A stretch of 64,000 nucleotides of DNA from an uncultured delta proteobacterium (GTDB lineage Bacteria > Desulfobacterota > Binatia > Binatales > Binataceae): NCBI GenBank assembly GCA_963755705.1, contig CAVWKW010000001.1, positions 165,884-229,883 of the forward strand, written 5' to 3'. Positions 1 to 64,000 of the stretch are shown piece after piece. Made by a program: the position numbers and the translations under genes. Position 1 is the first letter of the stretch. Every line of letters begins with the position of its first letter. The notes below the pieces were generated by a model that saw nothing but the letters and a program-made list of their open reading frames with translations, was not told the DNA's origin and searched no databases.

Positions 1-817
1 AAGAACGCCGGGGGCTAACCGCTTGTAAACAAGATTGTTTGTAATGTGCCCCAATACTGAGGGCTTTCCGCAATTCTCGTGGTAGTCCCATCCGTAGAGT
101 CGGAATATCTGTTTGTAGAACTCTGCCGGGAATGTCCTAACGTATGGTTGAAGTTCCTTAGCAACAAACCGCTCTATGATTTTTGCAAGCGCATCGCGCG
201 CTCGAAAATCTTGATAGCCCGTCGCTTCGTCCACGAGGGCGATGATTCCGACGGTTGCAAACCCATGTTGCAGAAGCGCGCATTGTTCGGCGAGACGCGC
301 TTGCTGCTTTTGAAGTAACCCGCGCCTGCCAGCTTCAATAATAACTGCGCAAATGTCCGGCAGGATGGTAGCTTCATATCCATCCGCAGGGTTTCCACCA
401 TGTGGCGGGATGAACCGAATTGGCGAAGTGCTTCGCGCGATTAAGTCCCCGGTATTTAAGCCTTTTTCAGCCAAACTGGCCATCAAAACCGTTAATCGCC
501 TCGCGCCGCGTCGGCCACCAGCTTCGGACAGTCCTATCCCGCCCTGAAGACCTCGCTGAGAGAGCACGCGGCGACCGTCCATGAGCACGTAGCAGGGAAT
601 CTCAATTGGTCCTATTCGGAGTGGCCGATCTGGCGATCCGTATTCGGCGAATACGGGCGGTTCTTTTCCTTCTTTCATCCATCGCGCCACTGCCGCCTGA
701 CGGGCGAGATTGCTGCGCTGCTGAGCAGTCATAGATGCAACGCGCGCCTTACCACCCTTCGATGCGCCAATCGCGGCTAGCGCCCTTCCGTGCTCACTTG
801 ATCCAATTTTACTCATG
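1..817 (-). CDS. Phage-related hypothetical protein (possibly P63C-like); runs off the left window edge
   Basis: Manual reverse-complement translation from ATG at 817-815 gives an uninterrupted frame of about 270 aa to position 1 (MSKIGSSEHGRALAAIGASKGG...GWDYHENCGKPSVLGH). It is absent from the ORF track, presumably because there is no stop inside the window. The phage-like assignment is from motif memory only. Confidence 0.4.
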
Positions 818-852
818 GCAATATGTCTAGCAGCGTTCGCATTTAGTTGCAA

Positions 853-894
853 TACCAGCACGTGCTAGCATTTGACTTCTAACACGTGCTGGCA
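853..894. promoter_or_regulatory. 12-bp inverted repeat (TACCAGCACGTG / CACGTGCTGGCA, two CACGTG palindromes) bracketing a TTGACT -35-like hexamer; TACAAC lies 17 nt downstream
   Basis: Read directly from the sequence at 853-864 and 883-894. TTGACT is at 872-877 and TACAAC at 895-900. This looks like an operator over a promoter between the phage-like gene and the IS. Confidence 0.35.
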
Positions 895-1099
895 TACAAC
901 ATATTTCATGAGAACCACATTAGCCCCGACACCCGCGCTCACCGATGCGAGGGGCCACAACGGAAAGGGCCGCCCTGTCAGCGTGGCTGCGACAGGCGCG
1001 ACCCATGGTGAGCATTCCCAAAAACCGACCGGCGCGAGTGTTGATAGCACCCGCGCCAGTCTCACTTTAACGCATCCGGGTAAGCGGACACGCCAAAGC

Positions 1100-2160
1100 T
1101 GGCAAGCTCTATTGTCGCTTCGCTCGCCCGGTAGGTCAACCCACGGAGCGAGCCATGAACGTCCTACCAATCGAAAAGCAAGTCCAAGTAATTTCCGCTC
1201 TGACCGAAGGCTGTTCGATCCGCTCGACTGAGCGCCTGACTGACGTAAACCGCAACACGATCATGAGCCTGAGCCTTCGCGTCGGCGATGGCTGTGAACA
1301 CTTGCATGACGGCATGATGCGCGATCTGCAAGTGAACCAGATCGAGCTTGATGAACAGTGGGACTTCATCCAGAAAAAGCAGAAGCGCGTGCAGACTGGC
1401 GATCCTAGCGAGTTTGGCGACGTGTGGTTGTTCGTCGCGCTCGCGGCCACACAGAAGGCCGTCCTGAGCTATCTGATTGGGAAGCGCTCGACCGCGAACA
1501 CCCATGCGCTCGCGCGCGATCTGCGCGCCCGGATCGTGAATCGCCCACAGATCACGTCAGACGGATACGCGCCATATGTGGGCGCGGTTGAATCCGCGTT
1601 CGGTTGGGACGTGGACTACGCGATGCTCACGAAAGAGTACGTCGGCGATTCCAATCTGCCCGATGCGGCGCATCGCTACTCGCCCGGTCACGTCGCGGGA
1701 ATCGAAAAGACCGTGATAAGAGGACGCCCAAACGAGGATTTGATCAGCACGTCTTACGTCGAACGCTTCAATCTTTCGAGCCGGATGCAGATGCGCCGGT
1801 TCACGCGGTTGAGCAACGGATTTTCAAAGAAGCTCGAAAGCCATCGCGCGGCAGTCGCGCTTTGGGTCAGCTTCTACAACCTGTGCCGCGTGCATGAAAC
1901 GATGCGCTGCACGCCCGCGATGGCGCTTGGCGTGAGCGATCACATCTGGACGATTGGAGAGCTTGTACAGGCTGCGCTTGCGCCGCAGAACGTACCGCCA
2001 TTGCCGCAGCCGACTCCGCAAACGACGCTGCGACCGGGATACAGGCCGCTCAGACTGATCATCGGACGTGGCGGTAAGGGGGCGAACAAACCCCGCTGAA
2101 AAGGGTTTGCCTCGCGTGTTGCAACAGGTAGTATGGAATTGGTACACACCTCCCAGCGGT
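1100..2160 (+). mobile_element. IS1595/IS1-like insertion sequence (approximate bounds; terminal repeats not resolved)
   Basis: Single transposase ORF. Flanked by a phage-like gene and a small HicB-like ORF, next to housekeeping genes. Confidence 0.45.
1155..2099 (+). CDS. IS1/IS1595-family DDE transposase
   Basis: The C-terminal segment VERFNLSSRMQMRRFTRLSNGFSKKLESHRAAVALWVSFYNLCRVHETM matches the IS1 InsB / IS1595 signature (ERxNLxxRxxxxRLxRKxxxFSKSxExH...YN). N-terminal HTH-like region. One 314-aa ORF, typical for this IS family. Confidence 0.8.
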   Translation: MNVLPIEKQVQVISALTEGCSIRSTERLTDVNRNTIMSLSLRVGDGCEHLHDGMMRDLQVNQIELDEQWDFIQKKQKRVQTGDPSEFGDVWLFVALAATQKAVLSYLIGKRSTANTHALARDLRARIVNRPQITSDGYAPYVGAVESAFGWDVDYAMLTKEYVGDSNLPDAAHRYSPGHVAGIEKTVIRGRPNEDLISTSYVERFNLSSRMQMRRFTRLSNGFSKKLESHRAAVALWVSFYNLCRVHETMRCTPAMALGVSDHIWTIGELVQAALAPQNVPPLPQPTPQTTLRPGYRPLRLIIGRGGKGANKPR

Positions 2161-2193
2161 TCCGCGCTGGTATTAGCCGAGGGAGGATGCCAG

Positions 2194-2514
2194 ATGGAAG
2201 CTCACGAACGCCTCAAAATCCTTCTATTCACTGAAGGCTCAACCTGGATCGCGCAGTGCTTGCAGATTGATATTACTGCGCAGGCCCATTCGCATACGAA
2301 GGCTCTTGACCGTCTCTCGATTCTCTTTTGGGCACAGCACTATCTTGATCAACAGGCGAATCGGCTGCCGTTCTCAGCAATCCAAAAAGCGCCAAAGCGC
2401 TACTGGGATATGTTCAAACAAGGCACCGAAGTTACAATTCATCTGGACCTGCCACCGATTCCAACGGACGACGTAATTCAAGAAGCGGACGTAAAACTGG
2501 CGACGGCGGCATAG
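2194..2514 (+). CDS. Hypothetical protein, HicB-like (antitoxin-fold) small protein
   Basis: GGAGG RBS before ATG at 2194. The segment KILLFTEGSTWIAQCLQIDITAQAHS resembles the HicB N-terminal fold. Weak. Confidence 0.3.
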   Translation: MEAHERLKILLFTEGSTWIAQCLQIDITAQAHSHTKALDRLSILFWAQHYLDQQANRLPFSAIQKAPKRYWDMFKQGTEVTIHLDLPPIPTDDVIQEADVKLATAA

Positions 2515-2888
2515 CCGACCGCCAGTGAACGCGCCCGCTCCGCTCTACCCGACGTTTGCGCAATTCCGGCAAATTCTCATCGACAGATTTCGTTGCACGG
2601 TAGATCCGCCGATTCCTAATCTTGTTTACAGTCCGACGACGATCACTACGTTCAGGCGGAATGTAGGCAATGCGGACTGTGATTGGACGGCGTACATGGA
2701 CGACGATGAAACTATCACGCGGGAAATAGCGCTTGCCGCCTGCCGACACTTGCGCATTTATCCGGGCTATCTGAATTTCCTGCCCAATCCGCCAGTTCCT
2801 TGACTGTCTTAATTTCCCGCCCCGAGTGGCTTAATTCAGACAGTACCCCGGGCTCTTGAATCGGCCATCGGCGACTCGAGGGTTGCTC

Positions 2889-3422
2889 CTATCCGCGCTT
2901 AACGTCGCTTGCTGATCGCCCGATCGCATCGCTGATGTATTCGAACGTCTCGTCGAGTTCCATCCAATGCGAGATTCTGAGGCGACTGCCCTCTTCGAGA
3001 TCCTTGTAATGGTTGAAGAAGTGGCTGATCTGTTCATGCAGAATTGGCGGAAGATCGGACAGCGTCTGAACGGCAATGTAGTAAGGGTTTAATCTGTCCA
3101 CGGGAACCGCGATGATCTTCTGATCGCCGTCTTCCATCGCAAGGCCGCCGATTGGCCGGCATCGAATGACCGCGAGCGGGATGATGGGGACTTGTGAAAC
3201 AACCAGCACGTCACATGGATCCCCGTCCCGACACAGGGTGTGCGGAATGAGTCCGTAGTTGGCAGGATAGGACATGGGAGTATGCAGAAAGCGGTTAACG
3301 AAGAGGCAACCCGAGGCCGGATCGAACTCGTATTTGATCGGCGCTCCGCCCTGAGGAATCTCAATTATGACATTGACCTCGGACGGAGGATTGTCTCCCG
3401 CTGAAATCTTTCTGATATCCAT
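2889..3422 (-). CDS. ppa: Inorganic pyrophosphatase (family I)
   Basis: NVIIEIPQGGAPIKYEFDPASGCLFVNRFLHTPMSYPANYGLIPHTL...DGDPCDVLVV is a canonical Ppa signature. 177 aa. Confidence 0.95.
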   Translation of the reverse strand: MDIRKISAGDNPPSEVNVIIEIPQGGAPIKYEFDPASGCLFVNRFLHTPMSYPANYGLIPHTLCRDGDPCDVLVVSQVPIIPLAVIRCRPIGGLAMEDGDQKIIAVPVDRLNPYYIAVQTLSDLPPILHEQISHFFNHYKDLEEGSRLRISHWMELDETFEYISDAIGRSASDVKRG

Positions 3423-3502
3423 TTTTAAGTCCTCTCAACGTTAGGCCGGCATGATTCCACTGCACGAGATCGAACACTCAGAGGTCGCCGGACCAATGAC
3501 AT

Positions 3503-3533
3503 AAAAAAACTCCTGCGGCGCGTACCGCAGGAG
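3503..3533 (-). terminator. Rho-independent terminator (minus strand) after the eno-hypothetical genes
   Basis: Hairpin CTCCTGCGG-cgcgta-CCGCAGGAG preceded on + by AAAAAAA, which is a T-run on the minus strand. Confidence 0.6.
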
Positions 3534-3627
3534 TCATCGGCCGCTCGCTGAGAGCGGCAATTTTGGTGGACTCCACCACCTTCGAGATCAACCTAGCAGA
3601 GCGATCGGTTCCCCCGCCAGCTTTGAT

Positions 3628-3963
3628 TTACTCCAAAAGATCGGGGAAACGGACGTGGCGAAATGCGATCGCGAAGTCGTAAATGATGTCCGGCATAGTC
3701 ACCGACATCAGGAGAGTATCGGCGAAGGGAACTCGCCAGACCTTGGCAGCGGCTGACGCGTACCAGGGGTAGCAAAAGACGACGCGACGCTCCTCCGGCA
3801 AGATCAAGGCGCCTAATGCCTTTGCTATTGGACACTCGGCATTGGCCGAGTGTATCGAGCCGCGTGGAAGGACCGTCAATGCAGGTTCACGGACCTCGCT
3901 TCTAACGGCGTTGATCAGTTGTAGCGCATTTGAGGCAAGTTGTGACGCGAATACTGCGTCCAC
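3628..3963 (-). CDS. Hypothetical protein (111 aa) co-oriented between eno and ppa
   Basis: Intact ORF with appropriate spacing. No recognisable motif. Confidence 0.4.
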   Translation of the reverse strand: MDAVFASQLASNALQLINAVRSEVREPALTVLPRGSIHSANAECPIAKALGALILPEERRVVFCYPWYASAAAKVWRVPFADTLLMSVTMPDIIYDFAIAFRHVRFPDLLE

Positions 3964-4084
3964 GGAGGACCCCGCCCTGCAGGAGTCATTGGCGTGCCGA
4001 CCAGCAGCAGCGTTTCAGCGGACTCCACCGCGTTCCCGCGCATCGTCATGCGCGGGCGAATTTGCCATTTCCCGGCGCGGCAGC

Positions 4085-5386
<1,302 letters not shown>

Positions 5387-5431
5387 TCATAAGACGAGGA
5401 GAATGCAAGCGTGCCTGTGCGAGAAAGATCT

Positions 5432-5460
5432 TGACTAGCGCGCTCGTCAGTTGTCTTATG
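5432..5460 (+). promoter_or_regulatory. Candidate sigma70-type promoter for riboswitch 1 (TTGACT-17-TCTTAT)
   Basis: TTGACT at 5432-5437. Weak -10. Positioned about 10 nt upstream of the riboswitch start. Confidence 0.3.
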
Positions 5461-5469
5461 GTACTCGCG

Positions 5470-5560
5470 AACGGTGATGGGGTTCCACCGACAACCGCTC
5501 CCGCTTGAGTGAGCTGATGACCCCTACTGATGTTGAACATGGTAGGGGCTTTTCTTTTGA
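5470..5560 (+). promoter_or_regulatory. Fluoride riboswitch (crcB RNA motif) with terminator-type expression platform
   Basis: GGTGATGGGGTTCCACCGACAACCGCTCCCGCTTGAGTGAGCTGATGACCCCTACTG aligns with the T. petrophila fluoride aptamer GGGCGAUGAGGCCCGCCCAAACUGCCCUGAAAAGGGCUGAUGGCCUCUACUG. Shared elements are GAUGG, AACCGC and CUGAUG..CCUAC. The 3' CCCCTAC is re-used in the hairpin CCCCTAC-N14-GTAGGGG followed by CTTTTCTTTT. Confidence 0.85.
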
Positions 5561-5685
5561 AAGGGCTCTGCCGCAAGAGACGGAGTCCTTTGTGACCGTT
5601 CATATTCCGAACATGACAGCCTTCTGAGAGAACGCTTCGGCGCGGGTGTGCCTGCGACTCAATCCGGTTGGGAGGGCAATGATCT

Positions 5686-6990
5686 ATGTTCACAGGCAGA
5701 GGTAAGCAGCTGACTCTCTTCGTGACCGAAACCGATCACTATCGCCATCAATCGTTGTACATGGCGATTATCGAGATGCTCCGACGCGAGGGATGCAGCG
5801 GCGCGACCGCCATCCGCGGGATCGCCGGGTTTGGGGCATCCAGCCTGATACATACTGCCGCAATTCTGAGGCTGTCATTGGATCAGCCGTTGATGATTAC
5901 TGTTGTGGACCGGGCCGAGCGAATCGAGCGAGTTCTGCAGCCGCTGCGCGAAATGGCCCCCGCCGCCTTGATCACCATTCTGGACGTGGAAGTTGTTCAA
6001 TCCGGGGCGCCCTTTAAGGAGGGTCTGCCCGACGTGAAGGTCGTCGAGGTAATGCGTCGCGAAGTTGCGACGGTGCATCCCGACAGTCCCGTTACAGAGG
6101 TCGTTGAGTTGCTTTTACAGAAGGATTTTACCGCCGTACCAGTCGTGGATGACGAGGGAAAGGTCGTCGGCATGGTCAGCGACAGCGATCTACTGACGCG
6201 CGGCGGCATGAACGTGACGATCAGTCTTAAGAAAGCGACCGATCTGGACTTCGTACGCGGGATTCATGAATCGCTGGAGAATCCGGCACGCAAAGTTTCA
6301 GAAGTCATGACACGCGAAGTAGTAACCGTCGATCCCGAAATGATTCTTGGCCGGGCCGCGCGAGTGATGGTGGAAAAGCACCTGAAGCGACTGCCGGTAG
6401 TCGACGACGCCGGCAAGCTCGTCGGAATCCTGGGCCGGCTCGATATTTTGAATACAATCGCCGCCGTTCATCTGCCCGAATGGCACCCGGAAGCCCGGAG
6501 CATCGGCGCACAAGCCACAGTTGGCGAGGTGATGACGCGTGAGGTTCCAGTCTTACACGAATCCGCAACCGTGGAAGAAATTTTTGAGCTGCTGGTCTCG
6601 TCCTCTCACAAACGGGTGGTCGTAGTCAACGCGAAAAGGCATGTGGTTGGAATCGTCGCTGATTCAGACCTGATATCGAAGGTGAGCCGTGAACATTGGC
6701 CGGGGCTGATGGAACTCCTGGTCTCGAAAGTCCCGATCGAAAGAATCAGCGGCGTCGCTCGAAAGCACGTCCAGCAACTGCGCGCGCGTTCAGCGAAAGA
6801 GCTGATGACGCGAGGCGTGATCACGGTCCGGGAGAAAATGCCCGTCGCCAGCGCTCTCGCGCTTTCAGCGGAAAAACGTGTAAAGCGCCTCCCCGTTGTG
6901 GACGCCGAAAATGAACTGGTCGGGATCGTCGGACGCACCGAAATGATGAGAGCGCTTCTGGCCGGCGGCGCGCCGACGAAAGGTTCGTAG
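5686..6990 (+). CDS. DUF190 (PII-like) N-terminal domain fused to four CBS domains; fluoride-riboswitch-associated protein
   Basis: N-terminal ~100 aa (LTLFVTETDHYRHQSLYMAIIEMLRREGCSGATAIRGIAGFG) is a DUF190-type domain, which commonly neighbours crcB. It is followed by repeated CBS units (VxEVMTREVxTV...). Immediately upstream of crcB. Confidence 0.8.
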   Translation: MFTGRGKQLTLFVTETDHYRHQSLYMAIIEMLRREGCSGATAIRGIAGFGASSLIHTAAILRLSLDQPLMITVVDRAERIERVLQPLREMAPAALITILDVEVVQSGAPFKEGLPDVKVVEVMRREVATVHPDSPVTEVVELLLQKDFTAVPVVDDEGKVVGMVSDSDLLTRGGMNVTISLKKATDLDFVRGIHESLENPARKVSEVMTREVVTVDPEMILGRAARVMVEKHLKRLPVVDDAGKLVGILGRLDILNTIAAVHLPEWHPEARSIGAQATVGEVMTREVPVLHESATVEEIFELLVSSSHKRVVVVNAKRHVVGIVADSDLISKVSREHWPGLMELLVSKVPIERISGVARKHVQQLRARSAKELMTRGVITVREKMPVASALALSAEKRVKRLPVVDAENELVGIVGRTEMMRALLAGGAPTKGS

Positions 6991-6991
6991 C

Positions 6992-7366
6992 GTGGAGAGA
7001 GTCCTTCTGGTGGGGTCTGGCGGAGCTATCGGATCGGTCACTCGCTATCTGGTTGGTGGATGGTTCGCTGCTCGTTTCGGAAGCGCTTTTCCCTATGGAA
7101 CTTATGTAATCAACGGTACCGCGAGCTTCATCATCGGTTTTTTCCTGGCGCTCGCTCAGGTGCGCGCAGGGATCGGTCCCTACTGGCGATTGTTTGTGGC
7201 GACCGGTTTCGTCGGCGGTTATTCCACCTTTTCGACCTTCGAATACGAGTCAATGAGACTGCTCCAGGATGGCGAGATGCTATATGGGATGCTCTACCTG
7301 ATCGGAAGTATGGTGACGGGTCTCGGAGGTGCTCTCGCGGGCATTGCACTTGGCGGTTGGATTTGA
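6992..7366 (+). CDS. crcB: Fluoride ion channel CrcB/Fluc
   Basis: 124 aa, four TM helices. GSGGAIGSVTRYLV...YGTYVINGTASFIIGFF and GGYSTFSTF motifs are typical of CrcB. Directly downstream of the riboswitch-controlled gene. Confidence 0.85.
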   Translation: MERVLLVGSGGAIGSVTRYLVGGWFAARFGSAFPYGTYVINGTASFIIGFFLALAQVRAGIGPYWRLFVATGFVGGYSTFSTFEYESMRLLQDGEMLYGMLYLIGSMVTGLGGALAGIALGGWI

Positions 7367-7369
7367 GTT

Positions 7370-7398
7370 GACTGCAACGAATCCCTTGCTAGACTTCT
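7370..7398 (+). promoter_or_regulatory. Candidate promoter for riboswitch 2 (TTGACT-16-TAGACT)
   Basis: TTGACT at 7370-7375. TAGACT begins 16 nt downstream and lies about 7 nt before the riboswitch. Confidence 0.3.
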
Positions 7399-7407
7399 TC
7401 GAGCAGA

Positions 7408-7500
7408 GTTGGTGATGGGGTTCACCGCTACAACCGCCCTTTCCTGAGCTGGGCTGATGACCCCTACCGAGGTGTAAGCCGGTAGGGGTTGGCTTTCTCA
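7408..7500 (+). promoter_or_regulatory. Second fluoride riboswitch (crcB motif) with terminator-type expression platform
   Basis: GGTGATGGGGTTCACCGCTACAACCGCCCTTTCCTGAGCTGGGCTGATGACCCCTACC is a near-copy of the riboswitch-1 aptamer core. It is followed by the hairpin CCCCTACC-N12-GGTAGGGG and TTGGCTTTCTC. Confidence 0.85.
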
Positions 7501-7593
7501 GGTTCCCTACCTGGTCATTCGAGATCTCTCGCAAATCGGCGCCGCCTCGCGCCGAGGGACGAGACTTAACGCCGCATGGAACGAGCGTAGCGG

Positions 7594-8547
7594 ATGATGG
7601 CGCGTTCGATCGGGTTCAACCTGCTTCAAGTGCTGTTCGTTGTCGCACTGGCCCCGCTGGTCTCGGGCGTGTTGTCGCGGCTTAAGGAGATCGTTCAATC
7701 GCGGCGCGGTCCCAGCGTTCTTCAGCCCTATCGCGACCTACGAAAGCTGTTCAACAAAGACGAAGTTGTGTCCGAGTATGCTTCCTGGGTTTTTCGGGTG
7801 ACTCCTTACGTTGTTTTTGTTGCGCCGATCTTCGTAACCACGCTGATTCCGGTGCTCACCAGCTATCCGCTCTTTTTCGCTTTCATGGGCGACATGCTGG
7901 GAGCCGGTTTCGTGCTGGCGCTAGGCGGTTTCTTTGCCACGCTTGCGGCGGTTGATACTGCCAATCCCTACGGCCCGATGGGCGCCAGTCGAACCCGGAT
8001 GGTTGGCTTCCTGGCGGAACCCGTTTTCATGATAGTTTTTTTTACAGTCTCATTCGTGGCCGGCTCGACAATCCCTTACGTCGTTCAGCAGCACTGGGTG
8101 ACGCCGTTTTCGAATTTTCTTGCACCTTCGCACGTGCTGTTGGTGATCGCGTTCATCATGCTCATCATCGCCGAGGCTGGCCGGATTCCGGTGGACAATC
8201 CGACTGGCCATTTCGAACTCGCGATGATCGACGAGTCGAAGAGTCTCGAGTACTCGGGCACCGGTATGGCGCTGATGAAATGGGGCGGGCAGATGAAGCT
8301 GCTGGTGCTGATGTGCATCCTGCTCAACGTATTGGTAACGCCATGGGGACTTGCCATCGGCCAGAACACTGCCGAGGTCCTGCTGGCGGCACCGCTGGTG
8401 CTCTTCAAAGTAGCGATTTTTATACTGGTGGTGGTAGTGATCGAATCCTCACTCTCGAAATTGCGGCTCTTTCGCGTCAGTGAATTTCTGGGCGCGGCCT
8501 TCGTAACCTCGGTGGTAGCAATGATCACCGGGCTACTGAGCTTTTAG
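7594..8547 (+). CDS. Ehr/Hyf-type complex membrane subunit, NuoH/HycD-like (EhrB-like)
   Basis: 317 aa polytopic. LQPYRDLRKLFNKDEV corresponds to the NuoH QPxADxxKLxxKE signature. Confidence 0.8.
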   Translation: MMARSIGFNLLQVLFVVALAPLVSGVLSRLKEIVQSRRGPSVLQPYRDLRKLFNKDEVVSEYASWVFRVTPYVVFVAPIFVTTLIPVLTSYPLFFAFMGDMLGAGFVLALGGFFATLAAVDTANPYGPMGASRTRMVGFLAEPVFMIVFFTVSFVAGSTIPYVVQQHWVTPFSNFLAPSHVLLVIAFIMLIIAEAGRIPVDNPTGHFELAMIDESKSLEYSGTGMALMKWGGQMKLLVLMCILLNVLVTPWGLAIGQNTAEVLLAAPLVLFKVAIFILVVVVIESSLSKLRLFRVSEFLGAAFVTSVVAMITGLLSF

Positions 8548-8559
8548 CCAAAGACTCCA

Positions 8560-9240
8560 ATGGCGAATTACTACGCATTCATGAGCTCGCTGAATGGCCT
8601 GGCCGCGGGACTGTTCCTGATGAGTTCGTTCGGGCTCGCGGCGACGCGCCAGATGCAGGGATGCCAGCGATTCTATATTACTCAGTCTTTGTGCCTGGTG
8701 GTGTCGGCGCTGTTGCTCGGCCTCGGTTTGCACGCACCCGACCTGTTGGCGGTCGCCGCGCTTGACGTGGTGGTAAAGCCGATTGTAATTCCACGGCTGC
8801 TCCGACGCATGGTGCCTGAAGCCATTTTCAGAAGACGCGAGATCGATCAGGTATTGAATATTCCCAGCTCGCTGCTGATCGCGCTCGCGTTGACGCTGCT
8901 GGCCTATTTTCTTAGTGGATATCTGCCACCGGCGGCCGGCAGTTTGGCAAGAATCAACCTTCCTATTGGCCTCGCGGGGATATTCATAGGCATTTACACG
9001 CTCACGGTTCGGCGCGAGGCGGTGCCTCAACTGATTGGCATCTTTGGCATCGAGAATGGCGCCTTGCTTTGTGGCTTCGCGATTGCGCCGACGCTGCCAC
9101 TGGTAATCGAGATGGTCTTCCCGTTCGATATGCTGATCATCGCGCTGGTTATCGGAATCCTCACTCGAATGACGCATGAACGGGTCGGAACGACCGAGGT
9201 GGGTGGCTTCAGGACTCTGCGAGAAGGTTCCGGGAAATGA
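8560..9240 (+). CDS. Ehr/Hyf-type small membrane subunit, HyfE-like (EhrC-like)
   Basis: 226-aa hydrophobic protein in the position and of the size of HyfE. No catalytic motifs expected. Confidence 0.6.
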   Translation: MANYYAFMSSLNGLAAGLFLMSSFGLAATRQMQGCQRFYITQSLCLVVSALLLGLGLHAPDLLAVAALDVVVKPIVIPRLLRRMVPEAIFRRREIDQVLNIPSSLLIALALTLLAYFLSGYLPPAAGSLARINLPIGLAGIFIGIYTLTVRREAVPQLIGIFGIENGALLCGFAIAPTLPLVIEMVFPFDMLIIALVIGILTRMTHERVGTTEVGGFRTLREGSGK

Positions 9241-10685
9241 TCCTCTTCGTGATTCTCGCGCTTCCGCTGATTGCCGCGTCAATATCGGCAATCCCGCTCG
9301 GTCGCCGCGTCGCTCCTGCGGTTACGCTTGCGTCGTGTGTGGCAGTACTGGAGTTGACGGTCGCGGCAGCGCTGCGCGTCGTCGCGGGAGAATCGGTGGT
9401 TGCGATACGTAACTGGATCGCCATTGACGGACTAAGCACGTTGGTATTGTTGCTGGTCGCGACGGTGGGAAGTACCGCGGCGCTCTTTTCGTGGGGCTAC
9501 ATCGCTCGGGAAAAGAATTCACGCCATCTGCGCCGCTATTATGCCAATTACAATTTGTTTGTGTTCGCGATGCTCTCGGTGCCCATGCTTATCGAGCCGA
9601 ACCTGGTGTGGACCGGAGTGGAGTTGACCACGATTCTTTCCGTTTACCTGGTCGCATTCGAAAATACTGGCGAAGCTCTGGAAGCCGCGTGGAAGTACTC
9701 AGTGCTCACGATTATGGGGGGAGCGATAGCTCTGCTCGGATTTCTGGCCCTGTATGCCGCGACGCGGGGCAGGTACCCGGGAGTGCCTTACACCTGGCAT
9801 ACGCTGATCGTGCTTGCGCCCAAAGTTTCGCCGGGTGTGCTTGAGACCGCGTTCGTCTTGATTCTCGTTGGGTTTGGCGCCAAGGCCGGTTTGGTTCCCC
9901 TGCACACGTGGCTGCCCGACGCGCACAGCCAGGCGCCGAGCCCGATATGCGCGCTGCTCTCAGGGATCAAGACCACGGTGATTTTATACGTGATATTGCG
10001 TCTCATTCCGGTGTTGAACGCTTCTGGAAAGATCGATATCGACGCTTGGGCGATGGTCGTAGGTTTGTTCTCGGTAGGTATTGCCGCATTTCTGATTATT
10101 CAGGTGACTGACTATAAGCGGCTGTTCGCATTCTCCACGGTCGAGCATATGGGAATCATTTTGGCCGCCGCTGGGATTGGTGGTGCCGCCGGTCATTATG
10201 GCGCCGTATATCAAATACTAAACCATGCGCTGACCAAATCGTTTTGTTTTTTTGCGGCCGGCGCGACCTTACTCGCAGTGGACACGCGGCAAATCGCGGA
10301 AGTGCGGGGATTGATACGGACCTCGCCCCCCGCGGGTGTGGCTCTGCTGTTCGGCGGAATCGCGATCGCCGGTGCACCACCGCTGGCGGTCTTTTTGAGT
10401 GAGTTCTCGATCCTGCGCTCAGGAATCGCTGCGCAACACTATCTTGCAACCGGTCTGCTCGCTGGATTCGTAATAGTTGCATTCTTCGGGATTCTTTATC
10501 ACCTCAACCGGATGGTTTTCGGGAAACCGCAATCGACCACCGAAAATATAGTACCGGTAAAACTGCCGGTGAGCTGTATCCTGACGCTAATTCTGGCCGC
10601 GATACCGATCATCATTCTCGGAGTCTATATGCCGCAGTCGCTGCATACTCTTCTTCGGATGGCTGCCGACGGCCTGACGAGGTGA
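9237..10685 (+). CDS. Ehr/Hyf-type antiporter-like subunit, NuoN/NuoM/HyfF-like (EhrD-like)
   Basis: 482 aa, about 14 TM. Mrp/NuoLMN-family pattern (WTGVELTTILSVYLVAFE..., GFGAKAGLVPLHTWLPDAHSQAP). Confidence 0.8.
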   Translation: MILFVILALPLIAASISAIPLGRRVAPAVTLASCVAVLELTVAAALRVVAGESVVAIRNWIAIDGLSTLVLLLVATVGSTAALFSWGYIAREKNSRHLRRYYANYNLFVFAMLSVPMLIEPNLVWTGVELTTILSVYLVAFENTGEALEAAWKYSVLTIMGGAIALLGFLALYAATRGRYPGVPYTWHTLIVLAPKVSPGVLETAFVLILVGFGAKAGLVPLHTWLPDAHSQAPSPICALLSGIKTTVILYVILRLIPVLNASGKIDIDAWAMVVGLFSVGIAAFLIIQVTDYKRLFAFSTVEHMGIILAAAGIGGAAGHYGAVYQILNHALTKSFCFFAAGATLLAVDTRQIAEVRGLIRTSPPAGVALLFGGIAIAGAPPLAVFLSEFSILRSGIAAQHYLATGLLAGFVIVAFFGILYHLNRMVFGKPQSTTENIVPVKLPVSCILTLILAAIPIIILGVYMPQSLHTLLRMAADGLTR

Positions 10686-10688
10686 TCG

Positions 10689-12278
10689 ATGCCCCCGGGA
10701 CTCCGACAAGTACTCGAAGAGGCTACCGCGCGATGGAACAGCAACGTTCGCCCGAGCCCCGAAGACGGCGCCGAATCGGCTTATCGGTTGGAGTGCGAGC
10801 CTCGTGCACTGCCGGAGATTTGCGACTGGCTATTCTCTGAGATGAATTACAGCTTCGGCGGCCTTGTCGTCGAGCAGCTAGCGCAATGGGAGCTGCGCTA
10901 TTTATTTTACGGGGGCTCGGACGCAGGCTGGCTGCACGTTCTTACTCATCTATCCCCTTCCGAAGATCGAGTACCCAGCATCAGCAGGCTGGTGCATGCC
11001 GCCGACTGGCACGAACGCGAGGTCGAGGATCTGTTCGGGCTGTTCTTCGAGGGGCACCCTCGCCTTGGTGACTTCGTGCTTCACGACGACGTTTGGCATG
11101 AGGGCATCGCTCCGATGCGTAAAAGCTTCGTTGCAAGCGAGCCCGTACTTCATCGTGAGCCTGACCTGACGTGGAAGCCCCGCCAGATCGTCGAGGAAGC
11201 GGGCGCTTTTTCGATGCCAGTAGGGCCCATCTATTCGGCGGCCACTGGGCCGGTGCACTTTCAGCTTGAAACCGTGGGTGAGGACGTGATTCGCGCGCAG
11301 CCGCGTCTCTTCTACGCCTATCGAGGGCTGGAAAAAATCGCGGAGGGACGTCAGGCCGAAGACGTGCTGCTGATCGCGGAGCGGATCAGCGGAACTTCGG
11401 CATTCGCTCATTCACTCGCGGTTTGTCAGTCCGTCGAGCACGTCAGCCAAATCGAAGTGCCGCCGCGAGGCCGCGCGCTGAGAATATTTGCCGCCGAGCT
11501 CGAACGCCTGCGGCATCATGCGTCGGTGATCGAAGGTATCTGTGAATCCACCGCCCTTGCTGTGGCTGCTGCGCAGGCCGCGATCCTCGAAGAAGACTTG
11601 CTCCGGATTTCCGGCGCTCTTACCGGCCATCGATATCTGTTCGGCCTGAGCACCTTCGGCGGCGTGACGATAGACCTTGATGGCGCAGCCTGCCGGGGAG
11701 CGGCGGCGCAGGTGCGAGATATAGGTGAAAAGCTCTCAACTCTGGAGCGGATGCTTAGCACCTCGAGCAGCTTCCTCGACCGCCTCGAGCAGGTTGGTGA
11801 TGTCTCGGCGAACGATGCCCGCGAGTTTGGGCTGGTCGGACCTATCGCTCGCGCCTCCGGCGTTTCGCGGGATCTGAGGAAGGCGCAGCCATATTCCGGC
11901 TATGAGGCGGTTGAGTTTGAAGTTCCACGTGAAACCGAGGGGGATGGCTTCGCGCGGCTGCGCCTGTTCTTTCGGGAGGCTACGCAATCAGTGCGGATTA
12001 TTTCGAAGATCGCCGAACGGATTCCAGATGGCCGGTTTCGCGCGCCGGAAGTCTGGTTGCGGCCCGGTGCCGCGCTGGGCTGGGTTGAAGCGCCACGCGG
12101 AGCCGCTCTGCATTGGCTTCGTTTGCGCGAGGACGGCGTGGTCGATCGATACCGAATTATCACGCCGTCGTTCGCTAACTGGCACGGGTTCAGGCTTGCG
12201 GCCGAAAGATTTGCGTTCCAGGACTTTCCAATAATCCTCGCGACGTTCGCGCTCTCAGTTCACGAGAACGATCGCTAG
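10689..12278 (+). CDS. Ehr-type large subunit (NuoC-NuoD/HycE-like fusion) lacking the [NiFe]-binding cysteines
   Basis: NuoD/HycE core (FSMPVGPIYSAATGPVHFQLETVGE). At the L1 motif position the sequence is ERISGTSAFAHS, i.e. RxCGxCxxxH with both Cys replaced by Ser. The C-terminus ...ALSVHENDR has no DPCxxCxxH motif and resembles the NuoD end. Confidence 0.8.
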   Translation: MPPGLRQVLEEATARWNSNVRPSPEDGAESAYRLECEPRALPEICDWLFSEMNYSFGGLVVEQLAQWELRYLFYGGSDAGWLHVLTHLSPSEDRVPSISRLVHAADWHEREVEDLFGLFFEGHPRLGDFVLHDDVWHEGIAPMRKSFVASEPVLHREPDLTWKPRQIVEEAGAFSMPVGPIYSAATGPVHFQLETVGEDVIRAQPRLFYAYRGLEKIAEGRQAEDVLLIAERISGTSAFAHSLAVCQSVEHVSQIEVPPRGRALRIFAAELERLRHHASVIEGICESTALAVAAAQAAILEEDLLRISGALTGHRYLFGLSTFGGVTIDLDGAACRGAAAQVRDIGEKLSTLERMLSTSSSFLDRLEQVGDVSANDAREFGLVGPIARASGVSRDLRKAQPYSGYEAVEFEVPRETEGDGFARLRLFFREATQSVRIISKIAERIPDGRFRAPEVWLRPGAALGWVEAPRGAALHWLRLREDGVVDRYRIITPSFANWHGFRLAAERFAFQDFPIILATFALSVHENDR

Positions 12279-12293
12279 ACGGCGGGAACAGCC

Positions 12294-13064
12294 ATGAGCC
12301 AATGGTTGATCAAGGGTCTCAGAACCGGCATCAAGAGCACGCCCTATCCGCGCGCCACGGAAACTGCGGCTGGAACGTCCCCAGGCCTGCCCGCCGCTAC
12401 CAGACTCGCCGCGGAGCAGGCGCAATCGGTGGTGGCTCGGTGTCCTACAGGTGCGCTTGAACTCGCGCCGGCTGGTGTGGACGTGAACGTGCGCCAGTGT
12501 ATCCACTGCATGCGGTGCGCGCGTGATACGGACAGACCGATGGATTGGGAACGCGGCTACGAGTGGGCGAGCGAAGTCTCGGCGGTTGATGACCGAACCC
12601 GGCACTTCGGTCCCGCGTTTGCTCGGTCGGTTCAGATTCTCGTGGTCGATACAGGCGACTGCGGTGCGTGCCTGAATGAAGTCCGACAGCTCAACAATCC
12701 CTACTACAACCTGCATCGCCTCGGATTCTTTCTCACTCCAACTCCGCGGCATGCGGACGTGTTGCTCGTAGTCGGAGCGCTGACCGAGCACATGCGCGCG
12801 CCCCTGCTCAAGGCTTACAACGCGATGCCTGGTCCAAAGCGCATCGTTGCCGTAGGCGCGTGCGCGTTATCGGGAGGAATTTTTGGCCGGAGCTTCATGT
12901 GCGCAGGCGGAGTAAGCGAACTGCTCCCGGTCGATGTCGAGGTGCCGGGTAATCCGCCGCCGCCACTAGCTATCCTGCACGGACTATTGGTTGCGGTGGG
13001 CCGTAAAACCTCTGCCAGTTTGCATCGCGCGGTAGGTGGCTCCACGGGGAAAGCGTCGGGATGA
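12294..13064 (+). CDS. Ehr-type small subunit (NuoB/HycG-like) with degenerate N-terminal ferredoxin-like region
   Basis: DTGDCGACLNE (CxxC..E), VGACALSGG (GxCxxxGG) and VPGNPPPP (where CPGCPP/VPGCPP is expected; Cys replaced by Asn). The N-terminus has a single CIHCMRC (CxxCxxC) plus CPTG remnant. Confidence 0.75.
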   Translation: MSQWLIKGLRTGIKSTPYPRATETAAGTSPGLPAATRLAAEQAQSVVARCPTGALELAPAGVDVNVRQCIHCMRCARDTDRPMDWERGYEWASEVSAVDDRTRHFGPAFARSVQILVVDTGDCGACLNEVRQLNNPYYNLHRLGFFLTPTPRHADVLLVVGALTEHMRAPLLKAYNAMPGPKRIVAVGACALSGGIFGRSFMCAGGVSELLPVDVEVPGNPPPPLAILHGLLVAVGRKTSASLHRAVGGSTGKASG

Positions 13065-15211
13065 CCGCGATGGGCTTGCTGCTGATCATCATCCTGGGGT
13101 TGTGCGTCGTCGGGATATTGTTGCCGCTGGCGGTTGATGAACGATTAACGCCGGCGATTGTGGGATGGCTCGGAGCGTGCGCGGCCGCCGTCTTACTCTG
13201 CTTCAGCGGAGCCTCTCTGTTTGCCGACGTGCCGTTTCACTCGACGTTGTGGAGCATTCCCTCGCTGGCGACGCTCACGCTCTCGCTCGATCGGCTGTCG
13301 GCGCTGTTTCTTTTTGTCTCGGGCTTGATCCTCCTTCCCGGATCGATTTTCGCCGCCGGCAATCTCCGTCGATACGCGGGCCGGTACAGTCTCGGGGCCT
13401 TTAGCGTTCCATATTTCGCGCTCTTCGCAACGCTGGTGTTGATTCCTTTATCGGCCGACGCGGTCTCCTTCCTGATGCTGTGGGAGTCGATGTCGATCCT
13501 GATCTATCTGCTGGTGAACTACGAAGACGAAGATGAGGAGCATATCCGGTCGGGATTCCTGATGCTCGCGGTGGGCGAGGCCGGCACGCTCCTCATCGCG
13601 CTCGCGTTCATCGTGCTCGCCAAAAATGGCTCGCTCGAGTTCGCCGCGATGAAGGATGGCTCAGGTACGTTGACCGAGTACACGCGATGGGCCGTTTTTC
13701 TGCTCGCGTTTTTTGGCTTCGGCGTGAAGGCCGGTCTCATCCCGGTGAACTTTTGGCTCCCGCAGGCTTATGCCGCTGCGCCGGACGCCTTCGTTCCGGT
13801 GCTGGCTGGAGCGACCTTGAACCTCGGAATTTACGGAATCGTCAGAGTCAATGGCGATCTGCTGCCGGTTGCGATGATCGGCCCCGGCATCGTCGCGCTG
13901 ATAATAGGCAGTGTTACCGCATTGCTCGGGATACTTTACGCGACAACCCAGAACGATCTTAAAACTATGCTCGCGCACAGCTCGATCGAGAACGCGGGCA
14001 TCATCACGGCGGCTCTTGGCGCGGGGTTCATCTTCGTGGCGTCGAATCGCCCATCGCTCGCAGCGATTGCGTTCGCGGCGGCCTTCTACCACACAGCGAA
14101 TCACTCGATCTATAAGGCCCTGCTGTTCTTCGCGACCGGTGCGGTTGATTCAAATACCGGGACGCGAAGCATCGACCGGCTCGGAGGCTTGATAAAGGCG
14201 ATGCCTCTCACCGCATTGTTCTTTCTGGTTGGCGCGCTGTCGATCGCGGCGCTGCCGCCGTTCAACGGATTCGTCAGCGAATGGCTCACGCTGCAGACGA
14301 TGCTGCAAAGCGCGGGGCTCGCTTCGACTGGCGTGAAAATCGTCTTTGCGCTTTGTGGCGCGATCCTCGCCCTGACCGCAGCGCTCGCGGTGACCTGCTT
14401 CGTGAAGGCGTTTGCGATGAGCTTCCTCGGAATGCCGCGCTCCGAATCTGCCGCGCAGAGTCGGCCTGCGCGAGCCTCTGCGACCCTTCCGATGGCGTTC
14501 CTCGCGGTGCTCTGCCTCGTGCTCGGAGTGACTCCGACCTATGTGATTCCGGTGCTCGACGGAGCGATAGCGCCGATCGCGGGGCAAGCTCGCGCTGCCG
14601 ACGCACTGGTGCCGCCATTCTTCGCCGGCAACGTTCATCACGGCGAGTTGCCCGCATCCTTCGTCGCGGACTTTCACGCGATCGGCGCGCAAGTTGGACA
14701 GAGTATCTTGCCGGGACGCGGGCTGGTCGTGATGCATCGCGGCGGCAAAGCCAATCCGATCGTGTTCGCAATGTCCACTTCGTACATGGCGGTGGTCTTA
14801 GCGTTGATGCTGCTGATGACTTACGTTGTTTTTCGAGTAGTGATTGCTCGAAGCCGCGCCATCGAGCGGCGCGCGGTCTGGGATGGAGGTATCCGGAGGT
14901 TGCTCCCGGAAATGACCTACACTGGTACGGGATTCTCGAATCCGGTGCGAGTTATCTTTGAGGCGATCTTCAGGCCTACCACCGTGGAGGACACCAGAGA
15001 GACGGTAGGAAAGCATTTCCGGGCGGCGATTCGCCGCACGCGCGGAGAAAATCACGTACTCGACCGTCTGATTCTCAATCCGATCGCGGATGCCGCCTTG
15101 TGGGTATCAAAAGGTTTCGCGCGGATGCATCACGGCATTCTCAACGCGTACGTTCTCTACGGGCTCGGCGCGCTAATCCTGGCGCTTTTGATCGCGAGAT
15201 TTTCCTCATGA
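13061..15211 (+). CDS. Ehr/Hyf-type antiporter-like subunit, NuoL/HyfB-like (EhrA-like)
   Basis: 716 aa, many TM. NuoL/MrpA-like motifs (GVKAGLIPVNFWLPQAYAAAPDAFVPVLAGATL). Start overlaps the small-subunit stop. Confidence 0.8.
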   Translation: MTAMGLLLIIILGLCVVGILLPLAVDERLTPAIVGWLGACAAAVLLCFSGASLFADVPFHSTLWSIPSLATLTLSLDRLSALFLFVSGLILLPGSIFAAGNLRRYAGRYSLGAFSVPYFALFATLVLIPLSADAVSFLMLWESMSILIYLLVNYEDEDEEHIRSGFLMLAVGEAGTLLIALAFIVLAKNGSLEFAAMKDGSGTLTEYTRWAVFLLAFFGFGVKAGLIPVNFWLPQAYAAAPDAFVPVLAGATLNLGIYGIVRVNGDLLPVAMIGPGIVALIIGSVTALLGILYATTQNDLKTMLAHSSIENAGIITAALGAGFIFVASNRPSLAAIAFAAAFYHTANHSIYKALLFFATGAVDSNTGTRSIDRLGGLIKAMPLTALFFLVGALSIAALPPFNGFVSEWLTLQTMLQSAGLASTGVKIVFALCGAILALTAALAVTCFVKAFAMSFLGMPRSESAAQSRPARASATLPMAFLAVLCLVLGVTPTYVIPVLDGAIAPIAGQARAADALVPPFFAGNVHHGELPASFVADFHAIGAQVGQSILPGRGLVVMHRGGKANPIVFAMSTSYMAVVLALMLLMTYVVFRVVIARSRAIERRAVWDGGIRRLLPEMTYTGTGFSNPVRVIFEAIFRPTTVEDTRETVGKHFRAAIRRTRGENHVLDRLILNPIADAALWVSKGFARMHHGILNAYVLYGLGALILALLIARFSS

Positions 15212-15384
15212 AGCTTGACCGGCGTTAAACGGAGTCTTAATTTTGAACTGTAGGCGGTGGAGTCCGCCGATATCTGCCATCCGGCCAATGACTCCTGCAA
15301 GCGGGTAGAGACCCGTGGCAGGAGTTTCCACTCCAGAAGCTGGGTCTCGAGACCGCTCCGACGATTGCTGATCGGAGGCCGCAA

Positions 15385-16212
15385 GTGCTCGAGCGCCTGA
15401 CAAAAAATTTCCGGGAACTACTCAAGAAGTTCGAGGGCGCGTCGTGCCCGCTGTGTTCTGTACTAAAATGGCGGGAACAACAGCGGCTTGAGCGGCTGCG
15501 CGCAAGCGGCGTTTCGACGCGTGTCCTGTGCGGCCCGCATCTCGAAATGGCTCTGGCCGCGCTTGCTATCCGGACGGCAAGGGCGCGACTGACTCGTAGC
15601 GCGATCGAATCCGTCCTCGCCGGCCGTCCCGATTGCGAAGTGTGCTCATGGCTGTGCCAAATCGAGCTTCGGCTAGTGCGAGCGATTCGTCGTTTGGACG
15701 GCGGGATGCGCTTCCAGAAGGCTCTCGAATCGGCGCCGCTGTTCTGCCGCAAGCATGCGAGGGCGATCGGTGAACAAAATGCAGCGGTTAATTTTGCACA
15801 CGTCCAGAAGGCGAGGCTGCTTCGCTTGCGTAACGCGCTGGCTCAAGCAGAGTTGCGCAACAGCGCGGAGTTGGAATCGCTGATATCCAAGACGCTTGCG
15901 TACTTGGCTGCCCCAGTCGAGCAAGAGCCGGCATCAGAAGTCCTCGATTCCTCCGATAGCACGGAGAGTGACGCCGCGGAATTCGGGCGATGGGAGGATG
16001 CGCGTCAGCTCAAACATCTATCTGACCTCGAGAGCGAAGCGGCAAGCCTGCGCTATCGCAACGCAACGCTCGCCGAGGAAAACCGCAGACTCAAGCTCGC
16101 GCATGCTGCGGGCGAGGCTTTGAGGCGCGACCTCGAACACGATCGAGAGCAGTTTATTGCCGCGGCAAAAGCACAGGATCCAAATTCCGTAAAATCTTCA
16201 AACCGGAATTGA
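15385..16212 (+). CDS. Hypothetical protein with two C2CH zinc-ribbon-like modules and a C-terminal coiled-coil/acidic tail (GTG start)
   Basis: GGAGG RBS 6 nt before GTG at 15385. Modules CPLC-x24-LCGPH and CEVC-x33-FCRKH. C-terminal heptad-like ESEAASLRYRNATLAEENRRLKLAHAAGEALRRDLE. Confidence 0.55.
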   Translation: MLERLTKNFRELLKKFEGASCPLCSVLKWREQQRLERLRASGVSTRVLCGPHLEMALAALAIRTARARLTRSAIESVLAGRPDCEVCSWLCQIELRLVRAIRRLDGGMRFQKALESAPLFCRKHARAIGEQNAAVNFAHVQKARLLRLRNALAQAELRNSAELESLISKTLAYLAAPVEQEPASEVLDSSDSTESDAAEFGRWEDARQLKHLSDLESEAASLRYRNATLAEENRRLKLAHAAGEALRRDLEHDREQFIAAAKAQDPNSVKSSNRN

Positions 16213-16926
16213 ATGGAGCGAATCATCCCCATGCGAATCTGCATCATCTCTGACCTGCATGCGAACCTCGAGGCTCTTGCAGCGTTGCCGAGCGACTATG
16301 ACGAGTTATGGGTATTGGGCGACCTGGTCGATTATGGTCCCGATCCGGCTGAAACGATCGAATTCGTCCGATCTCACGCGTTGACCGTGATTCGAGGCAA
16401 CCATGACAACGCGGTCGGATTCGGAACGGACTGCGGATGCTCTCCCCGATTCACCGCGATGGCGGAGGCAACACGCAAGTACACTACCTCAGTCTTGAGT
16501 GCGAGCGACAAGCAGTTTCTCCGCGACCTCCCGACGTGCGCGTGCCGCCAACTAGACGGTCGAGTATTTTTTCTCTGCCACGCGACCCCGTCGGATCTTT
16601 TGTACGAATACCGTCCGCCAGACTCTCCTCTGTGGGCCCGAGATGAGGAGTCCAGTTCAGGAGCGGACGTTCTGCTGGCGGGCCATACGCACCTGCCGTT
16701 CGTACGCGTCTTCGGCGAGCGCGTCGTAGCTAATCCGGGAAGTCTCGGACAATCGAAAGTTGGAGGTGCGCGTGCCCGCTATGCGGTCTGGCAGGATGAC
16801 CATATCGAGCTAAAGGACTACGAATATCCCGTCAATAAAACTATACACAAAATTCTGACACTGCCATTGCCCGAGGAAGTAAAGCACGATCTCGTCTGTG
16901 TGCTTCGCACGGGGACGGCGCCGTGA
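16213..16926 (+). CDS. Calcineurin-like metallophosphoesterase (YfcE/MJ0936/Vps29-fold family)
   Basis: Motifs ISDLHAN, VLGDLVDYGPDP, RGNHDN and GHTH, in canonical order. Confidence 0.8.
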   Translation: MERIIPMRICIISDLHANLEALAALPSDYDELWVLGDLVDYGPDPAETIEFVRSHALTVIRGNHDNAVGFGTDCGCSPRFTAMAEATRKYTTSVLSASDKQFLRDLPTCACRQLDGRVFFLCHATPSDLLYEYRPPDSPLWARDEESSSGADVLLAGHTHLPFVRVFGERVVANPGSLGQSKVGGARARYAVWQDDHIELKDYEYPVNKTIHKILTLPLPEEVKHDLVCVLRTGTAP

Positions 16927-17918
16927 GTACTAATAGTCATCGAGACGCCGCGCCGGCGCCGATTGCGATCACGGCGGACTCCGCAAAACTCACTGCTCTG
17001 GGACGTCACCTGCGATCTCTGCACGACGGGGACGGCGCGGTGATTGAGGCAATCGGCATCGGTGCTCCAGCGGTTCCGATCCTGCGGGCACTTCTGTCTG
17101 AGCGAGACTTCACGGGGATTTTCGAACCGCGGATGCGGGCCGTTCAGGCGCTGGCCGCGCTCAGAGCCACGAGCGAATTGAAAGAGTACGTTCGGGGGTG
17201 GCAATCGGCCTCAGACCCCGTCGAGCGATTCGGAGACGAGGCAGTGCTGGGGACGGCCGCCAGATTTTTGGGCGCGACTAAAGACGAAGACGCTTATCAG
17301 ATCTTGATCGCGGTGGCCCGAAAGCATCCGGTGCCTGGCGTCATCGAAGCATTGGGAAGCTGTGGCCGCAAGGAATCGATTCCGATCGTAATCAAAGCCC
17401 TTGCCGACGACGTCAGCCGTAGCGCCGCGGAACAGGCGTTAAGAATCCTCGGAGAGGTCGGCGCACCTGCACTCATCGAAGCCGCCCTGCGACCCGTAGC
17501 GAACTTTTGGGGCAGTGAAATTCCATCCAGTGTGCGGCGGCGCCGCAGCGCACTGATGCTGCTGTTCGAATTTGGCGTCACCCGCGACATTTGGGACCGC
17601 GTCCGCGGGTTGGCAGCGGATTCAGACGACGAGATCGCGGTCCACGCGTGCGCGATTGGCCTGACCGCCGGGACCTATCCCGACCAGCGCGATTGCGCGC
17701 GCCGAATGGTGGCACTGCTGCGTCAGGTGGCGTGGCCGCTTCATCGTGAAGTCGAGGACTGTCTGATAGTTCATTTCGCAATCGCGCGCGAGTTCGTCGA
17801 ACAGGCGATCAAAAGCCCGATGGACCTGATCGCGAATGACTTCGCGCGTGCCCGCTTCAAACGATCCCTGCGCCGGATCGCGGCGCGAGCATCAACCAGC
17901 CAGGCGCCCAGGAGTTGA
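16923..17918 (+). CDS. HEAT/PBS-lyase-type alpha-solenoid repeat protein
   Basis: Repeated ~30-aa units (AVxALGxIGxPAVPxLxxLLxD...) typical of HEAT-like repeats. Start overlaps the upstream stop. Confidence 0.7.
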   Translation: MSTNSHRDAAPAPIAITADSAKLTALGRHLRSLHDGDGAVIEAIGIGAPAVPILRALLSERDFTGIFEPRMRAVQALAALRATSELKEYVRGWQSASDPVERFGDEAVLGTAARFLGATKDEDAYQILIAVARKHPVPGVIEALGSCGRKESIPIVIKALADDVSRSAAEQALRILGEVGAPALIEAALRPVANFWGSEIPSSVRRRRSALMLLFEFGVTRDIWDRVRGLAADSDDEIAVHACAIGLTAGTYPDQRDCARRMVALLRQVAWPLHREVEDCLIVHFAIAREFVEQAIKSPMDLIANDFARARFKRSLRRIAARASTSQAPRS

Positions 17919-20380
17919 CCTCGATGCCGCAAGCAGCGTCGCAGATCTCGGATATCGCGAGCGATGCTGTCCGCCGCTATGACGATCTCAAGCTTGAGAT
18001 CGCGGCGATCGGACAGACCGCGATGCTCACCTGCACCAAAGATAAAGATGAGGAAGGTGAGCGAGCGTTCCAGTCGGTGCTGGCGCGGCTCGCTGAAGAT
18101 CACTTCAATCTCGCCGTTATCGGTCCCTTCAGTCGCGGTAAGAGCAGCCTGATGAACGCGATCCTCGGTTTTCAGGGCCTGCCCACCGGCCTCCTGCCGC
18201 ACACCTCCGTCATCACGACCGTCAGTTACGCGCCACACGAACGCGTTCTCGTTCGGTGCGCGGGATGGCCGCTTCCGCAGGAGGTTCGACTCGATCAACT
18301 CGCTGAGTATGTAACCGAACGGGGAAATCCCGGCAATCGGCGGGGCGTGGCGCTCGCGGAGATCCAGTTGCCGGCCGAGATCCTTCGCCACGGCCTCTAC
18401 TTTATCGATACTCCGGGCGTTGGTTCCGCGATCGTCGCCAACACAAAAACCACGGAACGGTTCCTTCCCGAGATCGATGCCGCGGTCTTCGTCTCCAGTT
18501 TCGATTTCGCCGTAAGCGAGGCGGATATCGAGTTCTTGCGTACCGTTACCGCGACGGTGGGCAAGGTATTTTTCGTCCTGAACAAACTCGACCTCACGTC
18601 GAAGTCCGAGGCCGAAGAAGTCATCAGATTCGTCCGCGACCGGCTCGACCGCGAACCGGGTATTGGGCGCTACTCTTTGTTCGCTGTGTCGGCCAAGCGC
18701 GCGCTCGAAGCAAAACTACATGGAGATTCGGGTGCGCTAGCCCAGTCCGGGCTGATTGAACTGGAGGATGCGCTGGCGGCATTCACGGCCTCGGACAAGA
18801 CGCACCAATTGTCCGTGCGCGTAATGGACCGCCTGGTCGCTCTGCTGCAACGCGAACGCGCACACGCCGGTTTTGCTGTAGCTTCAAAGCGATCTTCTTC
18901 GCAGGTCTCCGAAGCACTCGTCGGGTTCGATGAAAAGGCCGCCGTCCTCAAAGTGCGATGCGCGGCACTCGTAAACCGCCTTGGAGCGCTGGGCAATGAT
19001 GCGCTGCGCGCCTCTCAACGGCGCCTCGACTTCGCGTTCACCAGCCTCAAGCAAAGCGCGACTTTGAAATTCGCGCCGAACTTTCTTACCGGCAGGATAT
19101 TTTCCAGGCCGAATACGCTCGATACTTTCACGCGCAACGTGTCCGTGTTTTGTGCCGGCGCGCTCACGCGCGATTTACAAGTTTACGAGGCCGCACTGAA
19201 CGAGCATTTGGACCGGACAGCCGGTCCGGTCCGCACCGAACTTCTCGCTCTACCCTATGAAGTCTTCGACATCGCGATGAATGATGAGGGCAACACTCGC
19301 GAGCTTTCAAAGCTCTCTGCGGAAGAGCCCGAGGCAGCGCCGCCTTCTGTGGGGCTCGGGGGGATCGCGCGCATCGAGTGGAGACCGCGATTGCCGTGGT
19401 GGATATACGTGGCTCCCCGGCGCTGGTTTCCCGCGGCGATGAAGAGACAGTTTGCCGTCGCGCTCGGCGACCTGCTCGCCCAATACCGGTCCCGTGTCGA
19501 TGCGATGATCCGCGTCGTCCTGAAGGAATATGCAGAGAAACTGAATCGCGAAACTGAGAAGGCAATCGACGTTCAAGTGGCTCGCGTGAAAAAACTTCTC
19601 GCATCGGGAGGAATCGAAAAAAGTCGTCAGGTGTTCGAGACGCTTCTGGAACGAGCTAGAGAGCTAAGACGACGACTTGGTGACAACCCTGACCGTGGAT
19701 CACTGCCTGAGAATAGCGCCGCGGCTTCCGTCAGGGTGCGAGCGTGTCCTGTCTGCCGCACAGTTCTGCGCGCAGTCTTCGACTACTTAAGCAAGCTGCA
19801 ATATGAGTTGAGCATCGACGCTGACGCTCAACACCGACACGCGAAGAACGGCGGCTTTTGTTCGATGCACACGTGGATTTACGCCAGCATGACCTCGCCG
19901 GTTGCGATCGCGCGGGCCTATCCCGCGCTGCTAGACGCGCTTGCGGCTCGTCTGGAACGTGCTGCGGGAGAGGCGGTATCGATCGCGGAGCTGGCTCACG
20001 ACATTGACGATCTGGCGCCGTCGAAAGAGACTTGCGGAGCGTGCGCAATCGCCCGTGACGGAACGGAGCAGTCGGTCGCGGAGGTCCTTCGGCGCCTCGA
20101 TTCAGACGGGCGCAGCGAGGTTCCGGCCTTATGCCTGCCGCATTTGGCGATCGCACTTCACCTCGGATCGGAATTGAACGGCGCCCGTTTGCTGACCTCA
20201 CGATGCGCGAGCGCGCTGCTACGGGCTGCCGAAGACATGCGCCATCACGCGCTGAAGCACGACGCGATCCGGCGCGGCCTTATGTCGGGGGATGAGCGCG
20301 ATGCGCATCACACCGGCCTCAGAAAATTAACCGGCGACATGCTGCTGACACTCCCGCCTCGAGGGGACGACCGCCTCTAA
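17915..20380 (+). CDS. Dynamin-like GTPase (bacterial DLP family) with C-terminal double C2CH zinc modules
   Basis: G1 GPFSRGKSS, G3 DTPG and G4 NKLD in dynamin order, followed by a long helical region. The C-terminus carries CPVC-x35-FCSMH and CGAC-x28-LCLPH. Confidence 0.8.
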   Translation: MTSMPQAASQISDIASDAVRRYDDLKLEIAAIGQTAMLTCTKDKDEEGERAFQSVLARLAEDHFNLAVIGPFSRGKSSLMNAILGFQGLPTGLLPHTSVITTVSYAPHERVLVRCAGWPLPQEVRLDQLAEYVTERGNPGNRRGVALAEIQLPAEILRHGLYFIDTPGVGSAIVANTKTTERFLPEIDAAVFVSSFDFAVSEADIEFLRTVTATVGKVFFVLNKLDLTSKSEAEEVIRFVRDRLDREPGIGRYSLFAVSAKRALEAKLHGDSGALAQSGLIELEDALAAFTASDKTHQLSVRVMDRLVALLQRERAHAGFAVASKRSSSQVSEALVGFDEKAAVLKVRCAALVNRLGALGNDALRASQRRLDFAFTSLKQSATLKFAPNFLTGRIFSRPNTLDTFTRNVSVFCAGALTRDLQVYEAALNEHLDRTAGPVRTELLALPYEVFDIAMNDEGNTRELSKLSAEEPEAAPPSVGLGGIARIEWRPRLPWWIYVAPRRWFPAAMKRQFAVALGDLLAQYRSRVDAMIRVVLKEYAEKLNRETEKAIDVQVARVKKLLASGGIEKSRQVFETLLERARELRRRLGDNPDRGSLPENSAAASVRVRACPVCRTVLRAVFDYLSKLQYELSIDADAQHRHAKNGGFCSMHTWIYASMTSPVAIARAYPALLDALAARLERAAGEAVSIAELAHDIDDLAPSKETCGACAIARDGTEQSVAEVLRRLDSDGRSEVPALCLPHLAIALHLGSELNGARLLTSRCASALLRAAEDMRHHALKHDAIRRGLMSGDERDAHHTGLRKLTGDMLLTLPPRGDDRL

Positions 20381-20426
20381 GCGTCTGCAAGCCGCCTATG
20401 CAAATGCGGAACGAGATTACTCGCGA

Positions 20427-21635
20427 ATGGATCGACAATCAGAGCCTGTAATTCGCGGAGTTGAGGACCTCGATTCCGGCACGCGGTTGTTCAACCGGAA
20501 CATCGCGGGCATGTGTTTGGCAAGTCTACTCTCCGATCTCGGGCATGAAATGGCGACCTCGATCCTGCCGCTGTTCCTGATCGCGATTGGAGCATCGCCC
20601 TCGGCGCTAGGAATTATTGAGGGCGCATCCGACGGAGCCGCGACGTTCGCCAAACTGCTTGGCGGCAGGATCGCGGACCACAAGGGTTTGCGCCAAAAGG
20701 TCGCAAGCCTCGGATATTTGGTGACGGGTCTTGCAACCGGATCGTTTGCTGCAGCGACGACCTGGATCGAGTTGCTGATTGCACGGACAGTCGGATGGTT
20801 CGGCAGAGGAACGCGGGGACCATCACGCGACAATCTGCTGGTCGATTCAGTGCCACGCGCGAGGATCGGCGCGGCCCTTGGGATCCATCGGACCGCCGAT
20901 ACTCTGGGAGCGATCCTGGGTCCGCTGGCCGCGATGTTCCTGCTCCATCGAATCGGGTTCCGTAACATCTTTCTGCTGAGCCTCGTGCCGGGTGTGCTTG
21001 CGGCTGCGGCTTTTTACTTCTTTGTCCGCGAACCCAATGGCGAGGCCGTGGCGCAAGGGCAGACGATTCAGGGTTGGGATGTGGCCCTGCCATCCCGCTT
21101 CCGAATGTTTCTCGCCACAATTTTGCTGTTTGGAGTCGGAGATTTCGCCCACAGCATGCTGGTGCTCAGGGCCGCACAACTGCTCGGATCAACACCCAAG
21201 GCGATGAGCATCGCCGTTGGTCTGTACGTCATCCACAACACGGCGCACGCCGCGTTGTCTTATCCAATCGGAGTCATAGGCGACCGGATCGAGCGCCGGC
21301 GCCTTCTTGCTGCCGCCTACGTGATCGCTGCGATCGCCGCGGCCGGTTTCGCCATCGGACCACACAGCGTGGGCGCATTGGCGGTGCTCTTTATTCTCGA
21401 GGGCGCGGTGATGGCGGCGCAGGAGACGCTCGATTCAGCCGTCGCGACCGATATGTTGCCAGCCGACTCGCGCGGGGCGGGATTTGGCGTATTGAATGCG
21501 ACGAGCGGAGTCGGCGACTTCGTGTCGAGCATCGTGGTCGGATTTCTTTGGACCGGCTTCTCTGGCCACATAGCCTTCGCGTATAGCGCAATCTTAAGCG
21601 CACTGGCGGCGGTAATGATGACTTGGGCGATCTGA
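20427..21635 (+). CDS. MFS transporter
   Basis: 402 aa, 12 predicted TM. G-R-(I)-xD-(R/H)-xG-R-(R/K)-type loop (GGRIADHKGLRQK). Confidence 0.8.
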   Translation: MDRQSEPVIRGVEDLDSGTRLFNRNIAGMCLASLLSDLGHEMATSILPLFLIAIGASPSALGIIEGASDGAATFAKLLGGRIADHKGLRQKVASLGYLVTGLATGSFAAATTWIELLIARTVGWFGRGTRGPSRDNLLVDSVPRARIGAALGIHRTADTLGAILGPLAAMFLLHRIGFRNIFLLSLVPGVLAAAAFYFFVREPNGEAVAQGQTIQGWDVALPSRFRMFLATILLFGVGDFAHSMLVLRAAQLLGSTPKAMSIAVGLYVIHNTAHAALSYPIGVIGDRIERRRLLAAAYVIAAIAAAGFAIGPHSVGALAVLFILEGAVMAAQETLDSAVATDMLPADSRGAGFGVLNATSGVGDFVSSIVVGFLWTGFSGHIAFAYSAILSALAAVMMTWAI

Positions 21636-22150
21636 GAGAAATAGCTGGGCCTGGTGACGAGGATGATGGATTCCTTTTGCGGAGCAGCCGCGCAAACCAG
21701 CACGGCAAAAAGCGATCGTCTGGGTCGCTGTCCATGAACTATTCGCACACGTTAAGACTTTCGATCGTGATGCGCGCGGTTGAGGACGCGGTAATCGAGA
21801 TCGAGCGCGCGCTTGAACCCGCATCGAAAGCTCCCCAGCGCGTGATGACCGATTATCAGAACGATCTCCCCGAATCCGCAAGGTTTGAGATGCGCAGGAA
21901 GCTTGAGGAGATTCGTAAAGCAATCCAGGATGCGAAAGATTGCTATGACTTGAACGTCGAAACCGTCTCTAATCGCCGGCGTCTCTCGACCAAATTGTCG
22001 ATTCTCGCGATCGATGTGACTGAATGCAGACCTGAGTATATGCGCGGCTACGGTGAGGTGGCGCACGAAGAGCACGAGCCGCTTGACCAGCGGATGTTAC
22101 AGTTAGAGGCTCTATTAAGCGACCTGAACAAACTTGCAAGCCAAGTCTAA
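21623..22150 (+). CDS. Hypothetical protein (true start probably internal, near 21734)
   Basis: ORF only. No recognisable motif. Confidence 0.3.
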   Translation: MGDLREIAGPGDEDDGFLLRSSRANQHGKKRSSGSLSMNYSHTLRLSIVMRAVEDAVIEIERALEPASKAPQRVMTDYQNDLPESARFEMRRKLEEIRKAIQDAKDCYDLNVETVSNRRRLSTKLSILAIDVTECRPEYMRGYGEVAHEEHEPLDQRMLQLEALLSDLNKLASQV

Positions 22151-22483
22151 AGCAGTCCCTTCTCAGGATTCACGCAGCGCAACGTGCATTCCGGCGCCCT
22201 GTTCGCTCCATCGAACGAACCGCATGCCCCTGCCGTGCCGTTGGTTAGGTTCTCTCATTTCCTCATTTCCGGATGGTGGGCGCACAGACAGATTGCCGCT
22301 CAGCACGGACGATCGATGGGTAATTCGTTGCCGGCGTCGGCGACGTGCACGAGGGGCTCGCAAGATATCTACTGACAGCCAGCAAGGAACCGCCGTCCCG
22401 TCGAGGTGCGGGTGGCCTCGCGTCGTTGTCCAACTTCGCAGGCGGTTGCTCGGAGCCCAACCGCTTCCGGCAAGCATGCTGAT

Positions 22484-22825
22484 ATGCTAAATAGCTCAGA
22501 GATGAAAACCTTGGGACAGTTTATCGTTGAGCGGCGCAAGGAGCTGGGGCTGGCGGGACGCGAGTTGGTGGCGGAGGTGCGCAACTCCGATGGCAAACCG
22601 ATCTCGATTCCGTTCCTGGTTGACCTCGAACACGATCGCCGCAAGCCTTCCGACGAAGTCCTTGAACAACTCGCCAAGGTTCTCAAGGTCGATTCGGATG
22701 TGCTCTACTTTTTGGCAGGGCGGTTTCCAGCCGACCTCAGCGCGACGACCGTCAACAGCGCGCAGGAACTCGCCGCGGGCTGGAAGGCGTTTCGGCGAGA
22801 AGTAAGGCGCAAGAAGAAGCCGTGA
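22484..22825 (+). CDS. XRE-family helix-turn-helix transcriptional regulator
   Basis: MKTLGQFIVERRKELGLAGRELVAEV has an HTH_XRE-like layout. Immediately upstream of an ImmA-like gene. Confidence 0.7.
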   Translation: MLNSSEMKTLGQFIVERRKELGLAGRELVAEVRNSDGKPISIPFLVDLEHDRRKPSDEVLEQLAKVLKVDSDVLYFLAGRFPADLSATTVNSAQELAAGWKAFRREVRRKKKP

Positions 22826-22894
22826 AGATGATACCGGACAGGACCGGGCGCTTTCCGGAGCGTCCGCACTGGGAGATTCCGCGAGCTTGAGCAG

Positions 22895-23489
22895 ATGTGC
22901 GAGGAGACGATTACCTCCTTTCTGCGCCAGCACTTCGGGTTTGAGCGCATCCCGGTTCCGACCGAAGCGGTCACGATGTTGATCGAGCGTGACGCCGCCG
23001 ACCTCGATTTGGCGACGAATCTGTCCGATGATATTCACGAGGTGTTTGGTTCACCCAGTTTCGAGCGCGGCGAAAAGCCGCGTGGTCAAAATCGCGCGGG
23101 AGCTGTGGGAGCAACGGCATCGTAACAATCGCTTGCGCACGACGCTGACCCACGAATATGGCCACGTGATGCTGCACACGTGGCTGTACGACAAGTACGG
23201 CGCTGCCCGCGGTCCCGACCGCTGTTACTGGCAGAGCCTGCTTCCGACCGAGCGGGTGGTGGACTGGTTTGAGTGGCAGGCGGGTTACGCCTCGGGTGCC
23301 TTGCTGATGCCGGAGAGCTTCGCGCGGCGCACGGTCGAGGCGTATTTCCAGAATCGCTCTGAGCGTCCGCCGGTCGCCAAGGGCTCGCCGGAAGCGTCAG
23401 CACTCTGCCAGCGTATATCCCTCGCGTTCGATGTCTCCGTCGAAGCCGCCACCGTGCGGCTCAAGCAACTCGGCTATCTGACCGAGTAG
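22895..23489 (+). pseudogene. ImmA/IrrE-family HExxH metallopeptidase gene with an apparent frameshift around 23050-23075
   Basis: Frame A (22895..) reads naturally to ...NLSDDIHEVFGSPSFERGE. Frame B continues ...KSRVVKIARELWEQRHRNNRLRTTLTHEYGHVMLH (HExxH) to 23489. The two ORFs overlap in different frames. Confidence 0.55.
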
Positions 23490-23764
23490 CTCCAACAACA
23501 AGCTCCCGACCATTTCGCGCCGACCGATCTTCGCGCTTGACACTCGCCCGATATCTCGCTACATAGCGAGTTAGTCACGTAGCCAAACATCGGCAGATTG
23601 CCCATGATCCAAGCCGCAATAGAGCAAGCGCCGAAATCGAACGTCAGATGGCTCATCGCCGCCTGCGCCGCCGCCCTGTTCACGCTTCGAGCCGAGCCGT
23701 CGCTGGGCCGCACCGATACGCAGGTGCCCTGCCGTGGGATCAGACGCTTGGCGCGATTCAAGAC

Positions 23765-23935
23765 ATGCTGGTCGGTCCCGTGGCTCACGCCGTAATAGTG
23801 CTGAACTTCGCCTTGTCGGCAATCCTATACGCGATCGGCAGCTACCCACGAGCAGGGCGCCTGCTGGCTGGCGGAGTAGCGGCTTGGGCCGCCCTGATCG
23901 CCGTCCAATTGCTGACTTACCTCGCGCCCTTCTGA
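23765..23935 (+). CDS. Small two-TM membrane protein (hypothetical)
   Basis: MLVGPVAHAVIVLNFALSAILYAIGSYPRAGRLLAGGVAAWAALIAVQLLTYLAPF. Lies inside the mobile-element region. Confidence 0.3.
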   Translation: MLVGPVAHAVIVLNFALSAILYAIGSYPRAGRLLAGGVAAWAALIAVQLLTYLAPF

Positions 23936-23972
23936 GCAGTCCTTTCCAAGCAACCATTGGTGGAGGTCCGAT

Positions 23973-24245
23973 ATGAAACTCGCACGCATCGCAAAGCCGC
24001 TTCGTTCCATACAGGTACGCGTGACGCTGGCCGGCGACCTGAATGCCGCCCTCGAAAGTTACGCGCGCTACTACGAGCACGTTCACGGCGACGCTGTGGA
24101 TTCGAAGGCGCTGATTCCGGAGATTCTCAGTGCCTTCCTCCAAGCTGACCGTGAGTTCCAGATTTGGTCACATTCCAGCGGTGGCAGTCATCATCGCCGC
24201 CCCAGTTCGTCTTCGTCCAACGGCAGCGCCAAGGGCCAATCGTGA
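23973..24245 (+). CDS. DUF2274-like protein (ICE/conjugative-element associated)
   Basis: MKLARIAKPLRSIQVRVTLAGDLNAALESYARYYEHVHGDAVDSKALIPEILSAFLQADREF resembles DUF2274 proteins found at the end of ICE transfer operons. From memory. Confidence 0.45.
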   Translation: MKLARIAKPLRSIQVRVTLAGDLNAALESYARYYEHVHGDAVDSKALIPEILSAFLQADREFQIWSHSSGGSHHRRPSSSSSNGSAKGQS

Positions 24246-24269
24246 CTGCCATCAGCGGAAAGTCGGCTG

Positions 24270-24440
24270 ACGTGCTTCGCACGTGTTTGGGATTGACACG
24301 TCACTCATCGCCTGGATGAACGCGATTCGTGCAAGTGCCCGTAAACATTGAGCAGACGCTGTCTACAGGAACACGTGCGAAGCCGTCTAAACCCCCGCCA
24401 AATCAGCGTAAACACCCGTCTACAGGCGGCTTTGGAGAAA
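24270..24440. promoter_or_regulatory. Candidate oriT/regulatory region: 12-bp inverted repeat GCTTCGCACGTG / CACGTGCGAAGC plus direct repeats (CGTAAACA x2, GTCTACAGG x2)
   Basis: Read from the sequence upstream of the RHH gene and the coupling-protein/relaxase genes. Confidence 0.3.
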
Positions 24441-24445
24441 CAGCC

Positions 24446-24790
24446 ATGAGCACCCGATCGATCTCAACCCGAGTCCCGGAAGAAATTGCCGATCAGCTCG
24501 CGGCCGAAGCGCGCCGCCGAAGCGTCACCGAGAGCGACCTCATTCGCGAGATTCTCGCCGCGCGCTATCTCGGCGCCGCTCTGTCAGCGATGGAACCTCG
24601 GCCAAAAATCCAATCGTTGGATGAGTACGCGCAGCTCATCTTCGAGATCGCCAAGACTCGCTCCGTGATCCTGCATTCGCTGGACCACACGCTGGGAGCG
24701 GAGGTGGTCAACGAGATCATCGACGCCGCCGAGCAGACCGCCAAGGAGCACGTCGCACAGGTGCTCAAGAGCAAGGAGACTTCGTCATGA
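24446..24790 (+). CDS. Ribbon-helix-helix (CopG/MobC-like) protein, possible relaxosome accessory factor
   Basis: MSTRSISTRVPEEIADQLAAEARRRSVTESDLIREIL has an RHH beta-strand-helix pattern. Directly precedes the T4CP. Confidence 0.5.
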   Translation: MSTRSISTRVPEEIADQLAAEARRRSVTESDLIREILAARYLGAALSAMEPRPKIQSLDEYAQLIFEIAKTRSVILHSLDHTLGAEVVNEIIDAAEQTAKEHVAQVLKSKETSS

Positions 24791-25060
24791 CGCCCATCAT
24801 TCGTCAGGCAATCCACGAACACGCCCTTTATGCTTCGCTGGAGTTCAGACTCAGAGAGGCGCTCCGTTACCTTCTCGTGACCGCGGCGCTTTGGGTCGAG
24901 ATGACCGTGTGCCTGGTCTGGCACTGGAGCGGGCCATTACGGCGGTCCGGCCGCGCATCGCTACTTCATCCGCTGGGTTCTGGCGTGGTTCCTGACCCAG
25001 GAGATTCCGCTGAGCTTCGCCTCGCTTCCCTATCGCGGCGGGCGCTACACCATCGCCAGC

Positions 25061-26581
25061 ATGTACGCCTTTCTCAATTACAAGTATTACCTCGGCGGTT
25101 CGTTCGCTGCATGGTACTGGCACTACGCACCATGGGGAGCGGCGCTCACCGGTCTGATCGAAGCCGCCGCCGTAGCGGTTCTCTTGGTGCGCCGCGGTCC
25201 GGGCGAAGCCAGACATATTCGCGGCGTCACTCTCGTTCCAGCGCGCAAACTCGCCCGCAGGCTGGGCGGCCGCGCGGGCATTCGGCTCGCTGGCGTTCGC
25301 ATACCGCGCGCGCTGGAGTGCCAACACTTTCTGGTCACCGGCTCGACCGGGTCCGGCAAGTCGGTCGCGATACGTTCGCTGCTTCGGCAGATTGAGCAGC
25401 GCGGTGAAACCGCGGTCGTGGTCAACCCGGAGTGCGAGTTCGTCTCGGAGTTCTATCAACCCGGGCGCGGTGACTTCATCCTCAATCCGCTCGATGCCCG
25501 TTGCCCGCGCTGGTCACCGTGGCGCGAGCTGCGCGATGAAAGTCACGACGCCGACTGCGAGGCGCTGGCCGCCTCGCTGCTCCCTGACCCACCGGACGCG
25601 TATCACGAGGGCGGAGCGAGCTTCTTTTTCCGTCAGAGCAGCCGGACGCTGCTGACCAGCATCTTCCGGATCGCCGAGCCCAGGGAAGCGTCGTCGATCC
25701 CGCGCCTGCTCACGCTGCCGCGGGCCGAACTCAGACGGGCGCTGGCAGGAACGCCAGCCGAAGCGCTGATCGATCCCGGAGCGCACGAGCAGGGCGCCGG
25801 CATCGTCGCTACCGCGGCAAACGCGACCAAGGCCTTTCACTACCTGCCTGAGAACGCGCCGCGAAGTTGGAGTGCACTCGATTGGTCGGCGAAGCGGTCG
25901 GGCTGGCTGTTTCTGACCTCGTCCGAGGAATCCAAAGACGCGGCGCTTCAGTTGCAGAGCGTGTGGCTGGATTGCATCATCCACCGGCTGCTGAGCCGGG
26001 AACTTATGCCGCGCCGACGGGAACAGGTCTGGATCGTTGCAGACGAGCTTCCGGTCCTGAGACGGCAAGCGAAGCTCGAGGATCTGGTCGTCCGCGGACG
26101 CAAGCGCGGGTTGGCGGTCGTGCTCGGCTTTCAGGCTATTACGCAACTGCGGACCATCTACGGCGTCAACCAGGCCGCCACCTTGGTCGCCTCGCCCGCC
26201 ACCAAGCTGATTCTCAGAACCGGCGAACCTGAGACCGCCCAATGGTGCAGCGCGCAGATCGGCGAGCGCGAGGTTGAGCGCGGCCACCTGAGCGCCAACG
26301 CGAGTCATCGAGAGCAATACTCGTTCGGTATCCGCGAACAGCGAACGACGGAACCGGCGGTGATGGCCGCCGAGATGCAGCTGCTCCAGCCGCTGTCGGG
26401 CTACCTCTGCGTCACCGGTCATCACCGCTCGTTGGTGCGCCTCGACTGTCTCGCACCACAAGTCCGACAGGAAGCTTTCATCCCGCGCGTCAATCCGCCC
26501 GCGCTGGTGAAGCCAGCGCGGCGATCGCAGGTGATCGCGCTTGGTCCCGCAGCGGCGTGCAAACGCAGGAAACGGATCTGA
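25061..26581 (+). CDS. Type IV coupling protein (TraD/VirD4/TrwB family)
   Basis: Walker A FLVTGSTGSGKS and N-terminal hydrophobic segment. An overlapping ORF 24787..25395 in another frame may be a frameshifted N-terminal extension. Confidence 0.8.
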   Translation: MYAFLNYKYYLGGSFAAWYWHYAPWGAALTGLIEAAAVAVLLVRRGPGEARHIRGVTLVPARKLARRLGGRAGIRLAGVRIPRALECQHFLVTGSTGSGKSVAIRSLLRQIEQRGETAVVVNPECEFVSEFYQPGRGDFILNPLDARCPRWSPWRELRDESHDADCEALAASLLPDPPDAYHEGGASFFFRQSSRTLLTSIFRIAEPREASSIPRLLTLPRAELRRALAGTPAEALIDPGAHEQGAGIVATAANATKAFHYLPENAPRSWSALDWSAKRSGWLFLTSSEESKDAALQLQSVWLDCIIHRLLSRELMPRRREQVWIVADELPVLRRQAKLEDLVVRGRKRGLAVVLGFQAITQLRTIYGVNQAATLVASPATKLILRTGEPETAQWCSAQIGEREVERGHLSANASHREQYSFGIREQRTTEPAVMAAEMQLLQPLSGYLCVTGHHRSLVRLDCLAPQVRQEAFIPRVNPPALVKPARRSQVIALGPAAACKRRKRI

Positions 26582-26584
26582 GCC

Positions 26585-29344
26585 ATGCTGGTAATGTCGA
26601 AAGGCGCGCTCAGTGTAGGCCAGGCCGAGACCTACTATCAGGAGAAATACTCCGAGGACGACTACTATACCGAGTCCCACCGTGTCACCGGCCAGTGGTA
26701 TGGAAGAGCTGCGGAGACTCTCGGGCTGAGCGGAGCAGTCAGCGAAGAAGATTTTCGGGCCGTGCTGCGCGGAACCAGACCCGGTAGCGGCGAAGTCCTG
26801 GTCAGTGCTGCCGCTGGCCGTGACGACCGCCGCGCAGGTTGGGACGCGACGTTCAATGCGCCCAAGTCAGTCAGTATCCAGGCGCTGGTTGGCGAAGATT
26901 CGCGACTGGTAGAGGCGCATCGGCGCGCGGTCGAGCGCGCACTCTCGGAACTTGAGCAGTTCGCCCAGGCGCGCCGCCACCGCGGACAGGAGTGGGTTAC
27001 CACCGGCAACTTCGTTGCGGCCCGCTTCGAGCACATCGCCGCGCGGCCATCGGAGACCGGGACCCGGGACGGCTACGGCCCTGACCCACACCTACATACC
27101 CACGTCGTAATCGCCAACCTGACGCTGCGGCCGGACGGCAGGTGGCGGAGTCTCGACCCGATCGAGATCTATCGCAGCCAGAGCTTTGCGACCGCGGTTT
27201 ACCGCTCGGAACTTGGCCGCGAAGTCCAAGCGCTCGGATATCGAATCAGCGTGACCGCGGCCGACGGACGCTGGGAGCTGCAAGAATACACACGCGAACA
27301 GGTAATGGCGTTTTCGCGCAGACGCCAGGACATCGAAGCACTTCTTTCCCGCCAAAACTCAACCGGAGCGGCAGCCGCCCAGATCGCCGCCCATCAGAGC
27401 CGGCTGGCCAAAGAAAAGCGCAACGAAAACGAGCTTCGCGCGGAATGGAAGGCGCGCGCCCATGACAATCGAATCGCTCTCGCCGAGATTTCGGAACGCG
27501 CGCTCGCACGCGGCCCCTCGCAGGCGGTTTCTCCGGCTGGGACAGAGGAAGCGGTCAGATTCAGCGTAGCTCACAACACCGAACGCGAAGCCGTTACCGA
27601 CCGGCGCGCTCTGGAGCGCACCGCTCTTCAGTACGCGATGGGAGTCGCCGATCTCGACGGCGTGCGGCGGGAGACCGGCGTGCGGGAATCACGTGGCGAT
27701 CTAATCGCCCTTGCTGTCTCCTCTTCGTTTCCGGGAGTCGTCTACACCACCCCGGAGATGGTGGCGGCGGAGGCCGAAAACCTTGAACTTATGCGCGCCG
27801 ACAGAGGGCACGCCCAGGCGATCACCACTGAACCAGAGGCGCGCAGTTGGGCAGCCGAGCGCTCGCTATCGGCCGAGCAGACACAGGCCGCAGTGCTGAC
27901 GCTGACTGCCACCGATTGGCTTACCTCGATCGAAGGGCGCGCGGGCGCAGCGAAGACTACTACGGTCGGAGCGCTCAACGACTTCGCTGAGAGCGCTGGC
28001 TACGCGGTACGCGGTTTCGCTCCGACCACGCGCGCCGTAAAGGCGCTCTCCGAAGCGGGAATCGAATCCCGGACTGTCGCGAGCCTGCTCGCAAGCCCGC
28101 TTCCCGATCGCGCCCCGAAGGAACTGTGGATTATCGATGAGTCGAGTCTGCTCGGCACTCGCCAGATGAATGCCCTGCTACACCAGGCGCGCGAGGCCGG
28201 GGCCGGTCGCGTCGTCTTCGTCGGCGACCAGCGCCAGCACCACGCCATCGAGGCTGGCCGACCCATCCAACAGATGCAGCAGGCGGGCATGCCGGTCGCG
28301 CGATTGGAGACTATCCGTCGCCAACTCGATCCCGGATTGCGCGAGGCGGTCACGCTCGCTTCGCGCGGAGAGGTTGGACAGGCAATCGCACTCCTCGAGC
28401 TGCAGGGCCGCATCCGGGAGATTGTCGATCCGAATGAGCGCCACGCAGCGATTGCGCGCGAATACCTCGCCGCGCACGAAGCAGGTGAAAAGGTTCTCGT
28501 CGTCAGCCCCGCCAACGACGAGCGCCGCCAGTTGAACGCCGCTATTCGCGCAGCGCTCAAGGAACGCGGGCACCTCGCCTCCGACGGACGAGAACAGCTC
28601 GTGCTCGTAAACCGCGCGCTGACCCGGCCTCAGCGTAAACGAGCGCAGAGTTACGAGGTCGGCGACGTGCTCCGATTCCGGCGTGGAAGCTCGCGGCTCG
28701 GTATCGACCGCGGCAGCTATGCCCACATCGAAGCAATCACCCCGGAACGGAACCAAATCGTGGCGCGCGATGAAAGAGGAAAAGCTGTCAGCTACGATCC
28801 TTCGCGTCTGTCTGGCGTCGAGGTCTTCCATCAGGAGCGCCGCGTGCTCGGCGCTGGCGATCGGATTCAATTTCGCGCTCCGGATCGTGCGCTCGGGGTC
28901 GCCAATGGAGAGTTTGCGACCGTCATCGCCATCGACGATCGCAAAGCACGCCTGCGCCGCGACAACGGGCGCGAGATCAGCGCGGCAATCGAGCGTCTGA
29001 AGCACATCGATTACGGCTACGCTTCTACTTCTCACTCAAGCCAGGGCGCTACGGTTGATCGTGTGATCGCTAATATCGATACCGCTCGCTCGGCTGAACT
29101 CGTCAACCGCAAACAGTTTTACGTCTCGATCAGCCGCGCGCGGTATGCGATGAGCCTGTACACCGACGACCGTGCCAGACTCGACTCAGCCGTGGGGCGC
29201 AATCGCGAAAAGTCGATTGCCCTGGAACGGCTCAATCTGAACCTCGGGCGAAGGCTTCAAGATCGTTCCAGAACCGCCGCGCCGCAACTTCACTCCCGCC
29301 CACGGCATCCGAAGGTGACTGGTCTTGCCGAACCCTGCGGTTGA
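26585..29344 (+). CDS. MobF-family conjugative relaxase with C-terminal RecD-like helicase (TrwC/TraI-like)
   Basis: N-terminal relaxase domain with His triad HLHTHVVIAN. Helicase Walker A GRAGAAKTT. 919 aa. Confidence 0.85.
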   Translation: MLVMSKGALSVGQAETYYQEKYSEDDYYTESHRVTGQWYGRAAETLGLSGAVSEEDFRAVLRGTRPGSGEVLVSAAAGRDDRRAGWDATFNAPKSVSIQALVGEDSRLVEAHRRAVERALSELEQFAQARRHRGQEWVTTGNFVAARFEHIAARPSETGTRDGYGPDPHLHTHVVIANLTLRPDGRWRSLDPIEIYRSQSFATAVYRSELGREVQALGYRISVTAADGRWELQEYTREQVMAFSRRRQDIEALLSRQNSTGAAAAQIAAHQSRLAKEKRNENELRAEWKARAHDNRIALAEISERALARGPSQAVSPAGTEEAVRFSVAHNTEREAVTDRRALERTALQYAMGVADLDGVRRETGVRESRGDLIALAVSSSFPGVVYTTPEMVAAEAENLELMRADRGHAQAITTEPEARSWAAERSLSAEQTQAAVLTLTATDWLTSIEGRAGAAKTTTVGALNDFAESAGYAVRGFAPTTRAVKALSEAGIESRTVASLLASPLPDRAPKELWIIDESSLLGTRQMNALLHQAREAGAGRVVFVGDQRQHHAIEAGRPIQQMQQAGMPVARLETIRRQLDPGLREAVTLASRGEVGQAIALLELQGRIREIVDPNERHAAIAREYLAAHEAGEKVLVVSPANDERRQLNAAIRAALKERGHLASDGREQLVLVNRALTRPQRKRAQSYEVGDVLRFRRGSSRLGIDRGSYAHIEAITPERNQIVARDERGKAVSYDPSRLSGVEVFHQERRVLGAGDRIQFRAPDRALGVANGEFATVIAIDDRKARLRRDNGREISAAIERLKHIDYGYASTSHSSQGATVDRVIANIDTARSAELVNRKQFYVSISRARYAMSLYTDDRARLDSAVGRNREKSIALERLNLNLGRRLQDRSRTAAPQLHSRPRHPKVTGLAEPCG

Positions 29345-29747
29345 AACATTTTTTCATCGGCGCTTCGCTGTGAGCGCGGACGCTCGGGCTGCGCAAGCTT
29401 CGCCGCGAGGCCACGCGGCCCATCGCGCCGCTCGCGCTCCGCTGCGCGCCGCTGTGATGGTGGCGCGCGCTCCGCGGGCAACCGCGCCGAGCGCAGCGCC
29501 CGGCACGGTTGCTACGCTCCGCCACGCGCATCTCAGAATCCTGCGCCGCCCTCCAGATTCGGTCGAGAGGGCGGCGCTTTCGAAATGCTGCGCTCTCAAA
29601 CAGGCATCGGAGCGCCCTTCCCTGCGGGACGCGGGCGCGGAGATGAAGAAGGTGCGAGAGCGTTGGTGTACTTGACTTGCGGCGGATATATAGCTAAGTA
29701 GCTACTATTACCTTGAGGGCTGGCGGACAAAGCCAACCATTTGTTCG

Positions 29748-30086
29748 ATGATGACAACCTTCAAATTCGCGCGCGAGGCAGGCTCGGGGCTCAATCGATT
29801 CCCCAATGCGGACGAGATCGCCGCCATGACGCCCGAGCAAGCGGAAGCCACCCTCGTTGCCGCAACTTCAGTGTTGCCGCTACTCGTCGCCAGGGCGAAG
29901 GAGACGCGGCCGGCCGACGCTCCTGAGTGGATCACGGTCGGCGACGCTGCGGCGCTCTCGGGGATGAGTCGCTTTTTCTTCTATGACCACTGGAAAGAGC
30001 TTCCTTTCTGCCGGAAGATTGGACGTTCGGTAAAGCTCAATCACAGGGGGCTTCGACAGTGGCTAGAAACGAAAAAGGCAGCGTGA
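29748..30086 (+). CDS. AlpA/excisionase-like HTH DNA-binding protein
   Basis: WITVGDAAALSGMSRFFFYDHWKELPF resembles the excisionase/AlpA-type HTH. Overlaps the integrase start. Confidence 0.55.
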   Translation: MMTTFKFAREAGSGLNRFPNADEIAAMTPEQAEATLVAATSVLPLLVARAKETRPADAPEWITVGDAAALSGMSRFFFYDHWKELPFCRKIGRSVKLNHRGLRQWLETKKAA

Positions 30087-31237
30087 AAGTCGCGGACAAC
30101 CTTTATCGCCGACCCGACAGCCCCAATCTCTACATCGTTTGGCACCAAGGGGGCCGCAAGCGCTGGCAGTCCACCAAGACCAGCTTAGTCAAGGAGGCGA
30201 AGCGTCTGCGAGATGAGTTTCTTGCTCGCATCAGAGCCTCCGGATTGACGCGCGATGAGCGCGTCACATACGAGCAGATTCGGCAGGTCTACATCGATCA
30301 CTGCTCGATTCACGGTCGAATCGCGTCGCTCGAAGGTTTCCTTGACACCAGGGCGAAACACCTTGACGCGTTTTTCAGCAGTCTGCGCGCTATCGAAATT
30401 TCGCAGAGCGGTGCGATCGGACGATACGTCGCGCTGCGCAAACGCGAGGGCGCTTCTAACGCCAGCGTGAACCGCGAGACACAAGTTCTGGGGCAGATGT
30501 TCCGGCTTGCCGCCGATGATGAACATCGCCTGATTGGTCGTGGACTGGTGCCGCAGATTAGAAAACTCGAAGAGCCGCCGCCGCGGCAGGGGATCGTGAC
30601 CGAGAAGCAGTTTGCCGAGATTCTCGTCAAACTTCCCACGTGGGCCATCGCGCCAATCGAAGCGATAAACATTACCGGGTGGAGGGTCCGTGCGGTTTTG
30701 AGCCGACGTAAGATAGACGCTGACCTTGAAAACGGCTTTCTGGTGCTTGATCGCGAGTCGTCCAAGAATCGCACCGCGTATAAGTGGCCGTTGGTTGGAG
30801 AATTGGGTGAACTCGTGCGCGGACAACTTGAGCTGATCGCTCGAGATGAACACAAACTGAGGCGGCTGATTCCTTGGCTCTTCCATCGCGACGGCAGACC
30901 GATTCCGTACGGCACGCTCTATGACGCCTGGCGCGAAGCTGCGAAGGCTGCGGGTTATCCCGGAAAGCTGATGCACGACTTCAGGCGCACGGCTGCAACG
31001 CGCTTGGATTCGGCGCCGGGAATTTCGCGCTCTGTCGCGATGACATTGCTCGGGCACAAGACCGACATCATGTTCCGCAGGTACATACAGCGCCCTGATG
31101 AGCGCTTGATCGAGGCTGCAAAGGCGCTGGCTGACTTCCGAGCCTCACAACTCGCCAACGGCAAATCGGAAGCAAAACGGTCACAATTCCGTAGCAGAGG
31201 GCCTGAAATTACGATGCTAGATTCAAAGAAAATGTAA
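30059..31237 (+). CDS. Tyrosine site-specific integrase (phage integrase family)
   Basis: C-terminal catalytic region HDFRRTAATRLDSAPG...LLGHKTDIMFRRYIQ (R..H-x-x-R..Y). Confidence 0.85.
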   Translation: MARNEKGSVKVADNLYRRPDSPNLYIVWHQGGRKRWQSTKTSLVKEAKRLRDEFLARIRASGLTRDERVTYEQIRQVYIDHCSIHGRIASLEGFLDTRAKHLDAFFSSLRAIEISQSGAIGRYVALRKREGASNASVNRETQVLGQMFRLAADDEHRLIGRGLVPQIRKLEEPPPRQGIVTEKQFAEILVKLPTWAIAPIEAINITGWRVRAVLSRRKIDADLENGFLVLDRESSKNRTAYKWPLVGELGELVRGQLELIARDEHKLRRLIPWLFHRDGRPIPYGTLYDAWREAAKAAGYPGKLMHDFRRTAATRLDSAPGISRSVAMTLLGHKTDIMFRRYIQRPDERLIEAAKALADFRASQLANGKSEAKRSQFRSRGPEITMLDSKKM

Positions 31238-31252
31238 TTAAATCAAGGAATT

Positions 31253-31348
31253 GGAGGAGGAAGGGGCCCGGTGGCCCCACCGGTCTTCAAAACCGGCCTG
31301 GCGGCTAATATTGTTGCCGGAGGGTTCGACTCCCTCCCCCCTCCGCCA
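31253..31348 (+). tRNA. selC: tRNA-Sec (selenocysteine, anticodon UCA)
   Basis: 8-bp acceptor stem GGAGGAGG/CCCCCTCC with one A-C mismatch. 6-bp D-stem GGGGCC/GGCCCC with 4-nt loop CGGT. Anticodon stem CCGGT/ACCGG with loop CTTCAAA (U33, anticodon TCA, A37). Long variable arm. T-arm GAGGG-TTCGACT-CCCTC. Discriminator G then CCA. The 8/6-bp architecture is diagnostic of bacterial tRNA-Sec. Confidence 0.8.
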
Positions 31349-31370
31349 TCGAAATGGATCGGAGGACATG

Positions 31371-31871
31371 CAGATGCGGGAACTTATACCGGTCGCGGAA
31401 AAAATCGGAGCGATGCTCAAGAGCAGAAGTGAAAGCGTGGCCGTGGCGGAATCGACCACCGGAGGATTGATCTCGGCGTCGATTCTTAGCATCGCCGGCG
31501 CGTCCGCATATTTTATCGGCGGCGGTGTCGTCTACACCCTGAAGGGTCGCCGCGCCTTCGGCATTCCGGATGAAGACTTCAAGGGCTTTCGTTCGGTGAC
31601 GGAGCAATATTCGATTGCGCTTGCACGTCGAGCGCGCGAGCGGTTCGGCGCCACCTGGGCTATCGCCGAAATCGGCGCGAGCGGTCCCACCGGCAATCGC
31701 TACGGCGACAAGGCAGGGCATAGCTGCGTAGCGGTCGCCGGTCCTGTCGAGCGCTCGCTTACGATCGAGACTGGCAGCCCCGACCGGGTCGCGAATATGT
31801 ACACATTCGCGACCAAGGCGCTGGACCTGCTCGCGCAGAGTCTCTCTGCCGCTTCATCCGGCAGTGCATAA
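31371..31871 (+). CDS. CinA C-terminal domain protein (PncC-like nicotinamide-nucleotide amidohydrolase family)
   Basis: ESTTGGLISASILSIAGASAYFIGGGVVYTLKGRR is typical of the CinA_C domain. Confidence 0.75.
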   Translation, partial: QMRELIPVAEKIGAMLKSRSESVAVAESTTGGLISASILSIAGASAYFIGGGVVYTLKGRRAFGIPDEDFKGFRSVTEQYSIALARRARERFGATWAIAEIGASGPTGNRYGDKAGHSCVAVAGPVERSLTIETGSPDRVANMYTFATKALDLLAQSLSAASSGSA

Positions 31872-31904
31872 CGGAAAAGTGTAGCGCGACGGAGCAGACC
31901 CGCT

Positions 31905-32342
31905 TCACCCCGCGGTCCCGAACAGGGGCGCGAACGTAGCGCTATGCCGCCACGCGAGAAATAGTTCGAAGATCACTACTATGATCGCCAGCGGCAGTCC
32001 TTCCGGCGCCAGAAACAGGTGAAAGAAAAATATATTGACGATGACCGGAGCGAGAATGATTAACGCGAAGGGAACGAAAACTCCGATGATCAGAAGAATT
32101 CCGCCGATCACCTGCGTTGCAAACAAGAGCGGAATCATATAGCCAGTCGCGAATATAGCACCGAAAAAATGCACTGCGGCATCGGGCATGGCCGGGTTCG
32201 GCAGAAAGTGCAGAAAGCCATTCAGTCCAAAGATAGTGAATATCAAGCCAAGCAGGATTCTGACGATCAGAGTAGCTATTCTCACGATTTTCTCCTCCGG
32301 GAAAATGTTGTCACATTCTACTGCCGGACGGAGCAGTAGCAA
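31905..32342 (-). CDS. DoxX-family membrane protein
   Basis: Small 4-TM protein. LLGLIFTIFGLNGFLHFL is DoxX-like. Confidence 0.55.
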   Translation of the reverse strand: MLLLRPAVECDNIFPEEKIVRIATLIVRILLGLIFTIFGLNGFLHFLPNPAMPDAAVHFFGAIFATGYMIPLLFATQVIGGILLIIGVFVPFALIILAPVIVNIFFFHLFLAPEGLPLAIIVVIFELFLAWRHSATFAPLFGTAG

Positions 32343-32345
32343 TAC

Positions 32346-33233
32346 CTACTTATCGAGCGTGCGGCGCAGCCACGCGACTGTATCACGCATCACTTCGGCG
32401 CGATTGGTCTCGTTAAGCATCTCGTGGCGTCCGTCCGGGTAAAACTTCTCGGCGACATTCGAGATTCCGGCGGCGCGATAGCGCTCGCCAAGCGGCCGGA
32501 GCCATTCGAGATGATGATTCACCGGGTCCCGGTCTCCAGCGAATATGTAGATCGGCAGAGTCGTGCGGATCCGCGCGGTCTCGGCCGGATCGACGGTTCG
32601 CGCACCTCCAGCCGCCATCGAGGCACGGGCTTTTGCGTCGATACTGAAGCCGCACAGCGGATCGGCGACGTATTTGTCGACCTCCGCGGGGTCGCGGCTC
32701 AGCCAATCGAAAGGAGTCCGGGCGGGCTCAAAATCGCGATTGAGCGCGGTCAGATCCGCTGGCTTCGAAGAATCCTCCGGCAAAGCGGCGCTGGCGAAAA
32801 GCCGGTCGAGCGAAGCGGATCCGGAGAGAATCACACCGGTTATAAGCCCGCTGTGATCGAGGATATACTGCTGCGCGGCGAACGAACCCATGCTGTGGCC
32901 TAGCAGGACGATCGGCACGGCGCGATGTGTGGCGTGCGCATGGCGCGTAAGCTGCGCCATGTCGGCGACCAGCCCGTTCCATCCGGCCGCACCGAAATCG
33001 CCGAGCACCTTCTTGTTTGCGGCGGTGCGGCCGTGACCGCGATGGTCGTTGGCATAGACGTGAAAACCTGCGCGATTTAGATATTCAGCGAAGGGCGCGT
33101 AGCGTAACGCATGCTCGCCCATCCCGTGGGCAATCTGAACCACTCCGACCGCAGGCTCGGGCGCGAGCCATCGATAACACGCGAGCGTGATTCCATCGGC
33201 GGCGCTATTGAGCGAAAATTCCTCACGCATCAT
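32346..33233 (-). CDS. Alpha/beta hydrolase (lysophospholipase/monoacylglycerol-lipase-like)
   Basis: HGMGEH and nucleophile elbow GHSMGS. Start taken at the internal MMREEF; the track ORF extends to 33311. Confidence 0.75.
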   Translation of the reverse strand: MMREEFSLNSAADGITLACYRWLAPEPAVGVVQIAHGMGEHALRYAPFAEYLNRAGFHVYANDHRGHGRTAANKKVLGDFGAAGWNGLVADMAQLTRHAHATHRAVPIVLLGHSMGSFAAQQYILDHSGLITGVILSGSASLDRLFASAALPEDSSKPADLTALNRDFEPARTPFDWLSRDPAEVDKYVADPLCGFSIDAKARASMAAGGARTVDPAETARIRTTLPIYIFAGDRDPVNHHLEWLRPLGERYRAAGISNVAEKFYPDGRHEMLNETNRAEVMRDTVAWLRRTLDK

Positions 33234-33278
33234 CGGTCTATGGATATCGCGGACCAGGCCGCATCGCAAAGAGAAAAC

Positions 33279-33854
33279 ATGCCCCGGCTTCAGGACATCC
33301 TGATTGATCACCCGCGCATTTTACTGGTGGGAATAAATCCCAGCCCTCGGTCCGCATCTAGCGGCCATCATTTTGCCGGACCGGCCAATCCGTTCTGGCG
33401 CTTGATGCACGCGTCGGGGCTGGTGCCGATCGCGCTGACGCATGAAGAGGACGGCAGGCTCGCGGAGTTTGGATTTGCGATCACCAATGTATGTTCGCGC
33501 GCGACTCGTGCGGCGTCGGAGCTCAAGCGCGAAGAGCTGGATCGCGGCGAGCGCGTGCTGACGCGGAAGATTCGCAAGCTCGGGCCGCGCGTGGTTGCGT
33601 TCGTGGGGGTCAGCATCTACCGGCGCTACTTCGGTCCCTCGGCGGCTTCAGGAGCAGGCGTCAAGCCCGAGACGATCGCGGGGGCTCGGGTTTTCGCGCT
33701 GCCAAATCCAAGCGGCCTCAACGCCAGCTTTCCAGGCTTCAAGGACAAGCTGATTTGGTACGAAGCGCTGCGCGAATTTTCGGACGAGCTGGAAGCGCAA
33801 GCCGCGGCGGCGAAGATCAAGCGCGCGGCCGCAACACCATCTGGGTCTGCGTGA
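33279..33854 (+). CDS. mug: G/U mismatch-specific DNA glycosylase (Mug/TDG family)
   Basis: ILLVGINPSPRSASSGHHFAGPANPFWRL and GFAITNVCSRAT correspond to Mug motifs. Confidence 0.75.
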   Translation: MPRLQDILIDHPRILLVGINPSPRSASSGHHFAGPANPFWRLMHASGLVPIALTHEEDGRLAEFGFAITNVCSRATRAASELKREELDRGERVLTRKIRKLGPRVVAFVGVSIYRRYFGPSAASGAGVKPETIAGARVFALPNPSGLNASFPGFKDKLIWYEALREFSDELEAQAAAAKIKRAAATPSGSA

Positions 33855-34224
33855 CAATCGCGCACAGCTTGCCGCTTTCCAGAGTGATCCGCGTCTGCCA
33901 GACCATCGTGCTGTGTCCGCGATGAATCGGAGTGCACTCGCCGATCACCTTGTTTCCGACCGGAGCGGCCGCCAGGAAGTTCGTTTTCGATTCGAGCGTG
34001 GTGGTGCCCGCCCCCTTGGGCAGGTTGAGCATCGTCGCGCACGCGCCGAGCGTGTCCGCGAAGGCCATGATCGCGCCGCCGTGCAGAATGGCAGGAACGG
34101 TGCAGACCTCCGCGCGGACGGCCAGCTCCGCGGTCACGCGATCAGGCTCGGCGGCAAGAAAGCGGATCCCGAGCAGTTCCGCGAGCGGGATGTGCTGATC
34201 CTCGAGCATCTTGCGGTAGTCCAT
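33817..34224 (-). CDS. PaaI-family hotdog-fold thioesterase
   Basis: HGGAIMAFADTLGACA is a hotdog thioesterase signature. 135 aa. Confidence 0.7.
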   Translation of the reverse strand: MDYRKMLEDQHIPLAELLGIRFLAAEPDRVTAELAVRAEVCTVPAILHGGAIMAFADTLGACATMLNLPKGAGTTTLESKTNFLAAAPVGNKVIGECTPIHRGHSTMVWQTRITLESGKLCAIVTQTQMVLRPRA

Positions 34225-34379
34225 TTTGTTTCCTTATTCAGTCGCAATTGAGATTCGGCCCTCGATAGCACTTCGATATCACGCTAAGACCCCGCGCGCA
34301 CCGAAATGTGAGGTAATGGAAAAAAAAGGGCGCGAACGTTGATCACGCTCGCGCCCCGATGGGTTCGATTGAATTGCGG

Positions 34380-36101
34380 TTAGGCGCTCGCGCCGGCCTG
34401 CGGACCGCGAATCAATTTTCCCGGCATCGCTCCAGTCGCCTCGCCACTTTCGAAGGTGACCTCGCCGCTGACGACGGTGTGCCGATAGCCCTCGGCGCGC
34501 TGAATCAATCGGCGGCCGCCGGCGGGCAGATCGAAAACCATCTTCGGGGCATGCAGCCGCATCCCGTCGAGATCAATCACGTTCACGTCAGCCTTCATGC
34601 CAGCCTCGAGTGTGCCGCGATCCTTAAGCCCGTACATCCGCGCGGTATCTTGCGTTTGGCGCTTGACCACGAACTCGACCGGCAGGCGTTCGCCGCGGCT
34701 ACGGTCGCGCACCCAATGCGTCAGCAGATAGGTCGGCATGCTCGCGTCGCAGATGAGGCCGCAATGCGCGCCGCCGTCGCTCAGGCCGAGCATCGTGACG
34801 GGGTCCATCATCATCTCGCGCACCGCGTCGAGGTTGTAGGCGGCGTAGTTTGAAAACGGCATGTAGAGCAACTCGCGGCCCTCGCGCTCGAGCATGAGAT
34901 CGTAAGTGACCTCGACCGGGCTACGGCCCTCGCGTTCGGCGCGCGCCGCGACGCTGGCTTCCTTTGCGGGCTCGTAGTCGGGCGGATCGCCGAGCGGAAA
35001 ATAGCGCGAGAAATTGGTCACCAGGTAGCGCGTCACCCGCTCGTGCGTGCCGGGCTCTTCGGCGATCAGGCGCGCGCGGAGTTCAGGGTTGCGCATCCGC
35101 GCGACGCGCTCGGCCAGCGGCAGATGCGCGAGCTCGCGGTGATAGGTCGGATGGGTGATGAACGGATGCAGCGAACTTTCGAGGCCCATCAGCATCCCGG
35201 TAGGCCGTGGCGAGATTTGCGGCGCGAGGTTGGCGCCGCCCGCGTTGTAACCGCGCACCCGATCGAGCATCACGCGCCATCCGTCAGGATTGAAGTCGAC
35301 CTGCGCCATCGCAAAGGTGATCGGAAGGCGCGTTGCTGAAGACAGCTTGATCATCCACTCCATCGTCGCGTCGGGTCCCGCCATATCCGACGCCATCTCG
35401 AACACGCCGTGGCCGACTTCGCCCAGCACGCGTCCGATTCCAAGCAGCTCGGCCTCGCTGGCGTAGGTGCCGGGAACAACTTCCTTGTTCTTCGCGCGAT
35501 GCAGCATCGTGCGCGAGGTGCTGAATCCCAGCGCCCCTGCGCGCAGCCCTTCCCGAACCACGGCCGCCATCCCGCGGATGTCGTCGGCAGTAGCTTCTTC
35601 GTTATGCGCGCCGCGCTCGCCCATTACATAGGCGCGCACCGCGCCGTGCGGCACCTGCGCGCCAACATCGAGCACCCGCGGCATCGCGGCGACCGCGTCC
35701 ATATATTCGGGAAAGCTTTCCCATCCCCATTTAATTCCCTCGGCCAGCGCGGAGCCCGGAATGTCCTCGACACCTTCCATCAGGCCGATCAAAAATTCGT
35801 GCTTGCCCGGTTGGACGGGCGCGAAGCCGACGCCGCAATTGCCCATCACCAGAGTGGTGACGCCGTGCCATGAAGAGGGAGTGAGATACGGATCCCAGGT
35901 GACCTGTCCGTCGTAGTGGGTGTGGATATCGACGAAGCCCGGCGTCACCAGCATCCCGTCGGCGTCGATTTCGCGCCGCCCGGCGCCGGCCTTTGCGCCG
36001 ACACTCGAGATTCTGCCGCCATCGATCGCGACGTCGCCGGAAAAGGCGGGTGCGCCGGTGCCATCGACAATTTTTCCGTTCCGGATTACCAGGTCATGCA
36101 T
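34380..36101 (-). CDS. N-acyl-D-amino-acid deacylase (D-aminoacylase) / amidohydrolase-family protein
   Basis: [16 protein letters not shown]..., [12 protein letters not shown] and [11 protein letters not shown]. Start chosen at MHDLV; the track ORF extends to 36212. Confidence 0.8.
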
Positions 36102-36365
36102 CGCACCGTCTCCTTTGCGAATGGTTCGGCTGGGCGCGTTCATTAACCGAGCGCGGGTAACATACCGACCGTTCAAGAGGCAAGTATCGCGCAAGTGCGC
36201 GGCCACGATCAAGCATTTTCGGCCGCTAGCCTAACAGTCGTTCGGCGACGATCGCCGGGAGCGATTGTCCGGAATTCCGCGCTCTGGTGAATCCGGCCAC
36301 GCCGATCTATAAGCGAAGCGGGCCGCACTGGATCCAACTTTCAACTTGACGATGGAGCGTAAGCG

Positions 36366-36917
36366 ATGAATTCACGCAAGCAGCGTCTTCCGTTTCGCGA
36401 TCTATCCACCCTGACCGGAGAGGATCGCGAGACCGCCGACAAGAATCAAATCAACGGCCAGGTCATCAACATCTTTCGCGTGCTGATGAATCATCCGGCC
36501 CTCGCGCGGCGCTGGATGGTGTTCGCGGCGCATGTACTGGGCAAATCGACGCTGCCGGCGCGCGAACGCGAACTCGCGATCCTTCGGATCGGATGGCTCA
36601 ACCAAGCGCCCTACGAATGGGAGCAGCACGTGATTATCGGCAAGCGCTCGGGAATCTCCGACGCGGAGATCGAGCAGATCCAAAAAGGACCGAAGGCGGG
36701 ATGGAACCGGCACGAGGCCGCGATACTCCAGGCCGCCGACGATCTGTTCGAGAACTCGGTCGTGTCGGACCAGACCTGGGCCACGCTCGCCGAGAAATAC
36801 AATACCGAGCAGATGATGGACGTGGTCTTTGCGATCGGCCAGTACAACCTGGTCTCGTGGGCGCTCAACAGCTTCGGCGTCCCGCTCGACGATTTTCTGC
36901 CCGGCGCGAAGAAATAG
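36366..36917 (+). CDS. Carboxymuconolactone decarboxylase (AhpD-like) family protein
   Basis: CMD-family fold pattern (ERELAILRIGWLNQAPYEWEQHV). Confidence 0.7.
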   Translation: MNSRKQRLPFRDLSTLTGEDRETADKNQINGQVINIFRVLMNHPALARRWMVFAAHVLGKSTLPARERELAILRIGWLNQAPYEWEQHVIIGKRSGISDAEIEQIQKGPKAGWNRHEAAILQAADDLFENSVVSDQTWATLAEKYNTEQMMDVVFAIGQYNLVSWALNSFGVPLDDFLPGAKK

Positions 36918-36984
36918 AGCGCCGCGGGTCGAAAGGGTTGTCCGACGCGCAGCACGGCTCGGCGTCGTCCATTGAATATGAACG

Positions 36985-38094
36985 CTAGGAGGATTTTCGG
37001 GGCAAGCGTACGGTGAAACTGGTACCGGCGTCTTCGGTCGAGGTCACAGTGACCGTTCCATGGTGCGCGGCGACTATTTCGCTAACTATGAACAGACCTA
37101 GTCCGAGACTCGTATCGTTGTGAGCCGGATCGCCGCCGCGAACCAAGGGGTCGAAAATAGTCGGAAGCAGCTCGGGGGATATCGGCGAACCCTGGTTGTG
37201 CACTTCGAGCGATACCTGGTCGTTGTCGCTCCTGGCTGAGATTGTGACGGTTTGCCCGCTGCCGTGTTTGATCGCGTTGAGCAGAAGATTGGCGATCACC
37301 TGTTTGAAGCGGTCGATGTCCCAATTGCCCGCCAAATCGCCACTCGACTCGAAAACGATTGGGGAGCCCGGGTTGGTGGATTGGACTTCGCCGACAATTT
37401 CGCGAACGAGCGTTCCGAGATCCGTGGGTGCGGGGGTAATCGGCATCGGACTGCCGAGCCGGCCGCGCGCAAAATCGAGCAGGTCAGTAACCATGCCGGA
37501 TAACCGATGCGCGCTGCTGAGAATACGCGAGACCGATCGAGATTGCTGCTCACTCGATGCGTCCGGGGCCAGCGACGTCGCACTCAGGATAATAGCGTTC
37601 AGCGGGTTGCGTAGGTCGTGGCCCAAAATGCCAAGAAATCGATCGCGGTATTGCATTTCACGGGTTTTGTAATAGGACACCGCCGCCGCCACTTGGTCGT
37701 CGATCACTTGAGCAAACCTCGTGATCTCGTCCGCGCCATTGGTAAAACTGCTTGGGTCGGCGTTGCGCCATAAACGCAGGACGCAAGCGCGTAGCGCGAA
37801 ATACTCGGCCATTATCTGGAGAAGATCGAATCCCGACTCGATTCGAAGCTCGACATGAGCTGGAGTGGGATACTTTGCGGCATCCGTTGATGATTGGTCA
37901 TTCGGTCTGTCGCCACCCCTGCGGTCCGCTTCCGATGTCTCAACTGCGGTAGCGATTTGCCCAATGATAGAATTGGCATGATCGCGCAAAAGCCACTTGG
38001 GTAGCGAAACTTCCCCCGCGAGCTTTCTTGCAAAATCTTCCCACTCTCGAAGAATTTGCTCCGTATTAGCCCTTATGAATTCAGATAGATGCAT
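36985..38094 (-). CDS. Sensor histidine kinase (HisKA + HATPase_c)
   Basis: H-box HDLRNPLNAI. N/G boxes LLLNAIKHGSG and GLGLGLFIVSEIV. Start at MHLSEF (38094). Confidence 0.8.
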   Translation of the reverse strand: MHLSEFIRANTEQILREWEDFARKLAGEVSLPKWLLRDHANSIIGQIATAVETSEADRRGGDRPNDQSSTDAAKYPTPAHVELRIESGFDLLQIMAEYFALRACVLRLWRNADPSSFTNGADEITRFAQVIDDQVAAAVSYYKTREMQYRDRFLGILGHDLRNPLNAIILSATSLAPDASSEQQSRSVSRILSSAHRLSGMVTDLLDFARGRLGSPMPITPAPTDLGTLVREIVGEVQSTNPGSPIVFESSGDLAGNWDIDRFKQVIANLLLNAIKHGSGQTVTISARSDNDQVSLEVHNQGSPISPELLPTIFDPLVRGGDPAHNDTSLGLGLFIVSEIVAAHHGTVTVTSTEDAGTSFTVRLPRKSS

Positions 38095-38344
38095 TGCCTG
38101 GTCATGGTTATAGGAAGTAATGCCGCCTCGGGTTGAACGTTGCGGAGGGGCAATCGTCAATCCGGGGATGTTCTCGGCGATCGTGGCTCGCATTCAATAT
38201 TGCACGCCTGATTCCACACGGTTGTCGGGACTCGATGGCGCGGACTGTCGTTACCGCATTTGCGCCTTCCGGACTCTTCAAAGTGAACCCCCAGGTAACG
38301 TTTCATCGAGTGATATCATAAATTGGGGTCTGTCTGAAAAAGGA

Positions 38345-38375
38345 AGGGCAGCGCTGAGGCGCTGCCCTTCGGGTT
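38345..38375 (-). terminator. Hairpin terminator after the LLM oxidoreductase gene
   Basis: GGGCAGCGC-tgag-GCGCTGCCC flanked by an A-run (+) and TTCCTTTTT (minus-strand sense). Confidence 0.45.
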
Positions 38376-38404
38376 CCGTGGCGATTAGAAAACGATCGCG
38401 CTCG

Positions 38405-39490
38405 TCAGGCGGCCTCGGCCTTGAGGCCGTTGAGTTTCTTCAACTCCGGCATCACTTCGGCGGCGAACAGGCGCAGGCTCTTTTCCGCGTCGTCAATCGG
38501 CATGCCCGCGTAACTGAACACGCCAGTATAATGATCCGCATTTACCTTCTTGCGGATTTCATCGATCTTGTTGAAGCAGTCTTCGGGCGTCCCCCACACT
38601 TGCAGGTTGAGGAAATACTCGATCGACGCGTCCTTGTTCTCGCCCTGCAGCGCTTTGGAGGCCTGTGCGTAATACTCGTAGCCCTTGGCCTTGCCGAAAT
38701 GGTCGCTCGCCATCTCGTAGTGGCGCAGCGCGGTCTGCCAATAGCCGCCGATATATTTGACCGCCATCTCGCGCGCGCGGTCGCGGTTCTTGTCGCAGTA
38801 CGTCCATCCCGCCGCGATCGTCGGCAGCGGTTCGCCGCCGTTCACCTGCTTGTAGATCGTTCGGTACTCGGCCAGCTCCTGCGCGACAGCTTCCCATGGC
38901 TTTTGCGGGATGATCAGGATACCGATGCCGAGCTTGGCCATGATTCGCGCCGACTCGGGCGAGACTGCGGCGGCGTAGGTGCGGCCCTTGAACGACTTGA
39001 ACGGCTTGGGACGAATATCGCGCCGCGGCTGCTTCAGATAGGTGCCGTCGTACTCCATGTACCCGCGCTCGAGCGCTTCGAGAATCGCGGTCGAATACTC
39101 GATAAAGCGCTCGCGCGACTCGCCCATCTCGAGCCGGAAGCCGTCGTACTCGATCCGCGCAAGCCCGCGGCCCAGTCCCAGGATCATGCGGCCGTTGGAT
39201 TGATGGTCAACCACCGAGACCTGTTCGGCCACGCGTATCGGATCGTGCCACGGCACCACCACGACCATCGAGCCAAGCTGGATGTTCTTGGTGCGGCCGG
39301 CGTAATAGCTCAGGAACTGCAGCACGTCGGGGCACATCGTGTAGTCGTCGAAATGATGTTCGACGCTCCAGATCGAATCGAATCCGAGCGGTTCGTACAG
39401 GTCTCCGATCCGGAGATCCTCGCGATAGACGTCGCGGTCCGAACGAACATTCATCGGGTTTTGGAAAATTACTGCACCGCCAACTTTCAT
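38405..39490 (-). CDS. LLM-class flavin-dependent oxidoreductase (luciferase-like monooxygenase)
   Basis: MKVGGAVIFQNP...LGFDSIWSVEHHF is typical of LLM proteins. GGAGG RBS before ATG at 39490. Confidence 0.8.
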   Translation of the reverse strand: MKVGGAVIFQNPMNVRSDRDVYREDLRIGDLYEPLGFDSIWSVEHHFDDYTMCPDVLQFLSYYAGRTKNIQLGSMVVVVPWHDPIRVAEQVSVVDHQSNGRMILGLGRGLARIEYDGFRLEMGESRERFIEYSTAILEALERGYMEYDGTYLKQPRRDIRPKPFKSFKGRTYAAAVSPESARIMAKLGIGILIIPQKPWEAVAQELAEYRTIYKQVNGGEPLPTIAAGWTYCDKNRDRAREMAVKYIGGYWQTALRHYEMASDHFGKAKGYEYYAQASKALQGENKDASIEYFLNLQVWGTPEDCFNKIDEIRKKVNADHYTGVFSYAGMPIDDAEKSLRLFAAEVMPELKKLNGLKAEAA

Positions 39491-39711
39491 GCGTTTTCCT
39501 CCAAGGAGCTTCCGGCGCGTCGGCGCCGCGCAAGGCAAATCTTCAAAGCTGCTACCACGTCCCGCTCGGCATTGCAAAAGCCACAAACTAAACGGTCGGT
39601 ATGTCAGCCTCGGGCGAATCCTTTACGCATCGTTTACCTATCAGCTCGCCGCTCTCGCTTGCCTTCACGATGCCCGCGCGCGATTACTATTTCAGCATTA
39701 AGGAGCCGGAT

Positions 39712-40869
39712 ATGCGACGGGAAATTTTCACCGAAGAGCATGAGCTGTTTCGCGCCCAGGTGCGCAGGTTTGTCGAAAAGGAGATCGAACCCAAAGTGGA
39801 GCAGTGGAATCGCGCCGGAATCAGCGACCGCGACTCATGGCGCAAGCTCGGCGCCGCGGGCTACCTGGGCGCGAATGCTCCGGCCGAGTTCGGGGGAGCC
39901 GGCGCCGATTTCCTCTACGACGCGATCGTGATCGAGGAGCTTGCGAGGGTGCGCGCCCACGGCCTCATGATGGGGCTGCATTCGGACATCTGCATGCCCT
40001 ACATCAACACCTACGGCAGCGCCGAACAGAAGCATCGCTATTTAACCGGCGCGATCAGCGGCGAGCTGATCCTTGCGATCGCGATGACCGAGCCGGGCAC
40101 CGGCTCCGACCTGGCCGCGGTCCGCACCACCGCGCGCCGCGACGGCGACAGCTACGTTATCAACGGCTCGAAGATCTTCATCTCGAACGGACAGCTCGCG
40201 GATCTGATGATCGTCGTGGCGAAGACCGATCCGAACGCGAACCCTCCGCATCGCGGAATCAGCCTCCTTCTGGTCGAGGGCAACGCACCCGGCTTCGTAC
40301 GCGGGCGCAAGCTCGACAAGCTTGGGCTGAAAGGCCAGGACACCAGCGAGCTGTTTTTCGAGGATTGCCGCGTTCCGATCCAGAACCTGCTCGGCAAAGA
40401 GGGGCAGGGATTCAAGATGCTGATGGAGAAGCTGCAGCAGGAACGACTGGTGGCCGCGATCGGCGCGGTCGAGAGCTCGCGCCGATGCCTCGACGACACG
40501 ATCGCGTACACCAAGGAGCGCCGCGCCTTCGGCCAGCCAATCTCGTCGTTCCAGAACACGCAGTTCCGGCTGGCCGAGATGGCGACCGAGGTGGAAGTCG
40601 GGCGCGTATTCGTCGATCGCCTGATGGCGGCGCACGTGCGCGGCGAGGAGCTGGTCACCGAGGTCAGCATGGCGAAGTGGTGGACGACGGACCTGCTGAA
40701 GCGCGTATCGAGCAGTTGCCTGCAACTCTTCGGCGGCTACGGCTTCATGATGGAGTATCCGGTAGCGACCGACTACGCCGACGCGGCGGTGCAATCGATC
40801 TACGCGGGCACCAACGAAATCATGAAGGTAATAATCGCCCGCCGCATGGGCCTGGATAATCGCAACTAG
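39712..40869 (+). CDS. Acyl-CoA dehydrogenase
   Basis: AAGGAG RBS. MRREIFTEEHELFR..., ILAIAMTEPGTGSDL, and C-terminal FGGYGFMMEYPV motifs. Confidence 0.85.
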   Translation: MRREIFTEEHELFRAQVRRFVEKEIEPKVEQWNRAGISDRDSWRKLGAAGYLGANAPAEFGGAGADFLYDAIVIEELARVRAHGLMMGLHSDICMPYINTYGSAEQKHRYLTGAISGELILAIAMTEPGTGSDLAAVRTTARRDGDSYVINGSKIFISNGQLADLMIVVAKTDPNANPPHRGISLLLVEGNAPGFVRGRKLDKLGLKGQDTSELFFEDCRVPIQNLLGKEGQGFKMLMEKLQQERLVAAIGAVESSRRCLDDTIAYTKERRAFGQPISSFQNTQFRLAEMATEVEVGRVFVDRLMAAHVRGEELVTEVSMAKWWTTDLLKRVSSSCLQLFGGYGFMMEYPVATDYADAAVQSIYAGTNEIMKVIIARRMGLDNRN

Positions 40870-40893
40870 CGCGAATCACAGCTGGCGTCTGAC

Positions 40894-41637
40894 GTGAAAC
40901 GCTTCATCGGGTGCATATTCTCGCTTCTCTGCATCGCCGCGATCTGTACGCCGCAATTGACGCCTTCATTCGCCGCCGAGCCCGCCGGGAGCCATTCGCG
41001 TGTGGTCCATCACGAGTCAGAGAACGGCGCTGCCGCGCTCACGTATCCTATCGACCTCGGGGAGGATTTTGTTTTTAGCGCAAATCTGACGCTGCCCAAA
41101 GTTCGCAATAATAGGGGGTGGTACTGTGTTTGGCTTATGGTCAGCGACTTAAAGAACACGACCCAGCATCCATCGATGCTACAAGTCGGGTTGATGCGCT
41201 GGGACCAGAGCAACTTTCAGGCACAGCCGTTCATCACAACGGAGGAATCGGCCCACGAGTTCAAGTTCAGAGCAATCCCGAGGAATCTATCCACTCACCA
41301 CAGGTTTTCAATAGCCGCTGATCATTCAACCCTAACCCTGGCAATGGACGGCAACGCGCTCATGTCCGCGCCACGCGTTGAGTTCTTCAAGGACGACTCG
41401 CGAATTTATTTGAAGATAGCAGCGGAGGTTTTTGCGGTCGGCGACACGGCGTCAGGATTGGTGAACAATGTCACACTCGGCCGAGGCGCCGCAAAAAAGG
41501 ACCCGCCGATTTCCAACGCGGCGTTCGAAGATCGCGGTCTCAAGTTTCTGTGCAAAGGCAACGGTCAATGGGAAGCGACGGGAGAATTCGATCCAAAAAT
41601 AGGCTTTGTGCAATATGTTCCTCCGGAGTGCGGTTAA
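40894..41637 (+). CDS. Secreted hypothetical protein (signal peptide MKRFIGCIFSLLCIAAICTP)
   Basis: Clear signal peptide. No known motifs. Locally lower GC than surroundings. Confidence 0.5.
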   Translation: MKRFIGCIFSLLCIAAICTPQLTPSFAAEPAGSHSRVVHHESENGAAALTYPIDLGEDFVFSANLTLPKVRNNRGWYCVWLMVSDLKNTTQHPSMLQVGLMRWDQSNFQAQPFITTEESAHEFKFRAIPRNLSTHHRFSIAADHSTLTLAMDGNALMSAPRVEFFKDDSRIYLKIAAEVFAVGDTASGLVNNVTLGRGAAKKDPPISNAAFEDRGLKFLCKGNGQWEATGEFDPKIGFVQYVPPECG

Positions 41638-41818
41638 AGGGATTGACCTTGGATCTCATTTCAAATCATCGATGGACGATCCGGGCGCCGCGAAACTCAA
41701 CGAGGAGGACTAGGGCGCGCGCATAGAGAACGCTGCGCAAAAGCCGCTTCGAGCGGTACAATCACGCCCGGATCGGTTTGCCACCATCCATTCGCGTGAA
41801 ACGCCAGAGGTTACAGCA

Positions 41819-43042
41819 GTGAACAAAAGTAATTCGCAGGATGAAAGCGGTTCGGCCTACTACCTTTCCCAGCCCCAAGCCGATCTCGATTTGGTATCAG
41901 TCGTCAGGGCCACGCCAAGCGGTGAGCTACTGCGCCGCTATTGGCATCCGATCGCGGTTGCATCGGAAGTCGGCGAGCTTCCGGTCGCGATGCGCGCGCT
42001 CGGCGAGGATCTGATTCTGTTCAAGACGCCAACGGGTGAATTTGGCCTCGTCTATCCGCGATGCTGTCATCGGGGCACCACTTTGTACTACGGGAAAGTT
42101 GAAGAACGCGGCATTCGATGTTGCTATCACGGATGGCTATTCAGCCCGGACGGCCGATGCCTCGATCAGCCCTGCGAACCGGGCGGCGGCGACAAGCGCG
42201 ACAACTATCGGCAGCCATGGTATCCGGTACGCGAACGTTACGGCCTCGTGTTCGCCTATCTCGGCCCATCGGATCGCATACCTATACTTCCCCGATATGA
42301 GGCGCTGGAGGTCTTACAGCCCGATGAATGGATCGAACCGGACGGCAGGAGCCTCGGATCAGGCGGCGATGTGATCGCGCCCTGCAACTGGTTTCAGCAT
42401 TGGGAAAACGTGATGGACCCTTATCACGTCGCGATCCTTCATTCGGCATTTAGTGGAATCCAGTTTATTCCCGAGATGGCTCAGATGCCCGATGTTTCCT
42501 TCGAGCCTTCGCCAATTGGCGTTACCAGCACGCAGATCAGAAACCTCGAGGGCAAAGTATTCCGGCGCGTCACCGAAGTGGCGATGCCGACGCTGCGCGT
42601 GGTTCCGAACCCGTGGGCGACGGGGTTCAATAGGCCCGTTGAATCGATTGGTTGGACGCTTCCTATCGACGACACGCACTACCGAATTTTCACTGCCGGC
42701 CGTGCCACGAAATCCGGACCTCTTTATTATCCGCCGAAAGGTCTCATGAGTGGGAATCGGCGCTGGCAGGACATGTCCGAAGAGGAGCGGCAGCGCAAGC
42801 CAGGCGATTGGGAGGCGCAAACCGGACAGGGAGCAATCACGTATCACTCCGAAGAGCATCTTGCGTCTTCAGACCGCGGTATCGCGATGCTGCGGCGGTT
42901 TTTTCGCAAACAGATCGAGACGGTGGCCGCCGGCGGCAACCCTGCAGGCACGATCTTCGAGGAAGGCGATGGACCAGTGAAATTCGCCGCCGGTAACTAT
43001 CTGGAAGAACCCGCCAACATGCCGTCGTCAACGGCCCGATAA
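41819..43042 (+). CDS. Rieske [2Fe-2S] non-heme iron oxygenase, alpha subunit-like
   Basis: Rieske ligands CCHRG...CCYHGW (CxH-x17-CxxH), followed by a catalytic domain with His/Asp-rich segments. Confidence 0.8.
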   Translation: MNKSNSQDESGSAYYLSQPQADLDLVSVVRATPSGELLRRYWHPIAVASEVGELPVAMRALGEDLILFKTPTGEFGLVYPRCCHRGTTLYYGKVEERGIRCCYHGWLFSPDGRCLDQPCEPGGGDKRDNYRQPWYPVRERYGLVFAYLGPSDRIPILPRYEALEVLQPDEWIEPDGRSLGSGGDVIAPCNWFQHWENVMDPYHVAILHSAFSGIQFIPEMAQMPDVSFEPSPIGVTSTQIRNLEGKVFRRVTEVAMPTLRVVPNPWATGFNRPVESIGWTLPIDDTHYRIFTAGRATKSGPLYYPPKGLMSGNRRWQDMSEEERQRKPGDWEAQTGQGAITYHSEEHLASSDRGIAMLRRFFRKQIETVAAGGNPAGTIFEEGDGPVKFAAGNYLEEPANMPSSTAR

Positions 43043-43075
43043 AAGAAAAGGCGGTCCGGCTGGACCGCCTTTTTT
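43041..43075. terminator. Bidirectional rho-independent terminator between convergent genes
   Basis: AAAAGAAAA-GGCGGTCC-ggct-GGACCGCC-TTTTTT. Confidence 0.7.
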
Positions 43076-43094
43076 GGATAGTAGAAACTATCAC

Positions 43095-44279
43095 TCAGCC
43101 GATTTCGCGGCCTACTACCGATACGAAGCTGACGCAGCGGCCCGGGGCGCCGCCGAGGTTGTGCGTAAGTCCGAGCTTGGGGTCGTTGATTTGGCGCTTG
43201 CCGGCTTCGCCGCGGAATTGGAGCCACATCTCGTACATCATGCGCAGGCCCGAGGCGCCGATCGGATGGCCGAATGACTTGAGGCCGCCGTCCGGATTCA
43301 CCGGGAGCTTGCCGTCGAGGTCGAAGTATCCGTCCATCACGTCCTGCCATGCGGTCCCGCGCCTGCTGAAGCCGAGATCCTCGTAGAGCACGAGCTCGGT
43401 CGGAGTAAAGCAGTCATGGACTTCGGCCATGCTGATCTGCGCGCGAGCGTCGGTGATTCCCGCTTGCGAGTACGCGTCTTTCGCCGAGGCGACGACTTCG
43501 CGGAAGGTCGTGAAGTCATAGTCCTGCGACAGCGGCCCCTCCGCCGGTCCCGCGACGAACGACAGCGCCTTGATGTAGATCGGATTCTTGCAGTACTTGT
43601 GCGCGTCTTCGGCGCGAACGATTATCGCCGCCGCCGAGCCGTCCGACACGCCAGAGCAATCCATGATCCCGAGCGGGTCGGCGATCTTGGGCGAGTTCTT
43701 GATCGTCTCGATCGGCACTTCTTTCTGGAACTGCGCCTTGGGATTTTTTGCGCCGTTCTTGTGATTCTTCCACGCGATACGCGAAAGGACGTCCTTGCCC
43801 TTGTCGGGATCGAGTCCGTACTTCTTGAAGTACGCGGGTGCGAGCAGCGAGAAGGACGCCGGCGCCGTCATGTTCCCGTCGGTGCCGTCGTTGGGCGGCG
43901 CGGACATCACAAGGCCCGAGTAGCCCGAGTCCTTGAGCTTCTCGACTCCTATCGCCATCACGATATCGAACGCACCCGACGCAACCGCGTAACACGCCTG
44001 GCGCATCGCTTCGGACCCGGTCGCGCACATGTTCTCGACCCGGGTAACCGGCTTGTACTGAATCTTGAGCGGCTCAGAGAGTGTCAGTCCCGAGATTCCC
44101 GAGCCCATCGTGCCGAGCCAGTAGGCGTCGATGTCGTCCGGGTTCACTCCAGCCGAGGCGTAGGCCTCATAGGCGGCTTCGCAGAGCAAATCTTCGGGTC
44201 CTTTGTCCCAATGCTCGCCGAACTTGGTGCATCCCATTCCGATGATCGCGACGCGATCCTTGATTCCTCTGCTTGCCAT
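43095..44279 (-). CDS. Thiolase-like protein (acetoacetyl-CoA thiolase / SCP-x-type)
   Basis: VAIIGMGCTKFGE, NMCATGSEAM (active-site Cys) and the C-terminal thiolase region. Confidence 0.8.
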   Translation of the reverse strand: MASRGIKDRVAIIGMGCTKFGEHWDKGPEDLLCEAAYEAYASAGVNPDDIDAYWLGTMGSGISGLTLSEPLKIQYKPVTRVENMCATGSEAMRQACYAVASGAFDIVMAIGVEKLKDSGYSGLVMSAPPNDGTDGNMTAPASFSLLAPAYFKKYGLDPDKGKDVLSRIAWKNHKNGAKNPKAQFQKEVPIETIKNSPKIADPLGIMDCSGVSDGSAAAIIVRAEDAHKYCKNPIYIKALSFVAGPAEGPLSQDYDFTTFREVVASAKDAYSQAGITDARAQISMAEVHDCFTPTELVLYEDLGFSRRGTAWQDVMDGYFDLDGKLPVNPDGGLKSFGHPIGASGLRMMYEMWLQFRGEAGKRQINDPKLGLTHNLGGAPGRCVSFVSVVGREIG

Positions 44280-44297
44280 GAACCGTTCTCCTCGCGC

Positions 44298-45713
44298 CTA
44301 GCGCTTAGGCCGTGCCTTCCAGAAATAGTTATGAACGCCGTCGGCAGTAAACAGGCGGCGGAATGTCATTTCCACTTCGTCACCGATCGCAACTTTCTCG
44401 GGCTCGCAATCCGTCATCTCGCACAGAAAGCGTCCGCCGCCCTCGAAGTCTATCACAACATTGACCGTGGGGGGATTGAGCGAGAATGCCAGCCGGTCGA
44501 TTGCGTAGGTCGCGATTTTTGCGGTGCGATCCGCAAACGCGTACGGCTCCATCTTGTCGAACGCGCGGCACTTGAAGCATACCCGCTGGGGCGGAAGCTG
44601 CGGAGTTCCGCACGCAGTGCACTTCGAGCCGACGAAGCCAAACTTCCACTGCTGCGACCGGAGCATCGGAGGACCGGCGGGACGTTCCGGATCAGGACGC
44701 CGGGGAGGTTCCGTCGGCAGGATCTCGCGCCACTTGAGGTAGCTGCCGTAGGTCACGTCACCCTTGGATTCGATCTGCATCCCGACCGACCGGATCGGTT
44801 TGAAGCTCGCGATCGCCGGCGTCGCGCGCAGCAGGATCGCGTCGGCGCCGTCGGCGACGGAGGCGACCAGTACGCGCTCGCCCGGCTTAAGAGAAGGCAG
44901 CACGCCCGCGAGCATCAACCCCGGATGCGCGGCGCCGGTCTGACCGACGGTAAGCGCGAAGTTGTCGCCGAGCTTCGGCGGGTCGAGTTTCATCCCGCGG
45001 ATAATCTCGTCAGCCGCGCGCGGATTAGGCGCGTCGAGGATGACTTTGGTCAGATCGCCGGGTGCGACCTTCGCCTTGGCCAGAACGTCGGCAATCGCTT
45101 TACCCAAAAGGGGAGAGTACGCCTGCGTTAGCGTGAAGCGCTCTTCCCACGAATGCCCAAAGCGCTCGCCGGGTGCGCGCCAGGTGTCCATGAACTCGCG
45201 GGTGAGCGATGCGGTGGCTTCGATTTCCGCGATGACGTGTTCGGTCCCGAGCACGAAGGCTACCGCACCGTCGCCATTTTGCTGCTCGGCCTTGCCCTCG
45301 GGTGCGCCCAGGCGCGCGTCGCCGATCGCGACGATTGCGTTGGTCTTCGAGCCGGACGCGGCGTCCGCACCCTGCAGAATCGCGGAGATTCCCGCGCGGA
45401 CTGAGCCGGTCAGATCGACCGCGCGGATATTGGGCGGCATCCGGGTGGCGGCGGCCACAATCGCGGCATTGAGCTTTTCACCATAAGGCGGCGTCGTGGT
45501 TGCGAAGATCAGTGCTCCGATCGGCGCGGACGCCGCAGGAGCCGCCTTCAGCGCGTCGCGCACCGCTTCGACCGCCATCGAAGCCGAATCCTCATCGAAG
45601 CTGGCGACAGAGCGCTCGCCCTTTGAAGCGGCAACTCCCAGCATCTGCGCAATCGCGGCGCGTTTGAGCCGCCGATAGGGGATATATGAGCCGTATGAAA
45701 CAATTCCAGCCAT
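44298..45713 (-). CDS. HMG-CoA synthase-like condensing enzyme fused to a C-terminal DUF35 (Zn-ribbon + OB-fold) domain
   Basis: N-terminus MAGIVSYGSYIPYRRLKRAAIA matches the archaeal-type HMG-CoA synthase start. The C-terminal ~120 aa (KCTACGTPQLPPQRVCFKCRAF...VVIDFEGGGRF...) is a DUF35/ChsH2-like rubredoxin ribbon + OB fold. Confidence 0.7.
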   Translation of the reverse strand: MAGIVSYGSYIPYRRLKRAAIAQMLGVAASKGERSVASFDEDSASMAVEAVRDALKAAPAASAPIGALIFATTTPPYGEKLNAAIVAAATRMPPNIRAVDLTGSVRAGISAILQGADAASGSKTNAIVAIGDARLGAPEGKAEQQNGDGAVAFVLGTEHVIAEIEATASLTREFMDTWRAPGERFGHSWEERFTLTQAYSPLLGKAIADVLAKAKVAPGDLTKVILDAPNPRAADEIIRGMKLDPPKLGDNFALTVGQTGAAHPGLMLAGVLPSLKPGERVLVASVADGADAILLRATPAIASFKPIRSVGMQIESKGDVTYGSYLKWREILPTEPPRRPDPERPAGPPMLRSQQWKFGFVGSKCTACGTPQLPPQRVCFKCRAFDKMEPYAFADRTAKIATYAIDRLAFSLNPPTVNVVIDFEGGGRFLCEMTDCEPEKVAIGDEVEMTFRRLFTADGVHNYFWKARPKR

Positions 45714-45982
45714 GGGCGCATTAAAGGCCGTGCCGATTCATCCGTCAACCCGAGGCTTCATTACGTCGGCGCGGGGTGCGCACGCGCCGCTTACCGAAGG
45801 CGGCCGAAATCCGCGCGTTTGTTGAGGTTCCGGCGGTTTCGTGAATTGGCCTCTATCCTCACGCGCAGAAAAAACCTATCATTAAGGCATAACGCTCGGA
45901 TGCCTTCCTGTACTCAGACCCGGGATGGTCCCGGGGTCTCTGTTCGATTGCTTCCCGGCATTTACTGATGGAGGGGCACTTA

Positions 45983-46345
45983 ATGCCCAGCAAATTGTAT
46001 GTAGGCAACCTTGCCTACTCGGTTACTAGCCACGATCTGGAAGACCTGTTCGCGCAGGCCGGCGCGGTTCAGAGCGCTGCGGTCATCACGGACAAGTTCT
46101 CGGGTCAGTCAAAGGGATTCGGATTCGTCGAGATGTCGACGCCGGAGGAAGCTGCAAAGGCAATCCAGCTCCTGAACGAGACCGAGCTCAAGGGACGCAA
46201 CATCCGCGTCAACGAAGCCAAGCCGCGTGAATCCGGCTTTGGCGGAGGCGGCGGTGGTGGAGGCGGCGGACAGCGTCGTGGTGGTGGCGGCGGCGGTGGT
46301 GGAGGCGGAGAGCGCCGAGGTGGCGGCGGCGGAAACCGCTGGTAA
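45983..46345 (+). CDS. RRM-type RNA-binding protein with Gly/Arg-rich C-terminal tail
   Basis: RNP2 LYVGNL and RNP1 KGFGFVEM, followed by GGGGGGGGGQRRGGGGGGGGGGERRGGGGG. Confidence 0.8.
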   Translation: MPSKLYVGNLAYSVTSHDLEDLFAQAGAVQSAAVITDKFSGQSKGFGFVEMSTPEEAAKAIQLLNETELKGRNIRVNEAKPRESGFGGGGGGGGGGQRRGGGGGGGGGGERRGGGGGNRW

Positions 46346-46358
46346 TATCATAACCAAG

Positions 46359-46393
46359 CTGGGCGGGCAGGCGATGCCCGCCCAGTCATTTTC
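46359..46393 (+). terminator. Rho-independent terminator after RRM gene 1
   Basis: CTGGGCGGGCA-ggcga-TGCCCGCCCAG followed by TCATTTTC. Confidence 0.65.
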
Positions 46394-46478
46394 GAGAAAG
46401 GGGACGCGGACGCGGTGTTTTTAGCCGCATGAAATGGTTCCGCGCGTCCACGTTCCGTTCATCCATGGAGGTTACGAC

Positions 46479-46760
46479 GTGCCCAGAGTCTATGTTGGTA
46501 ATCTGGCCGAATCGGTTACGCGCGATGATTTGACCACGCTGTTTTCGCGCGTTGGCAAAGTCGGCGGAGCGTTGGTTATCACCGACAAGCTTTCGGGCGT
46601 GTCGCGCGGGTTTGGTTTCGTCGAGATGATCGAGGTTGACGACGCGATCAATGCGGCGCATTTCTTTCATGACACCGAACTCTCCGGCAGAAAGCTGCAA
46701 GTCGATCAATATCGGCCCAAAGACGAACCTGCCACCAAGGGTTCCCGCAAGCGTCGTTAA
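46479..46760 (+). CDS. Second RRM-type RNA-binding protein (GTG start; no Gly tail)
   Basis: RNP2 VYVGNL and RNP1 RGFGFVEM. GGAGG RBS 7 nt before GTG at 46479. Confidence 0.7.
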   Translation: MPRVYVGNLAESVTRDDLTTLFSRVGKVGGALVITDKLSGVSRGFGFVEMIEVDDAINAAHFFHDTELSGRKLQVDQYRPKDEPATKGSRKRR

Positions 46761-46876
46761 TCACAAAACGCCGGACCTGCGGCAAGGCCCGCTCGGCCGT
46801 CACGCAGGGCTGACAGAAAGCGCCCCCGAAAATCGCGCGCTCGAAAAACTTTGTAACCATCGCCCGTGGAGGCAAT

Positions 46877-47173
46877 ATGCAGTCGGAACCGATCTCAGCC
46901 TGGCGGACCCACGAATGGAGAGTCAGGACGCTTGAATCGATCGTTGCCGGCGGCGGCTCACGGCTCGGTTTCACCTGCCGCGGATGCGGCAAAACCTTCA
47001 ATCACAACACCATTAATCGCCGCACCTGGGCAGTGGACGCGCAGGGCGTCGCGCTCAGCGACGACGTAACGAATCGTTGGCTCAAGGGCGAATGCCTGCG
47101 CCATCCGATCCTCGCCGACGACGACGACCGCAAGCTGACCAAGTATCCCCCAGGCTCCGCGCCGCACCCGTAG
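46877..47173 (+). CDS. Hypothetical small protein with CxxC pair
   Basis: ORF only. TCRGCGKTFNHN could be a zinc-ribbon remnant. Confidence 0.2.
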   Translation: MQSEPISAWRTHEWRVRTLESIVAGGGSRLGFTCRGCGKTFNHNTINRRTWAVDAQGVALSDDVTNRWLKGECLRHPILADDDDRKLTKYPPGSAPHP

Positions 47174-47515
47174 CCGAACGCGAAAAAAAGACCTTCGCTA
47201 AGACAAGTCTGAATCGAGGGCTTTGGCCGAAGCGCGAAGGGTATCGACGCCAGAGACCACGCTCAACTTCTCGAGCAGCTCGTCGGAGTCTTTCAGATCG
47301 AGCGGTGTCGAAGCCCCTCGGTGAACCAGTTGTGTCGAGACCTTAGTGTCGGGCGCGCACTGCGTGAACTGCGATCTCGCGCTCGATGCCCTTTACGTGG
47401 ACGGTCTGCGTGTCGCACTGCGTGGCCGCCAACATTGGATTTGACGGGAGGAGATATCGACCCTCGTATGCCACCCCGCGCCTTGGAAGGACCAGCAGAC
47501 TACGCGCGGACGGTC

Positions 47516-49846
47516 CTAAATGCGGGTCGGCGCCGCGAGCGAGCGCGCATTGCTTCCTGCAGCCGCGACGCGAGCGAGTACGTCGTCAAGGTCCCAGAAC
47601 AGTTGCGCCAAACGCCGCAGCGACGCGATCTCTGACATTAGCTGAAGCCGCATCGGCGTTTGCCATTGGGCAATTTGCGCAAAGCCGTTCGCGCCGACGC
47701 CTTGGGTGAAGTCGTTCAAGGGAGCCTCGATGTCGTCGGCCACGCGGTTGCCCGAAATCGCACGCGCGGCGCGGCTGCTGAGGCAGTTCGGTCCGTCAAA
47801 ATGGTCGCGCCATGATTCCAGCCGCGCGCGCATCGCAGCTAATAGCCGGTCGCGCGCAGCTTCGGTTTGTGCCGATAGCGGGGGCAGCGGCGCTTGGATG
47901 CGCTCTCTGCTGATCGCGCTCAGGCGATGCGCGATGCGGCGCAGGGTGCCCGAAGCGTTGACAGTAGCGTCGGGATCGATTCGGCTCGAACGCCCCTCGA
48001 TCCGCGCATCGTCTGCGATCCCGAGCAGGTCTGCGAGCTCGCGCGTAATACCCTCGCTGGTCTCGTGGAGTTTCCTTACCGATAACGAGTCCGCACCGCC
48101 CGGCATCAGGTCGAGCGTGGCGTGCAGAATCTTCCGCAGCCGCGGCAGCAGCGAGTCGCCTGCATATTCCGGCCAGATCAGGATGAACACCGCGGTCAGC
48201 ACCAGCATCGCGAGGATAATTCCCCATACCCGATAGAGCGGCGTCGTGATGGCTTCGCTCGGGCTGATTCCTGCCCATGTGAATACGAATGCGCCGCCCA
48301 TCTGGCGGCCTGCATATGCGAATTGTCCGTTGCCGAGTCCAAGGTAAGCGGCCGTGAACAACCCGAGGAACGCGACCATCATGTAGATCGGAAGGGTCTC
48401 GAAGTTGGGCGTCACGATAATAATTGCGAGCAGCCCGATCGCGCCGCCCAGCGCATTGCCCAGTAGCCGCAACAGCATTTTACCGAGCGTCGCGCCGTAG
48501 GTGGGCAATCCGGCGATGATTACCGTGGTGATAATCACCGACAGGTCGGCGCGCTGGGTCGTGATGCCGATGACGAACCCAATCACGATCGCGAGCGCCA
48601 CCTTGAGCGAGTAGCGGACCAGCGCCGGGTCGCGTCCATGGCGCCGCGTCGGGCCGGTGACCTCATTGGATAGCCATGGTTCTTCCAGACCGTGGATCAG
48701 CAGTTCCCCGATCTGCCGCAGTCCGTTTGCGAAAGAACCCAGGTTGGCGGCCTCGACCGTGGTTGACTGTGCGAGCAAGGCCGGGCGAACTATCGCGATC
48801 CGCGCCTCGAGCGCGGCGATTGCGGGCTGCACGGCGCCGACGGCGATCGCGGTGCGGTTCTCACCATAGGATATTTCGCCACGCGCGCGTTCGGCCGCGC
48901 GCTCGGCAAGTGCCGCGTCGAGCGCACGAACCAGCACTTCCACTTCGGGCCGCACCATCGTGCGCGCAACCCGCGGCAGCGGATCGATCGCGGCGATAAT
49001 CAGGTTATCGACCGCGATATGCAGCCGCTCGGCCAGTGTGATCGCGCCCAGCAGCACGGCCCGCCGCTCGGGCGTCGCGCCCTCCTGCGCCGCGCGTTCG
49101 AGGAGCGCCAGATGCGCGGGTATGTCAGAGAGGAATCCCGGAATTCGCACGCCCGAGTCTCCCGGCGGCGCGAAAAAGGCGGCCGCCGCTACGTCGAGCC
49201 GCGCGCGCGTGCGGCTAAGGTTATGCCCCAGCATCGCGATCAGCTCCGCGTCGGCAGGGTTCGGCCACAGCACCATATCGAATAGCGAGATCAGGATAAC
49301 GCTGATGACCACGCCGCCGAACGTCGAAGCCGCTTCGACTCCGAAACCCTGCGGGTCGAATACCACCAGATAGAACGAGGTCAGAAAGGTTATCTCGACG
49401 ATCACCCACGCATATGGAAGCCGAAACGCTGACAGGACGTAGCGAAAAACGAACGCGGCCACAAACAGGAACGGAAGCATCAGCCACGGCGTCTCCGAGA
49501 GCTGCCCCGCCAGTGGCACCGACAGCGCCAGCATCGCACCGGTAACGACGACGAAGCGCAGCCCCTTAAACGGTGTGATCCTCACGCCGCCTGCTGACGC
49601 GACGGTCCACAACACGTATGGCCCGAGGAGCGCATCGACATGCGCCGCCGCCATCAGGCCGAATCCGATTGCGCAGATTATCCCGGTGCGAAAGGCCGAG
49701 ACGGTGCGCCGAGGATGCGGCTCGAGATCGAGCGCGAGGGCGCCGAATAGCGAGTCCACGCCATCCGTGATTCGACGCACACCGGCGGCCGCGAGTCCTT
49801 TTAGTCGCCGGCGTGAGCGTAGTTCGATCCCCGGCGCGGCCGCCAT
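47516..49846 (-). CDS. FUSC-family (AaeB/YccS-like) efflux transporter
   Basis: 776 aa with two separate hydrophobic multi-TM regions, the FUSC architecture. Operon with HlyD and DUF1656-like genes. Confidence 0.75.
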   Translation of the reverse strand: MAAAPGIELRSRRRLKGLAAAGVRRITDGVDSLFGALALDLEPHPRRTVSAFRTGIICAIGFGLMAAAHVDALLGPYVLWTVASAGGVRITPFKGLRFVVVTGAMLALSVPLAGQLSETPWLMLPFLFVAAFVFRYVLSAFRLPYAWVIVEITFLTSFYLVVFDPQGFGVEAASTFGGVVISVILISLFDMVLWPNPADAELIAMLGHNLSRTRARLDVAAAAFFAPPGDSGVRIPGFLSDIPAHLALLERAAQEGATPERRAVLLGAITLAERLHIAVDNLIIAAIDPLPRVARTMVRPEVEVLVRALDAALAERAAERARGEISYGENRTAIAVGAVQPAIAALEARIAIVRPALLAQSTTVEAANLGSFANGLRQIGELLIHGLEEPWLSNEVTGPTRRHGRDPALVRYSLKVALAIVIGFVIGITTQRADLSVIITTVIIAGLPTYGATLGKMLLRLLGNALGGAIGLLAIIIVTPNFETLPIYMMVAFLGLFTAAYLGLGNGQFAYAGRQMGGAFVFTWAGISPSEAITTPLYRVWGIILAMLVLTAVFILIWPEYAGDSLLPRLRKILHATLDLMPGGADSLSVRKLHETSEGITRELADLLGIADDARIEGRSSRIDPDATVNASGTLRRIAHRLSAISRERIQAPLPPLSAQTEAARDRLLAAMRARLESWRDHFDGPNCLSSRAARAISGNRVADDIEAPLNDFTQGVGANGFAQIAQWQTPMRLQLMSEIASLRRLAQLFWDLDDVLARVAAAGSNARSLAAPTRI

Positions 49847-49850
49847 CGGA

Positions 49851-50900
49851 CTAGCGGAAACCCTGAATCGTCACGACCGCGGTCTGACCAGTGCGCAGCG
49901 GAAATTCCGGATTGCCGGGGTCGAGTGTGATCCGCACCGGGAAGCGCTGCGACAAACGAACCCAATTGAGCGTCGGCTCGACTTGAGGAAGCCCTTCAAC
50001 GCTGGCTCCGTTTTGCTGGTACAGCGCCCATCCGACGCCCTGCACGGTTCCTCGAAACGGATGATCGGGATAGCTGAGCAGATAGATCTGCGCGGTCATT
50101 CCGGGGCGGATATTGCCGAGAAAATTCTCGCGAAAATTCGCGACCACGTACCAGACCCGGTTATCGATCAGATTCAGCACGTCCCTGCCCTCGTTGGCGT
50201 ACTGTCCGACTGCGATATTGAGATTGGTGACGTAACCGTCGAACGGGGCGCTCACGTAGCAATAGTTAACATTCAGGCGTGCGTTGGTGACGTCGGCCTC
50301 GGCCTGCTTGCGGCGCGCGTTGATATCGCCGTACTGGCCAAGCTCGCTTTGTGCCTGGCTGACGGTCGCACGCGAATTTTCCACCGCGGCTTCCGCCGCA
50401 CGCAGCTTGCTGCGCGCATCGAAGACGTCGTTGGCGGTGACGTAATGCTTGGCAAGCAGCGGCTCGATGCGATGCAGATACTGGCGCGCGTATGCCAGGT
50501 CGGCCTCGCGGCGCTTCTGCTCGGAGCCTGCGGCGCGAATCGCGTCGTCGAGCCCGCTTATCTGCAGGTTGGTCAGTTGCAGCTTGGCAATGAGCGAATC
50601 GAGTGTTGCCTGGTATGGTCGCGGATCGACGATGAACAGCATATCGCCCTTGTGGACGTGCTGGTTGTCGACGATTGGGAGCTTGATTATGGGCCCGCTG
50701 ACGTGCGGCGCGACGCCGATTAGATTGGCGCGGACGTAGGCGTCGTCGGTGCGCGGATAGATGTAATAGAGCCGCGTCACCAGCAGGATCGCGACGATCG
50801 CGGCCACGATAATCGTGAGGCTGAGCAATCTTCCGATCGCCTTCAGCGCTGGATTATCCGCCGCTACTTCGTTTCCAGGAGCCACTGCGCCGCCCTTCAC
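49851..50900 (-). CDS. HlyD-family membrane-fusion/periplasmic adaptor protein (AaeA/EmrA-like)
   Basis: N-terminal TM anchor, coiled-coil segment, then beta-barrel region (GTVQGVGWALYQ...). Confidence 0.85.
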   Translation of the reverse strand: MKGGAVAPGNEVAADNPALKAIGRLLSLTIIVAAIVAILLVTRLYYIYPRTDDAYVRANLIGVAPHVSGPIIKLPIVDNQHVHKGDMLFIVDPRPYQATLDSLIAKLQLTNLQISGLDDAIRAAGSEQKRREADLAYARQYLHRIEPLLAKHYVTANDVFDARSKLRAAEAAVENSRATVSQAQSELGQYGDINARRKQAEADVTNARLNVNYCYVSAPFDGYVTNLNIAVGQYANEGRDVLNLIDNRVWYVVANFRENFLGNIRPGMTAQIYLLSYPDHPFRGTVQGVGWALYQQNGASVEGLPQVEPTLNWVRLSQRFPVRITLDPGNPEFPLRTGQTAVVTIQGFR

Positions 50901-51208
50901 ACCCGGTTAAAAAAGATTATCCAGAAGATGCATCCGAGCAGAATCGCCAGGCTCGCGTAAACCGCCGGCAGCGGCCACATATAGCGCTCGAGCCCGGAAG
51001 CGGCGAAGACCGGCCGCAGCAAAGCGGTGAGCGCCGCACCCACGATCGCGGCGACGAGCCAGCTCGGGAAATTTGCGCCCGCGATATTGACGATTGGATC
51101 GCATCCCGGCGCCGCGCACAGCGCGAATACCGCGATCCCCAGCCGCAGCGGGGTCGATGGTGCCCGATGAATCATGCCGGAAGATTCTACGCGTCGGATC
51201 GCGCGCAA
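50897..51208 (-). CDS. DUF1656-like small membrane protein (AaeX-like)
   Basis: Position upstream of HlyD/FUSC. The hydrophobic C-terminus LAILLGCIFWIIFFNRV resembles AaeX. Confidence 0.4.
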   Translation of the reverse strand: MRAIRRVESSGMIHRAPSTPLRLGIAVFALCAAPGCDPIVNIAGANFPSWLVAAIVGAALTALLRPVFAASGLERYMWPLPAVYASLAILLGCIFWIIFFNRV

Positions 51209-51433
51209 GCATCATCCTGGGGCGAGGAAAATTTTCTTCGATCGGCGCGATTTCGGAGCGCAGCCGGGTTAGGCTTGTGCCGGCCGCGGCCCGGATGAAC
51301 CGGACCGACGGACTTGGCAAGCACCATCTTGGGGGCCTTTATGCACCTGAAAACGATCACAAACTGCAACCCTCGCACGGTCGCCCGTAAGCGGCGCAAA
51401 CTGCGGCGTGCGGGAATTCCGAAGCGCGCGGTG

Positions 51434-52882
51434 ATGCTGATTCTTGCCGCCTCGATCGCGGGATGCGCCAGCTACGCCGAGCGGCCCGAGATCACGCCTG
51501 ATCTGTACTCGCCGGCCGCGGCCGATCAGCAGTGGAGTCCGGTCGCGCAACAGCAGCCGCAGTATCACGTGGCCGCGGTGACGCAGGAGATTGCGCAGGC
51601 AGCCTCTCAGGATCATTCGACGGTGACCGGATCGCACTATGACCTGCCGCGGCTGATCGATCTGGCGCTGCGGCTAAATCCGAGCACGCGCCAGTCGTGG
51701 CAAGCGGCGCGGTCGGCGGCCGCGTCTTATGGAATCGCTCAGGCGCCTTATTATCCGCGGGTTGGCTTTGAGACTGACGCCGGCTACAACCGCCTGCTGT
51801 TTCAGGTCGTTCCCGGACCTGCGGTAATCAAGCAATGGTCCGTCTCGCCGATGGGAGAGTTGACCTATACCCTGCTGGATTTCGGCCGGCGCAGTGCGGA
51901 CTCCGAATTGGCGCGCCAGGAACTCGCGGCCGCGAACTTTGGCTTTAATCGAACGATGCAGACCGTAGTGTACCAGGTACAGAGCAACTACTACTCGCTG
52001 GCCGCCGCGCAGGCTGCCGTGCAAGCCGCGACCGAGAACGTCGATCTCGCGCGCACCGACCTGGAAGCGGTCTCCCGCCGCGTAAACCTGGGACTCGCGA
52101 CCGAGCCCGCGCTGCTGCTCGCGCGCGAGACTGAGGCGCAGGCCGAGTTCCAGCTCGAAAGCGCGCACACTCTAGTGAACGATTCGCGCGCGGGACTCGC
52201 GGTCGCGGTCGGAGTGGCGGCCGATGAGCCGCTCGAGATTCAGAGCCTCGACAATCAGCCGGTGCCGAAGACGCTCGGCAAGGAAGTCCAGCAGTTGATC
52301 ACTGAGGCGGTTCGCGAGCGTCCCGACCTGGAGGCCGAAGCGGCGAAGTATCGCGCCAGCGAAGCCGCGGTGAAGCGCTCGCATGCCGAATGGTTTCCAG
52401 TGTTGACGGCGGACGCCAACTATGGCGAGCAGGCGTGGTGGTACACGTTTTCGAACTCGAACACGATCAAGAGTGCGTCGCCGCAATACGAGGCGTTGCT
52501 CACGCTGCGCTGGGACATCTTTACCGGCTTCAGCCGTCTCGACGACGATCGCCGCACAGAGGCCAATCGCAAAGCCGAGCGCGAAAGCGTGAAGTCGCTC
52601 GAAATCGAAACCATCGCGGAAGTATGGCGTTCGTACTACGACTTTCAGACCGCGGTGAAGAAATATCAGTTCGCGCAGGCGCTGCTCGCCGCCGCGCAGG
52701 AGTCATACAACGACAACCTCGATACCTATCGGCAGGGGCTCAGCACGATCGTCGAGCTTTTGACCGCCGACACCGCGCTCGCGAACGCGCGCCTGACGAT
52801 GGTCCAATCCACGGCCGAGCTACTGACCTCATCCGCGACGGTCGCATACGCGGTAGGCGCGGTGGATATGCCCAGGAGATGA
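51434..52882 (+). CDS. Outer-membrane efflux lipoprotein (NodT/TolC family)
   Basis: Lipobox LAASIAGC. Paired coiled-coil/beta-barrel repeats typical of TolC-like outer membrane factors. An alternative earlier start at 51341 is possible. Confidence 0.8.
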   Translation: MLILAASIAGCASYAERPEITPDLYSPAAADQQWSPVAQQQPQYHVAAVTQEIAQAASQDHSTVTGSHYDLPRLIDLALRLNPSTRQSWQAARSAAASYGIAQAPYYPRVGFETDAGYNRLLFQVVPGPAVIKQWSVSPMGELTYTLLDFGRRSADSELARQELAAANFGFNRTMQTVVYQVQSNYYSLAAAQAAVQAATENVDLARTDLEAVSRRVNLGLATEPALLLARETEAQAEFQLESAHTLVNDSRAGLAVAVGVAADEPLEIQSLDNQPVPKTLGKEVQQLITEAVRERPDLEAEAAKYRASEAAVKRSHAEWFPVLTADANYGEQAWWYTFSNSNTIKSASPQYEALLTLRWDIFTGFSRLDDDRRTEANRKAERESVKSLEIETIAEVWRSYYDFQTAVKKYQFAQALLAAAQESYNDNLDTYRQGLSTIVELLTADTALANARLTMVQSTAELLTSSATVAYAVGAVDMPRR

Positions 52883-52921
52883 GCAAAGCTGATAGCGTCT
52901 ATGTGATAAATCTGGATCGGC

Positions 52922-53104
52922 ATGAGAACCGCGATGAACAGACGACAGGCCGGTGAAACCGGTTCATTGACAGATTGGATTGATCGCCGGATCGATCGCG
53001 AAGGGTTGCGGCGGGAAGTCGATGAACTGGTCGATCAGATGATGATTCAGCAGCGGCTGACCGAAATGCGTCAGCGGGCCGGTATGACTCAGCGCGAGTT
53101 TTAA
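52922..53104 (+). pseudogene. HigA/XRE-family antitoxin-like N-terminal fragment (60 aa) ending at the MITE junction
   Basis: ...LTEMRQRAGMTQREF* stops where an HTH helix would begin. Downstream frames carry only degenerate remnants (e.g. PAVPRSAVKP). Confidence 0.4.
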
Positions 53105-53274
53105 GTGGCACAGGCTTTAGCCTGTGTCTTCGGCTCTTCGCCGCCTCTTCAAACTTTTCAGGGATCGGTAAAGTGTTGAGGATCTGAGTCTGGAATTTCC
53201 ATCCGGCTCATGAAAACTCTCTGAACTCAGATGATGACACCCATATTCTGAGGTCCTAAGAACACAGGCTAAAG
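53105..53274. mobile_element. MITE-like ~170-bp element with 24-bp terminal inverted repeats, each end itself a hairpin palindrome
   Basis: Left GTGGCACAGGCTTTAGCCTGTGTC (53105-53128) matches right AACACAGGCTAAAGCCTGTGCCAC (53251-53274) at 23/24. CACAGGCT..AGCCTGTG is internally palindromic. Flanks are TTAA and CTAA (TAA/TA-type duplication). Confidence 0.6.
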
Positions 53275-53595
53275 CCTGTGCCACCTAAGAACCAGCCGTG
53301 CCGCGTTCAGCAGTCAAGCCCTGCGGCGGAAGCTCGCGATTTGCTGCGCGGCGGAAGGAGGCGCGGCGCGGCGATTGATCTTTTCAGCAATCGCCGTGAC
53401 GCGCGGGTGAGGGTTCTGCTCTGCATCTTTCGCTGCGAAACGCCGTAAGTCGTCGTCCCGACGAAGCTCTGGCGGCAAATTTCCTCCTGCTTAATCCGGA
53501 TGCTGTTCGCACCATGCTCTCATGGCGCGACATACTTGATCTCGGCTTCGGCGACCGTTCGTCCGCGGAAATATTTGCTCAGAAATAACGAGGCC

Positions 53596-54384
53596 TCACT
53601 CGATTTTTACCAACAGCCCCTTGTTGCGGGCCGAGGCGAAAATCCAGTTGAAGAACAGGATCGCGGCCGCGAAGTAGCTCGCGTTCAGGCCGATGCCCCA
53701 CCAGAAGTGGACGCGCGAGAATCCGCCGCCGGCCAGTATCTGGCGCATCCCTTCGAACGCATGCGTCGTCGGCAGCATCCAGGCGATCGCGCGCAGCACG
53801 CGCGGCAGCGATTTGATCGGATAGAACACGCACGAGACCGGCTGCAGCAGTCCCGCGAAGCTCCACGCCAGCGTCTGGATTCGCGTCGTGTAGCGCACGA
53901 TCAGCCCGGCCATGATGATCCCGATCGCGAAGGCGAACAGGATCAGGTTCAGCATGTAGGGCAGGAACGCGCCGAGCAGCGGCACGATATTGAACCTGTA
54001 GGCTACGATCGCGATCGCGCTGGCGCACGCAAAACCGACGATCACCTTGACCACGTTCACGCAGATGAGCCCCGTGATGTATTCCCACACGCCCAGCGGC
54101 GAGGAGAACAGGTTGATCATGTTGCGCGCCCATAGCTCGTCGAGAAAACCAACCGTCATGTCGCGCTGGAACGCGAAAAATATTCCCCACAGGATCGCCG
54201 CGCCGAGCAGAAAGCTCACCAGGTCCGGGCGCAGGCGATTGCCCTGGCTCAAATAGATCGTGAAGAAGCCCCACAGGATGATATCCAGTACCGGCCAGTA
54301 AACCATGTCCATGAAGCGATCAATGTTGCGCCGTGCCTCATAGCAGTGGCGAACGATTACCGCCATTACGCGATGTAGTTTCAT
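53596..54384 (-). CDS. ABC-2 family transporter permease
   Basis: 262 aa, 6 TM. Start overlaps the ATPase stop. Confidence 0.75.
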   Translation of the reverse strand: MKLHRVMAVIVRHCYEARRNIDRFMDMVYWPVLDIILWGFFTIYLSQGNRLRPDLVSFLLGAAILWGIFFAFQRDMTVGFLDELWARNMINLFSSPLGVWEYITGLICVNVVKVIVGFACASAIAIVAYRFNIVPLLGAFLPYMLNLILFAFAIGIIMAGLIVRYTTRIQTLAWSFAGLLQPVSCVFYPIKSLPRVLRAIAWMLPTTHAFEGMRQILAGGGFSRVHFWWGIGLNASYFAAAILFFNWIFASARNKGLLVKIE

Positions 54385-55124
54385 GCACTAATCCTTTCCC
54401 GCACGATGCGCAGGAAGACTTCCTCGAGCGCGGGTTCGTCGCGTTCTTCTTTGAGAATCGCCTGCGTGATTTCGATCGGGCTGCCCTGAGCGATCACGCG
54501 GCCGTGATTAAGAAACACGATCCTGCTGCACATCTGCTCGACCTCGGCCATGTTGTGCGAGGTGTACAGGATGGTGGTGCCCTGCTCGCGCTGCACCCGC
54601 ATCATCATTTCCTTCACCTGCCACGCGATCTCCGGGTCGAGGTACGCGGTCGGCTCGTCGAGCAGCAACAGCCGCGGATCATTGAGCATCGCCTTGGCGA
54701 GCCCGACGCGCGTGTTTTCGCCCGACGACAGCCGCGCCACGGGTTTATTGCGCAGATCGGTGATGCCGAAGGTTTCGAGCAGTGCGTCGATCTTTTCGCG
54801 CCGGCGCGGCACGTTATATAGCCGCGCGAACACCAGCAGGTTCTCCAGCACCGTCAGCCGGTACGGAAAGGCCACATACGGCGAAGTGAAGTTGATCGCT
54901 TGCAAAATTTCCTCGCGATGCGTCCGGATGTCGTGGCCGAAAATCCGCACCTCGCCCTCGCTCGGCGTGATGAGGCCGAGAATCATGTGGATGGTCGTGG
55001 TCTTGCCCGCGCCATTGGGCCCGAGCATCCCGATGATCTCGCCGGGTTCGATTCCAAAGCTCACGTCATCGACGGCGGTGAAATTTCCGAAGCGTTTGGT
55101 CAGATGATTTACTTCAACCAGCAT
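54381..55124 (-). CDS. ABC transporter ATP-binding protein
   Basis: Walker A GPNGAGKTT, signature LSSGENTR-type, Walker B LLLLDEPT. Confidence 0.9.
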   Translation of the reverse strand: MLVEVNHLTKRFGNFTAVDDVSFGIEPGEIIGMLGPNGAGKTTTIHMILGLITPSEGEVRIFGHDIRTHREEILQAINFTSPYVAFPYRLTVLENLLVFARLYNVPRRREKIDALLETFGITDLRNKPVARLSSGENTRVGLAKAMLNDPRLLLLDEPTAYLDPEIAWQVKEMMMRVQREQGTTILYTSHNMAEVEQMCSRIVFLNHGRVIAQGSPIEITQAILKEERDEPALEEVFLRIVRERISA

Positions 55125-55448
55125 TTGAACTGTCTCCTGTCGTCCGTCGATTTGAGAGCCGGAAAGAAGAGCCGCAAAGCGAAAATGAAAAAGGCGGCTC
55201 TGGATGCTCGATGCACCCGGGGCCGCCTTTTATTTCCTGTTTCTGATACTACCTAATGGGCAGGAAGCAGGAGGAACGCGCACCCACGGGCCGATACCGC
55301 TTTATTTCGTTCGATGGCCAACATGGGTTTTTGCGCGAGCGCCTCCGGAAAACTCATTCAGACGCAGAGATGCTAGCATACGCGCCAAGGGCTGACTATC
55401 CTCGTGGGTACCGCTCGCGGCCCCTCAGGACCGCACCGTGGACCCATC

Positions 55449-56768
55449 ATGCGAACCGACCTTCGAACCGACCTGCGCGGCCTTCCGATCACGGCAAGCT
55501 CCGACGAAGCAATCGCCGCGATCGATCGCTACACCGACGCCGCGGTCGCGCTTAAGTCCGGCATGGATGCGATCGTCGCCGCCGCCGACGCGCATCGCGA
55601 CTGCGCGATGCTGCAAGCGTGCGCGGCTTCTCTGTTCGCCCTTTCGCAATCGACCGTGCAAGCGCGCCGCGGGAATCAGTATCTGGCGCGGGCGCGCGAG
55701 CGGATTGACGATCTGACCGAGCGCGAGCGGATTTTTATCGACGCGGTCAGTGCGGGATGCGAGGGCGACTTTATGCGCGCACTCGGATCGTACGAGCAGA
55801 TCGCCGAAAGGTGGCCGCGCGACCTGCTCGCGGCCAAGATCGCGGAGTTTCATTTTTTTGAAACCGGTCTTGCCGCGCGCCAGCTCGGCTTCATGGAAAA
55901 GATCGCGCCCGCCAATCGTGATTCGAGCCACGCGCAGGCGATGCTCGCGTTCGCGTGCGAGCTCAATGCGATGCGCCCGCGGGCTGAAGAGCTGGCGGTC
56001 CAGGCCCTGGAGCAGGAGCCGCTAACGATGTGGGCTCAGCATTGCCTGGCGCACGTCTTTGCAGGCGACTCGCGAGTAGCCGAAGGGGTTGCGGCGCTGG
56101 AACGCTATGCGTCATCGTGGGATCGCTTCGGGCAATACATCCAGTCGCACAATACGTTCCATCTGGCGACGCTCTATCGGACCAGGCTCGAGTTCGGCCG
56201 CGTGCTCGACGCGTACCGCCGGCATATCTGGGGTTTTCAGCCGGACGCGGTCGTCGAGCATACCGACGCGATCCTGCTCTTGTGGTACGTCGAGCTGGCG
56301 GGCGGTGACGTTGGCGGACGCTGGAGTGAGATCGCGCCGCACGTGCGCGCCAAAGTGCACGAGCAGGTCTTTCCGTTCCTGAACTCTATCTATCTGTATG
56401 CGCTCGAGCGGGCAGGCGAGTCGGCGGAGGTCGATCGCGCGCTCGATGAAATGCGCCGCTATGCCGAGCGCCAGAATGGCGCCACGGCGCGAGTTTGGAA
56501 CCAGGTCGGGATGGCCCAGGCGCGCGGATGCGTTGCGTACGCGCGCGGCGACTTCGATCGCGCGGCCGACGCGCTCGGCGCGATCCTGCCGGAGATCGCG
56601 ATTTGCGGCGGCAGCGACGAGCAGCGCGGTGTCTTCCACGAAGCACACTTCATGAGCCTGATTAAGACGGGGCGCAAGCGCGAGGCCGCAGGCGCGCTCA
56701 CCGGCTATGTTGGCGCGAGTCCGACTACGAAACTCGATCGCCGATGGTTCGAGATGGCCGGCGTCTGA
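55449..56768 (+). CDS. Tetratricopeptide-repeat protein (TTC38-like family)
   Basis: Helical repeat architecture over ~440 aa. Family assignment from memory. Confidence 0.55.
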   Translation: MRTDLRTDLRGLPITASSDEAIAAIDRYTDAAVALKSGMDAIVAAADAHRDCAMLQACAASLFALSQSTVQARRGNQYLARARERIDDLTERERIFIDAVSAGCEGDFMRALGSYEQIAERWPRDLLAAKIAEFHFFETGLAARQLGFMEKIAPANRDSSHAQAMLAFACELNAMRPRAEELAVQALEQEPLTMWAQHCLAHVFAGDSRVAEGVAALERYASSWDRFGQYIQSHNTFHLATLYRTRLEFGRVLDAYRRHIWGFQPDAVVEHTDAILLLWYVELAGGDVGGRWSEIAPHVRAKVHEQVFPFLNSIYLYALERAGESAEVDRALDEMRRYAERQNGATARVWNQVGMAQARGCVAYARGDFDRAADALGAILPEIAICGGSDEQRGVFHEAHFMSLIKTGRKREAAGALTGYVGASPTTKLDRRWFEMAGV

Positions 56769-56781
56769 CGGCCAATTCGCT

Positions 56782-58416
56782 TTGCGCAATTCGAAAACTG
56801 CGATCGTCTGTATCTCTCTGGTGGCCACCATCATTCTCGCGGCGATGACGCGATCCGCACGCGCCGCGCAGTCGCCTCCGGCTGGCGATCCGGCGCTCGC
56901 CGCCGCCGATCGGATCGAGCAGCTCGCCACTGAGCGCTTTGGCGCTCTGAGTGCGGCCGAGCGGATGACGGTGCGGGCGGCGCCGCAGCGCCAACTCAAG
57001 TGGCTCGGCCCCGCAGCCGGTCCGGACAATCCGGTCAACGACCTGGCGCTGGCCGGTAAGTGGGGACCCGAGCGCACGGTTCGCGCCGACATTGTGCGCT
57101 GGCTCTATGCTGATCCGCAGGTTTACGCGCTGATGGATCAGAGCGGACTTGGAATTGCCGGCGCGCGAATCTCCGGCGAACTGGATTTTTCATATCTTGG
57201 AATCGACAAGCCGATCACGATTTTCCAATGCTACATTCCCGATGGAGTCAACGCGTCAAACTCGAACCTGCGCAGTCTCGATCTGCGCGCCAGCCGCACC
57301 GGGACAGTAAACGCCGACGTGGCGACGATCGACGGCGACCTCGATCTGCAATTTGGCCGCTACGCGACGTTAAGCATCTTCCGGACGAAGATCACCGGCA
57401 GCCTCGATTTGTCGGGCGCGCACGTGAGCGGCGCGGATACGGACGCGATCTCGGCGCAGGAGGCAAGAATCGGCGACGACGCGGAATTCGATCAGGGGTT
57501 CACGACCGACGGAACGGTCGATTTCAGGCTGGCGCGAATCGGCCAGTCGCTGAGCTTCAAGGATGCGAAGTTTTCGGGAACTGGCGCAAACGGGCTCGAC
57601 GCCGACCGCGCACAAATCTCCGGTCCTCTCTATTGGGACGGTATCAAGCACACGCCGCAGACGATTCTTGATCTTGCAGACACTACCGCGCAGGAACTCT
57701 ACGACGATCGCGAGAGTTGGCCCGCGCCCGGAAACCTGGACGTCAATGGGTTCGTTTACAACTCGATTATCGGCGGTCCCGCTACCGGCGCCGAACGGTT
57801 GCAATGGCTCGCGTTGCAGCCCGCTGGATATCGCCCGCGTCCCTTCCGCCAGCTTGCGAAAGTGCTGCGAGAGGAAGGGCGCGACGACGGCGCGGTCGAG
57901 GTGCTGATCGCCCAGCGTGTCGCGCAGCGCCGCTTCGGGCATCTGAGCGCATCCGAACGCGCGTGGAACCTGATGCTCGAGGCGACCATCGGCTACGGCT
58001 ACAAGCCGCTGCGCGCGCTGTGGTGGATCGGAGGATTCGTGATCCTGGGCGCGCTTTTGTTCGGCGCCGGATATCGAATGCGCGTGATCACGCCTACCGA
58101 CGCGGCCGCCTACGAAGTCTTCGAGCGCTCGGGCGATACGCCGCGGCATTATCCGCCGTTCAACGCGCTAGTTTATTCGTTGGAAAATTTTTTGCCGGTG
58201 GTCGATCTGCATCAGGGAATGTTCTGGCGCCCGAACCCGCGCCATCCCGCGCGCTCACGCGCCGCGCAGGCGCGTAATACGGCTTCAGATTCCGCTGGCT
58301 CGGGGACTCTCAGCGCAACGCTTCTGCGGTGGTACCTGTGGCTGCATATTCTGGCCGGATGGATCCTGACGCCGCTGCTGTTCGCGGGACTGTCGGGATT
58401 GATTCGGCCGGACTGA
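56782..58416 (+). CDS. Secreted/membrane protein with pentapeptide-like repeats and C-terminal TM segments (TTG start proposed)
   Basis: Signal peptide (M)RNSKTAIVCISLVATIILAAMTRSARAAQ. Central A(D/N)LxG-type repeats. Hydrophobic C-terminus. Confidence 0.45.
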   Translation: MRNSKTAIVCISLVATIILAAMTRSARAAQSPPAGDPALAAADRIEQLATERFGALSAAERMTVRAAPQRQLKWLGPAAGPDNPVNDLALAGKWGPERTVRADIVRWLYADPQVYALMDQSGLGIAGARISGELDFSYLGIDKPITIFQCYIPDGVNASNSNLRSLDLRASRTGTVNADVATIDGDLDLQFGRYATLSIFRTKITGSLDLSGAHVSGADTDAISAQEARIGDDAEFDQGFTTDGTVDFRLARIGQSLSFKDAKFSGTGANGLDADRAQISGPLYWDGIKHTPQTILDLADTTAQELYDDRESWPAPGNLDVNGFVYNSIIGGPATGAERLQWLALQPAGYRPRPFRQLAKVLREEGRDDGAVEVLIAQRVAQRRFGHLSASERAWNLMLEATIGYGYKPLRALWWIGGFVILGALLFGAGYRMRVITPTDAAAYEVFERSGDTPRHYPPFNALVYSLENFLPVVDLHQGMFWRPNPRHPARSRAAQARNTASDSAGSGTLSATLLRWYLWLHILAGWILTPLLFAGLSGLIRPD

Positions 58417-58633
58417 TTAGACCTTGAGGCTTCGTTTGCGGCCGACAGCTCCCCCGATCACCAGCCCAACCGCCGCGCCGATTGCGAGCCAGACTCCAAG
58501 ATTCTGGAGAGCGAAGCCGACGGCGGCGCCAATCGCGGCTCCGAGAATTATCCCGGAGCAAATGGAAGAGCTTTGTTTCATACCCTCAGGATATCAGGCG
58601 TTCCGCGTTAATCGATCGAGAAATTTTCGAGGC

Positions 58634-59324
58634 TCAGTCGTCGCGTGAGAACGCCGAAGCCATCGCCATGAAGCGCTCGTGGCCAACGGCGATGAACACA
58701 CCCTCGGCCTCGGCGGTCAGCTTGCCTTCGCATGAGACGGTCCCGAGCGTGAAAATCTTGCGTCCTTCGACTCGGTCAACCCGCGCGTCGAACACCAGCT
58801 CCTTGAGCAGGGGGGTCGGACGCCGATAGCGCACGGTGAGCGTGCCGGTCATGCCGGGATTCCCGGTCAGCGACTGCGCCATCCCGAGCACCTCGTCGAA
58901 CGCGGCGGCCAGATAACCGCCGTGGACGTGGCCGGGCGGGCCTTCGTATGCGACGCCGAAAGTCGCGCGGCCCTCGACCCGATCGCCAACTACCGCGAGC
59001 CGAATTGGCGGCGCCAGCGGATTCGCCATCCCGATAAGTGGACTGTGATCGAAAAATACGTGCGTGTCGCCTGCGTTGGCGGCTTCCGCCCATCCTTCGT
59101 ACACCCGCGTAGTTGGATATTTCGCCAGGCGATCGGCATATTTCTCCAGCGCGTCGGCGGCGGTGCGCAGGTCCTCTTCGGGCGCGGCGACCTGCACCAG
59201 GTGATCGATCACGCGGCGCATCGCGTTCGCGATCCGCTGCGCTTGGGCGCGCCGGCCGGTCGCGGGGACCTGCGACTGAGACCATATGGTTTCGAAATCG
59301 AAATTGTACGGCTTTTCATTCATG
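58634..59324 (-). CDS. PaaI-family thioesterase (hotdog fold)
   Basis: GHVHGGYLAAAFDEVLGMAQ. Start at MASSMNEKPYNF; upstream part of the track ORF is antisense noise. Confidence 0.7.
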
Positions 59325-59338
59325 GATGACGCCATCGG

Positions 59339-60118
59339 GTGCGGATGCCAGAATCGTACATGCGCACTATTCGCGGGTCTATGCGGGTTACACTGCGGAT
59401 TGTGGCCGCGGCGGGGTTGAGCCTCGCCTTCACGGCTAATGGAGCGGTTGCACAAAGTATAATGCAGGCGCCTTCTCCCGGCGGCGAGCAGAACGCGCCC
59501 CGATTCGCGCCGCCGCCGCAATCGACAGCCACGCCCGCGCTGCCCGAAGGCGCCACCTTGCAAATCGCGCCCGCGCCGCAGCCGTCCGCCCCGGCGCCAA
59601 TATCCGCGCCGCCCGCCGCACCGAGCGTGGCGCCGCCGCCCCCGATGATGACGCAAACGGCTCCGGTTTTGCCCGCAGTGTTTCGCGGATGCTGGGAAGG
59701 CGAGGTCACACTGCTCGATACGCTCGAGCGCATGCCGGGCGGGCACAAGGTCGGCTACTGGACCCCAAAAACCTATAGGCTCTGCTACCGCAGGGTCGGC
59801 GACGGACCGTTCACGCTGACCTTCAGCGAAACCGGAATCGAGCCGACCGACAAGATCATCCATGCGCACGGCCAGGTCGATACGCTGGCGACCGACGGGA
59901 GAGTATACGCGCGCCTGCGCTCGCAGCTTGGGTTCGACGAGTTCCGGGTCGAGCCGGGCCAAAATGGCGGCACGTTTCATGTCGATGAGACCACGATGCT
60001 CGACTGCCGGATCCAGAACGGTGCAATGACTGTCGCGGCCAGCGTGTACGGCACTCGCGACGGAGCGCCGTGGTTTCGCGCGCGATGGCGCGCGCTGTTC
60101 CGCCCGGTGGCGCAATAA
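59339..60118 (+). CDS. Secreted hypothetical protein with Pro/Ala-rich linker
   Basis: Signal peptide MRVTLRIVAAAGLSLAFTANGAVAQS, PAPQPSAPAPISAPPAAPSVAPPPP linker, and C-terminal globular domain with two Cys. Confidence 0.45.
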   Translation: MRMPESYMRTIRGSMRVTLRIVAAAGLSLAFTANGAVAQSIMQAPSPGGEQNAPRFAPPPQSTATPALPEGATLQIAPAPQPSAPAPISAPPAAPSVAPPPPMMTQTAPVLPAVFRGCWEGEVTLLDTLERMPGGHKVGYWTPKTYRLCYRRVGDGPFTLTFSETGIEPTDKIIHAHGQVDTLATDGRVYARLRSQLGFDEFRVEPGQNGGTFHVDETTMLDCRIQNGAMTVAASVYGTRDGAPWFRARWRALFRPVAQ

Positions 60119-60130
60119 CGATTCGCGGGT

Positions 60131-60628
60131 TCAGTTGACGCCGCCGATGCCGCTCGCACGCGAAGCCCCGCGCGCGATCGCGTCGAAGAGCCGCGCGTAA
60201 TTCAGAAACCAGACAGTCAATAATCCGGTCCCGATAGCGACCGAGAACGGATAAAAGATCGTAGGATGATCCATCACCAGCGGCAGCAGCGCGATCGCCA
60301 GCGCGGGCGGAATGTGCAAATCAAAGGACCGCAGAACCACGATACCCCACACCATCGCGGCCGCCGCCGCACCCGCATTCGCTCCGAACGCGCGCAGGCA
60401 GATTAAGCCTCCCGCCGCGGTAAGAAAGCACGCGATTGGCAGCGACAGCGGACGCCGCGCCCACGGACAGATGTTAGGATGCCCGAGCATCTCGTATGCG
60501 ATCACCACCAGCGGCGGGAACAGAATAAAGCGCAGCCCGGTGAGATCGACCGCGACCATCGCTATCGCGACGAACAGCAGCAGCGCCCATAGCCATCGCG
60601 ATCCCGACGGCGCCGATTCAAGCATGTT
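60131..60628 (-). CDS. Hypothetical membrane protein (possible HPP family), paralog 1
   Basis: 4-5 TM. LHIPPALAIALLPLV. Similar architecture to the upstream neighbour. Confidence 0.4.
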   Translation of the reverse strand, partial: NMLESAPSGSRWLWALLLFVAIAMVAVDLTGLRFILFPPLVVIAYEMLGHPNICPWARRPLSLPIACFLTAAGGLICLRAFGANAGAAAAAMVWGIVVLRSFDLHIPPALAIALLPLVMDHPTIFYPFSVAIGTGLLTVWFLNYARLFDAIARGASRASGIGGVN

Positions 60629-61157
60629 GTTCAACGGCGTCTTCGCCCGCCGCCGGTTCCCGGTTGCGCCGCGCGAGCAGACGACCAGAATCCAGATAGC
60701 TCCATCCAATCGAAAGCGCGGCGAGAAGTGTAGTGCCGAAGAGGATGCCCGGCGGATACCACCAGCTCTTGACGCCGAGCACCAGTGGCAGCAACCCCGC
60801 CGAGATCGCCGGAGCGATCGGCGAGCGCATCGCAGCGATCACAATCAGCGCGCCGCCCACCGTCAGCATCACGGAGAAAAATCCGTAGAGCAAAGTTCGG
60901 GTCACGATTATACCGATGATCGCGGTGAGTATCGGTGTCACGACCAGCGCGACCGGTGCGCGCGCCCAGCTTCCGCGCGGCCGCGTCAGGACATCGTGCG
61001 ACAGCGCCCCGAGCTCCGGAAACATCACGTAAACCGCGCCGGTCGCGAAAGCCACTTGCGCAACAATCGCGATGTAAACCAGCGCGCCGATTTCCGCGGC
61101 GAGCCGTGAGCGACGCTGTGACGAGCCTTCGGGAGCGATATCTTCGGCCATGTTCAA
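60618..61157 (-). CDS. Hypothetical membrane protein (possible HPP family), paralog 2
   Basis: AISAGLLPLVLGVKSWWYPPGILFGTTLLAALSIGW parallels ALAIALLPLVMDHPTIFYPFSVAIGTGLLTVWFLNY in paralog 1. Confidence 0.4.
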   Translation of the reverse strand: MNMAEDIAPEGSSQRRSRLAAEIGALVYIAIVAQVAFATGAVYVMFPELGALSHDVLTRPRGSWARAPVALVVTPILTAIIGIIVTRTLLYGFFSVMLTVGGALIVIAAMRSPIAPAISAGLLPLVLGVKSWWYPPGILFGTTLLAALSIGWSYLDSGRLLARRNREPAAGEDAVEQHA

Positions 61158-61474
61158 GCGAGGAACCGGTCGAGGGTCACGACTAGTTCCTTGATCTTTG
61201 CCTGCGCGCCGCGGCGCATGATCGCATCGCTCACGCAGCTTTCGAGATGATCGCGAACTATAAGCAGCGCGAGCCGGTCCAGCGCGCGGCGCACGGCCGA
61301 GATTTGCTGCAAGACATCGATACAGTACGCATTGTCACCAAGCATCCGCTTGATCCCGCGTAACTGGCCCTCGGCGCGTTCCAGGCGCGCAGCCAGGTCC
61401 AGCCGCAAACGCTCGGGACGGGCGTGGGATTTCTTCTTCGCCTGCGCGGAGATTAACTCTTTGCCTTCAGGCAT
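61154..61474 (-). CDS. csoR: CsoR/RcnR-family metal-sensing transcriptional repressor
   Basis: RLERAEGQLRGIKRMLGDNAYCIDVLQQISAVRRALD (x-Y-C...H/C ligand pattern). Divergent from the P-type ATPase. Confidence 0.8.
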   Translation of the reverse strand: MPEGKELISAQAKKKSHARPERLRLDLAARLERAEGQLRGIKRMLGDNAYCIDVLQQISAVRRALDRLALLIVRDHLESCVSDAIMRRGAQAKIKELVVTLDRFLA

Positions 61475-61498
61475 TTGCCTTTGCTCCTCTTTCACCAG

Positions 61499-61533
61499 AT
61501 ACTCCCGGAGAGTACCATACTGATGGGGGGTAT
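61499..61533. promoter_or_regulatory. CsoR-box-like operator in the csoR-copA divergent intergenic region
   Basis: ATACTCCCGGAGAGTACCATACTGATGGGGGGTAT. The reverse complement ATACCCCCCATCAGTATGGTA resembles the B. subtilis copZA operator ATACCCTACGGGGGTATGGTA. Confidence 0.45.
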
Positions 61534-61559
61534 TACAGCTTTTTCTCCAGAGGCGCCTT

Positions 61560-63935
61560 TTGATGGACCACTCGCATCACGGATCGCACCCTCACGCCGG
61601 ACCCGCGGGCGCGGCCGCCGTTCCGCCCGCGGTCGGAATCGATCCGGTCTGCGGTATGGAAGTTGATACCGCCGCGACCGATCGCGTCATCGTGCATGAG
61701 GGGATCTCCTACCACTTCTGTAGCGACAAGTGCGTGGCGCGCTTCAAGGCGAATCCGCAGGAGTTCGTCTCCGAGGCGGCGGCGTCCGCCGAACAGAAAT
61801 CCGCCGTACGCGCCGCCGCGGCGCCGCCCGGAACGAAGTACATCTGCCCGATGCATCCGGAGATCGTCCGCGACGCGCCCGGAGCCTGCCCCATTTGCGG
61901 GATGGCGCTCGAACCGATGTCTCCGCTTGCGGCTGGTGAGGAAGAGAGTCCCGAGCTCGCCTACATGACGAAACGCTTTTGGGCCGCGCTAGTGCTGACG
62001 ATCCCGGTCCTCGCGCTCGGGATGCTGCCTCAGGCGTGGGTCGCGCGCGTGGTCCCGATGACGGTCGCGCCGTGGCTGATGCTCGCACTTGCGACTCCGG
62101 TCGTGATTTGGGCTGGCGCGGCGTTCTTCGAGCGCGGCTATGCCTCGCTCAAGTCGATGAATCTCAACATGTTCACGCTGATCGCAAGCGGCGTTGGCGT
62201 GGCTTACGGGTACAGCGTAGTCGCAACGGTATTTCCGGAGATCTTTCCACCCGCGATGCGCGATGCGTACGGAATGATTCCGACCTACTTCGAGGCGGCG
62301 GCGTCGATCACCGTGCTGGTGCTGCTCGGCCAGGTGCTCGAATTGCGCGCGCGCAGCCGCACCAGCGGCGCGATTCGGGCGCTGCTCGGCCTGGCGCCGC
62401 GGACCGCGCGTCGGCTCGCGGATGACGGTACGGAATCCGACGTGCCGCTCGACGCGGTGCATCCGGGCGATCGTCTGCGCGTTCGTCCGGGAGAAAAGGT
62501 CCCCGTCGATGGAGTCGTGCTCGAGGGCACGAGCGCGATCGACGAGGCGATGATCACCGGAGAGCCGATTACGGTCGAAAAGAAACCCGGCGACCGGGTA
62601 ATCGGCGCGACCGTGAACGCCACCGGCGGCTTCGTGATGCGGGCCGAGCGCGTCGGCGCTGAAACGCTGCTCGCGCAAATAGTCGCGATGGTGTCTGCGG
62701 CGCAGCGCAGCCGCGCGCCGATTCAGCGTCTCGCCGACCGCGTAGCGGCGTGGTTCGTACCGAGTGTCGCCGCTGCGGCGATTGTTACCTTCGTCGTTTG
62801 GCTCGCCGCGGGGTTCGGGCTGGGCCATGCGGTCGTCAATGCGGTCGCGGTGCTGATTATCGCCTGCCCGTGCGCGCTCGGTCTCGCAACTCCGATGGCG
62901 ATCATGGTCGGCACCGGACGCGGCGCAAGCGAAGGCGTGCTGGTGCGCAACGCGGAGGCGCTCGAGATTTTAGAAAAAGTCGACACGCTTTTGATCGACA
63001 AGACCGGCACGCTGACCGAGGGCCGTCCGCGGCTTGCGCAGGTGATGACACTGGACTCTGCCGATCAGAACGAGATGCTGCGGCTTGCCGCGAGCCTCGA
63101 GCGCGGCAGTGAGCATCCTCTTGCCGCGGCAATTTTCGCAGGAGCGTCTGAACGCGGACTCGCGCTCGACGAAGCGGCAGGCTTTCGCGCGATTGCCGGC
63201 AAGGGCGTGACCGGTGTTGTCTCGGGACGCAGCGTTGCACTCGGCAACGCCGCCCTGTTCGCAGAGCTTAAGATCGATGCTTCCGCGCTCGAGGCGCGCG
63301 CTGACGCGCTTCGGCGCGACGGACAGACCGTGATGCTGATCGCGATCGACGGACACGCCGCCGGTGCGATCGGCGTAAGCGACCCGCTCAAGTCCTCGAC
63401 CGCCGAGGCGGTTCGCGCGCTGCACGGCGAGGGGCTGCGGATCGTGATGCTGACGGGGGACAATCGCGCGACAGCCGCCGTGGTCGCGGCGAAGGCGGGC
63501 GTCGATGATTTTCGCGCAGAGGTCTTGCCTGACGCGAAAGCGGCCGAGGTCAGGCGGCTTCAATCCGAGGGACATGTCGTCGCGATGGCGGGCGACGGAA
63601 TCAACGACGCGCCCGCTTTGGCGCAAGCGCAGGTCGGAATCGCGATGGGCACCGGCACCGATGTCGCGATGGAGAGCGCCGGCGTGACGCTGGTGCGCGG
63701 TGATTTGCGCGGGATCGTGAAGGCGCGGCGGCTCTCGCGCGCGACCATGCGCAATATCCGGCAGAACCTGTTCTTCGCGTTTATCTACAACGTGCTCGGT
63801 GTGCCAATTGCGGCGGGGGTGCTTTACCCGTTCTTCGGATTGCTGCTGAGTCCGATTATCGCGAGCGCTGCGATGAGCCTCAGCTCCGTCTCCGTGATCG
63901 GAAACGCGCTGCGGCTGCGCCGCGTCCAGCTGTGA
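61560..63935 (+). CDS. copA: Copper-translocating P1B-type ATPase
   Basis: His-rich N-terminus, TRASH/YHS-like CGMEVD...FCSDKC, and metal-binding CPICGM. CPC in [25 protein letters not shown]. Confidence 0.9.
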
Positions 63936-63940
63936 GCGAT

Positions 63941-63961
63941 TGTTTCACGTGAAACATTTTT
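63941..63961 (+). terminator. Rho-independent terminator after copA
   Basis: TGTTTCAC-GTGAAACA palindrome followed by TTTT. Confidence 0.6.
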
Positions 63962-64000
63962 CATTCATGGGTTCGTTTGATTATCGCGGCGTTGTCCGAG

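Follow-up and report, generated by a model that had tools for sequence, protein, structure and literature searches.

Two adjacent genes in a 64-kb stretch of DNA from a Binataceae metagenome-assembled genome (the window) encode an HMG-CoA synthase (HMGS)-like protein fused to a DUF35 module and a thiolase, raising the question of whether the pair makes HMG-CoA, like the related archaeal complex, or serves another branch of acyl-CoA metabolism. We consider it likely that these two genes form an operon for a degradative 3-ketoacyl-CoA thiolase that is heteromeric, one of its subunits acting as a non-catalytic scaffold. This reading builds on features observed directly, namely the architecture, the loss of the synthase tetrad, the retained thiolase triad, the conservation of the bicistron and the recurring neighbours and fusions. 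The architecture itself is already known, as it is widespread and was recently described (Liao et al., Nat Commun 2026; PMC12960953).

Architecture of the gene pair

Positions 43095-45713 are filled exactly by two neighbouring minus-strand ORFs of 471 and 394 aa, the first of which (44298-45713) begins MAGIVSYGSYIPYRRL... in translation. The initial annotation had described an HMGS-like enzyme carrying DUF35 at its C-terminus, with a thiolase encoded next to it, and this arrangement was borne out by domain models (PRK04262, PF12172, PF01796, and Thiolase_N and Thiolase_C_1). The features of the pair are as follows:

44298..45713, minus strand: pseudo-HMG-CoA-synthase and DUF35 fusion, the putative 471-aa non-catalytic subunit (ORF, domains, PDB alignments, structure model, fold matches)
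44724..45713, minus strand: HMGS/PhlA-like thiolase-fold domain, aa 1-330, with the tetrad E/C/H/N replaced by T73/V105/D227/Q258 (residue mapping onto 6esq_I)
44649..44723, minus strand: Pro-rich linker, aa 331-355, EILPTEPPRRPDPERPAGPP..., between the HMGS-like and DUF35 domains, predicted to be ordered (pLDDT, pTM)
44298..44648, minus strand: DUF35 module, aa 356-471 plus stop, in which a CxxC...CxxC rubredoxin-like Zn ribbon precedes an OB fold (PF12172, PF01796, 6esq_E)
44280..44297, minus strand: 18-nt spacer between the two cistrons, containing a GAGGAG ribosome-binding site (sequence read)
43095..44279, minus strand: SCP2/archaeal-type thiolase, 394 aa, the putative catalytic subunit (NF004810, PDB matches, invariant motifs)
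43046..43073, minus strand: 12-bp GC-rich hairpin between A and T runs, a probable bidirectional terminator (terminator scan)

The short spacer with its ribosome-binding site makes the two genes a bicistron. The hairpin, which lies within the 52 nt that separate the thiolase gene from the converging Rieske gene, probably closes it.

In the fusion, residues 1-332 are matched by the NCBIfam models for archaeal HMGS, PRK04262 (E=3e-55) and TIGR00748 (E=1e-36), and the DUF35 part by zf-ChsH2 (PF12172, residues 360-386, E=2e-7) and OB_ChsH2_C (PF01796, residues 395-452, E=8e-10), both above the Pfam gathering score. The HMGS equivalog scores are below their cutoffs (187.5 bits for PRK04262 versus 244, and 126.5 versus 353). 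The top PDB sequence matches of the fusion are PhlA-type chains (9skh_A, 5m3k_A) and archaeal HMGS (6esq_I), while residues 353-467 match the archaeal DUF35 subunit 6esq_E with 46 bits. An AlphaFold model of the fusion (pLDDT 94.5, pTM 0.94) is closest in fold to PhlA and archaeal HMGS (6et9_I, TM 0.91 on target), and MucA (9vbo) and the PhlA-type structures 9skh and 5m3k/5mg5 are among its best PDB matches by sequence and fold. The pTM indicates a fixed domain arrangement in the model, in which linker residues 331-360 reach a pLDDT of 88-96; E335, P336, R339 and P340 of the linker are invariant among closer relatives. The Zn-ribbon cysteines (C365, C368, C379 and C382) are ~93% conserved in an alignment of 134 fusions and invariant in one of 44 sequences.

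The thiolase contains Thiolase_N and Thiolase_C_1 domains and scores 621 bits against NF004810 (cutoff 403). Its top PDB match is the archaeal thiolase 6esq_A (213 bits), followed by SCP2-thiolases and BbsB. The catalytic motifs Cys85, His288-Asp-Cys-Phe291 (HDCF) and Gly337-His-Pro (GHP) are present and were kept in 68-69 of 69 thiolase orthologues, which share 68 invariant columns.

Loss of the synthase active site

Archaeal E82, C114, H238 and N270 (6esq_I numbering) correspond to T73, V105, D227 and Q258 in the window fusion. Among 134 diverse fused homologues (33-57% identity to the query), the Glu and the Cys are found in none (0/134 each) and the His in a single one (1/134). The HMGS-like part is therefore a pseudoenzyme that lacks its synthase catalytic residues, and not the enzyme of that kind assumed in the initial annotation. 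Because all four residues are replaced throughout the family, channelling from thiolase to synthase is impossible.

These replacements bear most directly on the reading that the pair channels acetoacetyl-CoA into HMG-CoA for the mevalonate pathway, with DUF35 merely fused. Such a role could be suspected from the archaeal HMGS families that model the N-terminal domain best, from the proximity of the fusion to 6et9_I/6esq_I and of the thiolase to 6esq_A, and from the JGI annotation of homologues as hydroxymethylglutaryl-CoA synthase. However, besides the family-wide loss of the tetrad and the sub-cutoff NCBIfam scores, mutation of the tetrad in the archaeal complex kills HMG-CoA formation, and the fused complex of Pseudomonas fluorescens forms none (PMC12960953). 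A Pfam scan of ~50 ORFs of the window identified no gene for an HMG-CoA reductase, a GHMP kinase or a decarboxylase, in line with the proposal of the initial annotation that the module does not serve plain isoprenoid synthesis. With the nucleophile absent, the HMGS reading is effectively refuted, and we regard it as extremely improbable.

It could also be considered that the pseudo-synthase has gained a new function, either as a second thioester-active site or as a pocket sensing acyl chains or CoA. The charged residues R15, D40-E41-D42, R134 and E143 are invariant and could form a ligand site instead of an interface, and R134 (Ala in archaeal HMGS), D148, R106 and R179 are invariant or nearly so and specific to the fused family; a non-condensing activity was also speculated for the homologue in the edc cluster (Ibero et al., 2020; PMC7793797). 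Yet there is no conserved nucleophile. The fusions have L, V, P, T or A where the Cys used to be, and a Cys two positions further on occurs in only ~12 of 134 and is absent from the window protein. Most of the invariant residues are also common to true HMGS and hence probably structural, and catalysis has not been demonstrated for PhlA and MucA, the closest solved relatives. A new function of this kind is accordingly very unlikely.

Distribution and genomic context

Homologues of the pair were found in at least 570 species, and gene neighbourhoods were compared for the best 80 loci, which include one Pseudomonadales MAG (L082) and no Pseudomonas genome. The fusion is followed by the thiolase on the same strand, 10-125 bp apart, in 69 of these 80 loci, drawn from Binatia, Myxococcota, Nitrospirota, Acidobacteriota, Gammaproteobacteria, Actinomycetota, Bacillota, Chloroflexota and others, and the two are the only universally conserved genes of the neighbourhood. 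Across phyla, the sampled thiolases are 65-98% and their partners 43-97% identical, and the better conservation of the thiolase fits a pairing of catalyst and scaffold.

Most Binataceae genomes have the pair by itself among unrelated neighbours (SmpB, Mla, GNAT and RRM proteins). Housekeeping neighbours of this kind are compatible with an evolutionary leftover that lost its primary function and has no dedicated role yet, as in the "intermediate" view of the P. fluorescens complex, which was proposed for bacterial loci without biosynthetic context, 1,001 out of 1,030 (PMC12960953). However, purifying selection is strong (thiolases 65-80% identical between phyla, with the invariant columns described above), at least 570 species have retained the two genes in the same order, and neither the Zn-ribbon cysteines nor ~20 residues of the scaffold vary. 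In several lineages, moreover, the pair lies inside beta-oxidation operons or is fused with SDR or SCP2 domains, so that a mere leftover is very improbable.

In the window, two genes converge from the opposite strand on the thiolase 3' end:

39712..40869, plus strand: LCAD-like acyl-CoA dehydrogenase (ACAD), 385 aa, a probable functional partner (Pfam ACAD N/M/C)
41819..43042, plus strand: Rieske protein (Pfam)

The initial annotation had named both as flanking genes, which they are, and had linked them to the pair; the link is better supported for the ACAD than for the Rieske oxygenase, which is not a conserved partner. In the PDB, the ACAD is matched best by 2pg0 (465 bits) and by the human long-chain enzyme (8w0t, 371 bits). 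It is separated from the pair by a variable slot. Orthologues of it adjoin the pair in the loci L008 (97%) and L006 and L007 (87%) and in Oceanobacillus (54%), Desulfotruncus (53%) and plasmid pDK3 of Rhodococcus DK17 (52%), those of 52-87% identity coming from several distant lineages. In the clade with a 911-aa fusion, an orthologue (52-55%) lies directly 3' of the thiolase in at least 35 of 80 loci of that clade. This adjacency is limited to the closest relatives of the window and a few distant lineages. The Rieske gene is beside the pair in none of the 80 loci, and a syntenic relative, whose fusion is 97% identical, has ~1 kb in place of the stretch containing the Rieske and hypothetical genes. 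The window Rieske protein was assigned to the phthalate-family oxygenases, whose substrates are free aromatic acids. Other oxygenases (P450, BVMO and ring-hydroxylating dioxygenase) recur beside the pair in other lineages, and a loose oxygenase/beta-oxidation theme around it is possible. Overall, the initial interpretation stood as regards architecture, a role outside isoprenoid synthesis and acyl-CoA catabolism, the last being the most likely link, and fell as regards an active synthase and the Rieske partner.

Recurrent partners in other lineages are MFE-2-type dehydrogenases, SCP2 domains, CoA ligases, crotonases and oxygenases, while no SDR or SCP2 gene is found near the pair in the window. 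Two Rosetta-stone fusions extend the HMGS-like and DUF35 domains, one by SDR and SCP2 (911 aa) and the other by two SCP2 domains; the SDR part of the former is nearest to the peroxisomal MFE-2 (3R)-hydroxyacyl-CoA dehydrogenase (2et6, 454 bits), and neither type contains a hydratase-2 domain. Metagenomes conserve the operon [SDR-SCP2] > [4-domain fusion] > thiolase > ACAD, and in Oceanobacillus the order is ACAD, ECH, ACAD, ACAD, SDR, fusion, thiolase, CoA ligase. Where the pair has a context, it is one of beta-oxidation, observed also in Actinomycetota, Desulfotruncus, Rhodococcus megaplasmids and the estrogen (edc) cluster of Novosphingobium.

The same partners could be viewed as those of a condensing thiolase, in which the scaffold would recruit further enzymes, among them a ketoacyl-CoA reductase, and serve reverse beta-oxidation, ACP-independent fatty-acid synthesis or the synthesis of PHA. 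A KT/DUF35 pair of Sulfolobus acidocaldarius is the nucleus of such an assembly, in which an SDR reductase and a MaoC dehydratase take part in making fatty acids (bioRxiv 10.1101/2024.07.05.601840). Several lineages have SDR domains fused to the pseudo-HMGS-DUF35 protein or encoded beside it, and one related locus has a PhaC gene ~6 kb from the pair. However, the recurrent partner is an LCAD-type FAD acyl-CoA dehydrogenase and not an NADPH enoyl-CoA reductase, the usual context is one of CoA ligases and catabolic clusters (estrogen, aromatic), and the P. fluorescens complex cleaves acetoacetyl-CoA, whereas its condensation product is undetectable (PMC12960953). Condensation is thus an unlikely direction, albeit the least improbable of the alternatives considered here.

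Related complexes and the proposed role

The closest described system is the fused HMGS-DUF35/ACAT complex of P. fluorescens, which lacks E-C-H-N, keeps the Cys, HDxF and GHx motifs, makes neither HMG-CoA nor acetoacetyl-CoA and cleaves acetoacetyl-CoA thiolytically, an activity abolished by H294Y (PMC12960953). Like this PfACAT/HMGS-DUF35 type, the window has the HMGS-like and DUF35 parts in one chain beside an ACAT-type thiolase, with the same motifs lost and retained and no PKS or NRPS genes; the likeness is one of architecture and published motif criteria, the Binataceae pair being known from its genes. While the physiological role of the P. fluorescens complex was left open by its authors (PMC12960953), the context data presented here suggest that bulky or branched acyl-CoAs are degraded by beta-oxidation.

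In the archaeal thiolase/HMGS/DUF35 complex described in 2018, the three modules are homologous to those of the window, by the thiolase and DUF35 bit scores and the HMGS TM value given above, and the thiolase catalytic motifs (C85, H288-D-C-F291 and G337-H-P in the window) are identical. In contrast to that complex, the synthase of the window is dead and DUF35 is fused, where the archaeal DUF35 is a separate 130-aa subunit. A dead synthase and the missing mevalonate context in the window thus argue against two-step channelling of the archaeal kind.

A non-catalytic HMGS-like part without the tetrad is also found in the thiolase/HMGS-like/DUF35 complexes PhlACB of P. protegens (5M3K/5MG5) and MucABC of Streptococcus macacae (9VBO), whose PhlA and MucA subunits are among the best PDB matches of the fusion, and a Friedel-Crafts C-acyltransferase that transfers acetyl from acetyl-CoA to a small-molecule acceptor in secondary metabolism could be envisaged on these grounds. 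However, the thiolase subunits of such acyltransferases (PhlC, MucB) lack the HDxF His, acceptor-binding residues gained by these subunits are a mark of the group, and the enzymes belong to biosynthetic clusters, whereas the HDCF motif of the window is intact and invariant, DUF35 is fused and not a separate subunit, no PKS, NRPS or other secondary-metabolite genes were detected within the window by Pfam, and PhlC is a distant match (117 bits versus 213 bits for the archaeal thiolase). Moreover, the fused P. fluorescens complex acts as a thiolase, unlike PpATase and SmaATase (PMC12960953). Membership in the PhlACB/MucABC group was rejected, and an acyltransferase of this type has very little probability.

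An SCP2-type thiolase fold together with a Zn-ribbon/OB DUF35 is likewise shared by the benzoylsuccinyl-CoA thiolase BbsAB (7PXP) and the steroid aldolases Ltp2-ChsH2(DUF35) and Sal-Shy (6OK1), all of which break C-C bonds of bulky CoA esters in catabolism; HDxF is used by BbsB as well. Unlike the window pair, these have no HMGS-like domain, and their DUF35 stands alone (BbsA) or sits on a MaoC hydratase (ChsH2/Shy). An Ltp2/Sal retro-aldolase was rejected, as the aldolases lack the catalytic Cys, which is invariant here (Cys85), DUF35 is carried by the HMGS-like domain and not by MaoC, and Ltp2 (6ok1) scores 103 bits, much lower than the archaeal thiolase; BbsAB was rejected because the BbsB model NF053628 gives 148 bits (cutoff 750) and no bbs genes are present in the window.

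In the degradative reading, the 394-aa thiolase would be the sole catalyst, with Cys85 as the nucleophile together with the His and Cys of HDCF and the GHP His. Its 471-aa partner would descend from the archaeal pair of HMGS and DUF35, joined in one chain, with the synthase site destroyed. If the solved complexes (archaeal, PhlACB and MucABC) are a guide, the Zn-ribbon/OB module of DUF35 would clamp the thiolase to the pseudo-synthase, which in turn may keep the thiolase soluble and help to build its CoA-binding site; MucB by itself is insoluble and inactive (PMC12960953). Gene fusion and adjacency lend indirect support to a physical complex of the two window proteins, which we infer to work in the cleaving direction and which would split 3-ketoacyl-CoA with CoA as the final step of the beta-oxidation cycle. 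Its substrates are probably long, methyl-branched or otherwise bulky acyl-CoAs, because the partners include an LCAD-like ACAD, an MFE-2-type dehydrogenase, SCP2, CoA ligases, crotonases and steroid or aromatic clusters; since the pair is alone in most Binataceae, the evidence for this substrate class comes from other lineages and from paralogous subfamilies, whose thiolases are 46-50% identical.

More tentatively, peroxisomal branched-chain and bile-acid beta-oxidation may have a widespread counterpart in bacteria with the pair at its core, a possibility that we hold to be rather doubtful. Such a system would comprise a dehydrogenase resembling LCAD, a (3R)-hydroxyacyl-CoA dehydrogenase of the MFE-2 type, SCP2 lipid carriers and an SCP2-type thiolase, and the dead synthase would be obligatory, completing the CoA/acyl site of the thiolase for bulky or 2-methyl-branched substrates, for example isoprenoid acids, hopanoid or steroid fragments, or alkyl-aromatic side chains. 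As in the peroxisomal set of SCPx thiolase-SCP2, MFE-2 and branched-chain oxidase, and with mitochondrial LCAD, sister clades link the pair with an MFE-2-type dehydrogenase, SCP2 and an LCAD-like ACAD, and the window thiolase is of the SCP2 type; the likeness is one of composition only, and the pseudo-HMGS/DUF35 subunit has no eukaryotic counterpart. If true, this would assign a function in the cell to the ~1,000 orphan bacterial HMGS/ACAT/DUF35 loci for which the 2026 study offered no explanation (PMC12960953), and would account for the unassigned "HMG-CoA synthase" in estrogen-degradation clusters.

The latter protein, to which no role was given beside the thiolase of the edc cluster (Ibero et al., 2020; PMC7793797), is EGO55_13555 of Novosphingobium tardaugens, and together with the thiolase EGO55_13550 it has the same fusion and the same gene order as the window. 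As in the window, the tetrad is lost (there T/L/S/F), the Zn-ribbon cysteines are kept and the thiolase has HDCF. The edc pair differs in that it represents a paralogous subfamily, its fusion being 35% and its thiolase 46% identical to those of the window, and in that it lies within a dedicated steroid pathway, whose genes for EdcC, extradiol dioxygenases, the P450 EdcA, Ltp/ChsH2-like proteins and FadD3 are all absent from the window. The edc pair is flanked by ACAD, SDR and crotonase genes, and an equivalent of it forms an operon on plasmid p3 of Novosphingobium sp. ES2-1.

The gene pair and its fused subunit

The initial annotation had described an HMG-CoA synthase (HMGS)-like protein carrying a C-terminal DUF35 fusion and followed by a thiolase, and this layout is confirmed by the open reading frames (ORFs) and their domain matches. 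The two ORFs adjoin and together span 43095–45713, with further genes converging on the thiolase from the other side:

Features of the fusion–thiolase region
39712–40869, + strand: acyl-CoA dehydrogenase (ACAD), converging on the thiolase
40894–41637, + strand: 247-aa hypothetical protein, secreted (signal peptide), without Pfam match, converging on the thiolase
41819–43042, + strand: Rieske protein of the phthalate-dioxygenase family (7fhr, 149 bits)
43095–44279, − strand: thiolase, 394 aa
44298–45713, − strand: fusion protein, 471 aa

The 18-nt spacer between fusion and thiolase contains a GAGGAG ribosome-binding site, and a terminator scan identified a 12-bp GC-rich hairpin flanked by A/T runs 3′ of the thiolase (43046–43073), located in the 52-nt gap to the convergent Rieske gene; spacer, ribosome-binding site and hairpin together delimit a bicistron. 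A promoter scan, uninformative for this phylum, gave no sigma-70-like site 5′ of the fusion gene. A contig near-identical to the window (99.995%) is present in GCA_049792075.1, and the closest homologues carry the label Candidatus Binataceae.

Residues 1–332 of the fusion resemble archaeal HMGS models (PRK04262, E = 3e-55, 187.5 bits, under the 244-bit cutoff), while zf-ChsH2 (residues 360–386) and OB_ChsH2_C (residues 395–452) match over their Pfam thresholds. In the PDB, the fusion matches PhlA-type proteins and the archaeal HMGS 6esq_I, and its C-terminus the archaeal DUF35 subunit 6esq_E. An AlphaFold model of the fusion (pLDDT 94.5, pTM 0.94) has an ordered linker, which predicts a fixed arrangement of the two domains, and the top Foldseek ranks for this model are PhlA (9skh, 5mg5) and the archaeal HMGS 6et9_I (TM 0.91, rmsd 1.9 Å).

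Loss of the synthase tetrad and retention of the thiolase motifs

The HMGS catalytic tetrad was mapped by HMMER alignment to 6esq_I, the numbering of which matches the residues E82/C114/H238/N270 mutated by Liao et al. At these positions the window fusion has T73, V105, D227 and Q258. Among 1.84 billion cluster representatives, 3,592 related clusters were detected (614 at E ≤ 1e-30), of which the best 150 are nearly all full-length fusions of ~470 aa with 33–57% identity to the window fusion. When the tetrad was scored on an alignment of 134 of these best 150, the Glu position was T, A or S and never E (0/134), the Cys position was L, V, P, T, A or others and never C (0/134), and the His position was H in a single protein (1/134). 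The Zn-ribbon cysteines C365/C368/C379/C382 are conserved in the same alignment, as are ~20 further residues. Judged by these residues, the HMGS-like domain is a pseudoenzyme; it had initially been taken for an enzyme, which is wrong both for the window protein and family-wide, and hence the proposed channelling from thiolase to synthase cannot apply.

The thiolase scores 621 bits on NF004810 (cutoff 403) and is nearest in the PDB to the thiolase of the archaeal complex (6esq_A), followed by SCP2-thiolases, BbsB and PhlC. Cys85, His288-Asp-Cys-Phe291 and Gly337-His-Pro are kept in the window protein and invariant in 68–69 of 69 orthologues. As the tetrad is lost in the fusion and these motifs are kept, all catalysis must sit in the thiolase. 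The best-supported reading is that the pair is a heteromeric degradative 3-ketoacyl-CoA thiolase, in which a non-catalytic pseudo-HMGS::DUF35 subunit, a fused and inactivated descendant of the archaeal synthase and its scaffold, would hold the active SCP2-type thiolase, itself probably dependent on that subunit. We infer a physical complex of the two proteins, with a contribution to the CoA site.

Of 1,030 bacterial loci in which HMGS, ACAT and DUF35 genes were found to be co-localised, 1,001 lack a secondary-metabolite context; the same study characterised one of these, a Pseudomonas fluorescens locus encoding a fused HMGS-DUF35 that lacks the tetrad and a thiolase with Cys, HDxF and GHx motifs (Liao et al., Nat Commun 2026, PMC12960953). 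The P. fluorescens complex formed neither HMG-CoA nor acetoacetyl-CoA from acetyl-CoA; it cleaved acetoacetyl-CoA thiolytically, an activity abolished by H294Y, and in the related MucABC complex the thiolase subunit alone was insoluble and inactive (Liao et al., 2026). The fused complex was termed an “evolutionary intermediate”, and its physiological role was left open (Liao et al., 2026). By this published description, the window pair is like the P. fluorescens complex in fused architecture, tetrad loss and thiolase motifs.

The 44-sequence alignment contained no conserved stretch usable as a search pattern, and a pattern built from a 10-sequence alignment was used to scan one genome per species, which identified at least 570 species with a relative. 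The best 80 of these are distributed over Binataceae and other Binatia, Myxococcota, Nitrospirales, Thermoanaerobaculia, Holophagales, Methylomirabilia, Gammaproteobacteria (Porticoccaceae, Candidatus Multivorans), Burkholderiales, Actinomycetota, Bacillota (Desulfotruncus, Oceanobacillus, Syntrophothermus), Chloroflexota and Sumerlaeota. In 69 of the 80 best loci the fusion is followed by the thiolase on the same strand, 10–125 bp apart, and such strong conservation argues against the pair being a functionless relic. The rates of the two subunits differ strongly: the thiolases are 65–80% identical between phyla (median 78% to the window protein), whereas the fusions are only 43–55% identical between phyla (L008–L087, the relatives compared with the window). 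A faster-diverging fusion beside a conserved thiolase fits a catalyst and its probable scaffold.

Thousands of these fused proteins are publicly labelled “hydroxymethylglutaryl-CoA synthase”, which, going by their residues, they cannot be, and to count them as markers of the mevalonate pathway in Binatia and in many other uncultured phyla would be a mistake. The family is a clear and widespread case of pseudoenzyme retention, with the pseudoenzyme as the probable obligatory partner of an active thiolase. The window locus itself is ordinary, a typical family member that establishes no new principle; the main practical value lies in correcting the widespread annotation and in sharpening a hypothesis for the orphan loci.

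Genomic neighbourhoods and the likely pathway

De novo clustering of neighbouring ORFs at the 80 loci identified fusion and thiolase as the only universally conserved genes, with no universal third partner; the other clusters are either genes shared through synteny within a lineage (Rho, HemN, RdgB, a binding protein) or beta-oxidation genes with a scattered occurrence, and the pair is on its own in the majority of Binataceae genomes. The Rieske oxygenase, initially proposed as a partner, is not conserved: tblastn found neither it nor the 247-aa hypothetical protein in any of the 80 genome loci. In L008, a relative syntenic over 21 kb (85–92% nucleotide identity, 89–91% in the aligned blocks next to the slot; fusion 97% identical), both are replaced by ~1 kb with a 98-aa Cys-rich ORF, and in L006 and L007 (fusion 85% identical) the same place is taken by a P450. 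Both proteins were accordingly rejected as partners, and the contents of 40871–43041, a slot lying between the thiolase and the conserved ACAD, vary, with different oxygenases swapped in across relatives.

The suggested link to the ACAD is plausible, as its orthologues recur beside the pair. The gene is kept in L008 (97%) and in L006 and L007 (87%), and orthologues of 52–55% identity adjoin the pair in Oceanobacillus, Desulfotruncus, Rhodococcus DK17 (pDK3) and a large metagenomic clade; among solved structures, the window ACAD comes nearest to a Geobacillus ACAD (2pg0) and to human long-chain ACAD (LCAD).

The mevalonate reading was rejected, since HMG-CoA reductase, GHMP kinases and diphosphomevalonate decarboxylase are all absent by Pfam among the ~50 window ORFs. 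The window also contains no PKS/NRPS genes. Where informative contexts of the pair are present, they are beta-oxidation contexts, and together with the absence of mevalonate genes from the window these support the initial view of a catabolic rather than an isoprenoid module. Oceanobacillus senegalensis encodes ACAD-ECH-ACAD-ACAD-SDR-fusion-thiolase-CoA ligase on one strand, and comparable sets accompany the pair in Actinomycetota, Desulfotruncus and Burkholderiales. Plasmid-borne copies in cultured bacteria likewise lie within beta-oxidation clusters; Rhodococcus megaplasmids carry the pair with a thiolase 65% identical to that of the window, and one such cluster holds a ring-hydroxylating dioxygenase and a CoA ligase. 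In Porticoccaceae and related bacteria (loci L033, L034, L052, L053, L063, L064, L069 and L071), a type I Baeyer-Villiger monooxygenase with the FxGxxxHxxxW motif is encoded directly upstream on the same strand, an arrangement suggesting that a ketone/ester route supplies the thiolase of these marine hydrocarbon-associated Gammaproteobacteria.

The main rival, drawn by analogy, is that the pair would serve a biosynthetic complex for fatty-acid synthesis, as in Sulfolobus, where an SDR and a dehydratase assemble around a thiolase/DUF35 pair (bioRxiv 10.1101/2024.07.05.601840). That complex indicates that DUF35 is able to recruit beta-oxidation-type enzymes, and such enzymes are also found fused to the present family. 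Larger fusions comprise HMGS-like, DUF35, SDR and SCP2 domains (P0206, 911 aa) or HMGS-like, DUF35 and two SCP2 domains (722 aa). Within the 911-aa protein, the SDR domain is nearest to the (3R)-hydroxyacyl-CoA dehydrogenases of peroxisomal MFE-2 (2et6, 454 bits, then 1gz6 and 1zbq). This type is widespread (485 metagenomic matches), its operon is conserved in metagenomes (L088–L167) in the order SDR-SCP2 protein, four-domain fusion, thiolase, LCAD-like ACAD, and no description of it was found in the literature searched.

The plasmid-borne estrogen-degradation (edc) cluster of Novosphingobium sp. ES2-1 holds a paralogous pair, with a fusion 35% identical to that of the window (tetrad T/L/S/F) and a thiolase 46% identical that keeps HDCF. 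The gene for the “HMG-CoA synthase” EGO55_13555, which could not be assigned to a step and was suspected to be non-condensing, adjoins that for the thiolase EGO55_13550 in an estrogen cluster (Ibero et al., 2020, PMC7793797). The actinobacterial estrogen aed cluster was rejected as a carrier of the family, as it uses FadA5- and Ltp2-type enzymes.

A degradative direction of the heteromeric thiolase is what we infer from these contexts. Liao et al. (2026) left unassigned what the “orphan” bacterial HMGS/ACAT/DUF35 loci use as their physiological substrate, for which the MFE-2-type SDR/SCP2 fusions, the LCAD-like ACAD partners and the steroid and aromatic catabolic contexts provide a concrete, testable hypothesis, namely beta-oxidation of bulky or branched acyl-CoAs. 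Extended to the window pair from such associations elsewhere (LCAD-like, MFE-2-like, SCP2, steroid, aromatic), this substrate preference is rather doubtful, though worth considering.

Other features of the window

Divergent from the fusion gene lie two genes for RRM RNA-binding proteins (45968–46345 and 46434–46760), the first with a long Gly/Arg-rich tail; an RRM gene adjoins the pair in further Binataceae relatives, upstream in L008–L010 and downstream in L017–L023 and L040. A histidine kinase (HisKA/HATPase_c, 36985–38193) lies in a 1.4-kb stretch absent from the otherwise syntenic L008, which makes this stretch a second small indel of the neighbourhood. An AaeAB-like efflux set (47516–52882) combines a 776-aa inner-membrane protein of the FUSC family with a membrane-fusion protein, the small protein DUF1656/Ytca and an outer-membrane factor (OEP); this type is usually tied to the export of aromatic carboxylic acids.

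The remnant or core of an integrated conjugative/mobilisable element, with raised local GC (0.63–0.65), occupies 25061–31348:

Genes of the element and the adjacent tRNA
25061–26581: TrwB-type coupling protein
26585–29344: TrwC relaxase-helicase
30059–31237: tyrosine integrase
31253–31348: tRNA-SeC gene, directly beside the element

An IS1-like transposase ORF (1155–2099) lies at the left end of the window. Clustered genes at 7594–15211 code for membrane subunits related to complex I and Mrp, namely NADHdh, two Proton_antipo_M proteins, a 20-kDa subunit and a 30-kDa/49-kDa fusion that bears the signature of a NiFe-hydrogenase large subunit. The cluster resembles a membrane-bound [NiFe]-hydrogenase of group 4 or a related complex for energy conversion. 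At 16923–20380, the gene for a HEAT-repeat protein precedes that for an 821-aa bacterial dynamin-like GTPase (Dynamin_N). Two genes encode 4HBT-fold thioesterases (33817–34224 and 58634–60115), one as the C-terminal domain of a 493-aa protein otherwise without Pfam match.

Follow-up and report, generated by a model that had tools for sequence, protein, structure and literature searches.

The segment at 53098-53291 of the window, the 64,000-nucleotide stretch of an uncultured Binataceae contig that was analysed, is with a probability of roughly 0.9, as judged from sequence comparison, a decayed REPtron in which two inverted REP hairpins enclose what is left of a rayT transposase gene on the minus strand (REP / delta-rayT / REP). 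The original prediction had described a non-autonomous, MITE-like element lying in or next to a decaying orphan antitoxin gene. Its non-autonomous character is retained, since rayT is internally deleted, as is its position against a decaying orphan antitoxin, represented by a truncated XRE open reading frame with no accompanying toxin gene. The classification as a MITE is replaced, given that the interior is an internally deleted rayT and the recurring unit is a 22-nt REP.

Hairpin termini and the remains of rayT

A repeat search of the window identified 27-nt inverted arms at 53101-53127 and 53262-53288, which are complementary at 26 of 27 positions (96%) and separated by a 134-nt interior. 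The inverted repeats predicted at 24 bp (23/24 identical) are therefore real, although slightly longer than proposed. Both arms contain the near-palindrome CACAGGCT(TT/AA)AGCCTGTG, and this 18-mer, allowing at most three mismatches, was present at only two sites in the 64 kb, namely the two arms, and at none in 100 shuffles. The 26-mer of each arm is predicted, at -7.3 to -7.7 kcal/mol (z -3.3 to -3.9), to form a hairpin whose 8-bp stem carries a loop of 4 nt, with GTG(G) left unpaired on the 5' side of the stem, in agreement with the earlier description of each repeat as itself palindromic. The fold of the whole unit reaches -47.7 kcal/mol (z -8.8), and the GC content within it is 0.43-0.49 against approximately 0.6 or more in the surrounding sequence, as expected from its description as an AT-richer segment.

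Both termini of the unit are perfect copies of the 22-mer GTGG-CACAGGC-TTTA-GCCTGTG. The first copy, GTGGCACAGGCTTTAGCCTGTG, occupies 53105-53126 on the plus strand, combines the GTGG head with a stem of 8 bp and the loop TTTA, and constitutes the 3' REP of the unit; the second, the same 22-mer at 53263-53284 on the minus strand, constitutes the 5' REP. These are the only two REP copies in the 64-kb window, they lie 158 nt apart from start to start, and together with the interior they form a 188-bp composite of REP, interior and inverted REP. Their GTGG heads point outward, as in the units at loci L087 and L099 of related genomes. In a membership test, the 22-nt unit was found to be a palindromic stem-loop within the 20-40 nt of the REP definition, with GTGG in the place of the GTAG-type head; GTGG is a documented variant of the GTAG head (PMC2817692, PMC3733652).

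The interior aligns with the 5' part of rayT units that are intact in related genomes. By alignment to four such units (L144, L140, L139 and L141), the rayT remnant was placed at 53117-53211 on the minus strand, with an ATG at 53211-53209 that opens a 17-codon frame (MSRMEIPDSDPQHFTDP) ending in TGA at 53160-53158; the counterpart of this peptide in the intact protein P0036 is MSRKESSDSDPRHFQEIDPWKSEDL. Between the ATG and the 5' REP, at 53212-53262 on the same strand, lies a remnant of the rayT 5' untranslated or promoter region that is collinear with L144 (TCTTAAAATCTCAGGAGCTGGGTATCATCATCTGAGTTTCGAGAAGTTTA). With the REPs excluded, a gapless alignment of the interior to the 5' untranslated region and first codons of L144 was identical at 72 of 91 positions, and its score of 87 compares with 16.9 +/- 2.4 (maximum 31) for the dinucleotide-shuffle null (z 29.7); against L140 the corresponding z was 21.

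The remnant contains a 6-nt deletion, a conserved Trp codon changed to TGA (TAG in the relative L131) and a +1 insertion, and its homology to rayT extends to approximately codon 30, near 53131. In the comparison with L140, no match to the middle of rayT was found in the interior. After this gap the final four codons, GAA GAC ACA GGC, followed by TAA, are present at 53131-53117, with the stop codon inside the left REP at 53119-53117, where it is contained in the complement of the first REP copy. Approximately 414 nt of rayT have thus been deleted, including the HUH and catalytic-tyrosine motifs. The deletion junction on the minus strand (...GGCGGCGAAGAGCCGAAGACACAGG) is approximate, as some 15 nt before the last codons align only loosely to rayT. 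The unit therefore retains the order REP, rayT, inverted REP and its conserved junctions (outer flanks, REPs, 5' untranslated region and a stop codon within the REP) without encoding a RAYT-type Y1 transposase with HUH and Tyr motifs, and the loss of the HUH/Tyr region makes it a relic and not a working REPtron. It would no longer be able to make transposase, and no other rayT was detected by tblastn in the 64-kb window. Gutted or shortened units are also present elsewhere: in L011 the C-terminal 41 amino acids remain (73% identical, E 6e-19), and in L003 and L024 parts of the N-terminus.

Intact units, outer flanks and the spread of the REP family

Leads to rayT in the fetched loci were obtained from the motif HxH...YxxNP and from tblastn with an E. 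coli YafM sequence that served purely as a probe, and were confirmed with Pfam and NCBIfam. The rayT reading frames in L087 and L099 are bracketed by the 22-nt REP in inverted orientation, and both exceed the gathering score of Pfam Y1_Tnp. The proteins P0036 and P0007 score 107.9 and 95 bits against a cut-off of 80 for the NCBIfam equivalog NF047646, 'REP-associated tyrosine transposase', and the intact relatives fall short of the IS200 model NF033573 (24-26 bits, cut-off 55). A homology search gave 102 relatives, many of them labelled 'REP element-mobilizing transposase RayT' by JGI. The association of rayT with inverted copies of the same REP was observed in L087, L099 and L139-L144, which all come from Binataceae or from metagenomes related to them, and a single layout is common to the intact units L139/L138, L140, L141-143 and L144: outer flank TTCTTARGT, REP, an untranslated region of approximately 50 nt, a rayT of approximately 172 codons, inverted REP and a further outer flank, for example CCACTTAAAAC. 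The end of the intact rayT, GAA GAC ACA GGC TAA/TGA, extends into the inverted REP. More distant RayTs (L146, L147) have REPs of another kind, with a GTAG head, as cognate pairing would predict.

Several side observations concern these loci. The intact REPtron of L099 lies between two copies of a 24-nt direct repeat, CTCATCGAGCAGCGCCTTGGCCTC (1167-1192 and 1843-1868), which encodes ...EAKALLDE, and the rayT relics L003 and L011 together with the REP site L119 adjoin paralogous cyclase-like genes; co-duplication or a preferred site may account for these arrangements. The rayT encoding P0031 is found on two contigs of ERZ25039501, L138 (contig_68436) and L139 (contig_14823), which have identical upstream genes (mnmE, gidA) and differ by an indel of approximately 1 kb downstream of rayT. 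This pair need not represent two genomic copies and could instead stem from strain heterogeneity or from duplication in the assembly.

The outer flanks of the intact units are also present in the window. On the minus strand, the 3' outer flank TTAAAAC lies at 53098-53104 and the 5' outer flank TTCTTAG at 53285-53291, both of which are conserved at intact units. In L139, CCACTTAAAAC comes after the REP that lies downstream of rayT, and in L140 and L141 it comes after REP copies upstream of the rayT units, whose own 3' REPs have CCACCTGAGAG and CCACTTCAGAG in this place. The 5' REPs of L140, L139 and L144 are preceded by TTCTTAGGT, TTCTTAAGT or TTCGTAAGT. Across Binatia-like loci the consensus upstream of the REP is T-rich and then R-G-T.

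These flanks bear on the reading of the unit as a DDE-transposon MITE (of IS630/Tc1, IS5 or a similar type) that inserted at TA/TTAA and carries terminal inverted repeats and a target duplication. The 27-nt inverted termini, the adjoining TTAA and CTAA and the AT-richer interior would all suit such an element, and TTAA (53101-53104) and CTAA (53285-53288) are present as predicted. Both tetranucleotides, however, fall within the outer flanks that are conserved at intact rayT units, and as direct repeats the two flanks of a site are no more alike than permuted pairs are (3.80 vs 3.75 and 3.82 vs 3.67 matches of 8). There is thus no site-specific direct repeat around the REPs and hence no target-site duplication, so that the proposed TA/TAA duplication falls away. 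Further, in related genomes the REPs that form these termini are paired with a Y1 (HUH) transposase, the autonomous relative of the unit being a Y1 rayT unit and not a DDE element, the interior is homologous to rayT, and blastn against a plasmid collection returned no match to the unit. A DDE-derived MITE is accordingly highly improbable. Of the two sources of transposase originally suggested, the IS200/IS605-like one was close, the partner being an IS200/IS605-related Y1 enzyme, and the IS630/Tc1 one, a DDE enzyme, was not. The CTAAGAA found on either side of the right REP, which has similar counterparts at other sites, was separately considered as a target duplication and was rejected as a consensus feature that is not site-specific, on the basis of the permutation test.

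To place the REP among other genomes, 185,579 genomes, one per bacterial species, were scanned with the query GGCACAGGCTWWAGCCTGTG. The scan returned at least 120 REP loci, compared with an estimated 4 or so expected by chance, in soil MAGs assigned to Binataceae or 'uncultured delta proteobacterium' and to several classes of Acidobacteriota, with many of the contigs of megabase size. An identical 22-mer occurs in the Acidobacteriota groups Bryobacterales, Terriglobia, Acidiferrales, Blastocatellia and Pyrinomonadaceae. The first REP copy of the window is identical to the commonest 22-mer, which accounts for 105 of 151 relaxed matches among the 120 listed loci, and among the matches listed a single MAG contributes as many as 8 loci. 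The G and T preceding GGCAC are conserved at 91-98% over 139 sites; since the two bases before the motif are nearly always GT, the repeated unit is the 22-mer, and outside it the sequence varies from locus to locus among the listed loci. The stem is maintained in variants through compensatory changes (CAGACT/AGTCTG, CCGGCT/AGCCGG). Two Gemmatimonadales matches, L063 and L113, do not have the GT head and may be due to chance.

Inverted REP doublets and clusters are frequent in the listed loci, the doublets typically measuring 25-53 nt from start to start, and some belong to families with conserved spacers at several loci and in several genomes. No further copies of the 188-bp composite were found in the 120 listed loci. 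The recurring element, as far as these loci indicate, is the 22-nt GTGG-headed REP with short flanks and not the composite. A metagenome scan with a 21-mer from the interior returned 0 matches, and it also missed JGI contigs known to contain this 21-mer, so that its outcome carries little weight. Clustering of the reading frames around the 120 listed loci revealed ordinary chromosomal genes with no enriched transposase.

A second alternative is that the unit is a live, REPIN-like, non-autonomous element, i.e. a multi-copy REP-spacer-REP doublet that is still being copied by a RayT encoded elsewhere in the genome. Such an element would be expected to have two inverted, perfect REPs able to form a long hairpin, as here, and the occurrence of doublet families with conserved spacers within this REP family, together with the intactness of the REPs beside an interior with disabling mutations, is in keeping with it. 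On the other hand, the 158-nt separation in the window exceeds the typical 25-53 nt, the 134-nt interior had no match in the 120 listed loci (approximately 0.9 Mb, none of it from the source species) other than at its ends (at most 46 nt), and three lineages have the unit at one and the same position, with identical junctions. Continued copying of this kind is consequently unlikely, and the decayed REPtron is retained as the preferred reading. A RayT acting in trans could still bind the intact REPs of that relic in single-stranded hairpin form and cleave them; otherwise they would act only as hairpins between convergent transcription units.

Some of the Acidobacteriota loci differ in their arrangement. 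Tandem arrays were observed in Acidobacteriota MAGs, made up of the REP with an identical spacer at L105 3905-4030 (period 68 nt) and L080 6848-6920 (53 nt), or of densely spaced REPs in a single orientation at L012 35-165; they contrast with the inverted doublets typical of Binatia. At L019 3560-4290, in the Bryobacterales MAG CAVOPN010000005.1, a frameshifted RayT-like gene lies amid identical 22-nt REPs, the nearest of which on either side are in the same orientation. Its best NCBIfam match is NF047646, at 36.7 bits and below the cut-off, and its protein shares only 30% identity with P0036, a Binataceae RayT. Identical REPs thus accompany transposases of very different sequence in two phyla, Binatota and Acidobacteriota.

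The truncated antitoxin gene and the history of the locus

The unit lies between convergent genes, with an OEP gene and the XRE reading frame directed rightward and ABC-2 and ABC ATPase genes directed leftward. The XRE frame, HigA-like and 60 amino acids long, extends over 52922-53104 on the plus strand, with an alternative start at 52934 (56 amino acids), and ends ...GMTQRE-F-stop. It corresponds to the N-terminal half of an HTH_37/XRE protein and ends in helix 2 of the HTH. When a profile of this frame and two orthologs was searched with HMMER against 1.8 billion representative proteins, it matched P0004 (114 amino acids, E 2e-7, residues 1-54) and P0005 (101 amino acids), both of which are complete HTH_37/HTH_3 proteins according to Pfam. 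The P0004 gene directly follows, and overlaps the stop codon of, a Gp49 (PF05973) toxin gene, and the two are a HigBA-like pair. The predicted 60-codon half of a HigA/XRE antitoxin that stops at the junction is thereby corroborated. The window frame itself has no Pfam or NCBIfam match and does not contain a complete HTH, there is no toxin gene beside it, and the OEP gene ends 39 nt upstream; by these comparisons it is a truncated orphan fragment of a HigA-like antitoxin. In comparisons with the relatives L131 and L137, pN/pS over 52934-53101 was 0.20, 0.22 and 0.56, a synonymous excess that, although the DNA-binding half is missing, hints weakly that the 56-62-amino-acid fragment may still be translated.

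The end of the fragment coincides with the end of the unit. Homology to the antitoxin family stops at ...CAGCGCGA(G), exactly at the REPtron boundary, and the REPtron flank GTTTTAA provides the TAA stop together with two bases of the final Phe codon (53099-53101), the first T of which lies outside the flank. The unit was probably joined to the middle of a HigA-like XRE gene, by insertion or by REP-mediated rearrangement, in an event that severed the helix-turn-helix and gave the XRE frame its last codon and its stop. Degenerate antitoxin remnants had been described downstream, but no HTH signal was found in the frames after the element at Pfam E<=10 or in three read-through reconstructions, and in tblastn searches for the antitoxin C-terminus with P0004 and P0005, in-silico excision of the element gained only approximately 3 bits. 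The two small reading frames inside and after the element have no Pfam or NCBIfam match. With no C-terminal XRE half detectable after the element, a simple, clean insertion is not demonstrated, and as no empty site was found among the relatives (L121-L125 and L131-L137 all have the relic), it is from the boundary only that insertion into the XRE gene is deduced. Insertion and REP-mediated rearrangement are equally possible.

The relic, joined at identical points, is found in the five near-identical assemblies L121-L125 and in the more distant L131 and L137; in these relatives, as in the window, it has an outer-membrane efflux gene on one side and a convergent ABC-2 transporter operon on the other. 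The 134-nt interior is conserved in the orthologous loci of L131 and L137. As the relic and its junctions are common to three species-level relatives, it predates their split. The relic differs from its L137 counterpart by 4.4%, compared with a synonymous divergence of 25-36% in the flanking genes. It had seemed 3-6 times more conserved than synonymous sites, and functional constraint was considered, but this was dropped after a sliding-window comparison placed the relic exceptionally close to L137 and exceptionally far from L131.

A third reading is that the unit has been exapted as a regulatory element, either as a pair of terminator or mRNA-stabilising hairpins between the convergent operons or as a small RNA from the old rayT 5' region. 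Its position between convergent genes would favour such a role, as would the reported effects of REPs on termination and mRNA stability in other bacteria (PMC3733652) and its low divergence from L137, which ranks it in the bottom 1.1% of 190-nt windows across the locus. Against L131, however, the unit is more diverged than 89% of 190-nt windows, and this divergence pattern points to mosaic ancestry by recombination among related lineages rather than to steady constraint. There were also no promoter-like or terminator-like sites in a scan of 52700-53700 and no Rfam match at E<=1 over 50000-56000, and the changes in the 17-codon remnant frame among orthologs are mostly amino-acid replacements. 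Regulatory exaptation is therefore improbable, and the unit continues to be regarded as a decayed REPtron.

A separate feature was noted just beyond the unit. Over the 186 nt at 53325-53510 the window is 100% identical to L131, with the neighbouring sequence 2-12% different, and the counterpart in L137 is unrelated sequence with a 59-amino-acid minus-strand reading frame. In the core at 53354-53430, GGCGATTG and CAATCGCC form a hairpin across 10 nt, with GTGACGCGYGGGTGAGGGTKCTGCTCTGC after it, and this core matches two intergenic copies in a Binatia-like MAG at 88% (L066 1684-1760 and 2423-2497). It has no Rfam match and looks like a second intergenic repeat family, to judge from these copies.

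Relation to known systems and implications

Genes of the rayT type flanked by inverted REPs have been described (PMC2817692), and in E. coli B2 strains tnpAREP has been lost while the flanking REPs were kept (Ton-Hoang et al. 2012, PMC3333891). The window unit resembles the E. coli REPtron (PMC3333891) in its chromosomal, extragenic location and in the placement of a Y1 HUH gene between REP hairpins with a conserved 5' tetranucleotide, and it resembles the B2 derivatives (PMC3333891) in that the transposase gene is gone and the REPs are retained. However, the loss in B2 strains was described as precise excision, whereas the window unit underwent an internal deletion that left the 5' untranslated region and approximately 30 initial and the last 4 codons of rayT. 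The REP stem also differs, being a perfect 8-bp stem with a GTGG head in the window and a bulged stem with GTAG in E. coli, and, unlike the E. coli case, the unit abuts a truncated antitoxin gene and several truncated copies are present in related genomes.

There is also a likeness to the Group 3-type systems, the Stenotrophomonas maltophilia REPtron Sm and the REPINs of Pseudomonas fluorescens SBW25 with their GTGG-headed REPs (PMC8266576, PMC2817692, PMC3116915), in which a perfect palindrome likewise comes right after the GTAG/GTGG head, inverted doublets (REPINs) have conserved spacers and rayT lies between inverted REPs. These published systems (PMC8266576, PMC2817692, PMC3116915) are described as lineage-specific and vertically inherited, whereas Binataceae and Acidobacteriota share the 22-mer, which in the latter lies beside a RayT-like gene with only 30% identity. 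With IS200/IS605 elements the unit has in common the Y1 HUH type of transposase, DNA hairpins in a subterminal position and, 5' of the hairpin, a guide tetranucleotide; it differs from them in that the intact relatives are below the IS200 and above the RAYT cut-off of NCBIfam and in that its hairpins form an inverted pair instead of lying on one strand. As regards HigBA (Gp49 toxin and HTH_37 XRE antitoxin), the N-terminal 54 residues of the reading frame match P0004, which occupies the antitoxin position, but the window has neither a toxin gene nor the C-terminal half of the HTH.

A REP/RayT relic is thus a known kind of element. No description of REP/RAYT for Binataceae was found in the searchable literature, and in that literature the REP family in Binataceae appears undescribed. 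For annotation, an apparent new MITE becomes a recognisable REP/RayT relic, and a REP family (GTGGCACAGGCTTTAGCCTGTG) is identified together with its transposase in Binataceae, an uncultured soil lineage. The unit offers a clean example of a "MITE-like" architecture arising through internal deletion of a REPtron, and it is one in which the boundary of a REP unit coincides with the truncation of a toxin-antitoxin gene.

A broader interpretation, put forward tentatively and with considerable doubt, is that the Binataceae REPtron is a mobile, multi-copy unit that leaves truncated or deleted copies at several loci, the present one having cut a toxin-antitoxin gene, and that an identical 22-nt REP is maintained in Binatota and Acidobacteriota beside RayTs of approximately 30% identity. 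If true, this would argue against REP/RAYT systems as single-copy, lineage-specific and strictly vertical, and would imply either inter-phylum spread of the REP or extreme conservation of the hairpin that RayT recognises. The occurrence of the same REP by a divergent Acidobacteriota RayT, together with the several rayT relics in Binataceae, could be of interest for the evolution of REPIN/RAYT systems.
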